From: a virus | Lineage: Duplodnaviria; Heunggongvirae; Uroviricota; Caudoviricetes | Reading direction: 5' to 3' (one strand) | Length of the DNA stretch: 64,000 nucleotides | Virus record (IMG/VR): IMGVR_UViG_3300031999_000011 | Shown: piece after piece, positions 1-64,000 of the stretch | How the letters are laid out: each line of letters opens with the position of its first letter | Numbering within the stretch: the stretch's first letter is position 1 | Notes under the pieces: generated by a model | Seen by the model: the letters and a program-made list of their open reading frames with translations, nothing else | Database searches by the model: none | Told to the model about the DNA's origin: nothing | Translations under genes and position numbers: made by a program

Positions 1-51
1 GGAGATGGAGCTTTTAGTATTTAATGTTACTACTTTGATAAGATTGGTGTT

Positions 52-366
52 ATGAATATTCAACAAGTATACGATGCAGCTATTGTTGACTCTAGAGTCA
101 CTGGAGTAGATATACCTGTTTGGATATTGAGCGATGACACTGTAGTTCCTGTTGTAGGTGTATCGAATGTTATAGATAATTTTACATTGCACAACGATAT
201 GTTTTTTATAGGTATTGAAGATCAACAAGTTTATGAAAATTGTAATATTGATACTCAACAATTAAATAAACTTAAAACCTGGATTACAACCAATAAAACT
301 GCATTATTAAACCATTGGTATAATAATCCATATATTTTCAACACATTGTCGAAATTATATTTATGA
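52..366 (+). CDS. hypothetical protein
   Basis: 104-aa ORF, co-oriented with neighbours; no motif recognised. Confidence 0.4.
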   Translation: MNIQQVYDAAIVDSRVTGVDIPVWILSDDTVVPVVGVSNVIDNFTLHNDMFFIGIEDQQVYENCNIDTQQLNKLKTWITTNKTALLNHWYNNPYIFNTLSKLYL

Positions 367-407
367 GGTTAGATGAGTTGCAATTATTATTTGGTTAAAT
401 GGTTTTA

Positions 408-463
408 TAAGTAGCTCAGCAGTAGAGCGGGAGTCGGTGGTTCGATTCTACTCTTACGAAAAC
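408..463 (+). pseudogene. degenerate tRNA-like remnant (D-arm tAGCTCAGcagTAGAGCg and GGTTCGATTC T-loop present, anticodon arm missing)
   Basis: Canonical D-arm and T-loop strings with only ~7 nt between them; cannot fold into a full cloverleaf. Confidence 0.25.
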
Positions 464-469
464 GAAGAA

Positions 470-506
470 CCCTATATTTGTTAGTCTAGATATGGGGTTT
501 TTTATT
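470..506 (+). terminator. rho-independent terminator
   Basis: CCCTATAT ... ATATGGGG stem followed by TTTTTTATT. Confidence 0.55.
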
Positions 507-530
507 GTATAGAAATAAAGTGAGGTTAAA

Positions 531-821
531 ATGTCAAAAACATACACACATACCATGATGAGAAAAATTAAAACAGCGATGGTAGAACGAAAACGAGTAT
601 TACATGGAGAAGATCCTAAAAATGGTAAATGTTCACTTGGATTTGGTACAATAGAAATGCAGGATCCTACTATGATGCAATTACTATATCAATGGCGTAT
701 GGGTCCAAATAGAAGTGGATATCAAAGAAAAACTGAAGCAAAAAGTAAAGTTCAAAATAGGCGAATTGATAAAGCTAAATCAAAAAAAGATTATCGTAAA
801 GAGTTAGGTATAGAATATTAG
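531..821 (+). CDS. hypothetical small basic (K/R-rich) protein
   Basis: 96-aa ORF, lysine/arginine-rich. Confidence 0.45.
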   Translation: MSKTYTHTMMRKIKTAMVERKRVLHGEDPKNGKCSLGFGTIEMQDPTMMQLLYQWRMGPNRSGYQRKTEAKSKVQNRRIDKAKSKKDYRKELGIEY

Positions 822-854
822 TATAAATATTAATTTAAAAATAAGGACATTTAT

Positions 855-1403
855 ATGAATATATGGGAAATATTTGATACAAGTATACAATTAACATGGC
901 AACAAAACGGACAATATGAATTAGCAGCTTTAAATTTTGAGAACATACCATATGTTTTACAAATATATAAAACACAATTAAGACAAATACCTGAATTGTT
1001 AGGTAAGAATACAGCTGAAGTTTCATTTTTTCGATCTGACTTAACTGATCAACAGAGTTTTTCAACCACATATGATGTTCCATCTCCTACTATGTTGTAT
1101 GGTGTTATAAGTAATGCACTTGCAGATAAATTTGCAAATTATGATGCATTTTACTTTTCAGCTGAAAAAGCTCACTCAAGTACGAAAGATGAATATGATG
1201 CAAAGGTTAGCATATATCAATATGCTGCAAGGAGAATGCTTAAACGATATGGAGCTAAGGACTATGTAAATATTAATAATAGAGGAACTGATTTTATAAT
1301 TTCAAAAATAGCAATTGTTAGTGATGCATATAAAAACCCTGTAAAAGAATATCTTGATCAATTAGATTGGAATACAGTTCCTAATATTAAATCAAAAAAG
1401 TAA
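855..1403 (+). CDS. hypothetical protein
   Basis: 182-aa ORF with SD-like AAGGA upstream. Confidence 0.5.
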   Translation: MNIWEIFDTSIQLTWQQNGQYELAALNFENIPYVLQIYKTQLRQIPELLGKNTAEVSFFRSDLTDQQSFSTTYDVPSPTMLYGVISNALADKFANYDAFYFSAEKAHSSTKDEYDAKVSIYQYAARRMLKRYGAKDYVNINNRGTDFIISKIAIVSDAYKNPVKEYLDQLDWNTVPNIKSKK

Positions 1404-1407
1404 TATA

Positions 1408-2121
1408 ATGCAAATATTAAAAGAAAAAATACAAGCTGCAAATAAAATTGTGATATTATCAGGAGCTGGATTATCAGCTCCCAGTGGGATTAAAACATTT
1501 CGTGATAATGGCGGGTTATGGAATACATATCAAGTGGAAGATGTTGCAACAACTCGTGCGTTTAAGACAAATCCAAAAATAGCATGGGAATTTTATGATC
1601 TACGTCGTTCTGAATTGCCCACCTTTCACCCAAATGAAGCACATATTCAAATTGGTTTATTGCAAAAATCTAAACCTGTAACATTATTAACTCAAAATGT
1701 TGATGATTTATTAGAACGGGCAGGTTGTTCTAATGTTATACATTTGCATGGAACATTATTAGATACAAAATGTGATGAATGTGATTATTTGATATTGAAT
1801 GACACTCAAAGTAGAAGTAATGATTATATATATCCGGAGTGTCGTCGTGGTACATTAAGACCTTGTGTAGTTTTATTTGGTGAATTATTATCATATGATG
1901 AATTTTATATTGCTGATGCTGCTATAAGTGCATTAACAAAAGACAATGTATTAATCGTAGTTGGTACAAGTTTAGAAGTACATCCAGTATGTAATTTCCC
2001 TAATAAAGCTTTAAGAAACGGTGCTATTGTCATAGAAATTAATAAAAAGGCTGTATTATTTGGAAATGATGTTTATCAAATTGAAATGGATTGTGCAGAA
2101 GCATTTCGATTATTATTTTAA
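1408..2121 (+). CDS. Sir2-family NAD-dependent protein deacylase (sirtuin)
   Basis: GAGLSAPSGIKTFRD...GLW N-terminal NAD-binding motif, TQNVDDL, HG catalytic His region, paired Cys (CDECD...CRRG) zinc ribbon, VVGTSL. Confidence 0.85.
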   Translation: MQILKEKIQAANKIVILSGAGLSAPSGIKTFRDNGGLWNTYQVEDVATTRAFKTNPKIAWEFYDLRRSELPTFHPNEAHIQIGLLQKSKPVTLLTQNVDDLLERAGCSNVIHLHGTLLDTKCDECDYLILNDTQSRSNDYIYPECRRGTLRPCVVLFGELLSYDEFYIADAAISALTKDNVLIVVGTSLEVHPVCNFPNKALRNGAIVIEINKKAVLFGNDVYQIEMDCAEAFRLLF

Positions 2122-2979
2122 ATGATAAATATCATAAAAGTAATTATTATGAAATTACATGATTTGCTACCTAAACAAAAGCCCTTCACATCAGCAGTTG
2201 TTAATTTATATTTAAAAGAATACGCGGTTGAGTTTGATATTAATACAATTATCTATGAAGGTGAGTATAAAACATACCCCCGTCAAGACTTAATAAAAAA
2301 AATAAAAAATGAATTGAAATTGACAGTATATCCAGATGAACATGATCCAAACAATATATTAGTACAATTTTTACCAAGATTTGTAAAAGTAATGCCAAAA
2401 TTATTACAACAAGTGCAGTTGTATGGTTGGTTTATTTCTGGAATTGAAACAGATACAGAACAAGAATATAAAGGATCTGATGAAGTAACAATTAACAATT
2501 TTTTACATTCAGGTTATAGAGAAGCTATAATAACACTTGAACCTAAATATAGTGATGAATTTAAAACTCCAAAATTGTTGTATCACGTAACTCCAATAAG
2601 TGTATGGGAAACAAAGATAAAACAATACGGGTTGTCACCAAAATCTAAATCAGTTCAATCATTTCATCTTGAACGAGTGTATGTAACTACAACAGCAGAT
2701 TTAGCAATTGAATTAATTAAACCACTCGCAAATGCTGGACTGAACAATGCATCTAATCAACATTATGATTCGGCAAAATTTAATCCTAAAGAATATTATA
2801 AAAAATGGGTAGTATTAGAAATTGATACTACTAAAATATCTAGTGTTGATGGATACTCTTATTTTAGAGTACATATTGATCACAACACTGATAGTTTTAA
2901 TCAGCATGTTAGTTTGTATACGCAAAATTATATTCCTCCTGTAGCTATTAGAATAATCAAAACCATCAATGCTTATTAA
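2122..2979 (+). CDS. hypothetical protein; weak resemblance to KptA/Tpt1 RNA 2'-phosphotransferase core (LYHVT...GL.P...R.YV)
   Basis: 285-aa ORF; the H-x-T...GLSP segment resembles the Tpt1 HGT...GL.PM motif, otherwise unrecognised. Confidence 0.5.
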   Translation: MINIIKVIIMKLHDLLPKQKPFTSAVVNLYLKEYAVEFDINTIIYEGEYKTYPRQDLIKKIKNELKLTVYPDEHDPNNILVQFLPRFVKVMPKLLQQVQLYGWFISGIETDTEQEYKGSDEVTINNFLHSGYREAIITLEPKYSDEFKTPKLLYHVTPISVWETKIKQYGLSPKSKSVQSFHLERVYVTTTADLAIELIKPLANAGLNNASNQHYDSAKFNPKEYYKKWVVLEIDTTKISSVDGYSYFRVHIDHNTDSFNQHVSLYTQNYIPPVAIRIIKTINAY

Positions 2980-2993
2980 TAATTGATTTTTAT

Positions 2994-3203
2994 ATGTTAA
3001 AAACACTAGGTGAAAAAATGAGAATGATTAACATTGAAGAAGGATTAGGAGACGATATTCATTGTAGTAAATGTAATGGATATATTGATACTGGATTAGA
3101 ATGTACAGAATGTGGTCACGACATGCGCCCAGAAATTTATCCGGAAGATTATGTGTTAAATGCGTTAGTCTACAAAATATCGTATAATACGCATATCAAT
3201 TAA
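2994..3203 (+). CDS. small zinc-ribbon protein
   Basis: CSKCNGY...CTECGH four-Cys arrangement. Confidence 0.45.
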   Translation: MLKTLGEKMRMINIEEGLGDDIHCSKCNGYIDTGLECTECGHDMRPEIYPEDYVLNALVYKISYNTHIN

Positions 3204-3208
3204 GTGAG

Positions 3209-4387
3209 GTGGACTGTATGGAAGTCTTTATCTGTGGTGGTGCTGTTCGTGACGTAATCATGGGTCACGAACCAAAAGACATTGATTTTGTGGTCGTAGG
3301 TTCAACTCCTGCAGAAATGATTGCAAATGGTTTTAAACAAGTAGGTGTAGATTTTCCTGTGTTTTTGCATCCTAAGACTGGTGAAGAGTGGGCACTCGCA
3401 AGAACAGAGAGGAAAATCTCAGTTGGTTATAACGGTTTTACATGTGAGACAACTGATGTCACGTTGATACAAGACTTGTCACGCAGAGATTTATCTTGCA
3501 ACTCAATGGCTGTTAGAATCGAAGATTGGGCAGAATTCAAAAACACTAAAAGTGCGCATTTGGTTATAGATCCATTTTGGGGTCAAGCTGATATACATTG
3601 TGGTATATTGATTCATACCAGCGAAGCTTTTTCAGAAGACCCAATTCGGGTACTTCGTGTATCTCGCTTCGCTGCGAGGTACAACTTTGCTGTTGCACCT
3701 GAAACAATGCAGTTGATGTCTGATATCGTACATGAACTTGATCATGTACCAACAGAACGAATCTGGATGGAGTTTGAAAAAGGCTTGATGGAAGATCATT
3801 CACATAGGATGATTGAGGTCTTGCATGAAGTTGGTGCATTTCACGTTAAAGTCATGCAACCATTTAATCGTGCTCCTGATATGTGGCAACGTCCAAGTAG
3901 ATCTGATGTTTTGAAAAAAGCTGTTCATATTAAACATTTGCCATCCAGATTTGCTTTGATTGGTACAGGGTTTACAAAAGATGAATTTAAAACACACCGT
4001 ATTCCAAATGACTGTGCTGATATAAGTTTAATTATTAACAAACACGTTGAACGTTTGGCATTTTTTCATGTTTTTAATAAAGCTCAAAGATTGAATATTA
4101 TAATGGAATTGAGGGCAATACAACGACCTGTTGCATTTTTAAATCAGGTGTTTGATGTAGTAGATATATTGTTTGATGTGGATTGTACCATACATCGTGA
4201 TAAATTTTTTCAAGATATTAAAGATATTTCAAGAGTTGATGCTGCAGTTGTTGCTGAAAAAGCTAAAAAAGCATTTAACCCAAATGATATTTGGAGCTTA
4301 GGTACAACAATACAGAATGCAATCTTTAATGCAAGATTGGACATGATGGATGTTGATAAGCGTAATTGGGTAGTATCTGGTCAGTAA
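3209..4387 (+). CDS. cca: tRNA nucleotidyltransferase (CCA-adding enzyme) / poly(A) polymerase family
   Basis: N-terminal FICGGAVRDVIMG...KDIDFVV (GGxVRD...DxD class II nucleotidyltransferase head), RRD, ~390 aa. Confidence 0.85.
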   Translation: MDCMEVFICGGAVRDVIMGHEPKDIDFVVVGSTPAEMIANGFKQVGVDFPVFLHPKTGEEWALARTERKISVGYNGFTCETTDVTLIQDLSRRDLSCNSMAVRIEDWAEFKNTKSAHLVIDPFWGQADIHCGILIHTSEAFSEDPIRVLRVSRFAARYNFAVAPETMQLMSDIVHELDHVPTERIWMEFEKGLMEDHSHRMIEVLHEVGAFHVKVMQPFNRAPDMWQRPSRSDVLKKAVHIKHLPSRFALIGTGFTKDEFKTHRIPNDCADISLIINKHVERLAFFHVFNKAQRLNIIMELRAIQRPVAFLNQVFDVVDILFDVDCTIHRDKFFQDIKDISRVDAAVVAEKAKKAFNPNDIWSLGTTIQNAIFNARLDMMDVDKRNWVVSGQ

Positions 4388-4436
4388 TATAAATATAAAC
4401 AATAAATGGATGTAAAACTTATAGGAGGTAATTAAT

Positions 4437-4511
4437 ATGAAATGGGAAACACCAAGTTATAAAGACTTACGATTCGGATTCGAAATAACAATGTATATAT
4501 ATCATCGATAA
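4437..4511 (+). CDS. PqqA-like 24-aa peptide (MKWETPSYKDLRFGFEITMYIYHR)
   Basis: Strong SD TAGGAGG 8 nt upstream; about half the residues match canonical PqqA [23 protein letters not shown], including W, P, DLR, G, the E-x3-Y pair, I and terminal R. Confidence 0.5.
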   Translation: MKWETPSYKDLRFGFEITMYIYHR

Positions 4512-4513
4512 TT

Positions 4514-4909
4514 GTGAAATATTTATTGATAATATTAGTATTATTATGTACTAGTTGTGCTGACTACCCATATTATGGAGGATACGGAGGTGGATATCCT
4601 TATTATTCAGGATACGGCGGATATCCATATTATCGATCATATGGTGGATACCCGTATTATCGATCATATGGTGGATACCCGTATTATCGATCATATGGTG
4701 GACACGGTGGTGGATACGGTGGATACAGAGGAGGCTACTACAGTGGATGGAGTGGAGTACATAGTGGTGGAGGGAGTGGAGGACACGGTGGTGGATGGAG
4801 TGGAGGACACGGTGGTGGATGGAGTGGAGGACACGGTGGTGGATGGAGTGGAGGACACGGTGGTGGATGGAGTGGAGGACACGGTGGTGGATGGAGTGGG
4901 CATCGTTAA
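4514..4909 (+). CDS. Gly/Tyr-rich secreted repeat lipoprotein (GGYPYY(R)SY and GGHGGGWSG repeats)
   Basis: GTG start 2 nt after the PqqA-like stop; signal peptide with LLCTSC lipobox; two nested 30-bp tandem repeat arrays. Confidence 0.6.
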   Translation: MKYLLIILVLLCTSCADYPYYGGYGGGYPYYSGYGGYPYYRSYGGYPYYRSYGGYPYYRSYGGHGGGYGGYRGGYYSGWSGVHSGGGSGGHGGGWSGGHGGGWSGGHGGGWSGGHGGGWSGGHGGGWSGHR

Positions 4910-4956
4910 ACACTTAATCTAAAAACGTAATATTTATCAAATTTTAAAAATAATTA

Positions 4957-5229
4957 TTGCAATTTTTAGAAAATATCTTTAATATAGAGTATCACTATTC
5001 ATATAGTGATGTTTTATATTTGGAGATATATGTTATGAATTATTCTGATGATGCCACGAAAGTGGATATGTCTTATCCAATTTCTGTAAATGATATAGAA
5101 GATATACACCATACAAGAATTGCAATAACTGCATATTATAAGGCGGAAAAACGAAACTTTACACCTGGTCATGAACTTAATGATTGGCTGATTGCTGAAA
5201 AAGAATGTGATGTGTTTAGATATATTTAA
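4957..5229 (+). CDS. DUF2934-like small protein (AYYKAEKRNF..G....DWLIAEKE motif)
   Basis: C-terminal motif nearly identical to the C-terminus of the hydroxylase at 46483..47430. Confidence 0.5.
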   Translation: MQFLENIFNIEYHYSYSDVLYLEIYVMNYSDDATKVDMSYPISVNDIEDIHHTRIAITAYYKAEKRNFTPGHELNDWLIAEKECDVFRYI

Positions 5230-5315
5230 TTCATTAAATATTATGCAGTTTGAGGAGGTGATGTATCACAATTATGATAAATACTCCTATAATGTGATAT
5301 ATAGATTATTGGAGA

Positions 5316-5645
5316 GTGGTTATGTCGTTGATTATTGTTGGTAGTCTAAAATGGAATGCATCTAAAGCACTTGACGTTGTTGGATATCGTGTATATTGGA
5401 CTGTTAGTGCTTTACCTTTAAATTATAGTTCGCGGTTTGTAGATGTTGGGAATGTAACAGAAGTTCATTTACCATTCGCAGGTATGCCACTTAATTGTTG
5501 TTATAAAATAGGAGTGGTATCAATTGATAGAACTGGTAATATATCTGATATATCAATTCCTGTTATTGTTTCATTAAGTCCGCATAAACGAAATATATGG
5601 GGTACACTTAAACGTATTCTTAAAAAGTTATCACACTGGTTCTAA
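5316..5645 (+). CDS. Ig/FN3-like domain protein (tandem paralog A)
   Basis: W.ASKALDVVGYRVYWT...VDVGNVTEVHLPF; paralogous to the next ORF. Confidence 0.55.
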   Translation: MVMSLIIVGSLKWNASKALDVVGYRVYWTVSALPLNYSSRFVDVGNVTEVHLPFAGMPLNCCYKIGVVSIDRTGNISDISIPVIVSLSPHKRNIWGTLKRILKKLSHWF

Positions 5646-5746
5646 CAATAAAAATTATTTAAAAATAATTTAACTTTATAAAAAATTTAATAAATACATA
5701 TATACAGTGATACACAAGTTATTGTATATTTTAATGGAGATCGCAT

Positions 5747-6058
5747 ATGGCATTAATTAAACCTGTAGGAAGTGTACAATGGGTTGCATCTATTGCACCT
5801 GATGTAATTGGTTATCGTGTGTTTTGGACAATTGATGGAACAGCACCTGATTATACAAGTCAATCTGTAGATGTTGGGAATGTAACAGGGGTTCAATTAC
5901 CATTCACTGGATTGGAAGCATTTGAAGGTATTCTTCAGGTTGGTGTCGCTGCAATTGACGCTGCTGGAAATGTATCTGATATAGCTGCACCAGTGAATAT
6001 ACCTTTGGACTCAATTGCACCAGATGCACCAACTGGTGTTGTATACGTTGCAGCATAG
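5747..6058 (+). CDS. Ig/FN3-like domain protein (tandem paralog B)
   Basis: WVASIAPDVIGYRVFWT...VDVGNVTGVQLPF; about 50% identity to the previous ORF. Confidence 0.55.
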   Translation: MALIKPVGSVQWVASIAPDVIGYRVFWTIDGTAPDYTSQSVDVGNVTGVQLPFTGLEAFEGILQVGVAAIDAAGNVSDIAAPVNIPLDSIAPDAPTGVVYVAA

Positions 6059-6109
6059 AGCAGTATATACTTAAGTATCACACCAAGAAATAACCACAAG
6101 TGTAATTAA

Positions 6110-6140
6110 AGGAGATGTATTGCTACATCTCCTTTTTATT
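6110..6140 (+). terminator. rho-independent terminator
   Basis: AGGAGATGTA-ttgc-TACATCTCCT perfect 10-bp stem followed by TTTTATT. Confidence 0.6.
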
Positions 6141-6171
6141 GTTCGTATTATATTGATGTATAATAAATAAT

Positions 6172-6528
6172 ATGATACAACCCAGGAATTATATTATGAA
6201 ATTAACACAAATAGCTGGCAAAAAAGTAGTAGCCGGTAATCCAAAAAATATAAGTTTTTGGGAAGCGATAAAAAATCTATATCCATTTGTTAAGAAACAT
6301 GAAGACCCTATCATATTATGGTTAGTTGATAATGATATCAACTTTACTACACCGTCTGCAGGCCGTTATAAGATCGCACATAATCCACTAGCTTGTAAAG
6401 TATTAACATTGTATTCAAAAAATGGTAAATTAGTTGTACAACCATTAAGCGGTAAACAAGAAGTTACTGTAAGTGATAAACCAAATGAGTTAATGAAAAC
6501 AATAAAAATTTATCGAGAAGTGAAGTAA
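6172..6528 (+). CDS. hypothetical protein
   Basis: 118-aa ORF. Confidence 0.5.
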   Translation: MIQPRNYIMKLTQIAGKKVVAGNPKNISFWEAIKNLYPFVKKHEDPIILWLVDNDINFTTPSAGRYKIAHNPLACKVLTLYSKNGKLVVQPLSGKQEVTVSDKPNELMKTIKIYREVK

Positions 6529-6586
6529 AACTTGATTTCTTTGTTAATTTAGTATATAATATTGATACACTGATAAGGAAAATGAT

Positions 6587-6877
6587 ATGAATAAGTTAAT
6601 ATTAATTGTATTATTATTATTTAGTACTAATGTTTTTGCAGAAGGGTTTTCGTTTGTTCCAAATGAACAGATTGTTACAAGTGGGTGGGTTGATGGTAAA
6701 TATCAAACCAAAACTACTATTATTGATTCAACAGGTAAACAAGCAACAACATCTGGATGGCAAAACAATAAGTATGTAACTGAAACCACAGTTATAGATA
6801 CTGATGGGAATGGTGCAACAACATCTGGATGGCAAAACGGTAAATATGTAACTAAAAGATCGACCTTTCAAAAATAA
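6587..6877 (+). CDS. secreted repeat protein (3x TSGWQN.KYVT.TTVID.DG)
   Basis: Signal peptide MNKLILIVLLLFSTNVFA; three ~18-aa repeats. Confidence 0.55.
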   Translation: MNKLILIVLLLFSTNVFAEGFSFVPNEQIVTSGWVDGKYQTKTTIIDSTGKQATTSGWQNNKYVTETTVIDTDGNGATTSGWQNGKYVTKRSTFQK

Positions 6878-7078
6878 TAAGGTAGGTGTATCATGAGTAC
6901 AAACGCAAGATGGTATTGGATAATATGCATTGTTGGGATAGTGATGTACGGTTTGTATAAAATGGAGGAATTGTATCTCAACCATATGGCTCAAATGCAA
7001 CACGTTTCTAGACAAGTTATAGAAAAATAATATGTTACATACTATATTTATAAATTTAATTGAATTGATAATATCATA

Positions 7079-7519
7079 TTGTTTAGTTATTATCCTATAT
7101 CGATGGGCACCATATTTATGATTAATAAAACAGGGTTTGCAGCAATTGTTGAATCAATACGTAATAATTCAAATACTTTACCTCGATATGGAAAGATTGC
7201 AGTATTAACCGATGAAATGAGTAAGTTAACTGTATCGATGCTTGTACAAGATGGTAAAACACCCATAACAGATAAAATGGAAACTCCAATGGGTAATGTT
7301 GCAGATATTATGCTAACATTATTTGATATTATACAAGATTGCTATCCAACTCTTAGTGGTGCAGAAATATACACCCAATTACAACATAAAATACATTGTA
7401 AATACGCTAAATGGTCATTACAGGTAGAACCAGTCGTTAATAATGATAATTCGGTTAAATCTAAGCAACGTCATTGGGCTGATGATACTATGTCAATTAG
7501 TATTATTAATACTTCTTAA
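7079..7519 (+). CDS. hypothetical protein
   Basis: 146-aa ORF (start uncertain; ATG at 7107/7128 also possible). Confidence 0.45.
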   Translation: MFSYYPISMGTIFMINKTGFAAIVESIRNNSNTLPRYGKIAVLTDEMSKLTVSMLVQDGKTPITDKMETPMGNVADIMLTLFDIIQDCYPTLSGAEIYTQLQHKIHCKYAKWSLQVEPVVNNDNSVKSKQRHWADDTMSISIINTS

Positions 7520-7576
7520 TTTGATTAAAATTATACTATATTATTAAATAAATATCTTTTTAATAAGGAGATATTT

Positions 7577-7711
7577 ATGTATAAATTAGGTATAGTAATA
7601 TTAGTAATATTGGGATATGTATGTTTGCAATATTTTGTAGAATCAGCAAAACCGTGTTCGCCTTTTAGTCGGGAATATGGAATATGTGGATCAGATATAC
7701 AAAAGAATTAA
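7577..7711 (+). CDS. small membrane peptide (44 aa)
   Basis: SD TAAGGAG upstream; hydrophobic core IVILVILGYVCL. Confidence 0.3.
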   Translation: MYKLGIVILVILGYVCLQYFVESAKPCSPFSREYGICGSDIQKN

Positions 7712-7914
7712 AAGAATTTTTTTAAAACTTTTTCAATTGCATAATGTAAATCCGATTCAAGATCCTCTACATCTTTTTCTGGTATAATAATGTCTTTAGG
7801 TAATTTCACTTTAGTGGTTACTTCATTATCATGTATTGTAGTTGAATATATTGCATTGGGAGTTAAGCAAGTATGATCTTTATCATATTTTTCAATTAAA
7901 TTTTTTAGTAACAT
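7708..7914 (-). CDS. hypothetical protein (minus strand)
   Basis: 68-aa ORF in a gap between + strand genes, not overlapping them. Confidence 0.35.
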   Translation of the reverse strand: MLLKNLIEKYDKDHTCLTPNAIYSTTIHDNEVTTKVKLPKDIIIPEKDVEDLESDLHYAIEKVLKKFF

Positions 7915-7992
7915 ATTATTATTCCGTTAATTATATATTATTTATGAGCTACTTTAGATTGTTAATAATAACAATAAGGGTAGTTCACTATT

Positions 7993-8367
7993 GTGGGGAG
8001 TTATATCGATATGAGTTATGATATTTATTTAAAGTATCCAGGTACTGATGATGCTTGTGTTTTAGAGGAACGTCATCAAATGAGAGGTGGTACATATCAA
8101 ATTGGTGGTACACCGAAAGCTGAATTTAATATTACCTGGAATTATGCAAAATTTTATTATGTATTATTTGGAGAATCTGGTATTCGTACACTTTATGGAA
8201 AAACTGGAGTGGAAAGTATTCCAATATTAGTAGATGCCATTAATCAATTAGGTGATGACGTTAGTGATAATTATTGGGATGCAACTGAAGGTAATGCAAA
8301 AAAAGCATTACAGTGTTTATTGGTGTTAGCTGAACAATGTCCTGATGGTATTTGGGATGGTGACTAG
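7993..8367 (+). CDS. hypothetical protein
   Basis: 124-aa ORF; small hairpin plus T-run just downstream (8375-8400). Confidence 0.5.
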   Translation: MGSYIDMSYDIYLKYPGTDDACVLEERHQMRGGTYQIGGTPKAEFNITWNYAKFYYVLFGESGIRTLYGKTGVESIPILVDAINQLGDDVSDNYWDATEGNAKKALQCLLVLAEQCPDGIWDGD

Positions 8368-8454
8368 TGTATTGCGGTGAGGGTCACTCATTTTCACAAC
8401 CAGATACTCTTAGGTTATAATTATATATTTAATATTTTTTAATTAAGCTGAAAT

Positions 8455-8670
8455 ATGAATGTTAAAAAACTGAAACAATTGTTAGAAACTGTACCAGATG
8501 ATACAGTGATTTTAATTCCAGGTAATAATCATGATTATTATGAAGTGTCAATTGGTGAATTTACAACTGCACTATATGATAAACTTGAATGGTTTGAAGA
8601 TTTCGGAAATGCAGCAACCCCTGAAGAACAATATGGTGTAAGAATACCGGTATTTGTAGTAAGCGCATAA
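8455..8670 (+). CDS. hypothetical protein
   Basis: 71-aa ORF. Confidence 0.45.
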   Translation: MNVKKLKQLLETVPDDTVILIPGNNHDYYEVSIGEFTTALYDKLEWFEDFGNAATPEEQYGVRIPVFVVSA

Positions 8671-8763
8671 TATAATAATTATTCATTTTATTGAGGTTAC
8701 CTTATATTACCATTATAAAAAAATAATAAATAATATATTAACCACAAATAAGGAAGATGTATT

Positions 8764-9327
8764 ATGCCAACATCAAATGGATTACCTAATTATACTGATT
8801 TTTTATCAGAAAATAAAGCGGGTATTAAACCACCAAATACTGTTGTAACAGATAAGTATAATGACATATTTGACCAGAATATGGTATTTTTGGTTGCTGC
8901 CGCAGCTGCTGAATTAGATAATGTTGCAACAACTGACCTCGCACCAAGATCGTTATCAGAATTTGCAGCACAAACATTATTATTAAAACAAGAAATTATT
9001 CGTAATGAAAAGCTTACATTGCTTGGTGTAGATTTTAATACACTTAAAACGGATTTTACTACACTTAAAACCGATTTCACTACATTTAAAACAGAATTTA
9101 ATATATTTAAAAATGATTTTAATATATTTAAAACAGATTTTAATTCACTTAAAGAACGAGGGGTTAATGAGAGTTTAGGTATTGTCAGTCGTGGAATTAG
9201 TGTAGGTGATATGAATAAAGATAATCGTGGTTTGATACGAATGGCATTAGATGATTCAGGTATGAAAGAAACATATCTCGCTGCACGACAAAGTGAAGTT
9301 GATACTCCAATGATTCCTAGCAGTTGA
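8764..9327 (+). CDS. repeat protein with heptad-like (F/L)KTDF(T/N)T repeats; possible fibre/adhesin component
   Basis: Seven or more consecutive 7-aa repeats encoded by a degenerate 21-bp DNA repeat. Confidence 0.55.
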   Translation: MPTSNGLPNYTDFLSENKAGIKPPNTVVTDKYNDIFDQNMVFLVAAAAAELDNVATTDLAPRSLSEFAAQTLLLKQEIIRNEKLTLLGVDFNTLKTDFTTLKTDFTTFKTEFNIFKNDFNIFKTDFNSLKERGVNESLGIVSRGISVGDMNKDNRGLIRMALDDSGMKETYLAARQSEVDTPMIPSS

Positions 9328-9578
9328 TAACTATGCCAAAAGCAGTTCGAGTTACAGATACTGATAGTGATGGAGATACCCAAATTACTGGATCCCCTGA
9401 TGTATTTACAAACAATTTAAAAAATGTTCGTGTACTTGATGTTGACAGTGATGGAGATATTCAACTAACTGGATCAGCTAATGTGTTTATTAATAATAAA
9501 AAAGCTGTTCGAGTTACAGATACAGATAGTGACGGAGATACACAAACTACTGGATCACCTAATGTGTATATAGGTTAA
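9324..9578 (+). CDS. three ~27-aa repeats with DxDxDGD calcium-binding-like loops
   Basis: AVRVTDTDSDGDTQ(I/T)TGS.NV repeated 3x (81-bp DNA repeat); start overlaps upstream stop (ATGA). Confidence 0.5.
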   Translation: MITMPKAVRVTDTDSDGDTQITGSPDVFTNNLKNVRVLDVDSDGDIQLTGSANVFINNKKAVRVTDTDSDGDTQTTGSPNVYIG

Positions 9579-9843
9579 AAATATATCATAATTGAAGATA
9601 CGTGGAGCTCAATGTCTAATTTCAACATAATGTAGGTATAGAACTAATATTTGATATCTCTAATAATATTAGTTGCATAATCATTATAAGCATGATATAA
9701 TGTACACATTAATTAAAGGTAAATAAAGTGAAAAACCCTGTTGCAAAATATAATATTAAGTATAACCGTTCTGTGATTCAAAAGGATCGTAAGAAGGATT
9801 ATTCTCGTAAAATCAAATATAAAAAATTTGAATAATATGATGT

Positions 9844-10059
9844 TTGAAAAACCTGAAAGATACTTGTACATTGGAAGAACGTAAGTCAGTATTACTACCT
9901 ATAGTTTTAAAGATTATACCGAGATTACTTGTAGTCGATATCTTAGAAGTTCAACCTATGTCATTAGCAGATGTTGATTATTCGTTTAATACTAAATATG
10001 ATAATATTCCGCGAACATATAAACAAGGTACTGTAATACATGACTTTGTGCGTGGATAG
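9844..10059 (+). CDS. hypothetical protein
   Basis: 71-aa ORF. Confidence 0.35.
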   Translation: MKNLKDTCTLEERKSVLLPIVLKIIPRLLVVDILEVQPMSLADVDYSFNTKYDNIPRTYKQGTVIHDFVRG

Positions 10060-10308
10060 ATGAGATATTATGGTACAGAATTCATTACAGAAGATTTGTG
10101 GTGGAAAATACAAATACGAGGATTATAATATGGAATTTATTACTCCCCTAATATGAAAATAATTAAACAAATAATTAAACAAATTACTAATAAGTTTAAA
10201 TATATTTGCTATTCAGTGTTAACGGTATCAACAACTGATGTTATAGTTATGTTAATTTTTTTGATATTAGTTGCTATTGATTTAATTTGGTGATGGTAAG
10301 GTATTAAA

Positions 10309-10608
10309 ATGATTATAGGTGATATTGTTACTATTATTGATCCAAAATTTAATACAATATGTGGTGAATTTAATACAGGTATAGTAATAAGTATTTCACC
10401 ATTTATGATTGTTTCAGAAAATGAATGGGGTGCTTTTATATGGATACCATTAGTAACTGATTGTGAAGTTTGTGGATATACTGATACTGAAACGTTAAAT
10501 AGGTGTATATCTTATATCCCTAAGTCAGAAGCGACTGTACTTGATGAATTAAAATCGAGTTTACAATATTATGATCAAAATGCCATGAGTCATTTATTAT
10601 CGAAATAA
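10309..10608 (+). CDS. hypothetical protein
   Basis: 99-aa ORF. Confidence 0.4.
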   Translation: MIIGDIVTIIDPKFNTICGEFNTGIVISISPFMIVSENEWGAFIWIPLVTDCEVCGYTDTETLNRCISYIPKSEATVLDELKSSLQYYDQNAMSHLLSK

Positions 10609-10620
10609 CGTGGAGACACA

Positions 10621-10854
10621 ATGATAACTGAACGCATAATACATTGTATAAGATGTAATATATACGTTGGGACAATACGGGATGCTAAGCTTAAGAAAGG
10701 GTTAGCATTTGTTTGTCCAACTTGTATCGTTGAATTTAATAATATATCAAGTAGTTCTAGTAGTTCTAGTAGTTCTAGTAGTTCTAGTAGTGTATTTAGT
10801 GATTTATTTAATGATAGTATATTTGGAGGTATTTTTGATAAGGACAAATTATAA
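10621..10854 (+). CDS. zinc-ribbon protein with poly-Ser tract
   Basis: CIRCN...CPTC then 16 consecutive Ser encoded by the (AGTAGTTCT)n repeat. Confidence 0.45.
   Translation: MITERIIHCIRCNIYVGTIRDAKLKKGLAFVCPTCIVEFNNISSSSSSSSSSSSSSSVFSDLFNDSIFGGIFDKDKL
10746..10795 (+). repeat. (AGTAGTTCT)n microsatellite inside the CDS
   Basis: Five or more perfect 9-bp units read directly. Confidence 0.8.
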
Positions 10855-11042
10855 TGAAAACAACTACTCCAAATTTACCAATAAGTGAAGTACCACCGGT
10901 GTGTGTTAATGAGTTCTTGCAAGAGTTAATACAATTATGTAAGAAGTATGAGTTTGAGCTTATCGGGCATTGTTATGGTGTTGACGGAAAAGTAAATGGT
11001 GATATTGCCATTACAAAGGCTGAATCAACAACCACACACTGA
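10854..11042 (+). CDS. hypothetical protein
   Basis: 62-aa ORF; start overlaps previous stop. Confidence 0.4.
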   Translation: MKTTTPNLPISEVPPVCVNEFLQELIQLCKKYEFELIGHCYGVDGKVNGDIAITKAESTTTH

Positions 11043-11198
11043 ATCCAATATATGAAAATTACATTTCAAGATTCAAATATTGAATTTGGTGAATTAGACA
11101 AAATTGCCGATGCATTAAAAATTTTAGACATTGAACCTATATCGTTATGGATTAACCGATCATGATTAACTTATTTACTGTATTACAAGAGCATTAAT

Positions 11199-11561
11199 AT
11201 GAGCTACTTACATCCAGATGGCAGTCCAGATACACATGAAGAAATACTTGAAAGTGCCCGATGTTTTGTAGCGGTTATTGGTAAATTGTTTCAACCAAAT
11301 GAAGGTATGGTGGTTGAGTTAGAATATCAGGCAAATTATACTAATGACAAATGGGGTAAATACATTGTCTGGAAAGATGAAAAGTCTCAACAGATTAAAA
11401 TTGATAAACTATCGACAACTGACTACATATATAACTCACCAAATGGTCAATTAGTTTGGGTACACGCTGATGTATGTGTTGCACCATGGGACGACTTACA
11501 GGTAGGTGAATATATCAATATCGCAGAGAAAGTTGGGAAGATAGTAATACAGTTGAGGTAG
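11199..11561 (+). CDS. hypothetical protein
   Basis: 120-aa ORF. Confidence 0.5.
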   Translation: MSYLHPDGSPDTHEEILESARCFVAVIGKLFQPNEGMVVELEYQANYTNDKWGKYIVWKDEKSQQIKIDKLSTTDYIYNSPNGQLVWVHADVCVAPWDDLQVGEYINIAEKVGKIVIQLR

Positions 11562-11718
11562 TACAACATCCAGACGGGTTATATATTAATTTTAAAACGG
11601 GTATCTATCCAACTCCGTTAATAGATATACCAGCAGACGCAATTTTTACTAAGGAATAAAAACATGAAAAAATACGAAATAAGAGGACAGTGCATTTTCC
11701 ATTAGTTTAATTTAACTG

Positions 11719-12279
11719 ATGGAGAGGAAAATGCTTACAGTAAAACAAAAAAATTATTACGGGAAAAAAGATGTTGTTATCGGTTATTTTACAGATATAA
11801 AACAAGTTTTTGATTATTTCAAAAATATTCATGGGATGTATGAGTTAGAAAAACACTTCTCACATGACCCATCTGAATATTATCGTAGAACCTTTGTTTA
11901 TAGCCGTGAATACAAACAATACACATCGCGTTATGTAGTATCAGCACCAGAATACTGCTACGTTATTTCAAACGATAAAGATATTCGTTATAGCCGCGAA
12001 ACAGTACTTGGTGAATTCCGTAAAATAAGAAAAGGTCGCAAATTTGGATATTATCGTTATTTTTACGGATACAAAAGACATAACCGTGGTAGTTACCACC
12101 GCAGACCTGATACATTTCAAGAACGTACGATGTCTGTAAATGTGATTGAAGAAGAAGGTGAACCCAAATGGAGACCTTCAAGAAATATGCATAATTTACC
12201 AACAACATACGATGATTTGCAACACTACGATCAACGTATTAATAACTGGAAACGATACAGAAAAACTCAGTGGAAGTAA
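11719..12279 (+). CDS. hypothetical Tyr/Arg-rich protein
   Basis: 186-aa ORF. Confidence 0.5.
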   Translation: MERKMLTVKQKNYYGKKDVVIGYFTDIKQVFDYFKNIHGMYELEKHFSHDPSEYYRRTFVYSREYKQYTSRYVVSAPEYCYVISNDKDIRYSRETVLGEFRKIRKGRKFGYYRYFYGYKRHNRGSYHRRPDTFQERTMSVNVIEEEGEPKWRPSRNMHNLPTTYDDLQHYDQRINNWKRYRKTQWK

Positions 12280-12773
12280 GAATGTATTATTATAATGTAC
12301 CGAGAGTCAATGGTGTAAGTGGTAAGGCAACTCCTCTTACTAAAGAGGAGTATGAAGTTGCAGTATATGAGCTTGTTGATGATATTAGTTCTGCTGATAC
12401 TTCATGTCCTATGGTTAATTATTATGAGGATGGATTCTTATTAAGAGTAGAAGATGAATTGCGGTTAGTAGAATTAACTGCAAATTATTATAAAGTTAGT
12501 ATTACAAGAATTTCACTCAAAGTATCAAGAGTAACAAAACAAGACTACGATGATATTGCATCGAAAATTGATGGGTTTAACATATTGGATGATGTTATTA
12601 CAGTAAATGGTGATGATCGATACGTAATTAGTTATTATTTTACCGAAACAGACGAGGGACCTCAAGTATATGTAGATGTTATTGAAGAGGGATTTTATAT
12701 TGCTATGGAAAATGAAGAACTATCCACATTCAAATGGAAACGTAATTATTCAGGCATATTAAATGACAATTGA
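12270..12773 (+). CDS. hypothetical acidic protein
   Basis: 167-aa ORF overlapping the previous stop. Confidence 0.5.
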   Translation: MEVRMYYYNVPRVNGVSGKATPLTKEEYEVAVYELVDDISSADTSCPMVNYYEDGFLLRVEDELRLVELTANYYKVSITRISLKVSRVTKQDYDDIASKIDGFNILDDVITVNGDDRYVISYYFTETDEGPQVYVDVIEEGFYIAMENEELSTFKWKRNYSGILNDN

Positions 12774-13005
12774 GGAAGAAATAATCTTTCAGGATTACAC
12801 TGAATGTGTAATTTATAAGGTCGTAGATCAAGGTGAGGACGCTGCATTAACAACAGTGTTAGATATTTGTTTGCATGAAAATATTGGGCAATCACTTCAT
12901 TGTTTATTGGAATCTGAAAAAATAACAGATGATGATATTTCAACTGGAGTTATTTGTTACACTACTAAAGAAAGCTTTGCTGAGAATTCAGTTAAATTAA
13001 ATTAG
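12763..13005 (+). CDS. hypothetical protein
   Basis: 80-aa ORF. Confidence 0.35.
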   Translation: MTIEEEIIFQDYTECVIYKVVDQGEDAALTTVLDICLHENIGQSLHCLLESEKITDDDISTGVICYTTKESFAENSVKLN

Positions 13006-13035
13006 CTAGAACAAAACGGTTAGATGAATAATATT

Positions 13036-13110
13036 GACGTGTTGGTATAGTGGTTGTTGCCCTGGTCTGCAAAACCAGTGAGAAGGGTTCAATTCCCTTA
13101 CACGTCTCCA
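13036..13110 (+). tRNA. tRNA-Cys (GCA), encoded CCA
   Basis: Acceptor GACGTGT/ACACGTC; anticodon stem CTGGT/ACCAG with loop CTGCAAA; T-arm AAGGG-TTCAATT-CCCTT; 3' T-CCA. Confidence 0.8.
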
Positions 13111-13127
13111 AACAATAAGGGATTAAT

Positions 13128-13562
13128 ATGATACATTCAAAATCGACTACACTTTGTATTAAGAAAGCAAATAATGAAGTCACTATGACTACTAGACTTT
13201 CGCAAATTACTAGTCTGTTAACAGATTATAATATTGTTTACGGTCGTAAAACTTTACGAGAAATCAATGAAATTCTTCAAGGTATACCCGATAATGGATA
13301 TTTAGATTATGAAATATTTGAATCAGTTGAACCTATGAATATGGATTTACATTATCATGATGATCTTGAAGCCCGAGTTATTACAACCGGGTTAGGTACG
13401 TTTTTGTTTCCAAGTGATGATGCTGTAATTGAATTACAAGTATCAGCTGGTGATTATATTGTTATTCCAGGTAAAATGAAACATAGTTTTAAAACCCCTG
13501 GTAATCTTGCTGCCATTCGATTGTTTACAAATTATGATGGTTATATTGCTAATTATGTATAG
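13128..13562 (+). CDS. cupin-fold protein (two-motif cupin, acireductone-dioxygenase-like)
   Basis: HYHDDLEARVITTGLG (H.H...E......G) and GDYIVIPGKMKHSF (G.....P.G..H) cupin motifs. Confidence 0.55.
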   Translation: MIHSKSTTLCIKKANNEVTMTTRLSQITSLLTDYNIVYGRKTLREINEILQGIPDNGYLDYEIFESVEPMNMDLHYHDDLEARVITTGLGTFLFPSDDAVIELQVSAGDYIVIPGKMKHSFKTPGNLAAIRLFTNYDGYIANYV

Positions 13563-13666
13563 AGTTTATTTTGAACAAATAAATTAATATGGTAAAAAAA
13601 TTACAAATTTAAGTTGATTTATTGTTATAAATATACTACAATATAATATAATAAATTGACTTAGAG

Positions 13667-14107
13667 GTGTTTATGATCACAATATATCCATATAAGCTAC
13701 CTGGTAGCTCGTATATGATGATTGATAGAACAGGGATTGAAGTTCCAGGTCTTGATGTTTGGGTGTTTGATGATGAACAGCACGGATTACATCAAGAAGC
13801 TCTTATTTCTGGTACAGATGAAGTTATTGAATTTGTAACTAAAGACATACCAGATGCTGAAAAAGGCTTTAAATTAATATTCAGTGATGAAATGTTTGAA
13901 AATTATCAATTAGTTGGATATTGGTACAAAGCAGGTTATGCTAAGGGACCTTGGGCTAGTGATATTAAAGGTAATTGGTATCTTTGGAATTTACCATTTC
14001 AAAATAATCCAAAAATATATGGTTGGTTGTGCCCAGCGTTGTTTTTATATTTTGAAACTGCTCCATCAAAATTATATATCAGAGTTGAACCTATTAAACC
14101 TAAATAA
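13667..14107 (+). CDS. hypothetical protein
   Basis: 146-aa ORF. Confidence 0.5.
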   Translation: MFMITIYPYKLPGSSYMMIDRTGIEVPGLDVWVFDDEQHGLHQEALISGTDEVIEFVTKDIPDAEKGFKLIFSDEMFENYQLVGYWYKAGYAKGPWASDIKGNWYLWNLPFQNNPKIYGWLCPALFLYFETAPSKLYIRVEPIKPK

Positions 14108-14136
14108 TTAATATAAGTCAAATATAGGGATATAAT

Positions 14137-14667
14137 ATGAAACTTGATGAATTAATTGCACAAACATTACCATTACCATATACATGGATAAACGATCATA
14201 CTGCTACATTCGAATTTAAAGGTATTACCTTTATAATAGCATTAGCACCAACAGATCCTATCAAATTTGAAAAACAGAAAGATGGGTTGCGAGGCTTACA
14301 TATTGCATTCGGGATTGCAACACGACATGATTCAGACGGAACATATGATTTAAATACTGAATTAACCGGATTACATAATGCACGATTAGTTATTGCGACA
14401 GTAACATATGCTATTATTGATAAACTTAATAGTATATCATCATTGTATGATTTTATAGCTATAGTATCTAAAAATGATGCAGCGATGTCATCAAGAACTA
14501 AAATTTATCGAGCCGCGGTTATTGACGTAACAGATCATTTAACTCGTATGGGATATCAGTATACATATCAGTTAAAAAATGAGTTAGGAGCTGGTGTTTT
14601 CTTAATCTCAAAAATAGAATTAACACAATGGCAAGCTCAATTTATTGCTAAATTTCATTGTTCTTGA
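14137..14667 (+). CDS. hypothetical protein
   Basis: 176-aa ORF. Confidence 0.5.
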   Translation: MKLDELIAQTLPLPYTWINDHTATFEFKGITFIIALAPTDPIKFEKQKDGLRGLHIAFGIATRHDSDGTYDLNTELTGLHNARLVIATVTYAIIDKLNSISSLYDFIAIVSKNDAAMSSRTKIYRAAVIDVTDHLTRMGYQYTYQLKNELGAGVFLISKIELTQWQAQFIAKFHCS

Positions 14668-14704
14668 ATAATATAAGTAAATTAAAATGGATTTAAGAAA
14701 TTAA

Positions 14705-15049
14705 ATGCGAGTTTTAAAATTTGTTCAATTAGATGACGATTTAGTACCTATATCTGAAATAATTAATGTTGATATATCACAAATAATTACTGAAACTGTT
14801 TTAGTGTTATTAAAAAACGGTAAGATATATACCATCGTTGGACATCCGGCTCTTGAGATTATTTGGAGACTTAAACCTTCAGCATTAGAGGGAAATAGAT
14901 GTATAATATGGAAAAAACATATGTGGGCAGTACATAATATAATAGCTCATCCTCTTATGCAGATATTTGCTTGGTTTGGTGCGTATGATTTAGCTATTTG
15001 TATACATGATAGTACAATTCCAAAACCTATTGGATATAAAACATATTAA
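14705..15049 (+). CDS. hypothetical protein
   Basis: 114-aa ORF. Confidence 0.45.
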   Translation: MRVLKFVQLDDDLVPISEIINVDISQIITETVLVLLKNGKIYTIVGHPALEIIWRLKPSALEGNRCIIWKKHMWAVHNIIAHPLMQIFAWFGAYDLAICIHDSTIPKPIGYKTY

Positions 15050-15055
15050 CGTATT

Positions 15056-15445
15056 ATGAATAATGTATCACTATTAGTATTAATTGCATTGTTTATACTT
15101 AAACATTTTGTTATTGATTTTTTTTTAGAAACTCCTTATCAATCTAATAATAAACATATATTAGGTCATTTAGGAGGTATATTGCATGCACAGTTACATA
15201 GTTTTACATCTTGGGTAATATTAGGATTTACATTTAACTTCTTTATACCTATAGTTGTGGTAGCTGTGGTAGCTGAATTTTTTATTCATTATTTTATTGA
15301 TTTAGTTAAAACAAATTTATGTGTATTATATAAATGGCAGTATAATACTCAAAAAGGGTTTTGGTATATGTTAGGTGCTGATCAAGCACTTCATTATTTG
15401 ACGTATATTGCGATGATATATTATATTATTACACATATTAATTAA
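15056..15445 (+). CDS. integral membrane protein (tandem paralog A, DUF3307-like His-rich TM protein)
   Basis: LKHFVIDFFLETPYQSNNKHILGHLGGILHAQLHSFTSWVILGF; 3-4 predicted TM segments. Confidence 0.55.
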   Translation: MNNVSLLVLIALFILKHFVIDFFLETPYQSNNKHILGHLGGILHAQLHSFTSWVILGFTFNFFIPIVVVAVVAEFFIHYFIDLVKTNLCVLYKWQYNTQKGFWYMLGADQALHYLTYIAMIYYIITHIN

Positions 15446-15449
15446 AATT

Positions 15450-15821
15450 GTGAACACTACATTATTGATTGTAATCGGACTTTTTACGATTAAACACTTT
15501 ATTATGGATGTTTTGTGTCAAACACCATATCAATTTCAACATAAACATATATTAGGACATCCAGGTGGAATTATCCACACATCATTACACGCATTTACGT
15601 CTTGGTTAATACTAGGATTTATATTTGGGTTTTTAACTCATGTAGTTGTAATTGCCGTTATATTTGAGTTTTTTGCTCATTATTTTATAGATTTTTTTAA
15701 AAGAAATTTCACATTAATGCATAAATTAACTCCAGCTGATTTGAACTATTGGTACGTATCAATATTTGATCAATTATTACATTATTTAACATATTTTTGT
15801 ATGATTTATTATATAATATAG
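15450..15821 (+). CDS. integral membrane protein (tandem paralog B)
   Basis: IKHFIMDVLCQTPYQFQHKHILGHPGGIIHTSLHAFTSWLILGF; about 55% identity to the previous ORF. Confidence 0.55.
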   Translation: MNTTLLIVIGLFTIKHFIMDVLCQTPYQFQHKHILGHPGGIIHTSLHAFTSWLILGFIFGFLTHVVVIAVIFEFFAHYFIDFFKRNFTLMHKLTPADLNYWYVSIFDQLLHYLTYFCMIYYII

Positions 15822-15979
15822 TGGCATTATAATTAGAAATAATGTATAATGTACTTAGAATTTAAGTTATAACAATTTTATGAATTATTTAAAAACTTTT
15901 GAATATATAATATGTTTTGAAGATAATTTAATTTAATTTAATTTAATTATATAATATTTTAAATATTTGGAGATAAATT

Positions 15980-16249
15980 ATGAATTACTATAATGTTAGT
16001 TTAGCAATTAGCGGATATGCATTTATGCGACGTATCAGTTATGAGTTGTATGATACATGTAATAAACTAATTAATGATGCACGTTCCCGTTATCGTTATA
16101 CCACAATTATATTAAATGGTATGGAATATGATGTAATATCATATGGTTATGGTTTTTACATTGCAGTAGCTGAACCAACATATAACCACCGTTTATCAAA
16201 TGTTAATCGTAGCAGTATTGAGTGCAATCATATTGTGGCCGAACAATAA
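15980..16249 (+). CDS. hypothetical protein
   Basis: 89-aa ORF. Confidence 0.4.
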   Translation: MNYYNVSLAISGYAFMRRISYELYDTCNKLINDARSRYRYTTIILNGMEYDVISYGYGFYIAVAEPTYNHRLSNVNRSSIECNHIVAEQ

Positions 16250-16276
16250 AATAATTCAATATATGATGATACGATA

Positions 16277-16510
16277 ATGTCAATTCAAGAATTTTTAGAT
16301 AGTTGTAATGATACAGTTGATATTGATAATTCATTCACTTTAAGTTGGTCCAAAGAAGGTGTCGGATTTGGTGAGTTTCGGTTTTATAAAAGTGAAGACG
16401 AGGCAATTCATATTAATAATGAATGTATGGGAAAGAATTTTATTAAAAATGTATTATGTAATATGGTTGATATTGCTATTTTAGATGATCCCTACGAAAA
16501 AATTGAATAG
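16277..16510 (+). CDS. hypothetical protein
   Basis: 77-aa ORF. Confidence 0.4.
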   Translation: MSIQEFLDSCNDTVDIDNSFTLSWSKEGVGFGEFRFYKSEDEAIHINNECMGKNFIKNVLCNMVDIAILDDPYEKIE

Positions 16511-16526
16511 GTTAAAATAATTATTA

Positions 16527-16814
16527 ATGCGAAATATAAACAATATATCTGTTAAACTTGACAAAGAATGTTATTGTCCTGTATGTAATTGTAAAATCAA
16601 TGCAGCTACAGCATTAGATGGTAGTGGTGTAGTACCTAATGCTGGAGATGTAAGTATGTGTGTCATGTGTTCTGCATATTTAAAATATTCAGATGATTTA
16701 ACTCTCCGTGAGCTAACAGTTGATGAACTGGTTGATTTACCAGATGATATATTATATGTGCTAACTAAAACACGTAGTATATTTAAAAATATAAGTGGCA
16801 ATAAAAACTGTTAA
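16527..16814 (+). CDS. small Cys-rich (zinc-binding?) protein
   Basis: CYCPVCNC...CVMC. Confidence 0.4.
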   Translation: MRNINNISVKLDKECYCPVCNCKINAATALDGSGVVPNAGDVSMCVMCSAYLKYSDDLTLRELTVDELVDLPDDILYVLTKTRSIFKNISGNKNC

Positions 16815-16911
16815 TTGATAAGTTATATAGGAGAATAATTATGATTAAATTATAAATTGTCTACCATTGATAAATACAATTTTTTTCTAATTTCGTTTAA
16901 AGTGACTTAAA

Positions 16912-17556
16912 ATGTTTATATTTGATATATCTAGCCTCATAATAGGGGCAATGTTTGGCGGTATTTGGGCATCTATATTCTCAACTATGTTTATTGCTGC
17001 GGTAATTTTATTAACCGCTACTGATGAATTTTGGTGGTCATATGGATCATTATTATTGTATACTGTAATATTAGCAATATTTACACCAGCTAATCCGTTT
17101 TTATATATTTGGCACAATCCACTAAGCTCTATCGAAATTTTTATTGGATATTTTATAATAGGTGCCGTTTTTGCTTTATTAAAGTACTGGTCTTTTATAC
17201 AAAGGGTTGTACAGAAAATAAAAGATTTTAAGAAACAATTTATTATTGATAATAAACTTGAAATATCTACAATTGATGAAATACCAGAAGAGTATAAAAA
17301 ATTATGGAATAGTTATAAATCACAGAAGTTATCAAGTTCAGAATTACATAAAATTAATAATGGTTTACGTCCGAGTAATAACTCAGCACTTATTATGAAT
17401 TGGATTGCATGGTGGCCATTTGTGGCTGTAGGGTTATTTGTTGCAGATCCATTAAGAAAGTTGGTTAAAGCAATATACGAACATCTAGTTTCCACCTTTG
17501 GGAAAATGTATGAACATATTGTTACAAAAAACATCAATATGACAGACTTAAAATAA
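16912..17556 (+). CDS. integral membrane protein
   Basis: Five or more hydrophobic segments in the N-terminal 170 aa. Confidence 0.55.
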   Translation: MFIFDISSLIIGAMFGGIWASIFSTMFIAAVILLTATDEFWWSYGSLLLYTVILAIFTPANPFLYIWHNPLSSIEIFIGYFIIGAVFALLKYWSFIQRVVQKIKDFKKQFIIDNKLEISTIDEIPEEYKKLWNSYKSQKLSSSELHKINNGLRPSNNSALIMNWIAWWPFVAVGLFVADPLRKLVKAIYEHLVSTFGKMYEHIVTKNINMTDLK

Positions 17557-17573
17557 CATATGAGGAAGATTTA

Positions 17574-17744
17574 ATGTTAGAAGATATAGTGTTAGATATA
17601 TGTGGTGCACTTGGGTTAATTGTATGTGGTGTAATTGGTATTGGTGTGTTTGCAGCATGTATTGCATTCCCGTGGATCCTAGGTATTGTAGGTGCAATAT
17701 CAATTAATGCAGTGATAGAAAACGATGAATCATTAGTACTTTAA
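17574..17744 (+). CDS. small membrane protein (56 aa)
   Basis: SD GAGGAAG upstream; two hydrophobic helices with GxxxG-like spacing. Confidence 0.35.
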   Translation: MLEDIVLDICGALGLIVCGVIGIGVFAACIAFPWILGIVGAISINAVIENDESLVL

Positions 17745-17768
17745 TACTTAAGTTTATACGAATAAGTA

Positions 17769-17978
17769 ATGCAAAACGAATCAATTGATTATCCAGTAGC
17801 TTCAGCAAATAAACCATATCGAGTGACAGCATATCATTATACCCGTAATAATAACCGTAGTTTTATCGTTGGAGATTATCGCTGGTATTGGCAAGCTAAT
17901 TTAGTATCTTGGTGGTGGCATCAACTAGGATGGGGTTGTAACACATGGAAAAAATACAACAACATTTCTGAAGCTTAA
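17769..17978 (+). CDS. hypothetical Trp-rich protein
   Basis: 69-aa ORF. Confidence 0.35.
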   Translation: MQNESIDYPVASANKPYRVTAYHYTRNNNRSFIVGDYRWYWQANLVSWWWHQLGWGCNTWKKYNNISEA

Positions 17979-18082
17979 GATCTATTATTGATCAAATAAT
18001 AGGTCATCAAATTGCTGAAGAAATTTGGGGTGGCTCAATTACTCGTAAACCACGTATATTACCAACTATTAAGGTAACAAAA

Positions 18083-18478
18083 ATGGAACAATATTTGATA
18101 GATGATTATGGAGTTATTGAAAGTGAACAATATCTTCAACGAGTTGAAGATATAGAGCCTTATTTTGAAAATTGTAGTGAGGGTATGTTTGATTGTGGTC
18201 GAGGATATTATCAAGATGAAATTTACCGTTTTGTAAAAATTGGTGATAAGTTTTATAATGTACGCATTACAGCAGTAATATATAATCACAAGCAAGATCG
18301 TGGTGCTGAATTATACTATGTAAATTCAATTGCTGATGTTACATATAACGAAATTGATAAACCATTACCGATTCTAAAAAAATTGATTAATTTGGAGGTA
18401 GCAATATCTGATTCACGATTAGCAGAATTGAAAGAGTGGTTAGATACACACGGTGTAGAATATAGTAATTTTGCATAA
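18083..18478 (+). CDS. hypothetical protein
   Basis: 131-aa ORF. Confidence 0.5.
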   Translation: MEQYLIDDYGVIESEQYLQRVEDIEPYFENCSEGMFDCGRGYYQDEIYRFVKIGDKFYNVRITAVIYNHKQDRGAELYYVNSIADVTYNEIDKPLPILKKLINLEVAISDSRLAELKEWLDTHGVEYSNFA

Positions 18479-18627
18479 GATTTAATTTGATTTTTACTTA
18501 AAATGGATATATAATATCTTTATGTTGTTAAACAGGAGGAGTTATATGGATATAACATAGATTTAACTAAAATACATTTTGTCTTTTAGTTAAATTACAT
18601 GTGTCGAATTTGTATAAATAAAGAATT

Positions 18628-18702
18628 GGTAGATGAGCTAGTTTGGAATAGCGTGCGCCTGAAGAGCGTGAGAATAAGGTTCGAATCCTTGATCTACCAC
18701 CA
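18628..18702 (+). tRNA. tRNA-Phe (GAA), encoded CCA
   Basis: Acceptor GGTAGAT/ATCTACC; D-arm GCTA-GTTTGGAA-TAGC; anticodon loop CTGAAGA; T-loop TTCGAAT; A-CCA. Confidence 0.8.
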
Positions 18703-18710
18703 GAATTAAT

Positions 18711-18786
18711 TGGGCTATAGTGTAATTGGAAACACCTCACACTTTGACTGTGATATTGTTCGGTTCGAGTCCGGCTAGCCCTACCA
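18711..18786 (+). tRNA. tRNA-Gln (TTG), encoded CCA
   Basis: U1 start as in bacterial tRNA-Gln; D-arm GTGT-AATTGGAA-ACAC; anticodon stem TCACA/TGTGA with loop CTTTGAC; T-loop TTCGAGT; 1:72 U-U mismatch. Confidence 0.7.
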
Positions 18787-18858
18787 CTTTTAAAAAGATA
18801 AATAAGTAGATACACTAAAAGTAGTGGTTAAAATATAATATACGTAGGAGATTGTATA

Positions 18859-19245
18859 ATGATAAAATTAATATTTATAGCACTATTATGTGTTTTTGTT
18901 ACAGGTTGTGCATCAATGAGCAATTGGACGCCAACAGTTGATACATATAACGATAGACGTGCATCTCATATCCCGCAAGATCAAGCAGAGTGCAGACAAT
19001 TAGCATCTCAAGCATCTGGTGGAACAGTTAAAGAAACCTTTACCGGTGCAGGTGTAGGAGCATTAATAGGTGCAGCAGGTGGAGCAATCGCTGGAGCGTT
19101 TATCGGAAATCCAGCAACTGGTGCAGCGATTGGTGCTGCTGCAGGTGGTTTTGGTGGTGGTGCTGGATTGGGCTTCAACGCCGAGAACAATTATAAACAA
19201 TCATACAAAGTTTGTATGAGACACAGAGGTCATACAGTAATTTAG
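18859..19245 (+). CDS. OsmB/SlyB-like glycine-zipper outer-membrane lipoprotein
   Basis: Lipobox FVTGCAS; GAGVGALIGAAGGAIAGAFIGNPATGAAIGAAAGGFGGG glycine zipper; paralog of 33194..33673. Confidence 0.65.
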   Translation: MIKLIFIALLCVFVTGCASMSNWTPTVDTYNDRRASHIPQDQAECRQLASQASGGTVKETFTGAGVGALIGAAGGAIAGAFIGNPATGAAIGAAAGGFGGGAGLGFNAENNYKQSYKVCMRHRGHTVI

Positions 19246-19258
19246 TATGAAAAATTAT

Positions 19259-19336
19259 GCGCTCGTAGCTCAATTGGATTAGAGCATAGGATTTCTAATC
19301 CTATGGTTGGAGATTCGAATTCTCTCGAGCGTGCCA
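19259..19336 (+). tRNA. tRNA-Arg (TCT), encoded CCA
   Basis: Acceptor GCGCTCG/CGAGCGT; anticodon stem TAGGA/TCCTA with loop TTTCTAA; T-arm GGAGA-TTCGAAT-TCTCT; G-CCA. Confidence 0.8.
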
Positions 19337-19353
19337 AACATTAAAAGAATTAT

Positions 19354-19431
19354 GTCCATGTAGCTCAATTGGATTAGAGCATCGGTCTACGAAACCGAAG
19401 GTTATCCGTTCAAATCGGATCATGGATACCA
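19354..19431 (+). tRNA. tRNA-Arg (ACG), encoded CCA
   Basis: Acceptor GTCCATG/CATGGAT; anticodon stem TCGGT/ACCGA with loop CTACGAA; T-arm ATCCG-TTCAAAT-CGGAT; A-CCA. Confidence 0.8.
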
Positions 19432-19472
19432 AATGGTAAAAAAATGATATATAATATATCTTAATGAATAAT

Positions 19473-19548
19473 GCAGGTGTAGCTCAATGGGTAGAGCGCC
19501 GTCCTTCCAAGTCGGATGTTGCAGAATCGTCCTCTGTCACCTGCTCCA
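19473..19548 (+). tRNA. tRNA-Gly (TCC), encoded CCA; atypical T-loop ATCGTCC
   Basis: Acceptor GCAGGTG/CACCTGC; anticodon loop CTTCCAA; one mismatch in the anticodon stem; A54/U58 instead of T54/A58. Confidence 0.65.
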
Positions 19549-19555
19549 ATTTTAT

Positions 19556-19631
19556 GCTTCGTTAGCTCAATGGGTAGAGCACTGCATTGTCACTGCAGAG
19601 GCAGCGGGATCATAGCCCGCACGAGGCGCCA
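19556..19631 (+). tRNA. tRNA-Asp (GTC), encoded CCA; atypical T-loop ATCATAG
   Basis: Acceptor GCTTCGT/ACGAGGC; anticodon stem CTGCA/TGCAG with loop TTGTCAC; T-stem GCGGG/CCCGC; G-CCA. Confidence 0.7.
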
Positions 19632-19663
19632 AATATAATGTAATTATATCAATTAAATGATTT

Positions 19664-19885
19664 ATGAAATTTCACAAACTTGAAGTATACGTTTTCGATT
19701 TTGAAGAAGGTGATAATATTAAAGATATTATCGTTGAAATTGAACAAAATCGACATTTTAATATGGAAGTTAAAGCTCATCAAACAGTTGATATTGGTGA
19801 ATGGGATGATGATCATGAATTAAATCTAACACGCACTTCATTAGAACAGTTTAGAGCGTATTTTGAAAAGAATAATGTCGGGTGA
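19664..19885 (+). CDS. hypothetical protein
   Basis: 73-aa ORF lying between tRNA genes. Confidence 0.4.
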   Translation: MKFHKLEVYVFDFEEGDNIKDIIVEIEQNRHFNMEVKAHQTVDIGEWDDDHELNLTRTSLEQFRAYFEKNNVG

Positions 19886-19922
19886 TACTCATGTGAATCC
19901 GTGAGTCTGGTTATAATTAAAT

Positions 19923-20000
19923 GGGCCTGTATCCCAATTGGTAAGAGGACACCGGCTTAGACCCGGTGTGTTGGAGATTCGAATTCTCTCAGGCCTACCA
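19923..20000 (+). tRNA. tRNA with anticodon TAG (Leu, reads CUA) but class-I short variable loop; encoded CCA
   Basis: Acceptor GGGCCTG/CAGGCCT; 3-bp D-stem; anticodon stem ACCGG/CCGGT with loop CTTAGAC; variable GTGTT; T-arm GGAGA-TTCGAAT-TCTCT; A73-CCA. Confidence 0.6.
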
Positions 20001-20017
20001 ATTTTAGTGAGGTTGTA

Positions 20018-20200
20018 ATGACAAAAGCGTTAAATGATTCCATATTCGATAATTTAGCTATAGTAATTATTGCTGTTATAGTTGTTATGGTTTTACTTGG
20101 TATATTATTAAGTTTTGTATCTACTGTATTTAAATTCATTATACTTTGTATTATAGTTGGTGCTAGTTATAAATTATACAAATATTACAACACTAAGTAA
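20018..20200 (+). CDS. small membrane protein
   Basis: 60-aa ORF; hydrophobic IVIIAVIVVMVLLGILLSFV. Confidence 0.4.
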   Translation: MTKALNDSIFDNLAIVIIAVIVVMVLLGILLSFVSTVFKFIILCIIVGASYKLYKYYNTK

Positions 20201-20203
20201 TTT

Positions 20204-20620
20204 TTGCTTTTGATAATATTCCCTACCCAAATATATGAAAATTATATTTGGGTTTTTAGTTTAATGGAGTGTTGTATGGTTTTATTTCAACATGATACTG
20301 GATATACTAAAATTACTAAAAAGTATTTAAGATTGGCTGCTGTATATAGAAGATTTGCTGAACGTTCCCCACATTATGATTTTTCAATGAGAAGTTTAAT
20401 TGAATGTTTTAGACACGAAACATATGGTGATAAACATTCTCCGATGAATGGATATGTTCATGGAAAACACCTTAAAGATATTACCGTCTCTATGTGGATT
20501 GAAGATATAGATAAGTGTAATTTCTGCAAAGCTGAATTTTTAACTCCTTTAAATAAGTGGTGGGTCTCAAAAGCATTTGATACTATAATGCCACCTACAT
20601 GGTTTCCATTTCAAAAATAA
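20204..20620 (+). CDS. hypothetical protein
   Basis: 138-aa ORF. Confidence 0.45.
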   Translation: MLLIIFPTQIYENYIWVFSLMECCMVLFQHDTGYTKITKKYLRLAAVYRRFAERSPHYDFSMRSLIECFRHETYGDKHSPMNGYVHGKHLKDITVSMWIEDIDKCNFCKAEFLTPLNKWWVSKAFDTIMPPTWFPFQK

Positions 20621-20633
20621 CAAGGACGACACA

Positions 20634-21221
20634 ATGATAGGCGACAATTTAATAGATTATATAGACCAAGGTCAACGTATGCTAGATGATATAAGAACTA
20701 ACTTCTCTGATCATCAAAATTCAAATAAATTAATACAATCCGCTTACGATAAACTTAATTTCTTTAAAACTGATCCCTCAATTACACCCAGTTGTGATTG
20801 GGTACCTGGTGGGATTTACAACAGGTACGGATACGATTCAGAAATTCCAGGATTTATTGCTGAATTGATTGCTCAATGTAATTGCATACAATATATGGAT
20901 TTACCAGTTATTGTTGCTCAAGATAAACAAAGTCAATGCAATGATCAAATTGATTTTTGGTGCGGTGATTTTTCATTTCAAGTTAAAGCTGCAATAACAA
21001 CACATTGGGTTCGCATTGGGATTCGCAGAGATTGGGTAACTCATTCACAAGCAACTTACTTAGCATTAGTAGACATAATGTTGCAAACTAATATTATGTC
21101 AGAACGTACTCAGTTACTTAAAGAATTTTCTACTAGAAGTACAACTCGCAGTTTACATATTGATGATCTAAAAGATATATCGCTGTATGGTAAAATAAAT
21201 AATGATTGGCTATATTCATAG
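20634..21221 (+). CDS. hypothetical protein
   Basis: 195-aa ORF. Confidence 0.5.
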   Translation: MIGDNLIDYIDQGQRMLDDIRTNFSDHQNSNKLIQSAYDKLNFFKTDPSITPSCDWVPGGIYNRYGYDSEIPGFIAELIAQCNCIQYMDLPVIVAQDKQSQCNDQIDFWCGDFSFQVKAAITTHWVRIGIRRDWVTHSQATYLALVDIMLQTNIMSERTQLLKEFSTRSTTRSLHIDDLKDISLYGKINNDWLYS

Positions 21222-21274
21222 TTGATTAAACATACATTATAATATATAATGTATATTTAAATAAGGAGAATAAT

Positions 21275-21448
21275 ATGTGGCAAGCAATAAAAAGTTTCTA
21301 CTATATTCATGTTAATATGAGTGTAGTATGGTTTTTAGTTGGCGCAGGTGTGGTGTATACCATGATTCCATTTGGTGAATTCGTAGGTTTTGCTTTAATG
21401 TTTGGTGCGGTAGTTTACTGGTTTGATAGTGGAAGGTACAGTAGATAA
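21275..21448 (+). CDS. small membrane protein (57 aa)
   Basis: SD AAGGAG 7 nt upstream; two hydrophobic helices. Confidence 0.35.
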   Translation: MWQAIKSFYYIHVNMSVVWFLVGAGVVYTMIPFGEFVGFALMFGAVVYWFDSGRYSR

Positions 21449-21506
21449 GATATCAGGTATTAGCAACCTAAAATAAATACATAGTCTACTTATAGGAGAG
21501 ATTATA

Positions 21507-21908
21507 ATGAAATTTTTAGGATTGTTAGTATTATTGTTAATTGTATCTGGTTGTGCAACTATAATTAGTGGTACTACAGATAATGTGTTAGTTAAAAGTA
21601 CTCCATCAGGAGTACCGTTTACTATACAAAATAAATCGGGTGTAACAGTAGTAGGTGGTGTAACACCAACAAAAGTTCAGCTGAAAAGAGGTGATGGATA
21701 TTTTAATGATGAAGTATATAAAGTAAATTATGTTATAAAAGGGTTTTACCCGCAAACAAGTGTTATTGCAGCATCAATAAATCCATGGTATTTTGGTAAT
21801 TTAATATTTGGTGGAATAATAATAGGCGGAATAATAATAGATCCGTTAACAGGTGCAATGTGGTCATTCCCAAGCGATACAAATATATTATTATTTCCAA
21901 TTCAATAA
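21507..21908 (+). CDS. lipoprotein with C-terminal glycine zipper (GGIIIGGIIIDP)
   Basis: Lipobox IVSGCAT; SD-like GGAGAG upstream. Confidence 0.55.
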   Translation: MKFLGLLVLLLIVSGCATIISGTTDNVLVKSTPSGVPFTIQNKSGVTVVGGVTPTKVQLKRGDGYFNDEVYKVNYVIKGFYPQTSVIAASINPWYFGNLIFGGIIIGGIIIDPLTGAMWSFPSDTNILLFPIQ

Positions 21909-21919
21909 TTGTTTAAAAG

Positions 21920-22150
21920 GTGTGTAAAATGGTAGCTGAAAGGTTAGGTGCAAGAATGGTATTAGCAACAATAATTATTGGCGGGTTGATATCAATAGGT
22001 ACACGATTAATATGGCCTACATTATATCCACAAGCTCCATTAGAACGGGTATTGTGGGAACTAATTTGTTATGTATTTGGATATGAGCTTAGTGATAAAC
22101 TTGGTGATGTATTTAATAATATGTTTAAGAAGAAATCAGTAAGTGGTTGA
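21920..22150 (+). CDS. small membrane protein
   Basis: 76-aa ORF with hydrophobic N-terminus. Confidence 0.4.
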   Translation: MCKMVAERLGARMVLATIIIGGLISIGTRLIWPTLYPQAPLERVLWELICYVFGYELSDKLGDVFNNMFKKKSVSG

Positions 22151-22454
22151 TACACGACAGGTGTCTGCAGATGAACAAGTCGAATTATTATTAATACAGG
22201 CAATTAGTAACGATGTTAAATTATTTACTAAACTTGTACTTGAAACGTTACAAAAAATAAGTGAAGATGTAGATGGATCGTATAATATAAGTGAATCATT
22301 ATTGCCTGAAGCTACATATAATGAAATTGCTACAATTATATATAAATCTCGTTCTGAAATAACAAATAAGGTAGAGTTAGATTTATATCTTATTAATATT
22401 ATGATTAATATTACTCAAGCTGTTGTTGACGCAAATAGATTAAAAAGTAATTAA
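22143..22454 (+). CDS. hypothetical protein
   Basis: 103-aa ORF overlapping the previous stop. Confidence 0.4.
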   Translation: MVDTRQVSADEQVELLLIQAISNDVKLFTKLVLETLQKISEDVDGSYNISESLLPEATYNEIATIIYKSRSEITNKVELDLYLINIMINITQAVVDANRLKSN

Positions 22455-22494
22455 TAAATATTAGACGAGCAGTTACAATTTAATGAGGTAATTT

Positions 22495-23112
22495 GTGAGT
22501 AGTTCAAACAAAGATTGGTATTCAATAACTAATACATATTTAGATTGTCGACTCAATAGTATTTTTTTTCGTGTTAAAGAAAAATTTGGTGGATTATCAA
22601 ATATGTCGAACGATTTTCCAATTTGTGTTAATGGGTACAGTATAGCTAATAATGAGGCATTATATCAAGCATGTAGGTTTCCAGATTATCCTGAAATACA
22701 ACGAGAAATTATTATTCAACATAGTGGTATTGCAGCTAAAATGAAAAGCAAAAAATACCGGAAAGAGTTTACAAGAGTAGATTGGGATGATGTTCGAGTT
22801 GATATTATGCGTTTTTGTTTACAACTTAAACTTCAACAGTATGAAAAACCATTTGGTCTACTACTTATGAGTACTACTCAAACAGACATTGTTGAACGAT
22901 CAAGTAAAGATGCATTTTGGGGTGCTGTTTGGGACGATAACGCAGGCGCTTATGTTGGTCAAAACATACTAGGTAAGTTACTTATGGAGTTACGTGATTG
23001 GTTTTTTAATTGCGATATGAGTCTTAATGAACGTGGGTTATTTAGTTATAATTACATTGAACTGTTGAATGTTAACAATTTTTTGTTATTAGGAAATAAT
23101 ATAATTCTATGA
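22495..23112 (+). CDS. NADAR (YbiA-like, DUF1768) domain protein
   Basis: FGGLSNMSNDFPICVNGYSIANNEALYQACRF (LSNF...G..y.s.EH.yQa.KF) and DAFWGAV (D.yWG.G) NADAR signature motifs. Confidence 0.7.
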   Translation: MSSSNKDWYSITNTYLDCRLNSIFFRVKEKFGGLSNMSNDFPICVNGYSIANNEALYQACRFPDYPEIQREIIIQHSGIAAKMKSKKYRKEFTRVDWDDVRVDIMRFCLQLKLQQYEKPFGLLLMSTTQTDIVERSSKDAFWGAVWDDNAGAYVGQNILGKLLMELRDWFFNCDMSLNERGLFSYNYIELLNVNNFLLLGNNIIL

Positions 23113-23157
23113 ACAACTAAATAACATTTAAATAATCTATGCTAGGAGGAATAGCAC

Positions 23158-23355
23158 ATGTGTAAAAAATTACAAATTATAAGTTTAGTTGTAGTATATA
23201 GTATTTGGCCTCAGGTTACCAGTGCAGAAACAGGTGTTACACATGATAGAAATAAAACAGGTTCATATAAACGAATGGATCCGCTAACCTCTTTTTTTGG
23301 TGGACTCGGGTTAATTGGTATCGGTATGTGGATGAACCACAAAAATAAAGTTTAA
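23158..23355 (+). CDS. small secreted/membrane protein
   Basis: SD TAGGAGG upstream; signal-peptide-like N-terminus. Confidence 0.4.
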   Translation: MCKKLQIISLVVVYSIWPQVTSAETGVTHDRNKTGSYKRMDPLTSFFGGLGLIGIGMWMNHKNKV

Positions 23356-24509
23356 TAATATACTCGTTTATGTGGAGTTTTATATACTAACGCACCTTGT
23401 GCATTCGGTTCTTTTCGTGAATTATATAATTTATGAGGACAAAAACCAACCATTGATTTAGGATGTATTCGCATTTTATATAACGATATAATAGCATCAC
23501 TAAATGTATGTCCACTAACAACATTATCATCGATAAAAATTATATCTTTGTCTTGTAGTTGAGAAGCAATATGTTTTACAGCTAATTGAAAATTGTAAAA
23601 CCCTCTATCTCGATCTCCTCCTACTGGTGCTATTGCATTGTGAATACTAAATCTTGAATTTTCTAACCTATCAGTTGCTGTAGCTAATTCATTTTCAGCT
23701 TTAGTCAATTCTCTGTGAGTCATATCTAATTCTTCTATAGTATCAAAATCAGCATTATTTAATCTAACTATATGTTGTTTTAAGTGTGCAATAGTATTTT
23801 GTAATTCTTTTAACCGATTATGAGGACTAATTGATCTATCAGCTGCAGTATCATGTTCTTCACCTTTTACACCTCTAGGTTCATATATACCACCCGTATA
23901 CACATAGTTAGATAATCGAGGCCAATGGTTCTTCAAAAATGCACCATGTATAATATTAATATTACTCAAATATTCAGAAATTATATTAGCAAATTGTTTA
24001 ACTACAGGTGAACTTGATGATAATGTAACTAATACTACTTGGTTGTGTTCATCTGGGTGTATTTTATTATTGTGTAATCTTACAAACATTTTTTGAATTG
24101 CAGCATATTGTTTATCACGTGAAGTGCGTTGTTCAGGTTTTGGTAGTATATGTGATATTACTTTTTTTAATCCCACTCTTACAAATTTTTCAATTTCCGC
24201 ATCCGACATAGTATGATTCGTATTTCGTTTTTTAATAGCATCCATTAACCCAGTTGTATGTTCTTGATTTTCCCAACCTATAGGAGTTTTATCTAATGAA
24301 TATGCATGTAATACAGGAATACTTGCAGGTGGTTTGAGTAGGTTATATCTATTAAACAACATTAATTCTTCTTTTTGCAAATTGATTTGCACAGTATGAA
24401 TACCTGTTTTGTATTCTTTAGCATTTAATGTACCGGGTTCATCAAATTCATGAGCATATGTACCGTCTGCTAATTGCCGTTTAATCGTTTTAATTTCAGT
24501 TAATAACAT
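23352..24509 (-). CDS. phosphoribosyltransferase (type I PRTase) domain protein with inserted coiled-coil region
   Basis: C-terminal PRPP-binding loop IIFIDDNVVSGHTF; earlier VVLVTLSSSSPVV hood-like segment; minus strand, convergent with the NADAR gene. Confidence 0.6.
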   Translation of the reverse strand: MLLTEIKTIKRQLADGTYAHEFDEPGTLNAKEYKTGIHTVQINLQKEELMLFNRYNLLKPPASIPVLHAYSLDKTPIGWENQEHTTGLMDAIKKRNTNHTMSDAEIEKFVRVGLKKVISHILPKPEQRTSRDKQYAAIQKMFVRLHNNKIHPDEHNQVVLVTLSSSSPVVKQFANIISEYLSNINIIHGAFLKNHWPRLSNYVYTGGIYEPRGVKGEEHDTAADRSISPHNRLKELQNTIAHLKQHIVRLNNADFDTIEELDMTHRELTKAENELATATDRLENSRFSIHNAIAPVGGDRDRGFYNFQLAVKHIASQLQDKDIIFIDDNVVSGHTFSDAIISLYKMRIHPKSMVGFCPHKLYNSRKEPNAQGALVYKTPHKRVYY

Positions 24510-24610
24510 GTATATTTCTCGGTAAGTATGTATATTTATTTATTGCAAACTTGTGGAAAGTATATTATAATAAAATATATTATAATAAAATATTGTTAAT
24601 AAGGGGTATA

Positions 24611-24841
24611 ATGTTTTTCGTAACAACAGCTACAAATCATCCAACGGGTGCTGGTTATTTTGAAATCCATACTGATGATTATAGTGAGGCAAATAAAGCT
24701 TGTTTTGATACATTAGGTGAGAAATGGTGTTTCTTATATAATGATATTAACAAACTTCATGAATTGGATCGTATTAAATTAGGTGAAATTTATGTTGAAG
24801 AGGATGATCCAGAACACACAGGGTATATAATATTTACATAA
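24611..24841 (+). CDS. hypothetical protein
   Basis: 77-aa ORF (ATG at 24611 preferred over the longer track ORF). Confidence 0.4.
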   Translation: MFFVTTATNHPTGAGYFEIHTDDYSEANKACFDTLGEKWCFLYNDINKLHELDRIKLGEIYVEEDDPEHTGYIIFT

Positions 24842-24863
24842 TAATTTAATCAGGTACTTAATT

Positions 24864-25094
24864 ATGAATATAACTGAAGCAGTTGATAGAGCTATACAAG
24901 AATGTACACTAATAGATGCGTTATCTTGGATTTGTGTATGGGAAAGTGAGCGGGCAATACAACAAGCACGATTTAATTATGGATCTGGTTCCAATGGACA
25001 AGGATGGGATACTTGTTTTAAGTATTGTATATCTGAAGTAGTTAAAAGATACCAAGCTACTGATATAATTTTAAAAATAGATAATACTTGTTAG
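24864..25094 (+). CDS. hypothetical protein
   Basis: 76-aa ORF. Confidence 0.4.
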   Translation: MNITEAVDRAIQECTLIDALSWICVWESERAIQQARFNYGSGSNGQGWDTCFKYCISEVVKRYQATDIILKIDNTC

Positions 25095-25103
25095 TTATCT
25101 ACT

Positions 25104-25949
25104 ATGTTTGATTCACCAGTTGTACCAAAATCGTTTTTTATGAATGTTGGAGAGAACTCAGCAAATATTGCATTGAGTTTAACTGTAGCAAAAGAGAAAG
25201 TGATAGTACGTATAACAGGTGGTTGTGGATATATGAGTGTAGAAGATGCTAATGGGTTGTATGATCTATATAGTCAAGCGTTTAGTGGATTTAACGGTGT
25301 GATGTTGTTTGGTGGTACTCGTATGGTTAGCAGGATAGACCGAAATACGGTCATTCCAGGTATAACTGAAGTTGTTCCTCGTATTAAGCATGAAAATCCA
25401 GGTTGTGTTGTTTTAGGAGTTGTTCCAAGAACAGAGGATGTTAAACTGGATACAACTTATGGGTTTATTATTTCAGACGATAATAACCCGTGGATAACTA
25501 TTCCACATCCAGATCAAGATTTTTTTGTAATTGTACAACGTTCAGTAGATCAATCAGCTGATTGGAATGATGAATGGCAAGAATGTTATAATGTAACAAA
25601 ACGATTACGAACCTATTGTGATTGGACTTCATTATTAATTGCATATAATGGCGGTGGAGTTACTGAAAAAGAAATACTTACAATTGCAGCAGCTGGTTGG
25701 CCTGTATTGTTGGTTAATGGTGGAGGTAGGAAAACAGATGAGTATGCTGCAAATGAAGAATTTTTAGCAGCACATCCAAATGTAAGAGTATGTGAAAAAA
25801 ATGTAAGAGATTTTAGAAATACATTGATTGAAATGGGTATACTACTTGGGTTTAGGAAATCTTTAAATCTACAAGTAGTAAATGGTGGTAAAATTAATTT
25901 AAGAGAGTATATTAATTATGAACATAACAGCACAAACAGTAATAAATAA
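25104..25949 (+). CDS. LOG/SLOG-like Rossmann-fold protein (tandem paralog A)
   Basis: RITGGCGYMS (compare LOG GGGxxGxMG) and LLVNGGGRKTDE (compare LOG PGGxGTxxE). Confidence 0.55.
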   Translation: MFDSPVVPKSFFMNVGENSANIALSLTVAKEKVIVRITGGCGYMSVEDANGLYDLYSQAFSGFNGVMLFGGTRMVSRIDRNTVIPGITEVVPRIKHENPGCVVLGVVPRTEDVKLDTTYGFIISDDNNPWITIPHPDQDFFVIVQRSVDQSADWNDEWQECYNVTKRLRTYCDWTSLLIAYNGGGVTEKEILTIAAAGWPVLLVNGGGRKTDEYAANEEFLAAHPNVRVCEKNVRDFRNTLIEMGILLGFRKSLNLQVVNGGKINLREYINYEHNSTNSNK

Positions 25950-26694
25950 GTCGGGTAAAGTTGATTTATTTGTATCAGAAAGCAGTGGAGTTTTACCTGC
26001 TAATTATATGTTAGTGGCAACAAAAGCTAAGTCAAAAGTTGCACTACGTATTGCAGGTGGTTGTAAAAATATGAGTGAGCAAGATAAGTTAGATATGCTT
26101 GATTTTTTTGCTACCGCTTTAATTGGATATTCAGGTGTTCTTTTTTCTGGAGCGACTCGACAATTAACAGCTGATGGTTTACTGGATCCAATGGTGACTG
26201 ATGTTCCTGGTTATGTTGCTCAAAAAAATGATGGTATAATTGCATTAGGTACAGCACCACGCACTGATGCTTGGTCATTACAAGGTGAATCTGCATTTAT
26301 ATTAGATGGATATGGTACAAGACCAAACCCAACAATGGATGCTATTTTATTAGTACAAGATGGTCCTGATGCAACATTAGATTGGGATGGAGATGTACCA
26401 GTTTATTTGAAAATTATGGAATCTTGGAGAAGTTATGCTGGTTTTGAACATGTTGGTTTAATTTCGTGGAACGGTGGCGCAGTCACAGAAGCTGAATTTA
26501 GAGCTACTGCTAACCGTAAATGGCCTACCATATTAATACAAGGTTCTGGTCGTGCTACTGATGATGCTATTCAAGCAATAGTAGGAGAATTACCGGGTGC
26601 GTTACAAGGTGATCATGTATATGTTGTTGATAAGTCTGATCCATTAGCATTACGACAACTTTTAATCGATAATGGTTTTATATTAATTATTTAG
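25918..26694 (+). CDS. LOG/SLOG-like Rossmann-fold protein (tandem paralog B)
   Basis: RIAGGCKNMS and ILIQGSGRATDD; overlaps paralog A by 32 nt; same length and architecture. Confidence 0.55.
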   Translation: MNITAQTVINKSGKVDLFVSESSGVLPANYMLVATKAKSKVALRIAGGCKNMSEQDKLDMLDFFATALIGYSGVLFSGATRQLTADGLLDPMVTDVPGYVAQKNDGIIALGTAPRTDAWSLQGESAFILDGYGTRPNPTMDAILLVQDGPDATLDWDGDVPVYLKIMESWRSYAGFEHVGLISWNGGAVTEAEFRATANRKWPTILIQGSGRATDDAIQAIVGELPGALQGDHVYVVDKSDPLALRQLLIDNGFILII

Positions 26695-26711
26695 TGTAAA
26701 TAAAAATTTAA

Positions 26712-26747
26712 CACCTAAATATTGTACCATAGTACAATATTTAGGTG
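26712..26747. promoter_or_regulatory. perfect 36-bp palindrome (16-bp arms, 4-nt centre), candidate operator or RNA hairpin
   Basis: CACCTAAATATTGTAC-cata-GTACAATATTTAGGTG read directly; ends 7 nt before the next start codon. Confidence 0.45.
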
Positions 26748-26753
26748 AACAAT

Positions 26754-27176
26754 ATGAATAATACGGATGATGAATTACAGAATATCGATATAACTGAATT
26801 AACCACACGTTTAACTCAAATACGTCAATTACAAAATATATTACTAACTCCAGTGTATACTTTATCACAAATTATTACAGTGTGTATAGGATTAATATTA
26901 TTACTGGTTGTAGGTGCGGCTGGATGGATAAATCTTAATAATAAAATCACATACAATAAAGACAGATCAGAAATAGGTGTTAGTGAGTTACGTACTGATA
27001 TAATTAATGATATTAAAAATATTAGAGATACAATATTATATGTCGAAAAAAATATAATGGAGTACGAAAAACCACATCAAGTAGCTATAAAAGATTTAAC
27101 AGTTAAAGTGCAAGAATTAGACAATACTGTGACACAATTGTATTTTAGGTTATCAAAAAATAAAAACAAAAATTAG
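26754..27176 (+). CDS. single-pass membrane protein with C-terminal coiled coil (paralog of 30167..30589)
   Basis: TM helix ITVCIGLILLLVVGAAGW; C-terminus LDNTVTQLYFRLSK resembles LDSTVNQLYTRSSQ of the paralog. Confidence 0.5.
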   Translation: MNNTDDELQNIDITELTTRLTQIRQLQNILLTPVYTLSQIITVCIGLILLLVVGAAGWINLNNKITYNKDRSEIGVSELRTDIINDIKNIRDTILYVEKNIMEYEKPHQVAIKDLTVKVQELDNTVTQLYFRLSKNKNKN

Positions 27177-27236
27177 TGGATATTTCATATTATATAATGT
27201 ATAATATAACATATAAAATAACTTAGGAAAAGTAGT

Positions 27237-27701
27237 ATGATATATTATGGTTTTACGAACATGTATTTAAGTTCGATTCAAGTTGGTATACAAAATGCTC
27301 ATTGTTTGGTAAATATAGGTCGAAAATACAATAACGATAACAGTAATGTTTTTATATTGGAAAGTGACGTAGCTGCTAGATCAAATTATATCGATTGGTC
27401 AGATAACTACAAAACTATGGTTTGCTTAAATGGTGGAAATCAAGCAAACCTTAAAGAAATTGTTGATATATTTTGTGCACATGATAATCCGTTTGCATGG
27501 AATTGTTTTTATGAAGATGAACAATCGTTAAATAATTGTTTAACTTGTGTAGGTATTATTTTACCAGAGCGTATTTATGATGCAGCTCAGAGAATCCGAG
27601 AAGACAGAACTGGGCAATTTGTAATTGCGTTGCAAAATGAATTTATTGATTGGGAATTTAAATTAATGTCAATTATTAATAGTTGTAGATTAGCAAATTA
27701 A
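27237..27701 (+). CDS. hypothetical protein
   Basis: 154-aa ORF. Confidence 0.5.
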   Translation: MIYYGFTNMYLSSIQVGIQNAHCLVNIGRKYNNDNSNVFILESDVAARSNYIDWSDNYKTMVCLNGGNQANLKEIVDIFCAHDNPFAWNCFYEDEQSLNNCLTCVGIILPERIYDAAQRIREDRTGQFVIALQNEFIDWEFKLMSIINSCRLAN

Positions 27702-27772
27702 CATTTTTAAAGATTGTACAGTTAACTAAGATAATTAGTTATTATATTTCTAACGTTGAAGTGGAGTAATTT

Positions 27773-28027
27773 ATGGTAGAGCAAGTTGAAAAAACAAAAC
27801 GTAATTTTTTCTTTTTTAATGATGGTAATTTTGAAGTGAAAAATGTTGAAGCGTTTTCTTGTGAAGGATTTCCTGAGACTTGGTTTGTACCTGGTGCAGG
27901 TACGTGTACTATTGGATCTAGTATATTTGAGGATATATCATCGGTGCAAAAACACGCAAGAGCAATATTGCGTCAAAAAGAAAACTTACTTGAAGAATTA
28001 CGGTTAAAAGTTGATTTAATAAAGTAA
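27773..28027 (+). CDS. small Cys-containing protein (tandem paralog A)
   Basis: NVEAFSCEGFPETWFVPGAGTCTIGSSIFED. Confidence 0.5.
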   Translation: MVEQVEKTKRNFFFFNDGNFEVKNVEAFSCEGFPETWFVPGAGTCTIGSSIFEDISSVQKHARAILRQKENLLEELRLKVDLIK

Positions 28028-28064
28028 TAGTTGCAATTGTATATTAATATAATTGAGGTGAAAT

Positions 28065-28319
28065 ATGGACGAACAAATTGAAGTAGTAGGTTCTCGTAAA
28101 TTTTTTCATTTAAATGTAGATACTTTTGATGTGAAAGTTGTTAACGCGTTTTCTTGTGATGGGCAATCAGATATTTGGTATATTCCGAATGAAGGATTAT
28201 GTACTATCGGTAATACCATATTTGATAATACCCAAACTTTGCGTAATACAGCTCGGGTTATCTTAAATAAAAAAGATATTGAACAATTTAGGTTAAATGA
28301 AAAGTTTTTAAAAATGTAA
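28065..28319 (+). CDS. small Cys-containing protein (tandem paralog B)
   Basis: VVNAFSCDGQSDIWYIPNEGLCTIGNTIFDN; same length (84 aa). Confidence 0.5.
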   Translation: MDEQIEVVGSRKFFHLNVDTFDVKVVNAFSCDGQSDIWYIPNEGLCTIGNTIFDNTQTLRNTARVILNKKDIEQFRLNEKFLKM

Positions 28320-28332
28320 TTAAACATTTACA

Positions 28333-28563
28333 ATGGTAGCAATTGTACATCATACATACGATGAACCAAAAGAATGGAATATAGGTGGATATCCATATGC
28401 ACACATGTTTGAGCATTTTAATGCTGTTCAAATAGTAGAAGCCGATGGATTTGAGCTAGAACAAATTATTCGACTAGTACAAAATCTACCATATATTGTT
28501 GGTGCTGACAAACAGGTTTGGACGGGTGATTTAGCTAGGTTAGTTGTTCAAGCACTGTTATAA
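28333..28563 (+). CDS. hypothetical protein
   Basis: 76-aa ORF. Confidence 0.45.
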   Translation: MVAIVHHTYDEPKEWNIGGYPYAHMFEHFNAVQIVEADGFELEQIIRLVQNLPYIVGADKQVWTGDLARLVVQALL

Positions 28564-28578
28564 TTTGTTCATAATCAA

Positions 28579-29697
28579 TTAATCCCAAAAGTATACTAAA
28601 TTTGTCCCAATTACATAGAAATGATTATATTCAGTTGAGTGATGTCTAATATCTGTTGGATCAATAAACCCACCACCTTGAATATAATGCCCTTCTATAT
28701 TTGCTATCCATGATCCTTTATGCCAACCTATTCCTAAATTTATATCTTTAGTATATGTCTGTATTTGAGGTGCAGTGTTATCCGGTGAACGATATTGATT
28801 ATAATTTGCGCGTATTGAAAAATCTTCATTTATATTATATGTAATTGTTGGAGATATACCACAATATAATTTACTAAATTGAGTCCATCCTACATTTTTA
28901 CGTTTAACACATATTCCTTCTAAAGATGCTGTAAAATCATCTTGTACCCATTCTATACCAGTTCCAACTCGGCTACCTGCATTAAGTCCAATATCGATTG
29001 GTATCGGATTTGAGGTAATAATTTTAGATGTTTCCCAAAATGCAATAGTCCTTACACCATATTTTGGAAATTCATAACCGAGTGATACTAATTGGTGATC
29101 ACCGAATTTAGTTTTAATCGGTTTAGGTTTATTATCTTTTTCATCATCGTCACTGAATAGTGTTTGGGTATCAGTAAATTGTGTTGTTTGTTTATCTATA
29201 AGATATGATAATTTGAAGTTTTTATATTTTGCATCAAACCCCACACCTACCCCACTAGTATTAGATTCTTCAAATATATTCCAATATAAAGCTCGTGGTT
29301 GAAATACACCTTGTCTTGTTCTTGGATTTACTCTAGTAATATTATATAGTGTGGTATCATACCATATTTTACCACCTTTTAATGTTAATTGAAAATTATT
29401 AATAGGTATATTAGGAGTATACGCAATGTGATTGTATACCAATATATCATCTACAGTCGTACCATATTTGAATTGATTAAATACAACTAATCTATCTGTT
29501 AACTTAAGGTTAGTAATAAACCCTGCTTCTATTCCTGTTCCAGCTGCATCAAATTCAACATGCGATAATATATATCGTGCTCCTAAATATCCAGAAATCT
29601 GTAAATTTATCCCATTTGAAAACTCATAAGTTATAGCAAAAATCTGATTACTTGGTATAATTAAACAGATTAAATATACAATTTGTTTTATTGACAT
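28579..29697 (-). CDS. secreted protein, likely outer-membrane beta-barrel (porin-like)
   Basis: Signal peptide; alternating aromatic/Gly-rich beta-strand-like pattern; C-terminal ...NLVYFWD. Confidence 0.5.
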   Translation of the reverse strand: MSIKQIVYLICLIIPSNQIFAITYEFSNGINLQISGYLGARYILSHVEFDAAGTGIEAGFITNLKLTDRLVVFNQFKYGTTVDDILVYNHIAYTPNIPINNFQLTLKGGKIWYDTTLYNITRVNPRTRQGVFQPRALYWNIFEESNTSGVGVGFDAKYKNFKLSYLIDKQTTQFTDTQTLFSDDDEKDNKPKPIKTKFGDHQLVSLGYEFPKYGVRTIAFWETSKIITSNPIPIDIGLNAGSRVGTGIEWVQDDFTASLEGICVKRKNVGWTQFSKLYCGISPTITYNINEDFSIRANYNQYRSPDNTAPQIQTYTKDINLGIGWHKGSWIANIEGHYIQGGGFIDPTDIRHHSTEYNHFYVIGTNLVYFWD

Positions 29698-30143
29698 TGA
29701 GGTAGGTCATCACATATAACTATAGTTTTATTATATGTAATTAATTGATAATTAACATAACCTATCGCTCCATTGTGACTATGAACTAACTGTATCATAG
29801 CTGCATCATTCTGAACTTCTACTACATTTGTAGCTCTTGCAGTATAAGTATTTACTTCTAAATTATGTTTATAGTTATATATTGTCATGTTTAATACTGA
29901 CATTATAAAAAAGCGATGTTCTATAGAATCTATTGGTTTAATATACACAGTTATATTTTCTCTGTTGTTCCAATAAGTTTCTTTTCTAGTAAATATACGC
30001 TGTAACATTATTGTATTCATGAATACTGTATTCGGTAAATCATAGTTTGTAAAAATAATTTTTGGATCGTCAGTATCACTTTTTAACATTATAGGAATTC
30101 CACTTAATATAATCAATAATATATATTTGAATATTTTTATCAT
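29688..30143 (-). CDS. secreted periplasmic protein
   Basis: Signal peptide MIKIFKYILLIILSGIPIMLKS; 10-nt overlap with the downstream beta-barrel gene (operon). Confidence 0.5.
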   Translation of the reverse strand: MIKIFKYILLIILSGIPIMLKSDTDDPKIIFTNYDLPNTVFMNTIMLQRIFTRKETYWNNRENITVYIKPIDSIEHRFFIMSVLNMTIYNYKHNLEVNTYTARATNVVEVQNDAAMIQLVHSHNGAIGYVNYQLITYNKTIVICDDLPQCQ

Positions 30144-30166
30144 TTTATTATGTAAGGGGTGATTAG

Positions 30167-30589
30167 TTATTTTGTATTTCGATTTGATTGTGATGATCTA
30201 GTATATAATTGATTAACAGTGCTATCTAAGTCATCTATTTTATTATTTAATTCTTTTATTGTTGTTTGCATTTGAATTAGATGGTTGTCATACTTTGTAC
30301 GCAACTCTTTATCCTTAATATCTATATTATCTATATCTTTATGTATTTGTTCAATAATTAAATCTGTGCTAACTTTTTGTGTGTCAAGTTTACTAGTAAC
30401 GCCATTCCACGCAGCTAATATTCCTCCTCCTAGAGTAAAAATTGCAAATAGCACTGCCGCAGCTTGAGAAAAAGTAATTACTCCTCCTCCTGTAGTGTTA
30501 TTCTGGGGAGACTGATTTAACTTTGCTTCTTCTAAGAGCTGCAGTAGAAGTTCTGTTATTCTTTTTTCACTCGCGTTAGTCATAGTCAT
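30167..30589 (-). CDS. single-pass membrane protein with coiled coil (paralog of 26754..27176)
   Basis: TM AAAVLFAIFTLGGGILAAW; C-terminal LDSTVNQLYTRSSQ. Confidence 0.5.
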   Translation of the reverse strand: MTMTNASEKRITELLLQLLEEAKLNQSPQNNTTGGGVITFSQAAAVLFAIFTLGGGILAAWNGVTSKLDTQKVSTDLIIEQIHKDIDNIDIKDKELRTKYDNHLIQMQTTIKELNNKIDDLDSTVNQLYTRSSQSNRNTK

Positions 30590-30826
30590 AATATTATAAA
30601 TCTCTAGTAAATCCTACTGATTTTCTTATATAAGTATTTATAATTTATACATAATATGAATAATGTACAATAAGCTATAAAAACAATAAAGTAACAGTGG
30701 ATTTATTTAAATAAATATGTTATAATTATCATATATTATTTAATTATGAATAATATGTGAATTATTACCTTTATTGACTTTAATTTATGTGGTGTTAGTC
30801 AATCACCGGTTTCAAAGGAGAAAAAA

Positions 30827-31546
30827 ATGATGTATCAGTCAAAGTTTATTGCTTGTCTAAAAGCAAATGGTAAAATCTTACGTGAATTCAACGATACAGT
30901 TCGTGTTCCTTTCGGAACAGAGTTTTCAATTTTATTAAAAAATTTAAATACTGTTCGTGCACAGGTATCTATCAGTATTGATGGTGAATCAGTAACTGGC
31001 GAAAGTAAAATTATTGTTAACTCAAATGAAGATTTTGAATTAACACGATATATAAAGAATAGGAATTTAACTAGTGGTAATTGTTTTAAATTCATTGAAC
31101 GTACAGCTAGTATTGAAGATTATCGTGGTGTAAGATTAGATGACGGTATTATTAGAGTTCAATTTCAAGTTGAACACAAACCATTGCCATCAATTTATAT
31201 AAACTCTATAAAACCATATTGGTCTTACAGTAGTACTTCAGTGTATCGATCTGCAGTTGCATGTGATTCATCTAATAATACGGGGTTTATGGATCAAGTT
31301 AATGATGCAGGAATAACTGTACCAGGTTCAATTTCTAATCAACAATTTCAAAGTATTGATAATTTTCCTGTAGAAAGTGAAACACATGTTATTGTACTTA
31401 AAATGATTGGAATAGTGGGAAATGGTCAATTAGTAACTCAACCAGTTACTGTGAAGGTTCAAAATATATGTCAAACATGTGGTAAAGTGAATAAAATAAA
31501 CTCAAAATATTGTTCTGAGTGTGCTACTAATTTAGTTGTTATATAA
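30827..31546 (+). CDS. protein with C-terminal zinc ribbon (CQTCG...CSEC)
   Basis: 239-aa ORF; SD AAAGGAG upstream. Confidence 0.5.
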   Translation: MMYQSKFIACLKANGKILREFNDTVRVPFGTEFSILLKNLNTVRAQVSISIDGESVTGESKIIVNSNEDFELTRYIKNRNLTSGNCFKFIERTASIEDYRGVRLDDGIIRVQFQVEHKPLPSIYINSIKPYWSYSSTSVYRSAVACDSSNNTGFMDQVNDAGITVPGSISNQQFQSIDNFPVESETHVIVLKMIGIVGNGQLVTQPVTVKVQNICQTCGKVNKINSKYCSECATNLVVI

Positions 31547-31578
31547 TTTAATTTTTTGACTAACCAATATAAAGATGT

Positions 31579-31842
31579 ATGAATATACAAGAAAAACCTA
31601 ATATGACTTTTAGTATAACTAGTAACCGGGTTACATTAATTATAACTACTATTTGTATAGTAATTGCAGTTTTTTGTGCTGGTATGTTATTCGAAAAATA
31701 TTTGCATGAATTTACTGATTATGAATTAATGATAATAGAATTGATGATTAATTCACCAGATACAACAGAATCAGCTGATATTAATGAAAGTGAAGAGGAA
31801 GATGGCGGTATTATGAGTTGTAGTAAGGAAACAGAATGTTAA
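31579..31842 (+). CDS. small membrane protein
   Basis: TM ITTICIVIAVFCAGMLF. Confidence 0.4.
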   Translation: MNIQEKPNMTFSITSNRVTLIITTICIVIAVFCAGMLFEKYLHEFTDYELMIIELMINSPDTTESADINESEEEDGGIMSCSKETEC

Positions 31843-32138
31843 AAGGTGAGATGCAATCTACAATTATTGGAATTATTATAACTGTGATAGTGGTTATATT
31901 AATAGTTACATTTATATATATGTCATATAATAATGAGAATAAATTAACTCAAACTACATTAACATCAACTGAATTTGTATTGGAAAGTAAAGTAAAAATT
32001 AATATACCGGAACTTGAGGATTGCACACTGTATACACTTACGTACGAGACAATAGCTTGGCCAATACGTGTTATCCGGTGTGCTAACTCAATATCTACAC
32101 AAATTAATGATAATATTTCTATAATTGCAAATGATTAA
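31836..32138 (+). CDS. small membrane protein
   Basis: TM IIGIIITVIVVILIVTFIY. Confidence 0.4.
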   Translation: MLKGEMQSTIIGIIITVIVVILIVTFIYMSYNNENKLTQTTLTSTEFVLESKVKINIPELEDCTLYTLTYETIAWPIRVIRCANSISTQINDNISIIAND

Positions 32139-32185
32139 TGCATTTATTATTATAATTATTGGATAAATACTAAAAGGTAACATAT

Positions 32186-32512
32186 ATGAAACGTTTAATA
32201 TTAATTGGTATATTGTTATGCAGTATATCAGCATATGCATATGGTCACGGTTACGGAGGTGGTTGGAGTAATAATGGGCAAAATGCTTACAATAATCAAA
32301 ATTGGAGCAATCGTCAATGGAATGCTACTATTCCAGGATATAATGTTCCTTATCGTTATTATGGTTACGGTTATACACCTTACCCTTATTATCCCCAACA
32401 GTATTATGGTTATCCCCAACCGTATTATGGTTATCCACAACCGTATTATGGTTATGGTGGTGCACAATTTGGTATTTCAATACCTGGTTTCAGTTTATTT
32501 TTTGGTAATTAA
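32186..32512 (+). CDS. secreted Gly/Tyr/Pro/Gln-rich repeat protein (paralog 1 of 3)
   Basis: Signal peptide; YYGYPQP repeats; C-terminus GISIPGFSLFFGN. Confidence 0.6.
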   Translation: MKRLILIGILLCSISAYAYGHGYGGGWSNNGQNAYNNQNWSNRQWNATIPGYNVPYRYYGYGYTPYPYYPQQYYGYPQPYYGYPQPYYGYGGAQFGISIPGFSLFFGN

Positions 32513-32538
32513 ATTTATTACCTAATAGGAGTGTTAAA

Positions 32539-32862
32539 ATGTATAAATTAACAATACTAATAATAGTATTATTTTTTAATGTGGTAGTCTATGCAGACGG
32601 TGGGGAACATCATGGTCACGGTGGATATGGTGGGGGTTGGGAAGGACATCATGGTCACGGTGGATATGGTGGGGGTTGGGAAGGACATCGTGGTGGTTGG
32701 GGAGGACATCATGGTGGATATGGACGTCAACTATATTACCCTTATCCTTCATACCCACAATATCCTATAATTCAACAACCTTACTACCCACAACAGTATT
32801 ATGGTTATGGTCAACAATTTGGTATTATAGCACCTGGTGTTAGTATATTTTTTGGTAATTAA
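32539..32862 (+). CDS. secreted Gly/His/Tyr-rich repeat protein (paralog 2 of 3)
   Basis: Signal peptide; [13 protein letters not shown] repeats; C-terminus [13 protein letters not shown]. Confidence 0.6.
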
Positions 32863-32888
32863 TTTATTATGATATTAAGGAATATAAA

Positions 32889-33191
32889 ATGTATAAGTTA
32901 TTATTAATACTGTTATTGTTTAGTGTATTAGTATACGCTGACGACGACGATGACGATGACGATGATAATGGGAGATATCAACAAGGTTATAGTTATTCAA
33001 TACCAACATATGGATATCCACAAGGTTATGGATATCCACAAGGTTATGGATATCCACAAGGTTACGGATATCCACAAGGTTATGGATATCCACAAGGATA
33101 CCGGTATCCACCACACGGTTATAGATATCACCCAAGACAAGGTGGCGTACAAATAATTGTACCAGGATTATATTTAAATTTTGGAGGATAA
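32889..33191 (+). CDS. secreted poly-Asp plus (YPQGYG)n repeat protein (paralog 3 of 3)
   Basis: Signal peptide; D9 tract; six YPQGYG repeats; C-terminus [12 protein letters not shown]. Confidence 0.6.
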
Positions 33192-33193
33192 TA

Positions 33194-33673
33194 ATGAAAT
33201 ATTTAATAATAGTAATGTTGTTGTTAGTTGGTTGCGCAAGTGAAAGTGGTTGGGTTCCAACTGTCGACACATCATATCAACCACAACAACAACAATATCA
33301 ACCACAACAACAATATCAACCACAACCTGGAGCGCCATCAGTGCAGCAAGGTGGATATGTACCGGAAGTACAACAAGGTTATGATCCGAATGCATACAAT
33401 CAGGCAATGGTTGAATGTCAGATGCTTGCTAAACAGGCATCTGGTGGTACATTCAATTCAACTATTACTGATGCTGCAGGTGGTGCTTTATTAGGTGCTG
33501 CAGGTGGAGCAATTGTAGGAGCATTCACAGGAAACCCTGGAACTGGAGCTGCTATTGGTGCTGCTGCAGGTGGTTTTGGGGGAGGTACATATGGTGGATT
33601 AAGTTCCAATGCAACTTATAAAAGTGCATTTTCAAATTGTTTAAGGCAAAGAGGTTATCGAGTACTCAATTAA
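33194..33673 (+). CDS. OsmB/SlyB-like glycine-zipper lipoprotein with Q-rich linker (paralog of 18859..19245)
   Basis: Lipobox LLVGCAS; QPQQQQYQPQQQYQPQ; LLGAAGGAIVGAFTGNPGTGAAIGAAAGGFGGG; conserved C-terminus ...C..RG..V. Confidence 0.65.
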   Translation: MKYLIIVMLLLVGCASESGWVPTVDTSYQPQQQQYQPQQQYQPQPGAPSVQQGGYVPEVQQGYDPNAYNQAMVECQMLAKQASGGTFNSTITDAAGGALLGAAGGAIVGAFTGNPGTGAAIGAAAGGFGGGTYGGLSSNATYKSAFSNCLRQRGYRVLN

Positions 33674-33878
33674 CGCATATATGGAACTATTAAACGATTT
33701 TTTTTGTAGTTATTTGATATAATAAATATACATGAAGTTATACTATTTGTTAGCAAGCATATATTTAAAATATTGCTGTTAATTATACGATAAAGGGGTT
33801 ATAATATGAGAGATGGAAATCAAAATATAGTAGTTATTATTGTTGTTTTATTAGTTCTTGTGGTTCTAGGAGCATTAG

Positions 33879-34322
33879 GTGCCTTACAACCACTTTATTT
33901 ACCATTTTAGGAGCATACAAATGAAGTATTTTTTATTATTATTGTTTATGATTCCGTGTATTAGTATAAATGCGGGATCACAAGCAACAGATGTAAGTAT
34001 TGAGGCTGGTGTTGTCAATAAAGATTTAACGGTAGAGTCAGAGTATCCATCTTCAGCTGATACTTCTACAGAATTATTGGTTGCACCACCTTCAGATGTT
34101 CATGTTATTTGTGATGATAATTGTGTTAACAGTGAACCCAAACAATTAGATAATAAAAGTGTAAAGATTATTCCAGTACAACCTGTAGTTGTACCAATTA
34201 TAGCACCAGTGTTAACTATACAAAAACCTCAAGTTGTAAAACACACTAAAAATAAATCGAAAAAAGTAATGAAAACAAAAGCGAAATTAGTATCAGAAGA
34301 AGGTTGTAAACCGGCAAAATAA
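33879..34322 (+). CDS. secreted protein
   Basis: Signal peptide MKYFLLLLFMIPCISINA (internal ATG at 33921 is the probable start). Confidence 0.5.
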   Translation: MPYNHFIYHFRSIQMKYFLLLLFMIPCISINAGSQATDVSIEAGVVNKDLTVESEYPSSADTSTELLVAPPSDVHVICDDNCVNSEPKQLDNKSVKIIPVQPVVVPIIAPVLTIQKPQVVKHTKNKSKKVMKTKAKLVSEEGCKPAK

Positions 34323-34368
34323 CATTAAGGTTGTGATACGGATATCTTATAATATCATGGAGTGATGA

Positions 34369-34581
34369 ATGCAAGCACATAAAGTAACATGTCGTTTAAA
34401 GAATGGTAATATTAAAAAATATGAAGTTGATGGAGTTGACACTGCGCAAGCGGCAAGAGAATTTGTAATATCACAAGTTAAAAATATACGTACTGTGTTA
34501 GCTTTAGTTAATTCTCCAAGTATACATCCAGAACCATTGGAATTTGAACCAGAAGACCTACCACCTAAACGATATGCATAA
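34369..34581 (+). CDS. hypothetical protein
   Basis: 70-aa ORF; SD GGAGTGA upstream; its stop overlaps the next start (ATGCATAA). Confidence 0.4.
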   Translation: MQAHKVTCRLKNGNIKKYEVDGVDTAQAAREFVISQVKNIRTVLALVNSPSIHPEPLEFEPEDLPPKRYA

Positions 34582-35095
34582 TATTTTAAAGTTAACTTCG
34601 TCTGTGTTATATATGCCAATTGGACCGTCTGGTTGTGGTAAAAGCACATTATATCATAAGTTACGAGGTGTACAACGAGAATTACATAATTTATCAAAGG
34701 ATAGTATACGTTGTTTATTATACGGTGATGATTATGCTAAAGCTTGGATAGCTGCAAATAATGATAAAGATTTTGTAGCTAAAGTAAAAGTTATATATGA
34801 GAAAATGTTAGGTGAAAAAAGCAAAATATATTTAGATAACACTAACTTGTCTCCAAAAATTCGTAGGTATTGGTTGACAGAAGCAAGTAAATACAATTAT
34901 ACAAAAATTGCTATTGTATTTGATGTAGATGTAGATATATTATTATCTCGTCAAGTGACTCGTGAAGATAAAACAGTACCAAAAAGTGCTATTTACCAAC
35001 AAGTAGCAGCGCTTAAACAACCTGTTATTGGTGAGTTCGATGTTGTATATTCAATAATTGATGTAATTAGAGTATTAGAAAATGTTAACACATAA
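34574..35095 (+). CDS. P-loop nucleotide/polynucleotide kinase-like protein (AAA_33/zeta-toxin-like fold)
   Basis: Walker A GPSGCGKST near the N-terminus; DNTN (Walker-B-like). Confidence 0.6.
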   Translation: MHNILKLTSSVLYMPIGPSGCGKSTLYHKLRGVQRELHNLSKDSIRCLLYGDDYAKAWIAANNDKDFVAKVKVIYEKMLGEKSKIYLDNTNLSPKIRRYWLTEASKYNYTKIAIVFDVDVDILLSRQVTREDKTVPKSAIYQQVAALKQPVIGEFDVVYSIIDVIRVLENVNT

Positions 35096-35369
35096 TCTTA
35101 GAACATTTCCCCGTTCTCAACAAACTATTAGTACTATAAAAGATTTAGATGAACTTTTTGATAAGTGGATTGGGATACAAAAAGATGATTATATTGTTAG
35201 TATAGAAGAGATATTCTGTTATGTATCACTTGAATTCGCACAACAATATTATTTAAAACATTTAATGCGTGATAACATTCCTGAGAACAGGGAATATATG
35301 TTTAAACCTATAGAGCATATTCCTGGTATATATAAAGTAACCGCAATGTATATAAAGTGTACAGAATAA
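35082..35369 (+). CDS. hypothetical protein
   Basis: 95-aa ORF. Confidence 0.45.
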
Positions 35370-35719
35370 TTATTATGCTTATAACGAAATTAAAATCTAA
35401 GATACATAGGGTTACGGTAACAGACTCAAATTTGTCATATGAAGGATCTTGTGGAATTTCTATTGATTTATTGCAGCTTGCAAATATACAATCATATGAG
35501 CAAATTCATTTATATAATGTAAATAATGGAGAACGATTTACTACGTATGCAATAGAAGGTGAACCTAATATAATTTCAGTTAGAGGAGCTGCAGCTAGAA
35601 AAGCAGTTGTTGGTGATATATTAATTATATGTACGTATTGTCAAATATCAGAAGATAACGATTATCAACCAATTAATGTTTATGTAGACTCACAAAATAA
35701 TCCAATGTCTAATATATAA
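35357..35719 (+). CDS. panD: aspartate 1-decarboxylase (pyruvoyl-dependent), PanD
   Basis: [33 protein letters not shown]...[12 protein letters not shown]...[16 protein letters not shown] aligns with E. coli PanD (KLHRV.VT.ADL.YEGSC.ID, G-S cleavage site, NG.RF.TYAI). Confidence 0.85.
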
Positions 35720-35738
35720 TTTCAAGAGTACAATTATT

Positions 35739-36095
35739 ATGAATCTAAATATTAAATATGGATCTTCTGTAGCAGCATTAGTACTTACAGATGTTGTATG
35801 TGAACACACAAATAGTAATAAAATCAACCGTAAAGTTGCTCGCACATTAAATCAATTTAATATTCGTGCTAATTACATTGAAACCAGTTGTAACGATGTC
35901 GTTAAAAAACTTGAATCAACAATTGTATTTTATGAATTATTAGTAAAAGATTATATACATCGGTGTGATACAATTTTTCATAATGAAGCGGATATAAAAG
36001 TAAATTCTTTTATTAAAAATGTTATTAAAGCTAGATATAAAGCTTGGTTAGATAAAAACTTAAAAATACACAAACAATATACTAGAAGGAAGTAA
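35739..36095 (+). CDS. hypothetical protein
   Basis: 118-aa ORF. Confidence 0.45.
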   Translation: MNLNIKYGSSVAALVLTDVVCEHTNSNKINRKVARTLNQFNIRANYIETSCNDVVKKLESTIVFYELLVKDYIHRCDTIFHNEADIKVNSFIKNVIKARYKAWLDKNLKIHKQYTRRK

Positions 36096-36104
36096 TGTAA
36101 TTTT

Positions 36105-36467
36105 ATGAGCACCGATATACCGAGTGAAAAAAACATAACAGCATTTAATGGAATTTTTACAGCACGTCTTAATAAAATAATTAAAGATATAAAAAAAGTT
36201 CGACGTGATCCTACAAAAAAAGATAAACTAAAATCGTTGTTGCAGGAGGCTAAACATCTTAAACATAGTATAAAAACTTCTAATAAAAAACAACATTATA
36301 ATATATCAACTACATATGAAATTAATGAAGATGGTATGATATTGTTTGATACTGTTAATTTATTATCTAATAATGGTGTTAAAGTTGTTGATATATTTAC
36401 ATCTGTAAATAATACTTCAGATAATCATAAAACATTTACTATCAATTTTATCATTAAACAACAGTAG
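36105..36467 (+). CDS. hypothetical protein
   Basis: 120-aa ORF. Confidence 0.45.
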   Translation: MSTDIPSEKNITAFNGIFTARLNKIIKDIKKVRRDPTKKDKLKSLLQEAKHLKHSIKTSNKKQHYNISTTYEINEDGMILFDTVNLLSNNGVKVVDIFTSVNNTSDNHKTFTINFIIKQQ

Positions 36468-36583
36468 ATTTTTCTCCTAACTTATACTATACTATATTAT
36501 ACTATAATACATTATATGTATAATATATGTAGTAAATAATAACTAATTATAATAACTAATTTTATTAACCAGATAGGTTTAAT

Positions 36584-36802
36584 ATGCAAATTTTTACAAG
36601 AGATACACTTGACATAATAATAACGAAAATACTTAGTGTGATTTTCACATCGACCAGACGAGTAATATTTATATCGTTAGTGTTAACAGGTACGATGATA
36701 ATGTATTTTGGTTTTTGGACTTATATGGGAATAACAATTGTTGTATGTGCAATATTTATTATACTTATTTGGTGTGATGGTAAATTACACCCGGTTGATT
36801 AA
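36584..36802 (+). CDS. small membrane protein
   Basis: Two TM segments. Confidence 0.4.
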   Translation: MQIFTRDTLDIIITKILSVIFTSTRRVIFISLVLTGTMIMYFGFWTYMGITIVVCAIFIILIWCDGKLHPVD

Positions 36803-36805
36803 TAG

Positions 36806-37408
36806 GTGTTTTTTGTGAGTCGTACACTATATAACTTAGTTTTATTTACATCTGAATCTGGCAATTTAGCTAAGTTTGTGGGTAATCATTTTAAGTCAAA
36901 TAATCCAATCTATATATCTCCAGATGACGATCTTGAAGTGGTATTTCATCATTTGGTGCATCTTTCAATTCGACGTAGATTAATTGGAATCTCTGTTGGT
37001 TATACTAAATTAATACCAAAAAATATTATCGATTTGTTTGAAGGTCAATTATTTAACACTCACCCAGGTGAATTACCGTTAACACGTGGATTATATGGTA
37101 TTACAGCAATTCAAAAAATGATTACTTCGTATAAATCACTAGGAAGAATAACCATTCATCGAGTTGATGAACATTATGATACTGGTAGTGTAATTGCAAC
37201 CATTACATTTCCATATTTAACAGAGTTAGTTGATATGCAACTATTATATGAACTTTCAAATAATAATGATAGTCCCATACCTAAAGATTATTTATATGAA
37301 TGGACAGTAGATTACTCAAGAATGTTAAAATTGATTGAACCAACATTCGTTGTTAAATTTATTGATAATTGCTTTAAAACTAAATTAAAAAGTCATATTA
37401 AAAAATAA
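36806..37408 (+). CDS. formyltransferase (PurN/Fmt N-terminal catalytic domain family)
   Basis: LVLFTSESGNLAKF (compare PurN LISGNGSNLQAI), FNTHPGELPLTRG (N.HPSLLP..RG), ITIHRVDEHYDTGSVIA (GVTIH.VDE.LDTGPII); GTG start. Confidence 0.7.
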   Translation: MFFVSRTLYNLVLFTSESGNLAKFVGNHFKSNNPIYISPDDDLEVVFHHLVHLSIRRRLIGISVGYTKLIPKNIIDLFEGQLFNTHPGELPLTRGLYGITAIQKMITSYKSLGRITIHRVDEHYDTGSVIATITFPYLTELVDMQLLYELSNNNDSPIPKDYLYEWTVDYSRMLKLIEPTFVVKFIDNCFKTKLKSHIKK

Positions 37409-37479
37409 ATTAAATAAAATTTTAGTTGATCAATTGTGCCATTTAGTATAAACTCATATTTTCTTAAAGGAGTTTAAAT

Positions 37480-38547
37480 ATGATAGAAGAACATTATAAA
37501 AGTTATACTGGGATTAGTAGAGATCATAGTGCGTCTATGAAACATCTTACTAAGTATGCTGCAATTGATTACAATAATCAAATTCAAGAAATTAAAGCTA
37601 ATGCAGAGGGTATAGACACTATAGTTAGTGTTGTTAAATGTGGCGTTGGTAGACAGGGTATTGTTGAACGAATTATAACTAATTCAAATGTTAATGTATT
37701 AAAGGAAATTACCACATCTGATTATGATGCTGATGGTTGGTCAACTCCATTATTTGATAGTATTGGTACATTGATCGAATTATTTGAAGCCGCACCTGAT
37801 GCAAATGAGGATACTGTTGCGTTCTTAGTTATGGCTATTACTGATGGTGAAGAAAATAGCTCAGTTAAATGGAAGCATACATTATTTCAAAAAATCCAAC
37901 AATTACAAGCGACTGATAAATGGACTTTTGTATTTCGTGTACCTAAAGGTTATGCGAAATCATTAACAAAATTTGGTATACATCCAGGTAATATTCTCGA
38001 ATGGGATCAAACAGAAGCAGGTTTTGTAAAAGCAACACAAGAAACAAGTACTGCACTAAGTGGGTACTATAATAATTTAAGATCCGGGGTTAGATCAACT
38101 GACCGGTTCTTTACTAATATTGCTGATGTTAGTCCTGATGAAATCAAAAAGAAATTACATGATATCACAAATCAAGTTAGTTTTTGGGTCGTAAGTGATT
38201 CAGAAGCGGGTGTTCAAATTCGTGATTTTTGTGAGTCACACTTACACGGTCAAAAAATGTTAAAAGGGGCTGGGTTTTATCAATTAGTAAAACCAGAAAA
38301 AGATATTCAAGACTACAAACAAATTATCATTCGTGATAAGTCATCCGGGTTAGTTTATACTGGCGATGCAGTTCGTGATATGTTAGGTTTACCAAATTAC
38401 GGACATATTAAAGTATCACCGGGCGATCATGGTCAATGGGATATATACATACAATCGACATCTGTAAATCGTAAGTTACCAGCTGAGACTTCTGTGTTAT
38501 ATTATGCAAATATAGGGAAACCATATCATGAAGGTAAGTCCGCTTAA
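37480..38547 (+). CDS. von Willebrand factor type A (vWA) domain protein
   Basis: MIDAS-like DHSAS (DxSxS) near the N-terminus; ITDGEEN (TDGxxN); Rossmann-like alternating pattern. Confidence 0.65.
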   Translation: MIEEHYKSYTGISRDHSASMKHLTKYAAIDYNNQIQEIKANAEGIDTIVSVVKCGVGRQGIVERIITNSNVNVLKEITTSDYDADGWSTPLFDSIGTLIELFEAAPDANEDTVAFLVMAITDGEENSSVKWKHTLFQKIQQLQATDKWTFVFRVPKGYAKSLTKFGIHPGNILEWDQTEAGFVKATQETSTALSGYYNNLRSGVRSTDRFFTNIADVSPDEIKKKLHDITNQVSFWVVSDSEAGVQIRDFCESHLHGQKMLKGAGFYQLVKPEKDIQDYKQIIIRDKSSGLVYTGDAVRDMLGLPNYGHIKVSPGDHGQWDIYIQSTSVNRKLPAETSVLYYANIGKPYHEGKSA

Positions 38548-38755
38548 TTTAAAAAAATCAACGGATGTAAACAAGATGAGAGTCTATATAAGACTAGCGT
38601 TCTCATCATTATTAATTTTATTAGATATAGGATGGTTATTACCTATCTTAATATCTAGTAAATCTGGATGTTTAGTTATGTTAGGTTTTGTTTTAGTAAT
38701 TTTAACAATTCCATTTGCATATTATGCATATCGGTGGAGTGTTAAAACAGATTAA
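38528..38755 (+). CDS. small two-TM membrane protein
   Basis: Hydrophobic LLILLDIGWLLPILI and VMLGFVLVILTIPFAYYAY (alternative start ATG 38575). Confidence 0.4.
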   Translation: MKVSPLNLKKSTDVNKMRVYIRLAFSSLLILLDIGWLLPILISSKSGCLVMLGFVLVILTIPFAYYAYRWSVKTD

Positions 38756-38810
38756 TGGTAATTTAATTATGTATTAAAATAATTAAAATAAAAATAAGGA
38801 TAGTTTAAAT

Positions 38811-39716
38811 ATGAATAAGGATAATTTAAGTATGAATATGAATAGTTTTGTCGGTTGGTTTATTGCTGCTGTTGTATTAGTTGGTGGATTGATATTTTGG
38901 TCAAATTGGGAAAAAGTTCCCGCTGGGTATGTTGGTGTAAAGGTGCATTTACTTGGATCTGATAAAGGTGTTGATACAGAAGAATTAGGTACAGGTAGAT
39001 ATTATATTGGAATGAATGATGAGTTGTATACATTTCCAACGTTTTCTCAAAATCAAATATGGACATTAAGTAAAAATGAAGGTAGTCCAAATGATGATTC
39101 ATTAACTTTTCAATCTGTAGAGGGGTTGGAAATTAATACAGATATTGGTATTACTTATAACGTTAAAGCAGATCACGCTACTAAAATATTTCAGAAATAT
39201 AGAAAAGGTATAGATGAAATTACCTCATTGTATTTAAGGAATATGGTAAGAGACGCGTTAGTAACTACAGCTTCTACTATGTCAATTGCTGATATTTATG
39301 GTGCTAAAAAAGCTGATCTTATGGCTAATACTATTGCCTCTGTTAGAGATCAGACAAAAGATATTGGTATCAATATTGAAAAAATATATTGGATAGGTAA
39401 AATGCGACTACCTACATCTGTTGAAACTGCTATTAATGATAAAGTCAATGCATCACAAAAAACTGTTCAACGAGAAAACGAAGTAGCTCAAGCAAAAGCA
39501 GAAGCAAATAAAGTAATTGAAGCTGCAAGAGGTGAGGCGCAATCTAAATTATTAATTGCACAAGCAGAAGCTCAAGCAATTACAATTAAAGGAAAAGCAC
39601 TTAATGATAGCCCTAAAATTATTGAATTAAATGCTGTAGAAAAATGGAATGGTACATTACCAGTTTATACAATGGGTACATCGACTCCATTTATTAATCT
39701 TGGTGAGATTAAATAA
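38811..39716 (+). CDS. SPFH/band-7 (prohibitin/stomatin/HflK-like) membrane protein
   Basis: N-terminal TM; band-7 core; C-terminal Ala/Glu/Gln-rich helix EVAQAKAEANKVIEAARGEAQSKLLIAQAEAQAI typical of the family. Confidence 0.75.
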   Translation: MNKDNLSMNMNSFVGWFIAAVVLVGGLIFWSNWEKVPAGYVGVKVHLLGSDKGVDTEELGTGRYYIGMNDELYTFPTFSQNQIWTLSKNEGSPNDDSLTFQSVEGLEINTDIGITYNVKADHATKIFQKYRKGIDEITSLYLRNMVRDALVTTASTMSIADIYGAKKADLMANTIASVRDQTKDIGINIEKIYWIGKMRLPTSVETAINDKVNASQKTVQRENEVAQAKAEANKVIEAARGEAQSKLLIAQAEAQAITIKGKALNDSPKIIELNAVEKWNGTLPVYTMGTSTPFINLGEIK

Positions 39717-39768
39717 TTATTGTAATAATCTGATAAATAATAATATTACTATTGGAAATAAATATAAT

Positions 39769-40356
39769 ATGAAATTAAAAGAAATTATATATAATCAAAT
39801 ATTACAAGAAGTACGTCAACAAGATGTTATTTTTTCTTATGATGGTAGAGCTGTTGTTGATACATCACATGCGACTGCTCGTTTTCTTGAAAGAGTTCGT
39901 AATATATCATTTGATAAATTATGTGATTTATATACTCAAATGATTAAACGTGTCATTCACATGGATTCAACAAAAAGTGTACCAGCTGAAGAAATGTTGG
40001 TATATTCTAAAAAATTAGATCAAGCAGTGATTGTTGCATACAGGTATGATAGGTTTGATAGTCAAGATAATAATAAAAATTTTTACATTATGACGTATTT
40101 ACCAAGAGGTAAGAAAACACCAAGAGCGGGTACTACTGCGTTAATAGTTGAAGCGCATAATGATCATCTATTGAACTGTTCGCCGGAGTTAATGACGTAC
40201 TTATCAAATATTGTACAAAATAGAAGAATAAAGTTGAATGAAGACACTGTGAATTACGATTATATACCAGTTGTGTTAGCAAACGGATTAGATTACAAAA
40301 TTATATTACATGAAAATAAAATATATGACGTAAATCTTGAAATACTTGAATTTTAA
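39769..40356 (+). CDS. hypothetical protein
   Basis: ORF starting MKLKEIIYNQ (the longer track ORF overlaps the upstream gene). Confidence 0.5.
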   Translation: MKLKEIIYNQILQEVRQQDVIFSYDGRAVVDTSHATARFLERVRNISFDKLCDLYTQMIKRVIHMDSTKSVPAEEMLVYSKKLDQAVIVAYRYDRFDSQDNNKNFYIMTYLPRGKKTPRAGTTALIVEAHNDHLLNCSPELMTYLSNIVQNRRIKLNEDTVNYDYIPVVLANGLDYKIILHENKIYDVNLEILEF

Positions 40357-40371
40357 CTTAAAAGAGAGAAT

Positions 40372-40746
40372 ATGAAAACTACAATTGCAATATTAATAAT
40401 AGTAGGGTTGACAGGATGTGCAATACTTACATTTGATCCTGTTGAATATGATAGGTATATCACATTAAAAATGACAGCTGATGCTGCTATTCCAGAATGT
40501 GGTACCGATAAAATTAATAATAGTGTAATACAGTTAAGTGATTTAATCGCACATCAATATGTATCAACATCAAATAGAAGCGGTCGTGTACAAATAACAA
40601 CAGCAACTACTGAAATGGCTTCTTTGATTTCACAACTACAAATAAGGTATAAAGAAGGAACCCCTTCTATTGGATACTGTCAAGAAAAATTAAAAAATAT
40701 TTCTTCAGGTGCCACAACAATTTTACACACCTTGGGACAAATGTAA
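40372..40746 (+). CDS. lipoprotein
   Basis: Lipobox IVGLTGCA. Confidence 0.5.
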   Translation: MKTTIAILIIVGLTGCAILTFDPVEYDRYITLKMTADAAIPECGTDKINNSVIQLSDLIAHQYVSTSNRSGRVQITTATTEMASLISQLQIRYKEGTPSIGYCQEKLKNISSGATTILHTLGQM

Positions 40747-40749
40747 ATT

Positions 40750-41007
40750 ATGGATAAGAATGCAGACGTAAAAGAGCTTTTAAACTCACCTATCCCAGAA
40801 GTAGTAACAGCTGCACAACACGCTATTACACTTAATGAAAGATTTGCTCGTAAAGAAATTTCATTATCAGAATATAATGAATTAATTGATGATATAGCAA
40901 GATTAGATAGAATTGATACTGCTATGTTTAAAGAAGATGTTTATGTAGCTGTTAATAAAGCGTATAAAATAATTTTAGCTTTAAAAACCTTTGCTCCAAT
41001 GATATAA
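40750..41007 (+). CDS. hypothetical protein
   Basis: 85-aa ORF. Confidence 0.45.
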   Translation: MDKNADVKELLNSPIPEVVTAAQHAITLNERFARKEISLSEYNELIDDIARLDRIDTAMFKEDVYVAVNKAYKIILALKTFAPMI

Positions 41008-41026
41008 AAATTACTTGTGTTGTTAA

Positions 41027-41067
41027 AAACCCTTCTATTTATTTTATAAATAGAAGGGTTTTTATTG
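41027..41067. terminator. strong bidirectional rho-independent terminator
   Basis: AACCCTTCTATTTAT-ttt-ATAAATAGAAGGGTT perfect 15-bp stem flanked by A-run and T-run. Confidence 0.7.
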
Positions 41068-41081
41068 CATATTAATGTTTA

Positions 41082-41459
41082 TTGAATTATAATTTTATTT
41101 ATTTAAATTATATTTTTATGCAAAACATAAATGAAATAGATATAATAACTCAACTCGATGTATTCATATTAAGTAACATTCGCACCGCATGGTTAGAGAA
41201 CAAATACATGAAAGTGTATGTTCGAAAAGCGTTTCATAATATTGATGGAGTATGTGAGTGCACATTTGACGTTGCTAATGTGACTGTGTTTACCAAATAT
41301 CAAAAACGTGGTCATTTTAAAAATTTAATGCAACATGTTGAAACGTTAGGACGAAGTATATATGTTGAAAGCATAAATAATCCTGATTTAAAAAGTATGT
41401 TAATTAAAAACGGTTATACTATAGATTATACAGGATATAATGCATACAAGAAAGTTTAA
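41082..41459 (+). CDS. hypothetical protein
   Basis: 125-aa ORF. Confidence 0.45.
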   Translation: MNYNFIYLNYIFMQNINEIDIITQLDVFILSNIRTAWLENKYMKVYVRKAFHNIDGVCECTFDVANVTVFTKYQKRGHFKNLMQHVETLGRSIYVESINNPDLKSMLIKNGYTIDYTGYNAYKKV

Positions 41460-41540
41460 TATACTATTATTGTGCTGGTATAATTTATGATGATAATAAG
41501 TATGAAGTGAATTTAATTTTAACCTTAAATAAAAAATTAT

Positions 41541-43100
41541 ATGAAAACATTTAATATATCAATCATAACGGCATTCATTGTAATGATGATTGTGTCAATA
41601 ACAGTCGATGCTAAACCAAGTAGTTTTGGAGGTAGAAGTAGTGGGTCAGGTTCCTCAAGTTCCTCAACATCTCGGAGTTATTCCTCACCCGGTACTACTT
41701 ATTCAAGAAGTACCGGGTCAAGTGCTTCAAGTTCTTCAAGTAATCGTGCTTTATTTGGTGGGCGGTCAACATCAACAGCAATATTTACTGGAACAGCAGC
41801 AACAGCTGCAGCCTCAAATAGTAATCCGAAACCGATTGTTGTAACACGTGATAAACAATTAAGCAATATTGGTAATAAAGGAGCCACAGGGTCAGCTGCA
41901 GGTTTATTATATAAAGACTTTCAAACTAAATCTAAACCTGTATCTCCACAAGTAGTATTATCCCCAACCGATGTAAATCGAGTGTTTAGTCCACAATATC
42001 GTACTGAACGTAGACAAACGTATTATGAAGGGTATATACCACATAGATCTACACATATGCCGTCAACAAGTAATTATGGTCCTTGGGATGCATTAATGTT
42101 TGCTGCATTGTTAGATAATCTCGGTGATAGACAAATGTATTATAATCATCAAGATGAGCCCGGATTTCAACAGTGGAGAACTGATGCAAATCTTGCATGT
42201 CAAAAAGGAGATAAAGATGTTTGTGATAAGTTAGTAGATTTAGATCGGGAAATGGTTGAATATAAAAATAAAGGTATTAAGCCTAATCCGAGTTATATAA
42301 CTCCGGGAATTGATTCGAGCATTTATACTGCACAAAATATTGATACTAGCGGCCTCGTTCCAATTCGAATATGTTCTGGTTCTGTCGCATCTGATTATTC
42401 TAGATTTACTAGTCAGATTACAAAATTTACAAAAGTAAAAACTAATACAATAGTTTCAAATGGATCTGCAGATAATATCGCAGAAATGGCAAACGGGTTA
42501 TGTGATATGTCGTTTGTACAAGACGATGTTGCGAATACTACTCCCAATTTAGTTAAAGTAATGACGTTAAATCAGTTGGAAATTGTAGGGTTAGCATGCA
42601 CTACATCATATGAAAAGCTTAAAGACGTACCTGCTAATACTACAGTTTATGTAGGATCTGATCAAACTGGTAGCTTATTTACATATAATCAATTGGTGGC
42701 AAAAATACCAAGTTTGGCTAAGTTGAAATTAGATACAAGTAAAACAAGTCTACAAGCTGCAAATGATGTTGTAAGTGCAGGTGGTTGTGTATTTAGTGTA
42801 TCAACACCTGAATCTCCGTTATTTAAAGCAATAGATGCAACCGGTAAGATGAAGTTAGTACCGATCAATGCTGAAGACTTTGCTGATGGTAAACCCTCGT
42901 ATCAAATGGTTATAGTAATGGATTCTCATTATAAGAATTTAATTAACGATAAATTCAAAGGATTTGGTACAAATAGAGGTACAGATACGTTAGCTGTTAA
43001 AACAAGTTTAATTACTCCTCAATCTTGGATTGATAGTAACAAAACAGCGTTTGATATATTAATGCTGAATAGTACTGCATTAAAAGAATCAGTTCAATAA
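41541..43100 (+). CDS. membrane-anchored Ser-rich protein with C-terminal periplasmic substrate-binding-like domain (TAXI/TRAP-SBP-like)
   Basis: N-terminal TM, ~100-aa S/T/G-rich linker, then VSNGSADNIAEMANGLCDMSFVQDDVA resembling the TAXI motif qStGgS.eN...sGe.DlafvQsDva. Confidence 0.5.
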   Translation: MKTFNISIITAFIVMMIVSITVDAKPSSFGGRSSGSGSSSSSTSRSYSSPGTTYSRSTGSSASSSSSNRALFGGRSTSTAIFTGTAATAAASNSNPKPIVVTRDKQLSNIGNKGATGSAAGLLYKDFQTKSKPVSPQVVLSPTDVNRVFSPQYRTERRQTYYEGYIPHRSTHMPSTSNYGPWDALMFAALLDNLGDRQMYYNHQDEPGFQQWRTDANLACQKGDKDVCDKLVDLDREMVEYKNKGIKPNPSYITPGIDSSIYTAQNIDTSGLVPIRICSGSVASDYSRFTSQITKFTKVKTNTIVSNGSADNIAEMANGLCDMSFVQDDVANTTPNLVKVMTLNQLEIVGLACTTSYEKLKDVPANTTVYVGSDQTGSLFTYNQLVAKIPSLAKLKLDTSKTSLQAANDVVSAGGCVFSVSTPESPLFKAIDATGKMKLVPINAEDFADGKPSYQMVIVMDSHYKNLINDKFKGFGTNRGTDTLAVKTSLITPQSWIDSNKTAFDILMLNSTALKESVQ

Positions 43101-43116
43101 TAAATTAGGGGGTATA

Positions 43117-43812
43117 ATGATTTTTGGTATAGTAGTTATATGTGTAATAATTGGAATAATAGGATTTTATGTTTATAGAACATGGTTCTATGTTCCCAAA
43201 TCAACAATTAACTCAGATGGAGTAGATGTGAGTCAACATAGAGGTCAGATTTTCGATCACACTATGGTTAATGCAATACACCGTAGTAAATATTTTCCGG
43301 ATGATTTATATATTGGTCGCATGGCAAAATTAGATCCATCGTTAAAGGTGATGTTTAAAAATGTATTATTCGGTTTTCCAATTGACCCATTAATTGTAAA
43401 TAAGTTTTTATATTTTGATATTGATGGTAATCCTTTTGAAGAAGTTCAATTTGATAAAATTGGAGTTAAAGATTACATATTATTGTATGATACAACTGAA
43501 AAAGTTATTTACTTTTTAAATAAGTTGATGACGATTGGTATACCTGAAGGTGAGCAACCTGCTATGGTAACTGATGATGTTATTGTACTTGAAGAAGCTG
43601 GTGAAAAATATACATATAATGATTTCTCAGGCTTAATCAAAGTTAGGGTTACATCTGCAGGTGATAGTGCGTTTGATAGATTGATTCGTGTATATCAGCG
43701 TGAAATCACACCTGATGACAATGAGTATTGTATAATGATGATGAATACACCAGGTGTAGTAAGTATTTACATCGGATTCAACATCGGTATTATACAGTTA
43801 GAAATAATTTAA
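43117..43812 (+). CDS. membrane-anchored hypothetical protein
   Basis: N-terminal TM MIFGIVVICVIIGIIGFYVY. Confidence 0.5.
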   Translation: MIFGIVVICVIIGIIGFYVYRTWFYVPKSTINSDGVDVSQHRGQIFDHTMVNAIHRSKYFPDDLYIGRMAKLDPSLKVMFKNVLFGFPIDPLIVNKFLYFDIDGNPFEEVQFDKIGVKDYILLYDTTEKVIYFLNKLMTIGIPEGEQPAMVTDDVIVLEEAGEKYTYNDFSGLIKVRVTSAGDSAFDRLIRVYQREITPDDNEYCIMMMNTPGVVSIYIGFNIGIIQLEII

Positions 43813-43879
43813 AACATCGGTTGATTTTAGCCACAATATAGTATATAATATAAATTTTAATTAATAGTAGGTAATAAAT

Positions 43880-44635
43880 ATGAGTTTAAACTTTTTTAAG
43901 CATTTCGTTGGTGTTAAAGCTGGTCAAGCAGATGAAGCATTGGTCAATTTTGCAGCCAATATTGATCCAGAAGCCGTCAGTGAAGTTGCTGTTAAACAGA
44001 TGGAAGAAAAACACGCTGAATACGTGAAGCAATTGGCAGCTGCTCAGACTGACTTCAAACGTGAAAAACAAGATTATCTTGACATTAAAGTTGTATATGA
44101 TAAAAAAATGAATGGTGCTGAACGCGCACAGGCAGATTTGGATAAAGATCCGAATAATACTGAAGCAGCAGCTGCATTATCTGAGTTATTGGATAGCATT
44201 GAAAAAATGATGCCCAAATTGGAAAAAGAAGAACGTGAATACAAAGATGCTGAGCGTTTGATGCATGAACTCGATACTGCCTCAAATGAAGTAGCACAAG
44301 AGTTGTTACAGTTACGTGAAATTTTAAACCAATCTAAAGCTGATTTGAAGACTGCACAAGTCGACGCTGAACGTCAAAAGCAAAATTTGGAAAAAGCGAA
44401 AGTGTTAGCCGGTTTGAAAACATCTGGTGATAAATTTGATGCTGCAAAAAACGCATTACAAAAACGCGTTGAACAAACACAACAAGCAGCTAATGAAAGC
44501 CGAATTGCTGCTGAACAATTACGTAAACCTGTTGTAACTGTTTCTGCCGCTGCAAGCAAATATTTGGATGATGCACCTGCGGCATCAACCGAAACATTGC
44601 AAGAACGTATGGCTCGATTAAAAGCAAAAGTTTAA
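43880..44635 (+). CDS. PspA/IM30 (phage-shock protein A / Vipp1)-like coiled-coil protein
   Basis: NIDPEAVSEVAVKQMEE (compare PspA EDPEKMLEQAIRDMEE) and ~230 aa of continuous heptad coiled coil; locally elevated G+C. Confidence 0.5.
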   Translation: MSLNFFKHFVGVKAGQADEALVNFAANIDPEAVSEVAVKQMEEKHAEYVKQLAAAQTDFKREKQDYLDIKVVYDKKMNGAERAQADLDKDPNNTEAAAALSELLDSIEKMMPKLEKEEREYKDAERLMHELDTASNEVAQELLQLREILNQSKADLKTAQVDAERQKQNLEKAKVLAGLKTSGDKFDAAKNALQKRVEQTQQAANESRIAAEQLRKPVVTVSAAASKYLDDAPAASTETLQERMARLKAKV

Positions 44636-44657
44636 ACCTACTTCTCCTGGTTGGGTA

Positions 44658-44698
44658 AACCATATCTGTGAAACATCAGATGTGGTTTTACTTTTTAT
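44658..44698 (+). terminator. rho-independent terminator
   Basis: AACCATATCTG ... CAGATGTGGTT 11-bp stem (one G-U) followed by TTTACTTTTTAT. Confidence 0.6.
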
Positions 44699-44710
44699 AA
44701 ACAGCGTAAT

Positions 44711-45445
44711 ATGAAAAAACCTATTTTATATCTTGAAGCATTAACTACTAATAAACAACGATTAGCTTTTGATTTTTGTTATTCTGCAAAAATGGGTGCT
44801 GAACAATGTGGTATTAAAGTAAAAGCGTTTCAAAATATTTCAGATGTATCAAATGATCCTACTAATATTGTAGTTGGTTCTGTTGAAACATGTTCACTTT
44901 GGCTTCAAAATGCAGGATTTCAAATACCAAATGCTGTTGATATATCATTATTTCAAGAGTTTTTAGGTAGAAATATTACTGTTATTGATATTCAAGATGT
45001 TAAATTTCCTTCTTTTATTAAACCGTATTCCAAAATTAAAGCGTTTACTGGATTTGTAGCTATTGATAAATTATACGTTAGTATATTTTCAGAAAACTAC
45101 AAAGGGTTAGTTTGGTCACAAGATGTAGTTGAAATTATAAGTGAATATCGGTTGTATATTAATTGTCATAAAATTATTGGAATGAAGCATTGTCGTGGTG
45201 ATTGTTTATCATTTCCTGATGTTAATTTTATTAAAATATGTGTTAATAAATCAATAAAGATACTTGATTATCATGCATATACATTAGATTTTGGTGTACT
45301 TGAAGATGGTAGTACTATATTAATTGAAATTAATGATGGGTTTGCAATTGGTAATTATGGGTTAGAACCTCTTGATTATTATTACTTTATTCGAAATAGG
45401 TGGCTTCAACTAACAGGTATACGCCATCGAATGGAAGGTTTGTAG
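44711..45445 (+). CDS. possible ATP-grasp-fold protein
   Basis: FIKP...K.FTGFV, EYRLYI, ILIEINDGFAIGNYGL arrangement typical of ATP-grasp central and C-terminal subdomains; weak. Confidence 0.45.
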   Translation: MKKPILYLEALTTNKQRLAFDFCYSAKMGAEQCGIKVKAFQNISDVSNDPTNIVVGSVETCSLWLQNAGFQIPNAVDISLFQEFLGRNITVIDIQDVKFPSFIKPYSKIKAFTGFVAIDKLYVSIFSENYKGLVWSQDVVEIISEYRLYINCHKIIGMKHCRGDCLSFPDVNFIKICVNKSIKILDYHAYTLDFGVLEDGSTILIEINDGFAIGNYGLEPLDYYYFIRNRWLQLTGIRHRMEGL

Positions 45446-45508
45446 ATAAGTAATTTTTGCAATTACCGGTTAAATGTATTATAATGTATTTTTGATAAGA
45501 GTCTAAAA

Positions 45509-45751
45509 ATGGCTGGATATGGTAGTGTAGATGATGCATGGCAATGTGCAGAAGATGTTCGTGAAAATCAAATTGAATTATGTAAATTATTAATACCAAG
45601 TGGTGATAGTTTACATAATTGTATTAAATGCGGTGAAGTTATACCGGAAACAAGACGAATAGTTTTACCTGGTGTTAAAACTTGTATATTATGTCAAAAA
45701 ACCGTCGATATGCATAGGCCTAAGATTAAAGTGATGAGATATATACTTTAA
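45509..45751 (+). CDS. DksA/TraR-family C4 zinc-finger protein
   Basis: CIKCGEVIPETRR...LPGVKTCILCQ (CxxC-17-CxxC) with N-terminal acidic helix. Confidence 0.6.
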   Translation: MAGYGSVDDAWQCAEDVRENQIELCKLLIPSGDSLHNCIKCGEVIPETRRIVLPGVKTCILCQKTVDMHRPKIKVMRYIL

Positions 45752-45851
45752 CATTATCATTGCATCTCCCTAAGAGACTTAAGAGGAAACATGCAAATAT
45801 ATAAGTTTTTATTTTAGTAGGTGTAATAATAGCAATATTTATAAATGTGAT

Positions 45852-45860
45852 TGGTATAAT
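45852..45860 (+). promoter_or_regulatory. extended -10 promoter element TGGTATAAT
   Basis: Perfect TGnTATAAT in a 730-bp AT-rich non-coding region. Confidence 0.3.
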
Positions 45861-46029
45861 TGAGAGGATAAAAAGTTATACAATACACGAAATAATTAGT
45901 GTATTATTGATGTAATTAGGTATTAATAATTGGGCGTTATTACAAATATATTTATTATACATAATAGCGGTTGGTTTAAAGGTTGTTATTATAACAGTCT
46001 TTAAGTTTTATATACATCAATATTTACAT

Positions 46030-46038
46030 TGGTATAAT
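46030..46038 (+). promoter_or_regulatory. extended -10 promoter element TGGTATAAT (second copy)
   Basis: Perfect TGnTATAAT; same flanking ATTGGTATAATT as the first copy. Confidence 0.3.
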
Positions 46039-46039
46039 T

Positions 46040-46210
46040 ATGAGCGAACAAATTAATATACACGAAAATGAGTTTAACATACACATATATATGTACTGGA
46101 TAGCTATATTATCAACTCTGATAATGTTTGGGTTATTATACATATACTACAATCATATAACTATAGTTGATATACATACATTTATATCAACTATATTAGA
46201 TCATGATTAA
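46040..46210 (+). CDS. possible small membrane peptide (56 aa)
   Basis: ORF immediately after the second TGGTATAAT; hydrophobic WIAILSTLIMFGLLYIYY; no clear SD. Confidence 0.25.
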   Translation: MSEQINIHENEFNIHIYMYWIAILSTLIMFGLLYIYYNHITIVDIHTFISTILDHD

Positions 46211-46482
46211 AATTAATTATGTAGAAAACATGGAAAATATTTAATGGAATTCGCAAAATATTGATTTAGGATAGAAATATTTTTTAATGTGATTTTAATG
46301 TGTTCTTAATATTATTTTAAGCCAATCATATTATAATTATATTATGATTAAAATTATAATTAGATGTTAATGTTACTTTAATATAGTTTTATGATAAATA
46401 CAATATTAAAATACCTAATAAAGTGTGCTCACAGTGAACCCGGAGATAATGAGTATATCGAAAAAATAACAAGGAGAATCCC

Positions 46483-47430
46483 ATGTTAGATTTAATTATG
46501 CAAATTGTGATCGGTTATATCCGGTCTATTTCTGTTTCAAGTAACTTGATGATTGTAGTGATATTAATAGTATTTTCAATATTATTAGTATACGAAACAT
46601 TACATCCTAGAGAAAAATATCCAACAAAAAACTTATATCAATCATATAAAACAAATATTGGTATGTTTATTGTTAACACCATAATTTTGTCTGTATTATC
46701 TGCATCATCGTTACTATTATTAGTTGATGTACATTCATATAATGGAATATTTAACTTTATAACCAATAATAATGTTAAAATTATAGTGTCATTCTTATCA
46801 TTAGATTTATTGTTGTATTATTGGCATAGAATCTGTCATGAGTATGATAGGTTATGGATGTTTCATAGAGTACATCATAATGATTCATATTTAAACGTAT
46901 CAACTGCATTTCGTGTACACTTTATTGAATTATTTTTTACAAATGTATTAAAAGTAGTATTTGTAACAATAATAGGTATTAATGGGTTTATATTATTAAT
47001 ACATGAATTGATAACTATTTTATTTGTTATGGTTCATCACACTAATGTTAGTATTAAATATGAAAATATATTAAGTAAATTATTTATTGGGCCATCACTA
47101 CATCAAACACATCACTCTATGAATAGAGAGGAACATGATAGTAATTATGGTGCGATATTTTCTTTTTGGGATAGAGTGTTTGGAACATTATTAGAGACAA
47201 GTACAGTTAAAATTGGTATTAAAGGGTATTCTCCACAAAGTCTTATAAATTTAATAAGTTTTGGTTTTACTACCCCTGTTATACAACTGAAAAAACCTAC
47301 AATTGCAATAGAAGATATGATACGAGTGGCAGCGTATTATAGGGCAGAAAAACGTGGTTTTATTCACGGAAATGACCAATATGATTGGTTTATTGCAGAA
47401 CGTGATATTCATAATACAATAATTGTGTAG
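46483..47430 (+). CDS. fatty-acid hydroxylase superfamily (sterol desaturase / C4-methyl oxidase-like di-iron membrane oxygenase) fused to a C-terminal DUF2934-like motif
   Basis: His boxes HRICHE, HRVHHN, HHTNV, HQTHHS on a four-TM scaffold; C-terminal AAYYRAEKRGF.HG....DWFIAERD; strong SD AAGGAG. Confidence 0.75.
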   Translation: MLDLIMQIVIGYIRSISVSSNLMIVVILIVFSILLVYETLHPREKYPTKNLYQSYKTNIGMFIVNTIILSVLSASSLLLLVDVHSYNGIFNFITNNNVKIIVSFLSLDLLLYYWHRICHEYDRLWMFHRVHHNDSYLNVSTAFRVHFIELFFTNVLKVVFVTIIGINGFILLIHELITILFVMVHHTNVSIKYENILSKLFIGPSLHQTHHSMNREEHDSNYGAIFSFWDRVFGTLLETSTVKIGIKGYSPQSLINLISFGFTTPVIQLKKPTIAIEDMIRVAAYYRAEKRGFIHGNDQYDWFIAERDIHNTIIV

Positions 47431-47544
47431 TAGCTTCAGTAAATTAACCAGGTAAATGTGAGTGGTTTAATTATAATACAGATATATGTAAATTATATCA
47501 ATAAAGTGGCATTTATTTGCAATGTATACTATAATAGTATATGA

Positions 47545-48105
47545 TTGTGTTCTCGTGGAGATAAAATGCTAAGTATACTGAGTAAAATGAAAATAAGGTC
47601 TAGTTCAATTACATGGGCTATACAAGATGTAAACGAGTACTATTGTAATCTCAGTAAGACTCAATATGAAGAATTAATAACTCAATTAACTGGTATACCT
47701 ATACCAGTATCAATAATAGATACGTTAGTTGCTGAGATAACGTTTAAATATATTATACAAGGAATTATCCAAAATTTGTTATGTGATACAAAGAAAACTA
47801 TTTTAGATATCGTTAATGAAGCTGCAGGTAAAGCAAATAAACTAGTTGATGAAAATGGTAATATTATGCGTATGCTTCGTAATCCAGTTGACATTAAAAC
47901 AAAAGACATTAATGTTATTAAAACAATTAAAAAAGTAACACATAAGTTCGGTATAAGTAGACGAGATCAAGCTAACGAGCTCATTGAACAAAATAAATTA
48001 TTGGATAAATCTGCGGTTTTAGATATTTTAGTTATAGAGATGATGATTAAAAAACCAAATGCAAATGTATATTACACTAAATGGAAAGATTTGCAAATTG
48101 AATAG
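47545..48105 (+). CDS. hypothetical protein
   Basis: 186-aa ORF. Confidence 0.5.
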   Translation: MCSRGDKMLSILSKMKIRSSSITWAIQDVNEYYCNLSKTQYEELITQLTGIPIPVSIIDTLVAEITFKYIIQGIIQNLLCDTKKTILDIVNEAAGKANKLVDENGNIMRMLRNPVDIKTKDINVIKTIKKVTHKFGISRRDQANELIEQNKLLDKSAVLDILVIEMMIKKPNANVYYTKWKDLQIE

Positions 48106-48116
48106 GATAAATAATT

Positions 48117-48842
48117 TTGATTATTAAAAGTGTATTCAAAGACTATTATGATCATATTGAACATATTACTGGTGGTGACCCTAAAGTTGTTTATATAAGA
48201 CATAGGTTAAAACCACTTAAAGATATGGGAGATATTCATTTACCTCAATTTCTTAAATTTCAATTTAATTTACACAGATCTCTCCCGCATAGTTATAGTA
48301 GTAAATTTCAAGATTGTAACTTTAAATGGTGTATTGTAGCCGGTAAGTATTATCTTATTGTTGAAGAACACCCTACAGATAAACCAATTAAACCTTGGAC
48401 TATAGTAACACCTGAATCAGATATAATGAAAAGGTTATGTCCTGATAAGAAAAGTAAAAGTTTTTTAGATCGTGATAATAAACCAGAATTATTTTTTGGA
48501 ACAAGTAATTCATCCGCTATCGAATTGTGTAGGTTATTAAATCAACCAGTTTTTGTTGTTGAGAATGGTTTGGGATATCTTAATGATCAAGATCAGAATG
48601 CTTATCATCGAAAACGTGTTCAAATGGTGACAGTATGTTGTGAATTACCAATTTTAAAAGATTTAGGTTTTGCATCTGTAATACCAGCAGAAATAATGTA
48701 TCAAGATATTGCTTATTTTATGAGTAATACTATTCGTACAAACCCTGATATTTCACCTCCTGTGGAAATTGGTAACCTGGATAAAATTGTCGGACATGGT
48801 TTTGATTTACGTGAATCCTTTAGACATAGAAAAGCTTTGTAA
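48117..48842 (+). CDS. hypothetical protein
   Basis: 241-aa ORF. Confidence 0.5.
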   Translation: MIIKSVFKDYYDHIEHITGGDPKVVYIRHRLKPLKDMGDIHLPQFLKFQFNLHRSLPHSYSSKFQDCNFKWCIVAGKYYLIVEEHPTDKPIKPWTIVTPESDIMKRLCPDKKSKSFLDRDNKPELFFGTSNSSAIELCRLLNQPVFVVENGLGYLNDQDQNAYHRKRVQMVTVCCELPILKDLGFASVIPAEIMYQDIAYFMSNTIRTNPDISPPVEIGNLDKIVGHGFDLRESFRHRKAL

Positions 48843-48910
48843 ATAATAGTTGCATTGTACATATATGTATATTATAATAATAACATATAACTAGGTAGAG
48901 AATAAAAACT

Positions 48911-49135
48911 ATGCGTAAATCACAATTAGCAGCGTTAGTTGGGTTATCTTTCTCAACAGAAGGTATTTCAGATAAATTAAAAGATATTTGGGGTGATGTA
49001 TATAGTTCAACTACTGATATTGTAAATATGAAACAAACAGTTAGAGCTGAAAATATTCCGTTAAGTGTTGAAGTTATAGAACGTATTAATAAAGCTGAAG
49101 CAAAACGGGCACGTAAACAATTAAAGAGATTATAA
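48911..49135 (+). CDS. hypothetical protein
   Basis: 74-aa ORF. Confidence 0.4.
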   Translation: MRKSQLAALVGLSFSTEGISDKLKDIWGDVYSSTTDIVNMKQTVRAENIPLSVEVIERINKAEAKRARKQLKRL

Positions 49136-49137
49136 TC

Positions 49138-49323
49138 ATGAACACATTAATAACTACAGGGGGAATCCCGGTTAATGAGCAGTATATGCTAACGGGTGCG
49201 TCTTATAACATAGAACAACCTAAATATGTTGATATAAACGATGTAACAAGGACAACTAATCAAGAATTACTTGAAGAAGTTGAGTGGATTTTATCTTCAT
49301 TGGATGATTATTATAACGTTTAA
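49138..49323 (+). CDS. hypothetical protein
   Basis: 61-aa ORF. Confidence 0.35.
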   Translation: MNTLITTGGIPVNEQYMLTGASYNIEQPKYVDINDVTRTTNQELLEEVEWILSSLDDYYNV

Positions 49324-49482
49324 AGTGTTTGATATAAACTACTAGTGCTTAAATAATAAATTGTATGTTTAGTGTATTATGTATTAATACTAGAATTGAA
49401 ACCGTAAGAGTATTATATCACGGAGTATATTGATGTACCATCCGAATCAGATGTTGTTTGTATTACTGTAAGTAAAAACGGT

Positions 49483-49677
49483 ATGGTATATGGGTGGGTT
49501 TGTCAACCTAACGTATGTACTGAATTTGATGATTGGATATGTAGTGTGCCAGGTCAATTTTTAGGAACTCTTACCTATAATGGTAATTGGGTAAAGTCAT
49601 TAGTTTATGTAAGTGAAAATGAAAAACAATTGTTGTCAAGTACCCATAATTTAACAATATTATTAAAAAGGAAGTAA
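49483..49677 (+). CDS. hypothetical protein
   Basis: 64-aa ORF. Confidence 0.35.
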   Translation: MVYGWVCQPNVCTEFDDWICSVPGQFLGTLTYNGNWVKSLVYVSENEKQLLSSTHNLTILLKRK

Positions 49678-49678
49678 A

Positions 49679-49909
49679 ATGCCAAAGTTAAGAAAAGCTG
49701 CACATGTTCGTAGTATGAAGTCTATTGCTATTAAAGTTGGTGCTAAAATTGGTGGACGTAAAAGTAAGGTAAGTGTCAAAGGATTGTCTAATGCTACGTT
49801 GTTAAAAGAAGCTAATCACATTATTAGACCTCGGGACAAAAATAAAATCATGACAGAAATAAATGTACGTGGGTTAAATACATTAGTTAAATCCACAGAA
49901 ACAATTTAA
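49679..49909 (+). CDS. small basic (K/R-rich) protein
   Basis: 76-aa ORF with SD GGAAG. Confidence 0.4.
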   Translation: MPKLRKAAHVRSMKSIAIKVGAKIGGRKSKVSVKGLSNATLLKEANHIIRPRDKNKIMTEINVRGLNTLVKSTETI

Positions 49910-50058
49910 TGATGAGTTTAGAAGCCCCTAGGTCTTTATCCTAAGAGAAGTTCACATAAATTGGTTTAATATTATACATATTGTAATATAAACTTGATTA
50001 TAAGTTTGTATTATAATATACTATATAATATTAAAACTAAACATGGAGCAGTACTTAA

Positions 50059-50325
50059 ATGGATAATTCAAAAGCATATCGTCAAGTAATTGACAATTTA
50101 GTATATCACGCCACAAATGTTATAATTCAAGCTTTACACGATGATACATCATCACACTCAGTTCTAGATATTATTACAACTAGACAATCCGCTATATGGA
50201 ATCAATTAGATAATATAGTTGCTATTTGTTCTACAACATATCACATATCAATTGAACAAATAATTTCAGATTATACAACGCGATTAGCTTTTATTATGAC
50301 TCAAAAACTTAACGAGTGCGGTTAA
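50059..50325 (+). CDS. hypothetical protein
   Basis: 88-aa ORF. Confidence 0.45.
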   Translation: MDNSKAYRQVIDNLVYHATNVIIQALHDDTSSHSVLDIITTRQSAIWNQLDNIVAICSTTYHISIEQIISDYTTRLAFIMTQKLNECG

Positions 50326-50944
50326 GTTGTATAAGTTTCGATATTTGGGTATATTCACTACAATTAATATAGTAACAGTTATCTGCATATAACATAACTT
50401 CATGTCCACTTGTAATTCCTGCTCGCAAGTTTGTATTTTGATATAGTGATTCAAATTCTGGTGTATCAATATATTTTAATAATGTTCCGATAACTTTAGG
50501 TTCTTCATGATATAAGGATGTAAGAGTACCAAACAGATCTTTTGTTTTTCTATTTAAATAATTAAATAAATCTGAAATTTGTGGAGACCAGATAAACTTA
50601 AATTCACCAAGTGGTATTACAACATATATAGTTGAGCTGTACGTTTCTGCATCAGACATATTACTTGTTGTAAATGTACCATTTCTAAACGGGATTCCAA
50701 ATTTTGTTTTAAACACTCTATTAATTGCAGCATGTAAGTGTATAGGGATATCTCTTGGTTTTCTATTATCGCGATACCCAGGTAATATAATAACTGGATT
50801 TAATGATTTACCTGCACCTCTGTATAATACATATTCATCAGTATCATAGTTAATTAATTCCAAAAACGGTTTACATGTCGATATAATATTATTGGCAATA
50901 TGTTCGTATGGAGATTTTGTATCATTAAGTTCTAGTAATTTCAC
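50309..50944 (-). CDS. paralog A of a two-member family; possible R-S-E type ADP-ribosyltransferase fold
   Basis: CKPFLE...YVLYRG ... TFTTSNMSD ... SGHEVMLY; about 30% identity to 55767..56396 on the + strand. Confidence 0.45.
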   Translation of the reverse strand: MKLLELNDTKSPYEHIANNIISTCKPFLELINYDTDEYVLYRGAGKSLNPVIILPGYRDNRKPRDIPIHLHAAINRVFKTKFGIPFRNGTFTTSNMSDAETYSSTIYVVIPLGEFKFIWSPQISDLFNYLNRKTKDLFGTLTSLYHEEPKVIGTLLKYIDTPEFESLYQNTNLRAGITSGHEVMLYADNCYYINCSEYTQISKLIQLNRTR

Positions 50945-51002
50945 GAGTAGCTCCTTATATCTATATATTTATACATATTATAATTATAAATATATGAAAT
51001 AA

Positions 51003-51815
51003 TTGGAGGGTATTCATATGAATGCTGAATATATTAAAGTAATACAAAGAGAGTTAAATAATATTAAGAAAACTAAACTAACAGTTGATGGTATTTTAGG
51101 TAGTAGTACAATGGCTCAAATAAACAATTTAGTTGATGTTCCAATTCAATGGAATGTTGATCGTAAGGTTGTTGGTACATTACAATGGATTTGTAAATAT
51201 CATGGTTTAGAAGTAGGTGAAATTGATGGATATTTTGGTGATCAAACAGAATCTTGTTATGATGATCTTGTGGTATTATTATCAACTGGAAAATTACCTG
51301 AACCATTTCGTACTGAATCACCAACATTAGGTCGTAAAACAACATCAAAATGGCCATTACAAACTACAGCTGCATTAAATGCATTTTACGGACCTGTTGG
51401 TACTAATCAAGTTATGATACGGGTTCCGTATCCGTTACGTATTGCTTGGGACACTAAAAGTATAGCTAATAAAATTCAATGTCATACAAAAATAGCTGAG
51501 AGTGTATTGAGTGTATTGGAGCAAACTAAAGCTCATTATGGTAGTGATATATCGAATCTTGGACTTGATTTGTATGGTGGATGTTTAAATGTACGTAAAA
51601 TGCGAGGTGGAACTAATTATAGTGTACATAGTTGGGGTACCGCGTTAGACTTTGATCCAAGTCGTAATCAATTAAAAATGAATCACGCCACAGCTACTTT
51701 TGCAAAACCAATATACAATAAATGGTTTGATTTTTGGGAAAGTGAAGGTGCGACAAGTTTAGGTCGCTCTTGTGATTTCGATTGGATGCACGTGCAGTTT
51801 GCTTGCTTGAAATAA
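51003..51815 (+). CDS. endolysin: two peptidoglycan-binding repeats plus M15-family zinc peptidase
   Basis: PG_binding_1-like ...LTVDGILGSSTMAQI and ...GEIDGYFGDQT; C-terminal ...VHSWGTALDFDP (SxHxxGxAxD) M15 signature. Confidence 0.8.
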   Translation: MEGIHMNAEYIKVIQRELNNIKKTKLTVDGILGSSTMAQINNLVDVPIQWNVDRKVVGTLQWICKYHGLEVGEIDGYFGDQTESCYDDLVVLLSTGKLPEPFRTESPTLGRKTTSKWPLQTTAALNAFYGPVGTNQVMIRVPYPLRIAWDTKSIANKIQCHTKIAESVLSVLEQTKAHYGSDISNLGLDLYGGCLNVRKMRGGTNYSVHSWGTALDFDPSRNQLKMNHATATFAKPIYNKWFDFWESEGATSLGRSCDFDWMHVQFACLK

Positions 51816-51878
51816 TAGTTGAGCTGTTTAATTAATTAAGATATAATTGCACATTATTAATTTATAAGTGGGGGCAAA

Positions 51879-52088
51879 ATGAGCAAAGAAACCAATATAG
51901 ATGATGCAGGTGAAATATTAATTGTTTATAATATTTGTTATATTGTACTTGGTTTTGTGCTAGTCGGGATTGCACCATTATTTGACATACAATTTTCAAT
52001 TAGTGTTATAATAGTATCAATACTTATTTTATTGTGTAATAAAATACATTTAATGCCTTATTGGCTTACAGTTTTTAGGAAATCTTAA
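51879..52088 (+). CDS. small membrane protein (holin-sized, 2 TM)
   Basis: 69 aa immediately downstream of the endolysin; two hydrophobic helices. Confidence 0.4.
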   Translation: MSKETNIDDAGEILIVYNICYIVLGFVLVGIAPLFDIQFSISVIIVSILILLCNKIHLMPYWLTVFRKS

Positions 52089-52090
52089 TT

Positions 52091-52504
52091 ATGAAAAAAA
52101 TGATAATAGTTATGAGAACTGATCTTAATATGAGATGTGGAAAGCAAATTATCCAAGGTGCGCACTGTGCAGTTAATGTTATTTTACAACAAGGTGAGAT
52201 TTTATCACATAACAATGAAATGGGTATTTTTATACCATTAACAGCCGATTTAACTGAATGGTTAAATGGTGATACGTTTGAGTTATTTAATGGTAAGTAT
52301 ACCAAAATAACTGTCGGAGTAAATTCAGAAGATGAAATAATTGATCTTTGTAGACAAGCTGATTTTGCAAGTATTAATTATAAAATTACAACAGATTTAG
52401 GACTTACTGAATTTCACGGTATTCCGACTATTACAAGTTGTGCAATAGGTCCTGCCGATGTAGATGAAATTGATAAAATAACTGGTCATTTAAAATTATT
52501 ATAA
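52091..52504 (+). CDS. peptidyl-tRNA hydrolase, PTH2 family
   Basis: KMIIVMRTDLNMRCGKQIIQGAHCAVNV matches the PTH2 signature KMVLVVRTDL.MGKGKIAAQC.HA. Confidence 0.8.
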   Translation: MKKMIIVMRTDLNMRCGKQIIQGAHCAVNVILQQGEILSHNNEMGIFIPLTADLTEWLNGDTFELFNGKYTKITVGVNSEDEIIDLCRQADFASINYKITTDLGLTEFHGIPTITSCAIGPADVDEIDKITGHLKLL

Positions 52505-52514
52505 AGGAAAACAA

Positions 52515-53252
52515 ATGTATAATGTAGCACGTTGGACATCATCTTCTTTGTTAAAACGGGTTGAAGAATATTTTGGGGTAACCAGATTATATTGTGGAAC
52601 CGCAAAAGAATGGGACAATTGGGGTTCTCGCTTTGTAATTGAGCATCCATATATAAATTGGTTATATAATAAAATAGATAGTATTCAAGAAGTTTTACAA
52701 TATCCGTTTTATAAATTATATGATATATTGTATTATATTAGGTATAGGTATATTATAAAAACACATTATGTACCTACGGGGTTACCACCAGGTGAGTGGT
52801 ATGAAACTGATGAACGATTAATATTTTCAATGTTTAATTTATTAGTTGATTTTATTGAAATTGAAAAAGCAAATATGCAACGGTTATGTAAAAGTAATTC
52901 ATATAGTAATACTCCATGGTATTTAATATATAGATCTCGCGAACAAGGATTGCAATATCTTAATTGGGAGATTACATTAACTGGTGAAGATGGAAGACAA
53001 TCTTATACAGCTCAAGAACAATTAGCATTGTATAATTGGTGGACAGAAATCAGACCAAATAGGTTAGATCCATATGAATCAACTGGATATAATAGTCATT
53101 GTGATACCAGAGATTGGCAATTATGGGACGATGTTGATGATGTATTACAACCTATGTTAAGACAAATTCGAGAAATACAAAATGATTATAATGTTGAAGA
53201 TACTGATATGATGATACGGTTAGTTCGAGTACGAGCTTCACTTTGGACATAA
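52515..53252 (+). CDS. hypothetical protein
   Basis: 245-aa ORF. Confidence 0.5.
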   Translation: MYNVARWTSSSLLKRVEEYFGVTRLYCGTAKEWDNWGSRFVIEHPYINWLYNKIDSIQEVLQYPFYKLYDILYYIRYRYIIKTHYVPTGLPPGEWYETDERLIFSMFNLLVDFIEIEKANMQRLCKSNSYSNTPWYLIYRSREQGLQYLNWEITLTGEDGRQSYTAQEQLALYNWWTEIRPNRLDPYESTGYNSHCDTRDWQLWDDVDDVLQPMLRQIREIQNDYNVEDTDMMIRLVRVRASLWT

Positions 53253-53302
53253 GTATTTAATATTATATAAATACTATTATAACAATTTTAGGAGTATTAT
53301 AT

Positions 53303-53614
53303 ATGAATATTAGAGCTCAACTACTTAACTTTTTTGGTGTGTTAGGTCAGTTTTTATCAGTATTATTTCGTGAAGCATTACAAAAAGAATTGGTAATAGT
53401 TGTACCATTAGCTAGAGAGATTGTTGCACAAGTAGCATTTGATCCAACATTATTATCATCATCTGCCAAGCGTAACGCTGCTATTGCTGTAATTATAACA
53501 AAATTAGCGGCCCAACAATTAACAATAGGTCAAGACGTTATTCGTTTAGCTATTGAATTAGCCTATCAAGATTTTAAAATCAGTCCACCTGTACCGGTAA
53601 CTTCTGCAAGTTAA
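53303..53614 (+). CDS. hypothetical protein
   Basis: 103-aa ORF. Confidence 0.45.
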   Translation: MNIRAQLLNFFGVLGQFLSVLFREALQKELVIVVPLAREIVAQVAFDPTLLSSSAKRNAAIAVIITKLAAQQLTIGQDVIRLAIELAYQDFKISPPVPVTSAS

Positions 53615-53631
53615 AAAGTTGTGTTAAAATT

Positions 53632-53667
53632 AAAAAACCATTATAATTCCACATATGTGGTTTTTTA
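53632..53667 (+). terminator. rho-independent terminator
   Basis: AAAAAACCA...CCACATATGTGG...TGGTTTTTT nested palindromes followed by a T-run. Confidence 0.5.
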
Positions 53668-53768
53668 ATGTGTTTAATATAATTGTAAGTTATGATATCA
53701 ATAACAATTACTAGTGAAGTTGTAGATAATATAATTGAATTTAGTAATTATAATATTACGGAGAAAAA

Positions 53769-54278
53769 ATGAAACAATATGGTCAAACAGAAATAGTAGT
53801 ACCAGCAGTTGGAAGAATTGTTGTGGCGTGCGAAAGTGGTGATACATTACCTATAGCTGGGCTCGAAGGTATGTTTTTTTATCATAGAGGAATGAAATCA
53901 CTTTTTTTCTATGTAGATCAATGGTATAAAATTCCATTTGGTGATGGTAATTTAATAAATTCAATTCGATCGTTAAACTATGTAGCAGAGCTTGATGATA
54001 GTTGTAGCTTAAGTTCTGATATTGGAGGTACGTATTTAATAACTGGAAATAATCACGATATTATAATATCATTACCACCAGTTACAATTTCATTAGGGGT
54101 CACGTATATAATTAAATCGATGGGACCAACATTTATTATATCAGGTGCGTCAGAATTTGAAAATATTGATGGTAAAGAAACACAAACTGTGGGAGTATGG
54201 GAAACTATCACAGTTCAAAGTACTCGTGCAGGCTGGCATATAATTAATTGGTATATACCTAAATCATCATGGAGTTGA
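53769..54278 (+). CDS. hypothetical protein
   Basis: 169-aa ORF. Confidence 0.45.
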   Translation: MKQYGQTEIVVPAVGRIVVACESGDTLPIAGLEGMFFYHRGMKSLFFYVDQWYKIPFGDGNLINSIRSLNYVAELDDSCSLSSDIGGTYLITGNNHDIIISLPPVTISLGVTYIIKSMGPTFIISGASEFENIDGKETQTVGVWETITVQSTRAGWHIINWYIPKSSWS

Positions 54279-54281
54279 TGT

Positions 54282-54485
54282 ATGGCTTCATATATTAATG
54301 ATTATAAATTCACAGTTAATACTGGTGTTCAATATATTTTTAAAGGTTATGTGTATGATGATGTACTGACAAAAATAGTAGTATTAGATATTAATCATTT
54401 ACCAGTGTCAGAGGATGATCAGAATTCGTATGTGCTAACACCAGAAGAATCAAAAATAATATATAAAGGAATTATGAGTAAATAA
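54282..54485 (+). CDS. hypothetical protein
   Basis: 67-aa ORF. Confidence 0.4.
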   Translation: MASYINDYKFTVNTGVQYIFKGYVYDDVLTKIVVLDINHLPVSEDDQNSYVLTPEESKIIYKGIMSK

Positions 54486-54487
54486 TA

Positions 54488-55345
54488 ATGACAACATTTA
54501 CATTATCAATAACAGATGCTCCAACTGGAGATTTTAATTTATACATGCGAGCTATTCGCCGTGTTCCGAGATTAACAAAAGAACAAGAATATGAATTAGC
54601 TATAAAATATAAAGAGTATAATGATATATCTGCGGCTCAAACATTAATTTTATCTAATTTACGATTTGTGGTGTATATTGCTAAAACATTTAAAAAATGT
54701 AATATTCCATTGTCTGATATAGTACAAGAAGGTAACATTGGATTGATGAAAGCTGTATCTAATTTTGATCCATACGCAGGTGTTAGATTAGCGTCATATG
54801 CAGTATATTGGGTAAAAGCAGCTATAGTTGAATATATTATAAAGAATAATAATGTGGTTAAAACTATATTATCAAAGCCTCATCGAAAAGTGTTTTTTAA
54901 TATTAACAAATATATTAAAGAAGGTGAACAATTAACTGCCGACTTAGTTAATACAATAGCGACAGAGTTATGTGTTACTACACGAAATGTGTATGATGTT
55001 ATTGAACGTATGTCTCATCGTGAAGTACCTTTTGACTTTACTGATGATGTATCAACTAATTTTTCACTTGCAGAAATATTAACGTCTTCAGATGTTGACC
55101 CGGCTAAGATCATTGAACAAGAACAAGAATTAAAGTGGCAATATGAAATATTAACAAAAGCGTTACAACAATTAGATGCACGTAGTTTAGATATTATTAC
55201 TTGTAGAAAATTAATAGATCCCCCGATGACATTTAAAGAATTAGGAGTGAAATATCATTCCACTCATCAAAATATTGAACAAATTGAAAAACGAGCGATG
55301 AAAAAAATAAAGAATTTTATACAAAACGAGGTTAATAATGTTTAG
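54488..55345 (+). CDS. sigma-70 family RNA polymerase sigma factor (RpoD/RpoH-like regions 2 and 4)
   Basis: DIVQEGNIGLMKAVSNFDPYAGVRLASYAVYWVKAAIVEYI (regions 2.2-2.4) and MTFKELGVKYHSTHQNIEQIEKRAMKKIKN (region 4.2 HTH). Confidence 0.85.
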   Translation: MTTFTLSITDAPTGDFNLYMRAIRRVPRLTKEQEYELAIKYKEYNDISAAQTLILSNLRFVVYIAKTFKKCNIPLSDIVQEGNIGLMKAVSNFDPYAGVRLASYAVYWVKAAIVEYIIKNNNVVKTILSKPHRKVFFNINKYIKEGEQLTADLVNTIATELCVTTRNVYDVIERMSHREVPFDFTDDVSTNFSLAEILTSSDVDPAKIIEQEQELKWQYEILTKALQQLDARSLDIITCRKLIDPPMTFKELGVKYHSTHQNIEQIEKRAMKKIKNFIQNEVNNV

Positions 55346-55700
55346 ATTTATAAAAGAAAATAATCAGTTAGTAGAAATTGAAGACAAAATATTTAACCTT
55401 GAAACACTATACGTTGATTGTGAGTGTAATACAGCTGATCATGTATTTAGATTTGCATATGTATTAGATAATAGTAATAAATATATTGATGATGATTTAT
55501 ATCTCGAATGTGTGTTATGTTATGACGGGTTTTTATATAGATTAAAAACAGCACTTCTATATATTTTTAATTATCACAATATACGGCGATGGAACACAAT
55601 TTTAATATCTCATAATGATGCAAAAAAAATAAAAGAATTATGTGAGTTGTATTTAAGATCTAATGATGAAATTAAAAAGGTAGTTTCAAAGTCTGTTTGA
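55338..55700 (+). CDS. small Cys-containing protein overlapping the sigma-factor stop (candidate sigma partner)
   Basis: 120-aa ORF; CECN...ECVLC. Confidence 0.45.
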   Translation: MFRFIKENNQLVEIEDKIFNLETLYVDCECNTADHVFRFAYVLDNSNKYIDDDLYLECVLCYDGFLYRLKTALLYIFNYHNIRRWNTILISHNDAKKIKELCELYLRSNDEIKKVVSKSV

Positions 55701-55766
55701 AATGATAAAACCATCCCATATTGATTAATATTGTATAAATACTAACATATTTTTAAGGATATCAAT

Positions 55767-56396
55767 ATGTCTACAACATTTAAACAATATTTAATAGAAG
55801 GTTTATCAACAAAAGAAATTTACGACGTTGTTGAAGAAATTGTTACTAATTGTAAACCGTATTTAAACGAAATTAAAGACCCACATAATTATATGTTATA
55901 TCGAGGAGTATCACAATTAGTTTCACCAACTGGTGATATTCATAACACTCATCGAGATAGAATACCCAGTGACACAAGTTCTTCATTTCACAAAGCATTA
56001 GATGAGTGGTTTGTTAATAAATTTAATATTAGATTTAGAAGTCATTATTCAATGTTTTGTACACCAAATATGCATCAAGCTGCGTCGTACGGAAATGTTT
56101 GTGTTATATATCCAATCGGTAAGATTAATTATATCTGGGCTCCTAAAATGCGTGACTTGTTTGCGTATATTGCACATAAAGAAAGAATAAATAATATATC
56201 ACAAAACACTACACCTGAAGAAGCATATAAACATATAAATAAATGGTTTAACGAAGATAATGTTGAATATTATTTTAATACACAGTTAACCTCAAATGCG
56301 AATAATGAAGTAATGATTCACGTACCTAGTTATTATGTTATACCATTACAAACACAGCAAACTATTGAATATGGTTTAGCGAAACGAATGAAATAA
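55767..56396 (+). CDS. paralog B of the two-member family; possible R-S-E type ADP-ribosyltransferase fold
   Basis: CKPYLNEIKDPHNYMLYRG ... NNEVMIHV; paralog of the minus-strand ORF 50309..50944. Confidence 0.45.
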   Translation: MSTTFKQYLIEGLSTKEIYDVVEEIVTNCKPYLNEIKDPHNYMLYRGVSQLVSPTGDIHNTHRDRIPSDTSSSFHKALDEWFVNKFNIRFRSHYSMFCTPNMHQAASYGNVCVIYPIGKINYIWAPKMRDLFAYIAHKERINNISQNTTPEEAYKHINKWFNEDNVEYYFNTQLTSNANNEVMIHVPSYYVIPLQTQQTIEYGLAKRMK

Positions 56397-57158
56397 TTAT
56401 CTCATTTTACTTGTCCATTTGGACATTGCTACCCCAACATCATCGACATTTCGGTAAATATGTGGAGATAAACTCTTACTACCGGTACTTTTAATTACAT
56501 TAAAATATTTATTTCCAGTTGGGTTCATAATTGGTGACATATAAAAATTATTAATTTGATTTGCAGCTTGAGTAAACTCAATATCATTTGAGTTAGTGTT
56601 GATAATAATAAAAGGGCCACCTCCTTGTATAGGTATTTTTTCACTTAGATATTGTATATTGTGGTCTTCTTGGTGAGACGCTCTTATAATGTAATCAGGA
56701 TCAACATGTCTTGGTCTTTTAGCCGCTCTTTCTATACTGGTTTCTAAATCCGTACGGATCCATAAAATACCAATATCATAACCCATTGAATATAAAATAT
56801 CTATCCTATTTAACATTGATTTGGGGTTTGTTGCAGTACCATCAATTAATAGTGGTAACATATTATGTACGTAATGAATTAATTGTTCCTTATTTAAGTC
56901 TTGAGCTTTTGTTAATATAGGTATAATTTCTCGTGGATTTGCGTTAGGTCCGACATCGATATTGTGTTTTATACTTAAGTATTCATAAAATTTATCAAAG
57001 TTAATAATTTTAGGATAAACTCTACAATGTAATAATAATCGTTTTGCGAGAGTGCTTTTTCCACTACCTGGTAATCCAGCTATAAATATAGCTTTAAATA
57101 TACCAGCATCATTAATACCTTCAATTAATATATTATTGTTAATTTCACTAATTTTCAT
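56397..57158 (-). CDS. P-loop kinase (AAA_33/zeta-toxin/polynucleotide-kinase-like)
   Basis: Walker A AGLPGSGKSTLAKRL; divergent from the Thg1-like gene. Confidence 0.6.
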   Translation of the reverse strand: MKISEINNNILIEGINDAGIFKAIFIAGLPGSGKSTLAKRLLLHCRVYPKIINFDKFYEYLSIKHNIDVGPNANPREIIPILTKAQDLNKEQLIHYVHNMLPLLIDGTATNPKSMLNRIDILYSMGYDIGILWIRTDLETSIERAAKRPRHVDPDYIIRASHQEDHNIQYLSEKIPIQGGGPFIIINTNSNDIEFTQAANQINNFYMSPIMNPTGNKYFNVIKSTGSKSLSPHIYRNVDDVGVAMSKWTSKMR

Positions 57159-57259
57159 TGATATTGCCTGTATATGTAGTTATATTATATTTATATTAGT
57201 TGATTTATGTCGGTAATTACGTTATAATGCACAGATCAACTATTAAAAGGATAACATAA

Positions 57260-57985
57260 ATGAGTATAAGAGATAATTTAGGAAATCGTATGAAAAAATA
57301 TGAAACTGTTCATACTAATTTTTTAATGCGTAGAACACCTGTAATAATTCGTATTGATGGTAAGGCTTTCCATACATGGACGAGAAATTGTGAGCAACCA
57401 TTTGATGAAATGTTACACGAATCAATGAAAGCTACTATGCGTTTTTTAGTTAATGAAATGCAAAATGCAGTTTATGGATATACTCAAAGTGATGAGATTT
57501 CAATTCTATTATGCGATTGGTTGACATTTACTACTGAACAATGGTTTGATGGTAATATTCAAAAAATTGCATCTGTATCAGCTAGCCTTGCAACAGGTAT
57601 ATTTAACGCAATTCCAAACAATCATACCTCGCAACTTGCGTTTTTTGATGCACGGGTTTTTAATGTACCTTTTGCTGATGTACATAATTATTTCTTGTGG
57701 AGACAACAAGACGCTACTCGAAATTCAATTCAAACATACGCACGTGCTTACTTTTCTCATAAAGAGTTACACAAAAAATCTTGCAATGAAATTCAACAAA
57801 TGTTGTTTGAACAACATGGTGTAAACTGGAATGATTTAGATGTTTGGAAAAAACGTGGTTCACATGTTTATCGAGTACCTGATGAAGTACAAGGTGGTAC
57901 TTGGATGTATCATACTGAAATGCCAATTATTAATAAAGACTTCGCCGCGTTTGGACCCATAAATACATATTTAAAAATGGAGTAA
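57260..57985 (+). CDS. tRNA-His guanylyltransferase (Thg1) / Thg1-like 3'-5' polymerase
   Basis: IIRIDGKAFHTWT (compare VVRLDGRNFHRF), YGYTQSDEISIL (AYGQSDEYSFV), YFLWRQQDATRNSI (YLSWRQADCHINNL). Confidence 0.85.
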   Translation: MSIRDNLGNRMKKYETVHTNFLMRRTPVIIRIDGKAFHTWTRNCEQPFDEMLHESMKATMRFLVNEMQNAVYGYTQSDEISILLCDWLTFTTEQWFDGNIQKIASVSASLATGIFNAIPNNHTSQLAFFDARVFNVPFADVHNYFLWRQQDATRNSIQTYARAYFSHKELHKKSCNEIQQMLFEQHGVNWNDLDVWKKRGSHVYRVPDEVQGGTWMYHTEMPIINKDFAAFGPINTYLKME

Positions 57986-57989
57986 TTAT

Positions 57990-58250
57990 ATGAAATTATT
58001 AGTATGTATAGTGTTTTTTGCACCAGTAATATTGTTAGGTTGTGCAACAAAAACAAGTGTAGAGCAACTTCAAGCACAAATTGACCCAATTAAATATGAT
58101 GTTCGAGAGTTACATAAAGCTACAACAAGTGCGAAGTATGCAGTTGAACGTGCTAATATGCGTGCTGATAAAGCTTATATCGCAAGTAAATTAGCATTAC
58201 AGATAAATCAAGAGCTTAATGAAAGGGTTACATCAGAGGTAAATAAATAA
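57990..58250 (+). CDS. Lpp (Braun lipoprotein)-like small coiled-coil lipoprotein; possible o-spanin or exclusion lipoprotein
   Basis: Lipobox VILLGCAT followed by ~60-aa heptad helix, as in Lpp. Confidence 0.5.
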   Translation: MKLLVCIVFFAPVILLGCATKTSVEQLQAQIDPIKYDVRELHKATTSAKYAVERANMRADKAYIASKLALQINQELNERVTSEVNK

Positions 58251-58255
58251 AGTTT

Positions 58256-58693
58256 ATGTTTAAATATATTGTATTAGCATTAGTATTTACAACAAATGTA
58301 TATGCAACTCATTATAATACTCTCACTGCGGCATATATTGAAGTAACAAAGAAGATGATGTCTAATATGATAACAAATGATAAGTGTGATATTACAGATC
58401 GGTTGGGTAATACAAATAATTTAGGAGATATTGTAGTTGTTGTAAATGTTATGTGTCAAGGTAAAAACAGTTTTACTCAATATTTAATGAATGTGTATGA
58501 TAACGTGAATGGTAATAGTGTAATTACTGAACCTATAATTGTTGGTGATGAATATGATTTTAAAGTTGAGTTAGTTATAGTTACCGATAACGGTATTATA
58601 TTACGCGGTAAACAATGGTTAAAAACAGATGCACATTACGATTCATCATTAACAGATCACAAATATATATTATACAATCATCAATTAAAATAA
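58256..58693 (+). CDS. secreted hypothetical protein
   Basis: Signal peptide MFKYIVLALVFTTNVYA. Confidence 0.45.
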   Translation: MFKYIVLALVFTTNVYATHYNTLTAAYIEVTKKMMSNMITNDKCDITDRLGNTNNLGDIVVVVNVMCQGKNSFTQYLMNVYDNVNGNSVITEPIIVGDEYDFKVELVIVTDNGIILRGKQWLKTDAHYDSSLTDHKYILYNHQLK

Positions 58694-58702
58694 AGGACTA
58701 AA

Positions 58703-59176
58703 GTGAATATTATTAAAAAAAATACAAATATTATTATATTATTCGGAATATTTGTTGTTACTATAGCAACAGCACTTACAAACACCGAATCAACTTGTCC
58801 TGTACCTAGTACACCGGGTAATTTATCTTGCACTGTTACGAAAATAATAGATGGAGATACAGTGCACGCTCAATGCGGTGGAATTGATACCAAAATTAGG
58901 TTAACTGTTATTGATTCTTATGAGTCAAAGAAAAATACTCGAGCATTTAAACAAGCATATGAACAAAAAATAACAGTTGAAGAAGTCGTTATACGTGGAA
59001 AGCAAGCTACTGAATATACTAAACAAGAATTAGCAGATAAGCAAATTTTAGTTGTACCACCTGCTAAATCACAAATTGATAGATATGGTAGAACATTAGG
59101 CACAATATATTTTAATTGTGTTGATATAAATCAAAAATTACTTACAGAGCACCCAGATGTGTTTTTAAGATATTAA
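58703..59176 (+). CDS. membrane-anchored thermonuclease (staphylococcal nuclease, SNase) -like protein
   Basis: IIDGDTVHA...IRLTVIDSYE (V.DGDT...R..GIDaPE) and IDRYGRTLGTIYFNCVDINQKLLTEHPD (DrYGR.La.vy..g.dvN..LV..G.A). Confidence 0.5.
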   Translation: MNIIKKNTNIIILFGIFVVTIATALTNTESTCPVPSTPGNLSCTVTKIIDGDTVHAQCGGIDTKIRLTVIDSYESKKNTRAFKQAYEQKITVEEVVIRGKQATEYTKQELADKQILVVPPAKSQIDRYGRTLGTIYFNCVDINQKLLTEHPDVFLRY

Positions 59177-59260
59177 ATAGTCGATAATAATTTTATTTAA
59201 GTATATAATAAAGAGCACTTAAAAAGTGTTTTTATTTTTAATTTTTTTCAGGGAAGAAAA

Positions 59261-60037
59261 ATGCTAATTACACATGAAGTACCGTTTAGTTTGTTAGAAA
59301 TGTCTAGAGAATTCAATGATATAGATTATGTTCTCGTGCATTTACTGGAAGATTACCCAAATTACTACAAGTTTTTTGAAAAATCATTAGCAATGGGGCG
59401 TACAGTAATTTTAGACAACAGTATTTTTGAGCTCGAAGAGGTCTTTGATGCTGACAGGTTTGCGTATTGGGTTGAAAGATTAAAACCAACTGAATATATT
59501 ATTCCAGATGTACTTGATAATAGTACAGCGACTATTGAGTCATGTATGAATTGGATAACTGAGTATAGTCATTTACCTGGTAAGACAATTGGTGTTATTC
59601 AAGGTGCAACCGTTGAAGATGCGATTGAATGTTATTCAACAATATCTTTGTTAGTTGATAAAGTTGCGATTAGTTTTAATTGTAAATTTTATGAGTACTT
59701 ATATCCCCATACAAATAAATTATTTTCATGGATGCACGGTAGGCAAATGTTTATTGATTTATTAATAGATGAAGGTATAATTAACATATCACAACCGTTT
59801 CATTTATTAGGAATAGCTCTTCCTCAGGAAATACAACATTATAAGAGTGGATATGATTTTATTGAAAGTATTGATACCAGCAACCCAATAGTGCACGCAA
59901 TCAATAATATTTCATATAAATCATATGGGTTAGATAGTAAAGTAAGTGAAAAAATGATAAATTATTTGCATTATACTGAAATTGATCACAATATTTTAAA
60001 TCATAATATAAAAAAATTTAGGAGCTTTATAAAATGA
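59261..60037 (+). CDS. hypothetical protein; candidate DpdA/TGT-like transglycosylase
   Basis: RTVILDNSIFEL resembles the TGT catalytic-Asp motif ILTDSGGFQV; IDTSNPIVH resembles the second catalytic-Asp motif FDCVLPTR; inference from motifs and neighbourhood only. Confidence 0.5.
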   Translation: MLITHEVPFSLLEMSREFNDIDYVLVHLLEDYPNYYKFFEKSLAMGRTVILDNSIFELEEVFDADRFAYWVERLKPTEYIIPDVLDNSTATIESCMNWITEYSHLPGKTIGVIQGATVEDAIECYSTISLLVDKVAISFNCKFYEYLYPHTNKLFSWMHGRQMFIDLLIDEGIINISQPFHLLGIALPQEIQHYKSGYDFIESIDTSNPIVHAINNISYKSYGLDSKVSEKMINYLHYTEIDHNILNHNIKKFRSFIK

Positions 60038-60561
60038 AATGGCTAGCACTATTTAGTCAAACCGGTAGTGAACTTAAAAATATTATTGAGCAGACTGGAC
60101 GTAAACCTAATATGGTTTTAACAAACAGATTAGGTTCATCTGAAATTGATGGAGTGGTACCGATAACATATACTCCTAAAACACCTACTTCAATTGTATA
60201 CAATTTTTATTTTAATCATTATGATATTATCACATTACATGGTTATTTGAGAATAATATCACCTGATGCTTGTGATCATTTAATTTATAATGGACATCCT
60301 GCTGCTATTCATTTATATCCTGAATTGAAAGGTAAAGATAAACAAGAAGATGCATTTATTTACAAAGACAAATATCCAAGAATGGGAGTTGTTATTCATC
60401 GAGTAACACCTGAATTGGATGCTGGTGAAATTATAATGTGTCATGATGTAATTAATGATACAACAAGTATTGAAGATGCATATCAAAAATTAGCTAATTT
60501 ATCTGTTAGGCAATGGGTTATATTCGTAAAGAATAGACCAAATATGGGAGAACTCGTATGA
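60034..60561 (+). CDS. PurN-type (GAR-transformylase family) formyltransferase
   Basis: LALFSQTGSELKNIIE (VVLISGNGSNLQAIID), GYLRIISP...NGHPAAIHLYPELKG (GFMRILSP...NIHPSLLPKYPG; catalytic N and H conserved), IHRVTPELDAGEII (VHFVTDELDGGPVI; catalytic D conserved). Confidence 0.85.
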   Translation: MKWLALFSQTGSELKNIIEQTGRKPNMVLTNRLGSSEIDGVVPITYTPKTPTSIVYNFYFNHYDIITLHGYLRIISPDACDHLIYNGHPAAIHLYPELKGKDKQEDAFIYKDKYPRMGVVIHRVTPELDAGEIIMCHDVINDTTSIEDAYQKLANLSVRQWVIFVKNRPNMGELV

Positions 60562-61085
60562 AACTGGCACTTTGTGGGGTACACGGATCCGGAAAAACAA
60601 CATTATTAAATACGATACAAGAATTGAATCTGTTACCCGGTTATTATTATTCTACTAATTTAACTCGTAGATTAAGGGATCAGGGATATCTTATTAGTGA
60701 TAAGGGTGATGATGCGACACAAAATGCAATAATGAGTGTTCATAGAGCTAATATGGCATATACTGATATAATTATGGATAGATCTGCTTTAGATTGCTAT
60801 GTATATACTGAATACTTATATCGACAGGATAAGGTAAGTGGACTAACTAGTCAAAAGCTTTTTTCGCAAGCGATGGATTGTGTTAACAGGTATAATATTA
60901 TGTTTTACATTAAGCCAGAATTTGAATTAGAAGATGATGGTGTGCGACCTATTGATCAAAAATTTCAAAATGATATTGTGGAAACTTTTGATCGTATAAT
61001 AACTTTGTGTAGGTTACGAGTTACGTTATTGACAGGAACCGTTGATCAAAGAATTGAACAATTTAAACAAACATTAGGGATATAA
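60558..61085 (+). CDS. P-loop NTPase / (d)NMP-kinase-like protein
   Basis: MKLALCGVHGSGKTTLL Walker A at the extreme N-terminus, like phage dNMP kinases; start overlaps the upstream stop. Confidence 0.6.
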   Translation: MKLALCGVHGSGKTTLLNTIQELNLLPGYYYSTNLTRRLRDQGYLISDKGDDATQNAIMSVHRANMAYTDIIMDRSALDCYVYTEYLYRQDKVSGLTSQKLFSQAMDCVNRYNIMFYIKPEFELEDDGVRPIDQKFQNDIVETFDRIITLCRLRVTLLTGTVDQRIEQFKQTLGI

Positions 61086-61086
61086 T

Positions 61087-61989
61087 ATGTCAGATATTAA
61101 TAAACATTTAGGGCAAGTTTCGCAATATAGTTCAACATATTCACCAGATATTTTAGTACGTGAGAGTCGGTTGTTGAATCGGGAGGCACACTATGTAGAT
61201 TCAGATTCGTTTGTTGGTTATGATGTGTGGAATTTATATGAAGTTTCAGCATTAACTGATAATGGACTACCAGTTGTAGGGTTCGGTAAACTAATATACT
61301 CTGCTTCTAGTAAGTATATTGTTGAATCAAAATCTTTGAAATTGTACTTTTTTAGTTACAATATGGAGAAACTGTGGAGAAATACTGATGATGTTATTGA
61401 TACGATGGAACGACAAGTAGTTATTGATTTGTCATCATTACTTGAAACACCTGTTCAATTTAAGTTCTTTCACGCAAATGATAATCATATACCATATGCT
61501 CCATTTCAACTAACAGAAGATAGCAAAATACCATGTAAATTTAAAAATATTGATAATATTGATGGTGTTGAAGATATTAAATTTGTCGATTTTAAAGAAA
61601 ATAAAGATTTGTTAAAAGTTGAATATAATGATAAATTATGTTATAATGCTATAACATCTTGTTTTTTAAGATCGAATTGTCGCATAACTCATCAACCAGA
61701 TTGGGGGGACATTTATGTTTATTATAGAGGTGATTATCAATTAGATGAATTATCTTTTATTAAGTACATTGTTAGTTTTAGAAATGAATTCCACTTTCAT
61801 GAAGAGGTTTGTGAAATGATATATGCTGTATTATATAACATACTACAACCTAAAGAATTACTCGTAGGTTGTTTGTATACTCGGCGAGGGGGTTTAGATA
61901 TAAATCCTATACGAGCAACTCATACTTTTTTATTAGATTCTGGATTAATTGATATTAACACTGTTGTACAAAAAACAACAAGACAATAA
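61087..61989 (+). CDS. queF: NADPH-dependent 7-cyano-7-deazaguanine (preQ0) reductase, bimodular YqcD-type QueF
   Basis: Colinear with E. coli QueF: GYDVWNLYEVS, VESKSLKLYFFSY (E(S/L)K(S/A)LK(L/Y)(Y/F) QueF motif), SNCRITHQPDWGDIYVYYRG (catalytic Cys in NC.ITHQPDW), YIVSFRNEFHFHEEVCE, YTRRGGLDINP. Confidence 0.9.
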   Translation: MSDINKHLGQVSQYSSTYSPDILVRESRLLNREAHYVDSDSFVGYDVWNLYEVSALTDNGLPVVGFGKLIYSASSKYIVESKSLKLYFFSYNMEKLWRNTDDVIDTMERQVVIDLSSLLETPVQFKFFHANDNHIPYAPFQLTEDSKIPCKFKNIDNIDGVEDIKFVDFKENKDLLKVEYNDKLCYNAITSCFLRSNCRITHQPDWGDIYVYYRGDYQLDELSFIKYIVSFRNEFHFHEEVCEMIYAVLYNILQPKELLVGCLYTRRGGLDINPIRATHTFLLDSGLIDINTVVQKTTRQ

Positions 61990-61992
61990 TAT

Positions 61993-63543
61993 ATGGTATT
62001 AAAATATACAACTGAAAAGTTTATTGATAGGGCGATAATAGTACATGAAAACAAATATGTTTATACTAAATCAATATATCTAGGAGCAACAACCAAATTA
62101 ATTATTATATGCCCTATACATGGTGAATTTCCAAAAACACCAGATGGGCACATAAATGCAAAAAGTGGATGTCCACAGTGTGGTTATTTAAAATCAAAAC
62201 AAACAAATTTAGCACGATATGGAGTTGAATATCCGTTACAATCTAAAGAAATACATAATAAGACAAAACAATCATGTTTGATTAATAATGGAGTTGAATA
62301 TCCCTTACAATCTAAAAAATGTAGAGACAAAGCAAAAACCACAAGAGTTGAATTGTATGGAAATGAAAATTATTTAAATAGTGATGTTGGTGTTGAACAA
62401 CGTGCTAATATTATGCAAGAAAAGTATGGAACAGTACACGCACTACAAATAGTAGAATTTAAGGATAAATTAATACGAACAAATAAAAACAAGTATGGTA
62501 GAGAATACTCTCATCAACAACATATATCATATGAAGATGATAAAAAGTTAAATGATAAGGATTGGTTATATGAACAACATTATAATAAAAAATTAAACTT
62601 AACAGAAATATCTAACATATTAGGAGTATCAACTGGTACAATTGGTCGACATTTTCGAATATTAGGAATTGAAGTTCTTAATTTATCTCATTCACTTGGC
62701 GAAAAAGAGGTATTACAGTATATTCAAACATTAAATGATAATATAACTAGTAATAGTCGTAGTGTTATATCTCCACTTGAACTTGATATATATTTACCTG
62801 ATTACAACTTAGCTATTGAATATAACGGTACTTTTTGGCATTCTGAATTATGTGGAATTGATAAAAATTATCACATAAATAAAACAATTCAGTGTAATAA
62901 TAAAAATATTAGATTAATTCATATATTTGATACTGAATGGGAATTAAAACAAGAAATTGTTAAATCAAGATTATCATCTTTACTTGGTAACAATAACATA
63001 ATATATGCAAGAAAATGTATTATAGTTAAATTAACAAGTAAACAAAGTAGTGTATTTTTTAATGAAACACATATTCAAGGAAATGCGGGGAGTTCAATAT
63101 GCTACGGGTTAGAATATAATAATGAACTTGTTGTTGTAATGTCTTTTGGTAAAAGTCGGTTTAATAAAGATATAGAATATGAATTAGTTAGATTTGCTAA
63201 TAAATTATACACCAACGTAATTGGAGGTGCTAGCAGATTATTTAAATATTTTATTAAAACTCATCAACCAGCATCAATTATTAGTTATTCTGATAAACGA
63301 TGGAATACCGGCAATGTGTATTTACAATTAGGATTTAAATATTTACATACTTCTACTCCAAATTATTTTTATTTTCATAATACAAATAGCTACACACTAT
63401 TATCCAGACAACAGTTTCAAAAACACAAATTAAAAGATAAACTCGAAATTTTTGATCCTGTATTGACAGAGTGGGAAAATATGCAAAATAATGGATATAA
63501 TCGAATATGGGATTGTGGGAATGATGTATACATATATAAATAA
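61993..63543 (+). mobile_element. homing-endonuclease-like gene: N-terminal zinc-ribbon DNA-binding module, 3x GVEYPLQSK repeats, PD-(D/E)xK (Tlr8p/PBCV-type, IEYNGxxWH) nuclease core, C-terminal extension
   Basis: FIDRAIIVHENKYVYTK...CPIHGEF...GCPQCG; LPDYNLAIEYNGTFWHSE; free-standing, inserted directly after the queF stop. Confidence 0.55.
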
Positions 63544-63806
63544 GTCTTAATCGTATATAGGTATATTATAGTGGTAATATGTGTTTGCTACAATTTAAAC
63601 GAAGACAAAATAAACAAAGCATTAGAGAAAGGTATTGTACCTGCTAAAATGTATGATCATTTTGAATGTGATGCTCCTTGTGAGGTATGCATGGAAATGA
63701 TCGAAGAGCTTTTTGTGGAGAATGAACAAAAATAATCTTGATTTATCTCTTCATAGTAATTATAATTATACTTTATAAAATAGAAATTTAAACGGAGAGG
63801 TAGGTT

Positions 63807-64000
63807 ATGTCAACATTAAATATTAAAAACAATGCAGTATCTGTTGGCTTGAAAAAAGCAAACCATGAAGGTAGTGTACAACATGTTAAATCACCTGAAC
63901 AACAATTACTTGAAATAACAGTAATGACACTATGGGGTAAAGATTCATTTTATGAAGCCAATGATACTCGATTGATTCGTATTCGAGCACTAGTCAACAC
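63807..64000 (+). CDS. hypothetical protein (5' partial, runs off the window)
   Basis: SD GGAGAGG upstream; ORF open to the window edge. Confidence 0.4.
   Translation, partial: MSTLNIKNNAVSVGLKKANHEGSVQHVKSPEQQLLEITVMTLWGKDSFYEANDTRLIRIRALVN

Follow-up and report, generated by a model that had tools for sequence, protein, structure and literature searches.

A NADAR gene, a PRTase-fold gene and a tandem TRPM-type SLOG pair of a large T4-like phage assort independently among related phages

A 4.2-kb locus (22495-26694) of a large T4-like phage, placed in an accessory region that is variable, carries a NADAR-domain gene, a PRTase-fold gene and two tandem SLOG genes that assort independently among related phages. 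Given this assortment, the four genes do not behave as one system or pathway. We regard the stretch, with confidence that is evenly balanced, as three separately inherited modules, each plausibly acting on the ribose-base bonds of NAD- or PRPP-derived molecules. The most unusual of the three is the SLOG pair, which elsewhere recurs inside operons for NAD recycling in ultra-small bacteria and archaea. Positions refer to the window, a 64,000-nt stretch of a phage contig of at least 120 kb, and the four ORFs of the locus listed in the initial annotation all lie where it had placed them.

Results

The modules of the locus are inherited separately

A related phage contig that is syntenic with the window (L028) keeps the NADAR gene (65% identity) and the PRTase gene but has neither the SLOG pair nor two of the small ORFs. 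The P0003 contig has the NADAR gene and the SLOG pair (70% identity) and is missing the PRTase gene. The SLOG pair of L045 (81% identity) has no NADAR or PRTase gene within 10 kb upstream, and NADAR is absent within 8 kb of the PRTase gene at eight IMG/VR loci and in L030. This distribution, together with the position of the PRTase gene on the opposite strand, argues against the single NAD+/ADP-ribose toolkit that had been proposed for the locus. A link to NAD or ADP-ribose chemistry stays plausible, since the only recurrent cellular context of the SLOG pair is a NAD salvage operon. The NADAR gene and the SLOG pair may be functionally coupled after all, because the window, the P0003 contig and one lineage of Saccharibacteria (L012, the same as L072) all have them as neighbors.

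Smaller elements lie between and around the modules. A 65-aa ORF with a hydrophobic C-terminus (23158..23355, plus strand) separates the NADAR and PRTase genes; it has no Pfam match, and a homolog with 49% identity is found at the equivalent place in both L028 and L029. The divergent intergenic region between the PRTase gene (minus strand) and the SLOG cassette (plus strand), at 24510..24610, contains a tandem atatattataataaaat repeat and a promoter-like TTGCAA-17-TATAAT at 24543-24571, which is a consensus match only, promoter-like sites in this region being not above shuffled expectation. A 76-aa ORF (24611..24841, plus strand) opens the series of genes closed by the SLOG pair; it matches phrog_13997 (E = 3.9e-6) and has no Pfam match. 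Its ATG at 24611 is preceded by AAGGGG; a TTG start at 24551 is less likely, and an identical Logan contig carries the 76-aa gene call. A second 76-aa ORF (24864..25094, plus strand), directly upstream of SLOG-A, is missing from L028 along with the SLOG pair. In the short spacer after the SLOG-B stop codon, a hairpin with a perfect 16-bp stem, CACCTAAATATTGTAC-CATA-GTACAATATTTAGGTG (26712..26747), closes the cassette. Because its T-run is on the minus-strand side only, the hairpin does not qualify as a canonical plus-strand terminator.

SLOG-A and SLOG-B are a TRPM-type paralog pair

SLOG-A (281 aa, 25104..25949, plus strand) and SLOG-B (258 aa, 25918..26694, plus strand), the putative first and second subunits of an A/B pair, share a 32-nt overlap and are related as paralogs (32% identity, E = 2e-35). 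Both pass the 25.4-bit cut-off of PF18171 LSDAT_prok (27.7 and 27.0 bits, respectively), most of their homologs have a precomputed match to the same family, and their fold is bilobed and TRPM MHR1/2-like. The earlier description as tandem LOG/SLOG-like paralogs thus holds for paralogy and for the SLOG superfamily. Membership of the LOG family does not hold: no PF03641 match was returned for either protein, and they belong instead to the TRPM-type LSDAT family.

The LOG-type motif reads NGGGVTEKE in SLOG-A and NGGAVTEAE in SLOG-B, and 96-100% of the sequences compared (53 A and 42 B) retain its Glu (E190). This residue lines up with the Glu of TM1055 GGEIGTAIE, in an alignment whose E value is only 0.22. 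A GSGR Arg, present in both subunits, aligns with R358 of hsTRPM2, which binds the phosphates of ADPR (PMC6759353). Sequence similarity to TRPM2 and TM1055 is weak (E = 0.07-0.22), and these residue equivalences therefore lean on the fold match. SLOG-B keeps the motif residues in common with SLOG-A, and C41, E/D89 and E/D157 are further invariant polar residues of the two proteins. No biochemical data on LSDAT_prok proteins were found in the literature.

Compared with the LSDAT/TRPM MHR1/2 domains (PF18171 LSDAT_prok, PF18139 LSDAT_euk), the proteins described here are free-standing (about 260 aa), form an obligate ordered paralog pair rather than a channel domain, keep the LOG-type Glu that is absent from TRPM2, and are found in NAD salvage operons and a phage. 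From the LOG/PpnN (YgdH) nucleotide 5'-monophosphate phosphoribohydrolases they differ, besides the missing PF03641 match, in an extra lobe of ~90 residues as in TRPM, in NGG in place of PGG, and in an invariant Cys in the glycine loop.

The SLOG pair recurs in NAD salvage operons

Homologs of the pair fell into 55 distinct lineages, of which 42 had enough sequence to read gene order and 37 had flanking sequence of 3 kb or more. B directly followed A on the same strand in 40 of the 42 testable lineages, which are mostly Patescibacteria; the B gene of an Uhrbacteria member is 49% identical to SLOG-B. A NAD salvage or NrtR gene was present within 6 kb in 15 of the 37 flanked lineages, the neighbors of the pair including NrtR, PncA, PncB, NadD/K and NadE. 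A tally of neighboring ORFs put NAD salvage families first, with NAPRTase and NUDIX/NrtR at the top. The operons of Patescibacteria and of an Aenigmatarchaeon have pncA on one side of the pair and nadD/K-pncB-nadE on the other, with nrtR, which presumably regulates these genes, close by. The NAD context is only partial, because 22 of the 37 lineages have no NAD gene nearby.

LOG enzymes are dimers, and by analogy SLOG-A and SLOG-B would be two subunits of one complex. We consider this complex most likely to be a heteromeric enzyme or binder for a NAD-derived nucleotide. The counterpart of TRPM2 R358 in the GSGR motif suggests that it may bind a phosphorylated ribonucleotide in a TRPM2-like pocket. 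Because both subunits keep the LOG-type Glu that TRPM2 has lost, it probably hydrolyses an N-glycosidic bond. In Patescibacteria and the Aenigmatarchaeon, the pair would supply the Preiss-Handler route by releasing nicotinamide or by recycling a pyridine or ADP-ribose nucleotide in some other way. During phage infection, such an activity could dismantle or re-route NAD-derived nucleotides, whether breakdown products or immune signals. A nicotinamide-releasing hydrolase would be of no obvious benefit to a phage.

Alternatively, the A/B complex could be a non-catalytic sponge or sensor for ADP-ribose-derived immune signals such as the cADPR isomers of Thoeris, in parallel with TRPM2 MHR1/2 and the SLOG domain of ThsA, which only bind ligand. 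We believe this to be unlikely. The LOG-type Glu and the invariant C41, E/D89 and E/D157 would be needless in a pure binder, and a place inside a cellular biosynthetic salvage operon points to an enzyme. In addition, no similar SLOG protein was found in BFVD or IMG/VR, and hence no widespread sponge.

The NADAR protein is close to DS-32B

The NADAR-domain protein (205 aa, 22495..23112, plus strand) matches Pfam PF08719 far above the cut-off (79.8 vs 35.1 bits, E = 3.7e-22) over profile positions 2-160 of 163, which confirms its assignment; the motifs noted before are present in the variant forms GGLSNMS...EALYQACRF and KDAFWGAV. By sequence it is close to the clade of DS-32B, which partners and neutralises the PRTase toxin in DS-32: it is 49% identical to Pseudomonas aeruginosa DS-32B over the full length (E = 9e-65). 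On the DS-32B profile, NCBIfam NF053876 (DS32_2_antiphage), it reaches 212.9 bits, under the cut-off of 240, compared to 287.9 bits for P. aeruginosa DS-32B itself, and so stays below equivalog level.

The protein is also related to DarG1 and to T4 AdfN (gp30.3), NADAR enzymes that reverse DarT1 guanine ADP-ribosylation. Like AdfN, it is a free-standing NADAR in a T4-like phage, and an orphan antitoxin-like role in counter-defence has published precedent (PMC11257639, PMC11543638). The match to the gp30.3 family PF08010 is only marginal (20.4 bits against a cut-off of 36, over 55 residues only). We find it likely, from these relationships, that the protein is an orphan N-glycosidase of antitoxin type whose substrates would be base adducts carrying ADP-ribosyl or phosphoribosyl groups. 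Judged from homology, it would most likely strip such adducts set on phage nucleic acid by host defence enzymes, and we read it as a putative counter-defence enzyme in the manner of T4 AdfN. DarG1 is the more distant relative and DS-32B the nearer one, so the adduct it targets may be a different one.

The PRTase-fold protein has an intact PRPP loop

The PRTase-fold protein (385 aa, 23352..24509, minus strand) has an intact PRPP-loop motif, IIFIDDNVVSGHT, at residues 322-334. The motif follows the type I pattern of a hydrophobic strand, two acidic residues and then S/T-G-x-T, and D327, D328 and N329 are invariant across the phage PRTase family, a small family restricted to T4-like phages. A variable coiled coil at about 196-305 appears to be inserted where the catalytic flexible loop is expected. 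The best Pfam match is PRTase-CE (PF24390), the DS-32A family, at 21.5 bits, below the threshold of 27. The PRTase fold with a long inserted coiled coil, as given in the initial annotation, is weakly supported, and the suggested Prs/Adps-like enzyme is not borne out, the match being limited to the PRPP loop. The protein is neither a DS-32 toxin nor a NARP enzyme.

DS-32 is a validated anti-phage system of a PRTase (DS-32A, PRTase-CE) and a NADAR protein (DS-32B) (DefensePredictor preprint, 10.1101/2025.01.08.631726). The window genes might be seen as a toxin-antitoxin pair like DS-32, carried by the phage and with the PRTase exchanged for a non-homologous one; here the PRTase would phosphoribosylate a target and NADAR would reverse this, for host takeover or for excluding competing phages. 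The closeness of the window NADAR to DS-32B, the PRTase-fold gene adjoining it, the two genes being near neighbors in L028 too, the sub-threshold PRTase-CE match of the PRTase family, and the role of PRTase-like proteins as toxic effectors in type III-A retrons are all in keeping with such a pair. However, the window PRTase showed no similarity to DS-32A by hhalign (probability 0.2%), phmmer or hmmsearch --max, and none of 7 PRTase family members matched the DS-32A profile NF053875 at E<=1. The arrangement also differs. In two genomes, L031 and L087, a PRTase-CE gene overlaps a downstream NADAR gene whose product is ~48% identical to the window NADAR, whereas the window genes are convergent around the 65-aa ORF, with no co-directional overlapping operon, and are carried by a phage rather than a bacterial defence island. 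With a GmrSD_N gene inserted between the two genes in L028, nine other PRTase loci without a nearby NADAR gene, and the P0003 contig carrying NADAR and no PRTase, we judge a DS-32-like pair to be quite improbable.

The locus does not match a NARP pathway

The locus had been set apart from the NARP1 (Adps and Namat) and NARP2 (Nampt and Nmnat) gene sets, and this is borne out; NARP3, defined by PnuC and NadR (PMC13464706), is not matched either. What it has in common with these pathways is that the genes lie in a phage and seem to center on NAD. Two Pfam scans, covering the larger ORFs of the window, returned none of the NARP1 families (Prs N-terminal domain, NAPRTase/NAMPT) and none of Nampt, Nmnat, PnuC and NadR (NARP2 and NARP3), and nothing here is predicted to make NAD+. 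Elsewhere in the window, Sir2 is confirmed at 1408-2121 (PF02146, E = 1.6e-40). The two candidate ADP-ribosyltransferases, at 50309-50944 (minus strand) and 55767-56396 (plus strand), form a paralogous pair (34% identity, E = 6e-24) with no Pfam match to an ART family and no PDB match. A stand-alone AAA_28 P-loop kinase lies at 60558-61085, beside QueF.

That all four proteins make up one NARP-like variant pathway, for stepwise NAD+ regeneration or clearing of ADP-ribose signals, is very doubtful: the four families all work on ribose-base or ribose-phosphate chemistry and are packed into 4.2 kb, SLOG-NADAR neighborhoods recur and have been described as a trend in large phages (PMC9503650) and Sir2 is in the window, but the modules assort independently, the PRTase gene is convergent and matches Prs in the PRPP loop only, the scans returned no Prs/Adps, Namat, Nampt, Nmnat, NadR or PnuC, and the SLOG cassette apparently has its own upstream region and closing hairpin.

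Discussion

Phage SLOG, NADAR, Macro and Nudix proteins were proposed by Iyer et al. 2022 to process ADP-ribose derivatives, and this general framing is thus not new (PMC9503650). As in that study, SLOG and NADAR genes occur here together in a large phage genome. The viral SLOGs described there were mainly YpsA-like and a few LOG-like, with LSDAT unmentioned, and the tandem A/B LSDAT pair and its NAD-salvage-operon context are undescribed there (PMC9503650).

We tentatively entertain the possibility that SLOG-A/SLOG-B is an unrecognised NAD-metabolism enzyme of NrtR salvage operons that was captured by phage and is an enzymatic ancestor of the TRPM ADP-ribose sensor. If so, the pair might, for example, fill the place of a missing nucleosidase, one that frees nicotinamide from NMN or from a related nucleotide of pyridine or ADP-ribose. 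Patescibacteria and DPANN archaea would be its original holders, and, once captured by T4-like phages, the enzyme would represent a new NAD-centred device for counter-defence or takeover. In animals, the domain with which TRPM channels sense ADP-ribose would then descend from such an enzyme.

Modular composition of the cluster

The four larger cluster ORFs of the initial annotation were present, and the NADAR assignment (22495-23112, plus strand) was firm, with a PF08719 match at E 3.7e-22. That annotation had read NADAR, the PRTase-fold protein (23352-24509, minus strand) and the two SLOG paralogs (SLOG-A, 25104-25949, and SLOG-B, 25918-26694, both plus strand) as one NAD+/ADP-ribose toolkit, and related contigs separated these genes. 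The PRTase fold is a putative assignment. The phage contig L028 was syntenic with the window, gene by gene, over window positions 18-36 kb. It kept NADAR (65% identity), the 65-aa ORF that follows it (23158..23355 in the window) and the PRTase (67%), without the two 76-aa ORFs (24611..24841 and 24864..25094) and without both SLOG genes. The related phage contig carrying protein P0003 held NADAR, a GmrSD_N gene and the SLOG pair (70% identity) without the PRTase, and at another locus, L045, the SLOG pair (81% identity) stood in an unrelated 10-kb context. The PRTase occurred without a nearby NADAR at eight IMG/VR loci and in L030, a phage-like contig. In the window itself, the PRTase gene lies on the strand opposite to its neighbours; the plus-strand run ending in the SLOG pair follows a divergent intergenic region and closes at a hairpin with a perfect 16-bp stem. 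The cluster consists of three modules rather than forming one system. The observations of the initial annotation largely stood, and its unifying interpretation survived in part, in that NADAR is close to DS-32B and the SLOG pair is tied to NAD salvage; the single system did not.

The GmrSD_N gene of L028 was inserted between NADAR and the PRTase. This DUF262 gene directly follows NADAR on two related phage contigs (L028, 11031-11888, and the P0003 contig) and is absent from the window. A PAAR-motif ORF was also found at the same spot on the P0003 contig. The spot after NADAR is an insertion hotspot. A tandem direct repeat ('atatattataataaaat' x2) lies at 24562-24595, in the divergent region that separates the PRTase from the SLOG genes, and overlaps a promoter-like -10 element; promoter-like sites were no more numerous than in shuffled controls.

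The same annotation had suggested an undescribed variant of the NARP phage NAD+ reconstitution pathways. When the larger window ORFs were scanned with Pfam, none matched the Prs, NAMPT/NAPRTase, NMNAT, NadR, PnuC, Nudix or Macro families; all that came up was a stand-alone AAA_28 kinase, beside QueF. No window product is predicted to make NAD+, and for this reason the NARP frame was dropped.

NADAR and the DS-32 defence system

The E. coli defence system DS-32, validated in the DefensePredictor preprint, consists of two genes, one for a PRTase (DS-32A) and one for a NADAR (DS-32B), and was interpreted there as a probable toxin-antitoxin pair whose partner is swapped relative to DarTG (10.1101/2025.01.08.631726). 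The window NADAR scored 212.9 bits against the NCBIfam model 'DS32_2, NADAR family anti-phage protein' (cut-off 240), and PADLOC returned only a weak match, PDC-M42C. We found the DS-32-type arrangement in two genomes, P. aeruginosa and Burkholderia anthina, as a PRTase-CE gene overlapping a downstream 218-aa NADAR. The Pseudomonas pair exceeded both DS-32 cut-offs, and its NADAR was 49% identical to that of the window (E 9e-65), which by sequence comparison puts the window protein close to the DS-32B clade. T4 gp30.3 (AdfN) is a NADAR that removes DarT1 adducts from phage DNA (PMC11257639; PMC11543638). Because the phage PRTase shows no sequence similarity to DS-32A and AdfN offers a precedent, the simplest reading is that the window NADAR would be an orphan, antitoxin-like counter-defence enzyme, perhaps directed at DS-32-type toxins.

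The PRTase-fold protein

The PRTase family is tiny, with 7 matches among 5.8 billion clustered proteins and 77 representatives at E<=1e-3 among 1.84 billion, and all of the loci examined were phage-like or viral. In L030 (5935-9804), binned with Methylotenera, the homolog lies 1.5 kb downstream of the gene for the anti-CBASS protein Acb1 and immediately precedes one for a ClpP-like protease; a second locus, L036, also has the PRTase adjoining ClpP. In the IMG/VR locus L037 the homolog is near topoisomerase II subunits, an SPFH protein and Gp23. PADLOC gave only a weak match to PRTase_III-A. Identity with DS-32A was rejected on sequence grounds, with no similarity by hhalign, phmmer or unfiltered hmmsearch, as was membership of Prs/Adps or ComF, the match being confined to the PRPP loop.

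PRTase-like proteins are toxic effectors in DS-32 (10.1101/2025.01.08.631726) and in type III-A retrons, and for this reason we keep, as a minority possibility, the reading that the PRTase is a phage weapon and NADAR its immunity.

Distribution and gene order of the SLOG pair

SLOG-A and SLOG-B are LSDAT-type (PF18171) paralogs. Among 5.8 billion proteins searched, 115 were SLOG-A homologs, those with names coming from Patescibacteria, an Aenigmatarchaeon and Melainabacteria, and scans located 19 loci in GTDB genomes and 43 in JGI metagenomes. Pattern scans of IMG/VR, with the alignment and with a single protein, found no relative of the pair, though divergent copies can escape such scans. LSDAT-like proteins were likewise not found in BFVD by fold search at E<=1e-3, nor among 50,697 phage records by tblastn of SLOG-A. 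In a survey of NAD/ADPr domains of viruses, the viral SLOGs are characterised as mostly YpsA-like, and LSDAT goes unmentioned (PMC9503650).

Window gene A was orthologous to the first gene of the pair at other loci and window gene B to the second, at ~50% identity each compared to ~32% between A and B. Once near-identical loci were collapsed, 55 lineages remained; 42 of them had sufficient downstream sequence, and in 40 of these B directly followed A on the same strand. L022 (Bdellovibrionota) is one of the two exceptions, in which two divergent SLOG-A-like genes lie on opposite strands at 7577-10604 with no A-B tandem, one of them possibly being part of a 705-aa ORF.

Association with NAD salvage

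A NAD salvage or NrtR gene was found within 6 kb of the SLOG pair in 15 of 37 lineages with >=3 kb of flank, a lower bound since detection was by tblastn with a single query set. The fullest locus, in Uhrbacteria, reads nrtR, pncA, slogA, slogB, a nadD/nadK-like fusion, pncB, a 211-aa unknown, a radical SAM gene and nadE, and the archaeal locus has the order slogA, slogB, pncB, rSAM, nadE. When 91 neighbouring ORFs were tallied by Pfam family, those of NAD salvage were the commonest, with NAPRTase and NUDIX/NrtR in front at five members apiece (L016, which uses genetic code 25, was excluded from the tally). Phages have captured a conserved LSDAT A/B gene pair that is tied to NAD salvage.

Between pncB and nadE, the 211-aa protein (no Pfam match) and the radical SAM enzyme were kept in L001 (12547-14226) and also in L004, L007 and L067, and they may be further components of the Patescibacteria NAD pathway.

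LSDAT was reportedly defined by Burroughs et al. in 2015. In the literature covered here, outside of which lies that defining paper, which may mention tandem prokaryotic LSDAT genes, we found nothing that connects LSDAT/SLOG proteins with operons of NrtR or nicotinamidase, and NMN nucleosidase had no gene assigned to it.

Predicted activity of the SLOG pair

Residues common to the A and B subfamilies were R36, G39-G40-C41, G70-x-T72-R73, T88-E/D89, W154 and E/D157, followed by N182-G183-G184, T187, E190, G206-S-G-R209 and D212. In profile alignments R209 coincided with R358 of human TRPM2, and E190 with the Glu of the TM1055 LOG-type motif, where TRPM2 has Thr. TRPM2 R358 touches both phosphates of ADP-ribose at the MHR1/2 site (PMC6759353). 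As the genes are strictly paired, ordered and often overlapping, both predicted pockets are intact, the pair lies inside a salvage operon and the LOG glutamate is retained, the sequence features point to a putative heteromeric nucleotide hydrolase; a pure binder seems less likely. LOG enzymes are dimers, with which the hydrolase reading fits.

Most economically, such a hydrolase would in cells release nicotinamide, or recycle a pyridine/ADP-ribose nucleotide, upstream of PncA and PncB, and NMN made by the NAD-dependent ligase is a candidate substrate. For the phage, this chemistry could serve to destroy immune signals or breakdown products that derive from NAD, or else the complex could work as a sponge.

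Phage genome setting

The window is AT-rich (GC ~30%), with short, tightly spaced ORFs mostly on the plus strand. A metagenome contig was 99.97% identical to part of it, the identical NADAR was present on contigs up to 120 kb, and no close relative was found among 50,697 phage records by megablast of the region or by tblastn of SLOG-A and the PRTase. Related contigs bore T4 hallmarks, with Gp23 and a T4 Y07B family match on one and topoisomerase II subunits and Gp23 on another, and we took the window to belong to a large T4-like phage.

Eight tRNA genes (Cys, Phe, Gln, Arg x2, Gly, Asp, Leu) lie at 13036-20000, six of them grouped at 18.6-20.0 kb. The window also encodes a CCA-adding tRNA nucleotidyltransferase (3209-4387) and, by Pfam scan, a Thg1-like tRNA-His guanylyltransferase (57260-57985; also in L030), PTH2 and a sigma-70-like protein. 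A formyltransferase-like protein, the AAA_28 P-loop kinase (NadR-kinase-type family) and the QueF nitrile reductase follow in succession at 60034-61989, an arrangement suggestive of a cluster for 7-deazaguanine or nucleotide modification. An SPFH/Band 7 protein (38811-39716; L037 also has SPFH near its PRTase homolog) and a member of the fatty-acid hydroxylase family that carries a DUF2934 tail (46483-47430) are uncommon cargo for a phage. Three minus-strand genes at 28579-30589 (372, 151 and 140 aa), with no Pfam match, were kept as a block in L028 at 45-54% identity, and the ~370-aa gene of this block was in three tandem copies on the P0003 contig.

The Sir2 proposed at 1.4 kb was borne out as a full-length sirtuin (1408-2121; PF02146, E 1.6e-40), and the 285-aa ORF immediately 3' of it (2122-2979) had no Pfam match. 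The two ADP-ribosyltransferase candidates, 50309-50944 (minus strand) and 55767-56396 (plus strand), gave no ART-family Pfam match and no PDB match; they are mutual paralogs (34% identity, E 6e-24) with the common motif pattern CKPxL...LYRG...FR...T/S...P.G..F/YIW.P.

Implications

In the accessory region of a phage, genes that share a theme can form a tidy-looking cluster and yet be juxtaposed, separately mobile modules. NADAR is a candidate phage counter-measure to the newly validated DS-32 and could expose what the DS-32 PRTase modifies. LSDAT_prok, a Pfam family of no known function, gains a testable hypothesis, that of a two-subunit NAD-linked nucleotide hydrolase or binder, in the context of the minimal NAD salvage operons of ultra-small bacteria together with a viral copy, and the ADP-ribose-binding domain of TRPM channels is hereby tied to prokaryotic NAD metabolism.

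Follow-up and report, generated by a model that had tools for sequence, protein, structure and literature searches.

Four genes lie in tandem on the plus strand of the window, by which we mean the whole 64,000-nt stretch of virus DNA that was analysed: P1 (32186..32512, 108 aa), P2 (32539..32862, 107 aa), P3 (32889..33191, 100 aa) and LP (33194..33673, 159 aa). The first three encode secreted proteins, of which P1 is rich in Gly, Tyr, Asn, Pro and Gln, P2 is rich in Gly, His, Tyr and Trp, and P3 carries a D9 tract and (G)YPQGY repeats. The fourth encodes a glycine-zipper lipoprotein that starts 2 nt past the P3 stop codon. Intergenic gaps along the row are 26, 26 and 2 nt, and a Shine-Dalgarno-like motif is found 6-10 nt 5´ of each ATG. 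Directly upstream of P1, on the same strand (31579..32138), are the genes for two single-pass membrane proteins of 87 and 100 aa, which have syntenic homologs (95 and 100 aa) in phage contig L040 and in contig P0006 and belong to the same conserved envelope-targeted cassette as P1-P3 and LP. Directly downstream of LP, again on the plus strand (33806..34322), genes for a 34-aa hydrophobic peptide ending in QPLYLPF and a 133-aa secreted protein are also conserved with the cassette; their L040 homologs are 34 and 128 aa long. The cluster comprises at least seven consecutive small envelope-targeted genes. Sigma-70-like promoter sites did not exceed shuffle expectation, the T4 late promoter TATAAATA was not enriched and had no copy near the cassette, and sigma-32 motifs were absent, although the phage has an RpoH-like gene.

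The signal peptides of P1-P3, read from the sequence by eye with no predictor, carry K/R close to the N-terminus, followed by a hydrophobic core, with (A/V)-x-A preceding the point of predicted cleavage. That of P1 (32186-32239) has its predicted cleavage between MKRLILIGILLCSISAYA and YG and is identical at 12 of 18 positions to the signal peptide of the single-copy homolog in L040; cleavage is predicted before DG after 19 residues in P2 and before DD after 17 residues in P3. The bodies that follow are built from different plus-strand tandem repeats, a 21-bp unit present 3.2 times in P1 (32389..32455, 95% identity, encoding YYGYPQP twice), a 39-bp unit present 2.3 times in P2 (32607..32694, 97% identity, encoding a 13-aa unit twice) and an 18-bp unit present 6.6 times in P3 (33009..33129, 87% identity, encoding GYPQGY). 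The P3 repeat had been described in an earlier note on this DNA as YPQGYG x6; the repeat is there, and the count was slightly generous, with five YPQGY units, of which four are perfect YPQGYG, next to degenerate copies. Chemically, the three bodies are unlike one another (Asn/Trp-rich, His-rich and Asp-rich, respectively), so that they do not point to any one ligand. His makes up 10% of P2 and Asp 11% of P3, and P1 has one His and no acidic tract. Antisense and off-frame ORFs are also open across the repeats.

All three proteins end in a related tail, QFGISIPGFSLFFGN in P1 (32465-32509) and 15-aa versions in P2 (32815-32859) and P3 (33144-33188), each on the plus strand. Across the six frames of the window (~128,000 codons), the motif PG[FVLAI][SYN][LIF][FN]F[GSR] occurs only at these three ends. 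The earlier note had recognized three tandem secreted repeat proteins with a shared C-terminal motif; the ORFs, Sec-type signal peptides and tails are confirmed, and our data support P1-P3 being secreted paralogs in which the tail is conserved over diverged bodies. Repeat-number polymorphism, which it had proposed as a check, is present: three contigs carry a 94-aa variant of P2 that lacks one 13-aa unit.

LP has the lipobox LLLVGC followed by Ala, a Gln/Pro/Tyr-rich linker, and a glycine-zipper domain flanked by helices with a conserved Cys pair (C75, C149); C14, C75 and C149 are invariant in an alignment of 45 sequences. It matches the Pfam models Gly-zipper_OmpA (PF13436; 3.3e-10, scoring 40.0 bits where the cutoff is 27) and Gly-zipper_YMGG (PF13441; 2.2e-7, 30.9 bits against a cutoff of 28.9). 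At E <= 1 there was no match to the SlyB model PF05433 or to PDB sequences, such that the earlier label of OsmB/SlyB-like is only approximate, and the AlphaFold2 model of LP (pLDDT 54) was too low-confidence for a fold search. The paralog previously noted within the tRNA array is real: a plus-strand gene for 128 aa (18859..19245), which lacks the Gln/Pro linker, lies between tRNA-Gln (18711-18786) and tRNA-Arg (19259-19336), is 45% identical to LP (E = 1e-15) and matches PF13436 (3.5e-7, 30.3 bits against 27). LP and its paralog share a lipobox and a GxxxG/A zipper with the glycine-zipper outer-membrane lipoproteins (PF13436/PF13441), the class of SlyB, YfgH, OsmB and YiaD. SlyB and YfgH have been described as stress-specific outer-membrane stabilisers, and SlyB-class proteins are reported to enclose outer-membrane proteins (bioRxiv 10.64898/2025.12.22.696046); by analogy, and by class membership only, this function may carry over to LP. 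The closest cellular relatives are 131-aa 'glycine zipper family proteins' of Methylococcales, 61-66% identical to LP in the zipper domain, and on this similarity LP is host-derived. Compared with the 131-aa host homolog, LP adds the Gln/Pro/Tyr linker, is phage-encoded, and is paired with proteins that have predicted hairpin tails.

Related uncultured phages provide four further homologs of P1-P3 (in L040, L110, L112 and L113), each directly upstream of an LP homolog (49-68% identity). Their tails are kept, giving the phage consensus (A)Q-[IF]-G-I-x-[IV]-P-G-F-[SN]-x-F-F-[GS]-N-COOH. The bodies of phage homologs are 20-46% identical, and the tails of P1 or P2 are identical to that of L110 at 9-10 of 14 positions. 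Contig P0006 has two such ORFs at the same position, and copy number in the phage lineage ranges from 1 to 3. The earlier note had asked if the tail motif is conserved in related phages and had linked P1-P3 to the glycine-zipper lipoprotein. Both points hold up well: the four homologs retain the tail, hundreds of bacterial proteins have a related version of it, and wherever the family was found among phage lineages its gene and that of LP form an adjacent pair. LP also occurs without the P1-P3 family, in the unrelated large phages L044 and L109; an IMG/VR scan with the LP alignment returned one such unrelated phage, with LP only.

Several other searches for relatives gave nothing. A word-index protein search with P1 did not return even P1, for which the phmmer self-match is 2.8e-65, and absence from that index is therefore uninformative for the low-complexity P1-P3. 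A degenerate DNA scan for PGxS[LI]FFGN-stop gave 0 matches in IMG/VR and 33 in metagenome contigs, all of them out of frame or due to chance; this phage's own contig was also not returned. Among GenBank phages (megablast, tblastn) there were no relatives of the region, of LP or of the L110 homolog, and IMG/VR scans with a neighbouring gene and with the bacterial-family profile found nothing.

Searching with a profile of P1-P3 brings up the L040 homolog (E = 3.2e-8) together with bacterial proteins. The bacterial family has 645 cluster representatives (50% identity clusters, E <= 1e-3) and was followed in 54 species loci from Methylococcales, Methylotenera, Rhodocyclaceae, Burkholderiales and others; examples are P0127 (GCA_000733835.1) and members in Methylobacter tundripaludum SV96, Methyloglobulus morosus KoM1 and Paralcaligenes ureilyticus DSM 24591. 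The family has no model in Pfam or NCBIfam, and a full-text literature search for its motif found no paper; the family is undescribed and moderately novel. Members have a signal peptide, a stretch rich in His, Arg, Asp, Gly, Trp and Tyr, and then PVYVPPPVYYxPxQSPGISLFFPLDLRR-COOH. The tail consensus, YVPPPVYYxPxQSPGISLFFPLDLR(R)-COOH with an invariant Gly, is matched by 186 of 205 sequences.

The relationship also emerges in the opposite direction. An HMM made only from bacterial members, searched against the 501 six-frame segments of the window, matches only P2 (5e-9) and, marginally, P3 (0.008) and P1 (0.19); the L040 homolog scores E = 5e-16. When the mature sequences were shuffled with composition kept (500 shuffles each) and scored by this HMM, the real score was reached by none of the shuffles of P2 (z = 5.8) or the L040 homolog, by 3 of P1 and by 2 of P3. 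P1 is also tied to the family through P2 and L040. The phage and bacterial proteins have in common a signal peptide, acidic residues where the mature protein begins (ADRDD, ADDDD, ADGGE), a low-complexity body of His, Gly, Trp, Tyr and Asp, a Tyr/Pro/Gln-rich stretch and a strictly C-terminal G-hydrophobic-S-hydrophobic-F-F element. The strictly C-terminal element G-[IV]-[SN]-[LI]-[FV]-[FL] of the family, with its invariant Gly, has its counterpart in P1-P3, the HMM aligning sPGIsLff to IPGFSLFF and APGVSIFF. Judged by these profile matches, P1-P3 are diverged copies of a widespread but undescribed proteobacterial periplasmic family and not phage inventions.

The phage copies nonetheless differ from the bacterial family in several respects. 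They have short signal-peptide n-regions, are richer in Gly and Tyr, and contain almost no Arg. The PVYVPPPVYY segment is gone from P1-P3, which have YYGYPQP, YYPQQ or YPQGY repeats instead, but is kept in L040 (PVYVPPPGYY) and L110 (PIYVAPPVV). An extra G-I-x-hydrophobic-P half-motif precedes the phage tail, which ends in FF[GS]N, FFFR or NFGG rather than FFPLDLRR, so that the conserved element stops 1-2 residues from the C-terminus in the phage copies and 6-7 residues from it in the bacterial family. The neighbouring gene differs as well, LP in phages and a gene for an LTXXQ protein (PF07813, 2.2e-11; Spy/CpxP/ZraP-like) in bacteria. The LTXXQ gene is directly upstream on the same strand in 47 bacterial loci (median gap 80 nt), corresponding to at least 47 of the 51 loci in which the upstream sequence is long enough; among the eight exceptions are four that lack any sequence upstream. 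An LTXXQ homolog is absent from the window and from L001, L040 and L044. Some of the bacterial LTXXQ partners end in His-rich tails, stress genes (BON, CsbD, OmpA-like) are nearby in some loci, and no CpxR, sigma-E or sigma-54 motif precedes the LTXXQ genes of bacteria. One genome has a cation-efflux (CDF) gene ~1.3 kb away.

AlphaFold2 predictions for the L040 homolog (117 sequences) gave a body with pLDDT <50 and a tail with pLDDT 81-88, in which the strands IGITL and ASFFF are joined by a PG turn (monomer model, pTM 0.21). The C-terminal tail is thus a predicted beta-hairpin following a body predicted to be disordered, making the earlier suggestion of a beta-strand or anchoring element a reasonable one. 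The accompanying suggestion of a sorting signal finds no backing in NCBIfam, where no C-terminal sorting-signal model (PGF-CTERM, PEP-CTERM, GlyGly-CTERM and LPXTG were tested) matches at E <= 1; nor does the tail have the canonical terminal Y-x-F of outer-membrane proteins. PGF-CTERM was rejected in addition on the basis of the six residues after PGF, with no membrane helix and no basic tail. Searches of P1-P3 against Pfam, NCBIfam, PHROGs and PADLOC returned compositional noise only (GRP, Fungus-induced, phrog_17393, the last matching the signal peptide and D-tract), and the family profile gave only signal-peptide-level noise against the PDB. CopQ-like proteins are defined by RDXXTDG repeats (PMC2864759), and the CopQ family was rejected since these repeats (3-4 in that family) are absent from P1-P3 by inspection. 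CopQ, CzcJ and MmmQ are, like P1-P3, small, repetitive and stress-linked proteins with a signal peptide, a likeness by analogy only; they are confined to Cupriavidus/Ralstonia and are without a conserved C-terminal hairpin.

We tentatively favour, at a little short of an even chance, a model in which P1-P3 and LP constitute a host-derived envelope module, with P1-P3 tripled here and the hairpin tethering their disordered chains to LP or to the outer membrane. The module probably alters the envelope of the infected cell. It is carried by a large, uncultured phage of ~30% G+C, whose host, going by homology only, is probably a Methylococcales-type Gram-negative bacterium. In the proposed mechanism, P1-P3 would be exported and their signal peptides cleaved, after which the hairpin tail would dock the disordered chain onto LP or the nearby outer membrane; docking on LP is suggested by gene adjacency and by the tail variant changing with the neighbouring gene. 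The Gly/Tyr/His/Asp-rich chains could then form a periplasmic layer beneath the outer membrane. Together with the LP zipper, this layer would condition the envelope during infection, buffering envelope stress and cations, keeping the membrane intact until lysis and possibly making the cell refractory to other phages. Repeat slippage would diversify the bodies quickly, while selection would hold the signal peptide and tail. Points against this model are the marginal HMM fit of P1 and P3 and their loss of PVYVPPPVYY, the low confidence of the LP structure, the chemical differences among the three bodies and the outcome of the promoter scans, in which no promoter or regulatory motif turned up. 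The sulfur globule proteins SgpA/B, which are likewise small, exported and rich in Gly and Tyr, have a structural role in coating a periplasmic body. They (Pfam SGP, PF17228) resemble the idea of a periplasmic layer but differ at the C-terminus; P1-P3 have no Pfam match to this model at E <= 1, and one bacterial member reaches E = 0.76, which is at noise level.

The phage copies revealed an unannotated family that comprises at least 645 sequence clusters and shows tight linkage with Spy/CpxP-like genes; its hosts are Beta- and Gammaproteobacteria, major methanotrophs among them. They also amount to a natural experiment in which the body has been almost freely rewritable and the signal peptide and 14-residue hairpin tail have not, which points to the tail as the working part. 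There appears to be partner swapping, in that the tail variant tracks the neighbouring gene, LTXXQ in bacteria and the glycine-zipper lipoprotein in phages. Since tail variant and neighbour change together, partner-specific docking is a testable hypothesis. For large phages of freshwater and sediment with probable methane-oxidising hosts, attention has until now been mainly on metabolic genes, pmoC among them (PMC7674155). Neither pmoC nor other methane genes were found among the mid-sized ORFs scanned here, and the module adds a host-derived, envelope-directed element to the repertoire of these phages. If the tail does engage BAM or nucleate a periplasmic layer, this would be a new viral way of managing the Gram-negative envelope.

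Other readings of the locus deserve consideration. The cassette could serve superinfection exclusion, with LP masking or enclosing an outer-membrane receptor, as in phage T5 Llp-FhuA or SlyB rings, P1-P3 thickening or locking the shield, and rapid repeat change reflecting conflict with competing phages. We regard this as unlikely, although it draws on several observations: independent capture of LP-type genes has occurred in several unrelated large phages, with a duplication in this one, SlyB-class proteins are reported to enclose outer-membrane proteins, and the P1-P3 bodies are hypervariable and vary in copy number from 1 to 3. The LP paralog, and it alone, also gives a weak match to the entry-exclusion lipoprotein family EexN, below threshold (E = 0.02, 14.8 bits where the cutoff is 33). 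On the other side, nothing above threshold resembles a known exclusion protein, PADLOC has no match for P1-P3 or LP, and the bacterial homologs sit in stress-type operons and not in prophages; the coat or exclusion layer of the earlier note is not supported. Periplasmic cation buffering is rather improbable as the main role. Here the prion octarepeat-like His/Gly/Trp repeats of P2, the D9 of P3 and the His/Asp/Arg-rich bacterial members would bind Cu, Zn, Ca or lanthanides, and the phage would adjust metal supply or toxicity in a methanotroph-type host. The His content of P2, the Asp content of P3 and the bacterial bodies fit this idea, as do the membership of the LTXXQ partner in the family of zinc-binding ZraP, the His-rich tails of some partners and the single nearby CDF gene, and there is a known class of small secreted repeat proteins induced by metals, to which CopQ/CzcJ belong (PMC2864759). 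Yet P1 contains only one His and lacks an acidic tract, neighbours of metal type are not shared from locus to locus, there is no homology between the family and CopQ, and the conserved tail and the pairing with LP would be left unexplained.

It is also conceivable, though quite improbable, that the tail mimics the beta-signal found at the C-terminus of outer-membrane proteins and binds BamA/BamD, either throttling or redirecting assembly or docking on BAM. The beta-signal consensus is polar-x-G-x-x-[aromatic/hydrophobic]-x-[aromatic/hydrophobic] (PMC10945584). Bacterial S-P-G-I-S-L-F-F fits every specified position, and all phage tails keep the G-x-x-hydrophobic-x-hydrophobic core, 1-2 residues from the C-terminus, in a periplasmic protein whose tail is predicted to be a beta-strand. 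There is precedent in lectin-like bacteriocins, whose C-terminal peptides inhibit BamA by beta-signal mimicry (bioRxiv 10.64898/2026.09.25.754295). The tail is likewise predicted to be a short C-terminal amphipathic beta-strand, as in the beta-signal and its mimics (lectin-like bacteriocin peptides, darobactin); P1-P3 themselves have no barrel. However, a hydrophobic strand can easily match so loose a consensus by chance. Phage copies have I, A, L or V in place of the polar first residue and do not end in an aromatic one, and bacterial members have an extra PLDLRR after the motif. A bolder version, for which the odds are similarly long, is that an unrecognised disordered periplasmic family engages BAM through S-P-G-I-S-L-F-F, that the Spy/CpxP-like chaperone checks the bacterial members, and that the captured, tripled, re-tailed and LP-coupled phage copies control outer-membrane protein assembly, for instance to stop receptor display or reshape the outer membrane.

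Highly improbable, in our judgement, is a role as lysis accessory, in which the cassette would replace or assist spanins by disrupting the outer membrane when infection ends. A row of at least seven small envelope-targeted genes would suit such a role, and the LP homolog of L044 follows a spanin-like pair (a 90-aa protein, then a 90-aa lipoprotein), but no endolysin or holin family match adjoins the cluster, LP has a host homolog of housekeeping type and does not look like a spanin, the cationic or amphipathic-helical character of known outer-membrane disruptins is missing from P1-P3, and the bacterial relatives are clearly not lysis genes. Barely credible is the notion that P1-P3 are non-functional low-complexity ORFs arising from DNA repeats, their shared ends a remnant of recent duplication. 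The 87-97% identity of the DNA repeat units and the open antisense and off-frame ORFs could be read this way. We rejected this reading as contradicted by conservation: phage lineages in which LP is only 49-68% identical have all preserved the frame, the signal peptide, the Shine-Dalgarno motif and the tail, as have hundreds of bacterial homologs. The indel in the P2 variant is in-frame and removes exactly one whole 13-aa unit at the site of the 39-bp repeat. Length variation extends to the lipoprotein, of which a variant is without 6 aa of the Gln/Pro linker.

The block comprises four co-directional plus-strand genes, encoding three tandem secreted repeat proteins with a common C-terminal tail, P1 (32186-32512, 108 aa), P2 (32539-32862, 107 aa) and P3 (32889-33191, 100 aa), and, right after them, the glycine-zipper lipoprotein LP (33194-33673, 159 aa). 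The intergenic gaps measure 26, 26 and 2 nt, and a Shine-Dalgarno-like motif stands ahead of every gene. Read by eye from the sequence, P1-P3 begin with Sec-type signal peptides (an early Lys or Arg, a hydrophobic core, and AYA or VYA preceding the predicted cleavage site), while LP carries the lipobox LLLVGC. The mature P1-P3 have low-complexity bodies (19-32% Gly, 15-23% Tyr) encoded by DNA repeats of 21 bp x3.2, 39 bp x2.3 and 18 bp x6.6 with 87-97% identity; these repeats are young. In a six-frame translation of the window, the tail motif was found only in P1-P3. Re-reading the ORFs, repeats, tails and paralog showed that the earlier note, which described three tandem secreted repeat proteins, a lipoprotein and a paralog of the latter in the tRNA array, was correct in essentially every detail.

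The four genes sit within a long plus-strand block that begins past a divergent intergenic region at ~30590-30826. Their upstream neighbors encode two single-pass membrane proteins, and their downstream neighbors a 34-aa hydrophobic peptide and a 133-aa secreted protein; all of these small envelope-targeted genes are kept in L040, a contig of a related uncultured phage. The 34-aa peptide directly after LP (window 33806-33910, plus strand; L040 6634-6738) has a conserved end, ...GALG(A/G)LQPLYLPF, in both phages, and a family search with it gave no match.

The source is a large uncultured phage, near-identical copies of which were found on 11 metagenome contigs, the longest reaching 120 kb. Over these contigs P1-P3 are invariant, except for a 94-aa variant of P2, present on three contigs, that lacks exactly one 13-aa unit. 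Repeat-number polymorphism, which had been suggested as a check, is thus present and in frame. A variant of LP has lost six residues from its Gln/Pro linker.

Direct protein searches are nearly blind to P1-P3, so LP was used as the query and the genomic contexts of its homologs were fetched. A family gene lies immediately upstream of the LP homolog in every related phage contig that could be read. L040 (LP identity 68%) has one 104-aa family gene with fully syntenic flanks, the P0006 contig (54%) has two ORFs of 104 and 119 aa at the same position, and L110 (53%) has one 100-aa family gene; L112 and L113 (50% and 49%) are short contigs that cover the upstream gene only at its 3´ end. The bodies of the phage homologs are only 20-46% identical, and their chemistry varies from Asn/Trp-rich to His-rich, Asp-rich or His/Gln/Arg-rich. 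The tails of P1-P3 align with those of their relatives, in keeping with the conservation that the earlier note had expected: P1 ends in AQFGISIPGFSLFFGN, and the homologs in L040, L110, L112 and L113 end in SPSIGITLPGASFFFR, AQIGINVPGFSIFFSN, AQIGISVPGFSFFFGN and AQIGISIPGFNLFFSN, respectively, with 9-10 of 14 tail residues identical between P1 or P2 and L110. Since the L040 signal peptide is like that of P1 (12/18 identical) and its mature N-terminus resembles that of P2, sequence comparison suggests that one ancestral gene gave rise to three in this phage. Because searches with low-complexity proteins are insensitive, phages may carry the family more often than these results show. Right before the tail, the more distant phage homologs, in L110 (75-377) and the upstream fragments of L112 and L113, have a conserved Cys pair, C-D-P-Y-Y-x-x-C, which is absent from P1-P3 and L040.

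A profile search with P1-P3 recovered the L040 protein (E = 3.2e-8) together with bacterial proteins of the same layout. A scan of species-representative genomes identified 54 loci, in genera and species including Methylobacter tundripaludum, M. psychrophilus, Methyloglobulus, Methylomonas, Methylotenera, Sulfuriferula, Herbaspirillum, Paralcaligenes and Nevskia, and in higher groups including Rhodocyclaceae, Burkholderiales and Thiobacillaceae. An exhaustive HMMER search returned 645 cluster representatives at E <= 1e-3, of which 79 reach E <= 1e-10. The bacterial members are 90-140 aa long, with a signal peptide, frequently an ADRDD mature N-terminus, and then a His/Arg/Asp/Gly/Trp/Tyr-rich stretch leading to the tail consensus Y-[VA]-P-P-P-V-Y-Y-x-P-x-Q-S-P-G-I-S-L-F-F-P-L-[DN]-[LIF]-R-(R)-COOH. 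The Gly of this tail is invariant, and the C-terminus falls 11-13 residues beyond it in 180 of the 186 matching sequences. No Pfam or NCBIfam model matched any member tested, no PDB entry matched, and a full-text search for the tail motif found no paper; nowhere that we searched was there a description or model of the family.

Membership of the phage proteins was assessed with an HMM built from 205 sequences, all bacterial, and with 500 shuffles per protein in which the signal peptide was kept and the mature part shuffled. The L040 homolog (E = 5e-16) and P2 (E = 5e-9) scored above all 500 shuffles, whereas the real score was reached by 2/500 shuffles for P3 (E = 0.008) and by 3/500 for P1 (E = 0.19). 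Against 501 six-frame segments of the window, the sole matches to this HMM were P2, P3 and P1, and the alignment pairs bacterial sPGIsLff with phage IPGFSLFF and APGVSIFF. As judged by these comparisons, homology to the bacterial family is solid for the L040 homolog and P2 and transitive for P1 and P3, and P1-P3 are diverged, re-tailed members of the family.

In bacteria the family gene has a characteristic neighbor. At 47 loci the next gene upstream on the same strand codes for an LTXXQ protein (PF07813, E = 2.2e-11), of the family that includes Spy, CpxP and ZraP, with a median gap of 80 nt; eight loci gave no such gene, and at four of these the contig lacks upstream sequence. Genes for BON, CsbD and OmpA-like proteins recur nearby in a minority of loci. 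This gene context points to a periplasmic, envelope-stress type setting for the bacterial family. At one locus, in a complete bacterial genome (L048, GCA_000733835.1, 5440-8246), two transposase genes flank the LTXXQ-family pair, and after the pair come a BPSS1818-domain protein and a cation-efflux (CDF) gene of divergent orientation; these neighbors are not conserved over the 54 loci.

The phage has no LTXXQ gene, and the partner there is LP, a new glycine-zipper lipoprotein encoded by a phage. LP exceeds the Pfam thresholds for Gly-zipper_OmpA and Gly-zipper_YMGG but cannot be shown to be SlyB; its earlier description as OsmB/SlyB-like is approximate. Its structural model is of low confidence (pLDDT 54) and resolves only two flanking helices bearing an invariant Cys pair. 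The nearest cellular homologs of LP are 131-aa "glycine zipper family proteins" of Methylococcales (61-66% identity across the zipper domain), which in Methylobacter come after an ABC/FtsX transporter pair. Because these homologs are in Methylococcales and P1-P3 have theirs in the bacterial family, both halves of the phage module look host-derived, and the phage host, itself uncultured, is probably a Methylococcales-like bacterium. LP has a Gln/Pro/Tyr linker that the host homolog does not. Two bacterial lipoproteins of 164-166 aa (P0128 and P0129) carry both a GYGYPQPYGYNPYGYPQPQYYPP-type Tyr/Pro/Gln stretch and a glycine-zipper domain (PF13441, PF05433, PF13488) on one polypeptide, which may hint that low-complexity stretches and zipper domains cooperate. 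LP homologs also occur in two unrelated large phages, L044 and L109, without any family gene. In L044 (1975-2519), on a contig that encodes a T4-type RNA ligase 1, the homolog comes after a spanin-like pair, a 90-aa charged protein and then a 90-aa lipoprotein beginning at the stop codon of the preceding gene.

The end of the tail varies with the neighboring gene, FF[GS]N-COOH beside LP in phages versus FFPLDLRR-COOH beside LTXXQ in bacteria. For the L040 homolog, AlphaFold2 with a family alignment of 117 sequences predicted a helical signal peptide, a body with pLDDT below 50, and a last 35 residues with pLDDT 81-88, in which the tail is predicted as a beta-hairpin (IGITL - PG - ASFFF). From the sequence, one face of the hairpin is wholly hydrophobic and the other small/polar plus Phe. 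A five-residue hydrophobic hairpin of this predicted kind cannot be stable alone, which would imply docking on a partner, on the membrane or on itself. The earlier suggestion of a sorting signal was not supported, in that the tails are not PGF-CTERM or other sortase-type signals. P1-P3 were likewise tested as CopQ-like proteins, sulfur globule proteins and known exclusion proteins, and fit none of them. Phages are already known to capture host envelope genes; the novelty here lies in the particular family, in the tail that it carries and in its being paired with a zipper lipoprotein.

We tentatively favor a model, somewhat short of an even chance, in which an LP-linked assembly of P1-P3, formed via tail docking, conditions the envelope of the infected cell. 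The tail would be a docking element with different partners in bacteria and in phage, LP would be located in the outer membrane of the infected cell, and P1-P3 would hang from LP, or from the adjacent membrane, as disordered Gly/Tyr/His/Asp-rich chains. Stabilization, or receptor masking, would be the most economical outcome of such conditioning during infection, since SlyB and YfgH have been described as stress-specific outer-membrane stabilizers that enclose lipids and outer-membrane proteins in rings (bioRxiv 10.64898/2025.12.22.696046).

A module dedicated to superinfection exclusion is a doubtful alternative, and one that buffers cations an improbable one. Slightly less probable again is that the tail mimics a beta-signal at BAM. 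The bacterial SPGISLFF fits all specified positions of the published eight-residue beta-signal consensus (PMC10945584), and C-terminal mimic peptides are documented BamA inhibitors (bioRxiv 10.64898/2026.09.25.754295), but that consensus is loose, and the phage tails match it in the core only. A role as an accessory to lysis seems very unlikely, and that P1-P3 are junk ORFs is scarcely credible.

The window has a G+C content of ~30% and encodes a tRNA array, a CCA-adding enzyme, a Thg1-like enzyme, an HNH homing endonuclease, Sir2, GTP cyclohydrolase, PanD, a Band-7 protein and an RpoH-like sigma factor. One 355-aa ORF shares 48% identity with a protein from Cr30, a T4-like Caulobacter phage, and no GenBank phage matched the window at the DNA level. 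The sigma-32 type factor (54488-55345, plus strand) is 38-40% identical to bacterial RpoH; the presence of a heat-shock-type sigma factor together with envelope-stress genes of host origin may indicate that the phage takes over host stress responses more broadly. The seven-tRNA array (Phe, Gln, Arg x2, Gly, Asp, Leu; 18628-20000) is broken, between tRNA-Gln and tRNA-Arg, by the gene for the LP paralog (18859-19245, 128 aa, 45% identity to LP, E = 1e-15), and a tRNA-Cys lies apart at 13036. With the CCA-adding tRNA nucleotidyltransferase (3209-4387) and the Thg1-like tRNA-His guanylyltransferase (57260-57985), the array has the look of a toolkit for tRNA maturation or repair. PanD, an aspartate 1-decarboxylase (35357-35719, plus strand; Pfam 7e-38), is an unusual auxiliary metabolic gene of the beta-alanine/CoA pathway and occupies the same position in L040 and the P0006 contig. 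Two overlapping adjacent paralogous genes (25104-26694, plus strand) encode proteins of 281 and 258 aa. Both have weak precomputed matches to a prokaryotic SLOG/LSDAT domain, for which the shorter one passes the Pfam threshold. Finally, a fatty-acid hydroxylase superfamily domain fused to DUF2934 (46483-47430, plus strand) may represent another envelope or lipid-modifying gene of the phage.

Follow-up and report, generated by a model that had tools for sequence, protein, structure and literature searches.

The gene clusters for thymidine hypermodification in phages M6, ViI, SP10 and PhiW-14 combine a DNA kinase acting on 5-hmdU (5-HMUDK), a dUMP hydroxymethylase and a DNA-glycosylase-like transferase (aGPT-Pplase), with or without PLP-dependent and radical SAM enzymes. 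The kinase co-associates with dUMP hydroxymethyltransferase, and the only genes common to all such phages are those for 5-HMUDK and the glycosylase-like protein (PMC5889632). The accessory enzyme classes described for these pathways are PLP-dependent and radical SAM enzymes; the main text of the same paper never uses the word decarboxylase and leaves the pyruvoyl enzyme PanD unmentioned (PMC5889632). Guanine is the modified base in the DNA of Flavobacterium phage immuto_2-6A, where it is replaced by formyl-preQ1; the formyltransferase YP_010114479.1 has been named DpdN (PMC10516641). In the zymogen of PanD, the aspartate 1-decarboxylase, Asn72 hydrogen-bonds the pyruvoyl-forming Ser25 (PMC3975893).

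Here we describe a 64-kb stretch of phage DNA (the window) in which a P-loop kinase, a PanD and a formyltransferase (FT1) are encoded close together. We consider it probable that these are three functionally independent host-like genes without a shared pathway, namely PanD as an auxiliary metabolic gene for coenzyme A, a Pnk-type kinase and a lineage-restricted FT1, and that DNA modification is the task of a separate 7-deazaguanine cassette. All three open reading frames (ORFs) were confirmed on the plus strand, where they span 2.8 kb; their presence and the distances between them agree with a preliminary description of this DNA. The kinase ORF (34544-35095, first ATG at 34574) encodes 173 aa and has no phosphatase domain. 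It is followed after roughly 270 bp by the PanD ORF (35357-35719; 114 aa from the ATG at 35375, the start chosen by metagenome gene callers). The interval is occupied by a 95-aa ORF (35082..35369) that overlaps the kinase stop and ends 5 nt ahead of the PanD ATG, and a homolog of this ORF lies directly 5' of PanD in the related contigs L054 and L055. The spacing of 1.09 kb between PanD and FT1 (36806 or 36815 to 37408; 200 or 197 aa) contains three further small ORFs, of 118 aa (35739..36095), 120 aa (36105..36467) and 72 aa (36584..36802; hydrophobic and, from its translation, probably a membrane protein), all on the plus strand and all kept in L054/L055, and a 117-nt AT-rich intergenic gap lies directly 3' of the 120-aa ORF. 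No Pfam or PHROG family matched the 95-, 118- or 72-aa ORF, and no such match was significant for the 120-aa ORF. An identical PanD protein and the same gene order recur in several samples, on 14 metagenome contigs in all, which shows that the region is not an assembly artifact. The GC content is about 30% throughout, nearly all genes lie on one strand and the neighborhood is phage-typical; the source is an uncultured jumbo phage of roughly 30% GC, and the region is part of its accessory arm. Conflict-related islands typically hold genes for SIR2, NADAR, SLOG and RNA repair, and all of these occur in the window.

The preliminary description had called PanD genuine, and the profile scores agree. 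The protein matches Pfam Asp_decarbox (PF02261) with an E-value of 7e-38 over profile positions 1-113 of 115, and its score of 114.6 bits passes the curated cut-off of 106 of the equivalog model TIGR00223 (panD) in NCBIfam. It belongs to the same length class as the bacterial enzymes (E. coli 1PPY/1AW8; TIGR00223, PF02261) and aligns with the E. coli enzyme (1ppy) from end to end. The self-cleavage site Gly24-Ser25 is kept within the motif YEGSC (residues 22-26), which aligns with YEGSC of E. coli, and the motif KIHRVTVT is present as well, both as claimed earlier. Residues K9, H11, Y22, R54, T57 and Y58 are kept in the window protein and are identical in all of the best 120 homologs, including the aspartate-binding residues R54, K9 and T57. 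Unlike bacterial PanD, the window version is phage-encoded, carries Arg in place of Asn72 (N72R), lacks two residues ahead of position 72 and ends in a short C-terminus. Position 72 is Asn in 102 of the best 120 homologs, Arg in 15, and Lys, Met and Tyr in one each. Comparison with relatives gave a dN/dS ratio of 0.12-0.15 with dS saturated, corresponding to purifying selection. Thus, judging by its sequence, ORF 35375-35719 encodes a full-length, active-looking aspartate 1-decarboxylase of the self-processing pyruvoyl type. Arginine in place of the Ser25-bonding asparagine would tune autocatalytic maturation rather than change the substrate, although the proximity of the substitution to the pyruvoyl-forming Ser25 (PMC3975893) means that altered chemistry may be possible. 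A small ORF at 41082 was considered as a PanZ/PanM-like activator and rejected, as it showed no such similarity, and no activator of this kind was found.

Among the best 120 PanD matches, Arg72 occurs mostly in the closest relatives, and the clade that they form includes one Lys and one Met variant. Among the fetched loci, Arg or Met at this position is restricted to phage-like contigs of 29-36% GC (L001-L007, L009-L011, L054/55 and L057). These contigs have further window genes in common, including a CCA enzyme (39-48% identity), a Gly-zipper lipoprotein, an ARD cupin and DUF3307, suggesting vertical inheritance of the R72 PanD clade, whose members lie on contigs of low-GC jumbo phages wherever the context is readable. 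In total, 34 viral contigs of IMG/VR carry PanD, and the gene contexts in which it occurs there include at least five that are unrelated to one another; there is no PHROG family for it. The only convincing PanD among 50,697 deposited phage records is gp87 of Gordonia phage Jace, annotated as aspartate decarboxylase, which shows that cultured phages are able to carry the gene; this protein from a 54-kb actinophage is 42% identical to the window PanD and falls outside the R72 clade. Most of the GenBank "phage" matches to PanD look like host contamination, and the window PanD is 58-61% identical to proteobacterial PanDs. Both observations would fit recently captured host DNA (morons) without a phage role, or a contig that is itself host contamination. 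We regard this explanation as very unlikely, because the gene order recurs on the 14 contigs, the low GC content, single-strand coding and phage-typical surroundings extend throughout the region, PanD is conserved in diverged phage relatives with a dN/dS of about 0.1-0.15, and all known members of the FT1 family come from phage-like contigs of this kind.

A possible metabolic role of PanD is indicated by its neighbors in two related phages. In L011 (a 164-kb contig) and L057 (53 kb), a gene located 0.9-1.7 kb upstream of that for PanD encodes a protein of 334-336 aa. The C-terminal half of this protein is similar to 34 solved phosphopantetheine adenylyltransferases (E-values down to 4e-10), and the N-terminal half to the dephospho-CoA kinase 2grj (E 0.004) as well as, at a weak level, to Pfam CoaE, which identifies the protein as a predicted CoaE-CoaD (DPCK-PPAT) fusion. 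The presence of this fusion near the same PanD clade favors the view of PanD as an auxiliary metabolic gene, although the neighbor is limited to the two related contigs and may reflect a single evolutionary event. In the phage studied here, PanD is a lone step, as neither the window ORFs of at least 100 aa nor the gene calls up to about 10 kb away on each side include a further gene for pantothenate or CoA. Its product would feed the host PanC and CoaA-E steps, so that pantothenate and CoA would be raised or maintained during infection. Most likely, PanD is an auxiliary metabolic gene that acts through beta-alanine and boosts the host coenzyme A supply. The preliminary description had offered this role only as an alternative, and it is now the best-supported reading.

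The same biochemistry could serve a different end. By analogy with the phage pathways that reconstitute NAD+, PanD, together with CoaE-CoaD in the relatives, might act in counter-defense or stress repair by rebuilding CoA or beta-alanine that the host has destroyed or withheld. The surroundings are compatible with such a role, since PanD in the relatives lies less than 5 kb from NAMPT and among RNA-repair genes (2H-SAK, HAD_SAK_2), and the SIR2, NADAR, SLOG and RNA-repair genes of the window point the same way. However, a shared accessory arm is weak evidence, and the proposal differs from CoA provision only in the selective reason. To our knowledge, no defense system that depletes CoA or beta-alanine is known, and we consider counter-defense unlikely beside the CoA supply role that we prefer.

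The kinase (34574-35095) matches Pfam AAA_33 (5e-16), phrog_505 "polynucleotide kinase" (3e-19) and the kinase part of the bacterial Pnkp model of NCBIfam (3.6e-14), and its tblastn matches in phages are genes annotated as pseT or polynucleotide kinase. Among solved structures it comes closest to the kinase domain of T4 Pnk (1ly1/1ltq) and to the kinase of C. thermocellum Pnkp, at a low identity of 26-32%. In the alignment with 1ly1/1ltq, the segments GCGKST, KDSIR and SRQVTRED fall on GSGKST, RDDYR and KRNSKRGT, and the P-loop and the equivalents of D35, R38, R122 and R126 are conserved; Asp35, Arg38 and Arg126 are essential residues of T4 Pnk. In contrast to T4 Pnk/PseT, the window protein lacks a HAD phosphatase domain; in the relatives HAD_SAK_2 is encoded by a gene of its own after FT1, which is not the case in the window. 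We therefore assign the protein as a putative stand-alone polynucleotide 5'-kinase of the T4 Pnk type. The window also contains a CCA-adding enzyme, Thg1, PTH2 and tRNAs, with an RNA ligase and TROVE just downstream, and the kinase would serve this RNA/tRNA-repair set of the phage.

This assignment bears directly on the pathway put forward in the preliminary description, in which kinase, PanD and formyltransferase together hypermodify thymidine. In such a pathway, the kinase would activate 5-hmdU, and an amino acid joined to the base would then be decarboxylated and formylated. All three enzyme classes, P-loop kinase, decarboxylase and group transferase, are indeed encoded on one strand inside 2.8 kb, and the phage clearly devotes genes at another place to DNA modification (see below). 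The resemblance to the M6, ViI, SP10 and PhiW-14 clusters is nevertheless confined to the level of enzyme classes, a P-loop kinase near a group transferase, and the window kinase is of a different family, showing no similarity to the 5-HMUDK of phage M6 and aligning with T4 Pnk at the catalytic residues. When the M6 proteins gp51-gp58 were compared with the 64-kb window by tblastn, nothing was found below an E-value of 0.3, and the window has no detectable homolog of the M6 aGPT-Pplase, dUMP hydroxymethylase, PLP-dependent enzyme or radical SAM protein. No ORF scanned contained a thymidylate-synthase-family domain, and neither of the two homologs that the preliminary description had proposed to look for, dUMP hydroxymethylase and thymidylate synthase, was found within the 64 kb. 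Its inclusion of decarboxylases among the enzymes typical of these pathways has no counterpart in the main text of the discovery paper, where the accessory classes are PLP-dependent and radical SAM enzymes (PMC5889632), and PanD itself keeps R54, K9 and T57 and passes its equivalog cut-off. As the three genes are moreover not conserved together in relatives, we consider a role of the trio in thymidine hypermodification extremely improbable.

FT1 (36815-37408) matched Pfam Formyl_trans_N with an E-value of 3.8e-10 in the core only (residues 62-136 against profile positions 84-155), and the scores remain far below the equivalog cut-offs of both PurN (TIGR00639; 33.6 vs 150.1 bits) and Fmt (TIGR00460; 34 vs 201.5 bits). 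The residues N81, H83 and D122, which align with the PurN triad motifs (Asn106-His108-Asp144), are invariant in the seven-member FT1 family. An AF2 model of moderate confidence (pLDDT 74.7) gave PurN structures 4s1n and 3av3 as best Foldseek matches (E 4e-8, TM about 0.5). Like PurN (4S1N, 3AV3, 1CDE), FT1 consists of one domain, is about 200 aa long and has this fold by prediction as well as an Asn-x-His...Asp triad, and its N-terminal loop S-x-S-G-N-L resembles the PurN phosphate loop; unlike PurN, it has no purine-pathway context, and the sequences align in the core only. The earlier designation as PurN/Fmt-type is therefore right for the fold and the triad and wrong as a statement of orthology to either enzyme. 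PurN orthology was rejected because of the score below the cut-off and the unmatched full-length domain, only residues 62-138 being aligned, and Fmt because of its score and because the 197-aa model ends in a single long helix, with no second domain that could be the C-terminal tRNA-binding domain of Fmt. DpdN was rejected likewise, FT1 showing 28% identity over 68 residues to YP_010114479.1 (E 8e-4) and no DpdA or QueF neighbors. Only seven FT1 homologs exist among 5.8e9 proteins, all on phage-like contigs, and the next relatives appear at E~1e-15 among 1.84e9 cluster representatives. FT1 is thus a lineage-restricted enzyme of the PurN fold with an intact Asn-His-Asp triad, putatively a folate-dependent formyltransferase or a formyl-THF hydrolase.

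The trio is not conserved as a unit: at the PanD locus of the closest relative, L054 (55-69% identical), there is no kinase gene, and in the more distant L006, L009, L011 and L057 no FT1 lies within 10 kb of PanD. In L054, the relative position of PanD and FT1 is kept with the same small ORFs between them, and PanD also lies near a formyltransferase in a second, unrelated phage group (adjacent in L017, 8 kb away in L020-25). Given these arrangements, beta-alanine and formyl transfer might be functionally linked. PanD might then provide beta-alanine, or decarboxylate an aspartyl adduct, for a phage-specific product, with N72R marking a changed substrate or partner; a candidate product is an N-formyl-beta-alanyl group placed on a protein, nucleotide or nucleic acid by FT1 or the R2K ATP-grasp ligase of the window. 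The R72 signature beside the active-site Ser25, the orphan character of FT1 with its intact triad, and the direct adjacency in L017 could all be accommodated. However, synteny in a close relative is expected from descent alone, four other R72/M72-clade loci have no FT1 around PanD, and the 117-nt AT-rich gap parts the PanD block from the 72-aa ORF and FT1. In addition, L017 encodes its formyltransferase, a full-length protein of the PurN type (Formyl_trans_N, 7e-37), beside a PRPP synthetase, which fits nucleotide metabolism. We know of no described beta-alanyl modification of nucleic acids, and consider a phage-specific product of this kind quite unlikely compared with the independent roles proposed above. 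The R2K ATP-grasp ligase gene is located at 44711-45445.

DNA hypermodification, as anticipated in the preliminary description, probably does occur in this phage, with other genes and with guanine rather than thymine as the base. The formyltransferase at 60034, which had been taken for another copy of FT1, shares with it only 28% identity over 69 residues. This ORF (FT2; 60034..60561) encodes a homolog of DpdN, the preQ1/dPreQ1 formyltransferase, and aligns with YP_010114479.1 over 94% of its length at 38% identity. It is preceded by a DNA guanine transglycosylase gene (59261..60037), assigned to the DpdA3 subfamily following PMC10516641, whose product shares 46% identity over 256 aa with the immuto_2-6A DpdA (E 5e-71) and 42-43% with proteins from CP220-like phages of Campylobacter. 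Downstream lie an AAA_28 P-loop kinase (60558..61085; Pfam AAA_28, 2e-10; 30% identity to the "thymidylate kinase" that immuto has at this place) and a bimodular QueF, the preQ0 to preQ1 reductase (61087..61989; Pfam QueF_N and QueF; TIGR03138, 4e-67; 43% identity to immuto QueF). All four genes are on the plus strand, and the order DpdA3-DpdN-kinase-QueF is collinear with that of immuto_2-6A. In immuto and most IMG/VR loci, FolE, QueD and QueE adjoin the cassette, whereas the preQ0 genes FolE, QueD, QueE and QueC were not found in the window or in the 10 kb on each side. The cassette at 59261-61989 predicts that the phage DNA carries a 7-deazaguanine of the formyl-preQ1 type. This gene order also predominates among 80 viral DpdN loci from IMG/VR, where DpdA3 is present in 68 of the 71 with upstream room, QueF in 69 of the 71 with downstream room, and a homolog of the AAA_28 kinase in 63 of the 80. 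None of these 80 loci contains the kinase, PanD or FT1 of the accessory region or any FT1 homolog, and in the window itself the cassette lies 22 kb from the region that encodes the three genes.

Judged from sequence, this locus adds a putative viral clade of aspartate 1-decarboxylase (PanD) with an Arg72 signature and an apparently orphan PurN-fold formyltransferase (FT1), as well as a predicted stand-alone Pnk kinase and a further candidate DpdA3-DpdN cassette. Points that deserve follow-up are the link of PanD to CoaE-CoaD, the Arg72 variant, the FT1 acceptor and the conserved kinase of the formyl-preQ1 cassette. The kinase, PanD and formyltransferase ORFs that the preliminary description had singled out are real and spaced as it stated, the gaps being filled by small ORFs of 95 aa and then 118, 120 and 72 aa (orf95, orf118, orf120 and orf72). 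PanD (35375-35719, plus strand, ATG at 35375, 114 aa) covers the whole PF02261 profile (7e-38), scores 114.6 bits against a cut-off of 106 for the NCBI panD equivalog and aligns end to end with E. coli PanD, and is thus a genuine member of the family, as had been proposed. When the 120 best database hits and E. coli PanD were aligned, K9, H11, Y22, S25, C26, R54, T57 and Y58 were invariant; the window protein keeps all of these as well as G24, and the sole departure among the inspected residues is the replacement of Asn72 by Arg. In the E. coli zymogen, Asn72 hydrogen-bonds the hydroxyl of Ser25, the future pyruvoyl group (PMC3975893).

Arg occupies position 72 in 15 of the 120 best PanD hits, mostly the nearest relatives, and the clade also includes one Lys and one Met. 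Among the loci fetched, Arg or Met at this position occurs only in phage-like contigs of 29-36% GC, and Asn72 is kept in all 33 other viral PanD loci. The Arg/Met72 contigs share further genes with the window, namely the CCA enzyme (39-48% identity), a Gly-zipper lipoprotein, an ARD cupin and DUF3307, so that the clade seems to have been passed down vertically in a single group of large phages. Pairwise dN/dS values of 0.12-0.15, rough because dS is saturated, indicate purifying selection on PanD. Among cultured phages the gene is rare: gp87 of Gordonia phage Jace was the sole convincing case among 15 tblastn hits in 50,697 records. No PHROG family covers PanD, and our literature search gave no dedicated study of phage-encoded PanD. 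Metagenomic viral contigs carry it recurrently, with 34 IMG/VR loci that represent five or more distinct gene contexts. The Arg72 variant offers a natural experiment on the control of PanD self-processing, which is still under discussion for the PanZ-dependent E. coli enzyme. The ORF at 41082-41459 was considered as a PanZ/PanM-like GNAT activator and rejected, as it matches neither PanZ, GNAT nor any Pfam family.

As an alternative to a role in DNA modification, the preliminary description had suggested that PanD is an auxiliary metabolic gene boosting CoA synthesis. This is the best reading, and we consider it reasonably probable given the gene neighbourhoods of relatives. Among the window ORFs of at least 100 aa and the gene calls about 10 kb to each side, PanD was the only pantothenate or CoA gene found. 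In a 164-kb IMG/VR contig (L011) with an Arg72 PanD 61% identical to that of the window, panD is preceded, about 0.9 kb upstream, by an ORF of 336 aa. All the solved proteins matched by the C-terminal half of its product, 34 in number, are phosphopantetheine adenylyltransferases (E to 4e-10); the N-terminal half has a match to dephospho-CoA kinase 2grj (E 0.004) and a weak one to Pfam CoaE. Together, the two half-matches mark the protein as a CoaE-CoaD fusion, which would take in the final two steps in the synthesis of CoA. A copy with 67% identity precedes an Arg72 PanD by 1.7 kb in a second contig, L057 (L011:8088-9095; L057:8630-9637). Only three such fusion proteins were found in a collection of 5.8 billion proteins, and the window has no homologue. 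This neighbour, known from two related contigs only, supports a tie between the viral PanD clade and CoA synthesis and points to a small phage-borne CoA module. If PanD is active, the supply of beta-alanine and CoA would join the host bottlenecks that are relieved by large phages.

Judged by gene neighbourhoods, the kinase, PanD and FT1 are not one unit, since the kinase is variable, FT1 is missing within 10 kb of PanD in four loci (L006, L009, L011 and L057), and an AT-rich gap of 117 nt separates the kinase-orf95-PanD-orf118-orf120 block from orf72-FT1. A functional link between PanD and FT1 alone would accord with the conservation of their arrangement, including the same small ORFs between them, in L054, the closest relative with readable DNA, and with an unrelated phage group in which PanD adjoins or lies near a formyltransferase; however, the latter enzyme is of the full-length PurN type and stands beside a PRPP synthetase, indicating nucleotide metabolism, and we regard the link as improbable. 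It is very unlikely that the Arg72 PanD, FT1 and the four small conserved ORFs interspersed with them would modify a nucleic acid, nucleotide or protein in a previously undescribed way, with a derivative of beta-alanine that may be N-formylated, on top of the predicted formyl-preQ1. A milder version is that jumbo phages would carry a dedicated booster of CoA biosynthesis composed of PanD and the CoaE-CoaD fusion, a class of auxiliary metabolism for which we know of no experimental study so far.

FT1 (36815-37408, plus strand, 197 aa) matches only the catalytic core of Formyl_trans_N (3.8e-10). Its Asn-x-His and Asp-x-Gly motifs align on the PurN triad, and N81, H83 and D122 are invariant across the family. 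For the AlphaFold model, which is moderately confident (pLDDT 74.7), Foldseek ranked PurN structures highest (E 4e-8, TM about 0.5), with ArnA and sugar N-formyltransferases next. FT1 is probably an active folate-dependent enzyme. The PurN/Fmt-type label given to it previously does not hold, as the protein falls far below the PurN and Fmt equivalog cut-offs and lacks the Fmt-type C-terminal domain; nor is it a second copy of ORF 60034, the two being just 28% identical over 69 residues. The family is tiny, with seven homologues of 50-62% identity among 5.8 billion proteins, and a profile search of 1.84 billion cluster representatives returned two true members, then a gap, then ordinary PurN-like proteins at E~1e-15. 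The dN/dS of FT1 against L054 is 0.35. In both P0124 contigs (L056:953-1480 and a 9.9-kb ENA contig), a 175-aa HAD_SAK_2 gene directly follows FT1 with a 4-nt overlap, suggesting that FT1 may act on or with a phosphorylated substrate; in L054 the gene at this position (10572-11177) encodes 201 aa and has no recorded Pfam hit, and the window has no HAD_SAK_2 gene after FT1.

The kinase (ATG at 34574, end at 35095, plus strand, 173 aa; AAA_33, 5e-16) has the T4 polynucleotide kinase domain and the C. thermocellum Pnkp kinase as its best solved relatives. Its P-loop, KDSIR and SRQVTRED segments align on the T4 P-loop, D35/R38 and R122/R126, respectively; bacterial Pnkp is its best NCBIfam model, and its phage hits are annotated as pseT or polynucleotide kinase. 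The protein consists of the kinase domain alone, whereas relatives carry a separate HAD_SAK_2 phosphatase gene after FT1. In L054, where PanD and FT1 are 69% and 55% identical to those of the window, none of the genes called across the locus has an AAA_33 hit, and the place of the kinase upstream of the orf95 homologue is taken by two small ORFs that match no family. The window also encodes a CCA-adding enzyme (3209-4387), eight tRNAs (13036-20000), PTH2 (52091-52504), an AAA_33/zeta-like kinase on the minus strand (56397-57158) and a Thg1-like enzyme (57260-57985), and a TROVE (Ro-like) protein and an RNA ligase lie just downstream of it (L046:5452-8493). The Pnk-type kinase probably belongs to this RNA-repair and translation tool kit, a company that fits a role in RNA repair.

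The preliminary description had proposed that the kinase, PanD and formyltransferase carry out thymidine hypermodification. Phages with this pathway are marked by a 5-hmdU DNA kinase, which is co-associated with a dUMP hydroxymethylase, and by a DNA-glycosylase-like transferase; accessory classes are the PLP and radical SAM enzymes (PMC5889632). Proteins of phage M6 were used as queries against the 64-kb window, which is part of a larger genome. None of its hypermodification proteins, including dUMP hydroxymethylase, for which a search had been advised, gave a window hit below E 0.3, and the kinase at 34574 was not hit at all. With the M6 set lacking window homologues and the trio not a unit, the proposal is not sustained; a polynucleotide kinase fitting RNA repair was also the outcome that the description itself had set against it. 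The labels 'PurN' and 'thymidine hypermodification' are therefore inapplicable here, which halts the spread of a wrong annotation, and the DNA-modification claim shifts to the right genes, those of a DpdA3-DpdN-kinase-QueF cassette.

This cassette occupies 59261-61989, where the neighbours of the DpdN homologue (60034-60561) follow the same order as in Flavobacterium phage immuto_2-6A. It comprises a DpdA3-type transglycosylase (59261-60037; 46% identity to the immuto protein and 42-43% to CP220-like Campylobacter phages), a P-loop kinase of the AAA_28 family located between DpdN and QueF (60558-61085; 30% identity to its immuto counterpart) and a bimodular QueF (61087-61989; 43% identity). 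Cui et al. named the immuto_2-6A protein matched by ORF 60034 DpdN and proposed it as a preQ1/dPreQ1 formyltransferase; in the DNA of that phage canonical dG is absent and only 7-(formylamino)methyl-7-deazaguanine is found (PMC10516641). Given this collinearity, we predict that the present phage replaces guanine with a formyl-preQ1-type base. Among the 80 IMG/VR loci fetched by DpdN alignment (344 relatives in all), DpdA3 was present in 68 of the 71 that extend far enough upstream, QueF in 69 of the 71 that extend far enough downstream, and the P-loop kinase in 63 of 80, the dominant order being FolE-DpdA-DpdN-kinase-QueF; PanD, FT1 and the Pnk-type kinase were absent from all 80. The cassette kinase goes unmentioned in the main text of the paper defining DpdN (PMC10516641); as its role, a dNMP-kinase-like step would accord with complete (100%) replacement of G. 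PDB sequence searches with the DpdA3 homologue and the AAA_28 kinase returned no informative hit. Immuto queries for FolE, QueD and QueE found none in the window, nor do the flanking gene calls (10 kb per side) include any; these genes must be located elsewhere in the genome unless the host supplies preQ0.

Domain scans identify the window, which has a GC content of about 30% throughout and nearly all genes on the plus strand, as an accessory arm typical of jumbo phages. It encodes SIR2 (1408-2121), NADAR (22495-23112), two adjacent SLOG-domain proteins (25104-26694), the ARD cupin and CCA-adding enzyme, an SPFH protein, an R2K ATP-grasp, a fatty-acid hydroxylase, a sigma-70 factor, PTH2, the Thg1-like enzyme and a staphylococcal-type nuclease, and directly past its end lie TROVE, RNA ligase, dUTPase_2, TelA, a TerF-like vWA protein and a PRPP synthetase. 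NAMPT is found near PanD in relatives; with SIR2, NADAR and SLOG, this suggests that the phages interact with conflict systems based on NAD+ and ADP-ribose. Fourteen contigs (up to 120 kb) from several metagenomes carry the same sequence, its genes in identical order, and a megablast search with 34000-38000 produced zero matches in 50,697 phage records, indicating that no cultured close relative exists there. The eight tRNAs were the only Rfam matches in the window, which has no preQ1 riboswitch by this search, and when 33600-38800 was scanned for sigma-70 promoters and terminators, the sites did not outnumber those in shuffles. Scattered tblastn matches of a 355-aa neighbour (phrog_26613) in phages of Caulobacter, Mycobacterium, Streptomyces and Synechococcus allow no host call. 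No Shine-Dalgarno sequence is recognisable before the start codons of PanD or FT1 (35340-35380 and 36795-36820), which, with the likeness of DpdA3 and DpdN to Flavobacterium phages, is a weak hint of a Bacteroidota-like host; PanD, by contrast, most closely resembles proteobacterial enzymes.

The stretch 32186-33673 encodes three small proteins that are tandem paralogues. They have signal peptides and repeats rich in Gly, Tyr, Pro and Gln (GYGGGW, YPQGYG); all three share a ...PG(F/V/L)S(L/I)FFGN-like tail, and the Gly-zipper lipoprotein follows them. L054 does not have this block. Among other PanD-bearing viruses, the group of L017 (1-13954) and L020-L025 links PanD with FtsH, dimeric dUTPase, ClpP, lipase, PRPP synthetase, a beta-eliminating lyase, a full-length PurN-type formyltransferase and an acetolactate-synthase-like TPP enzyme, a region that looks like a dense island of metabolic genes. 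Finally, in 11 loci drawn from L006, L007, L009, L010 and the IMG/VR loci L027-L036, which represent two or more viral groups, PanD has a small heat-shock gene (HSP20) no more than a few kb away.
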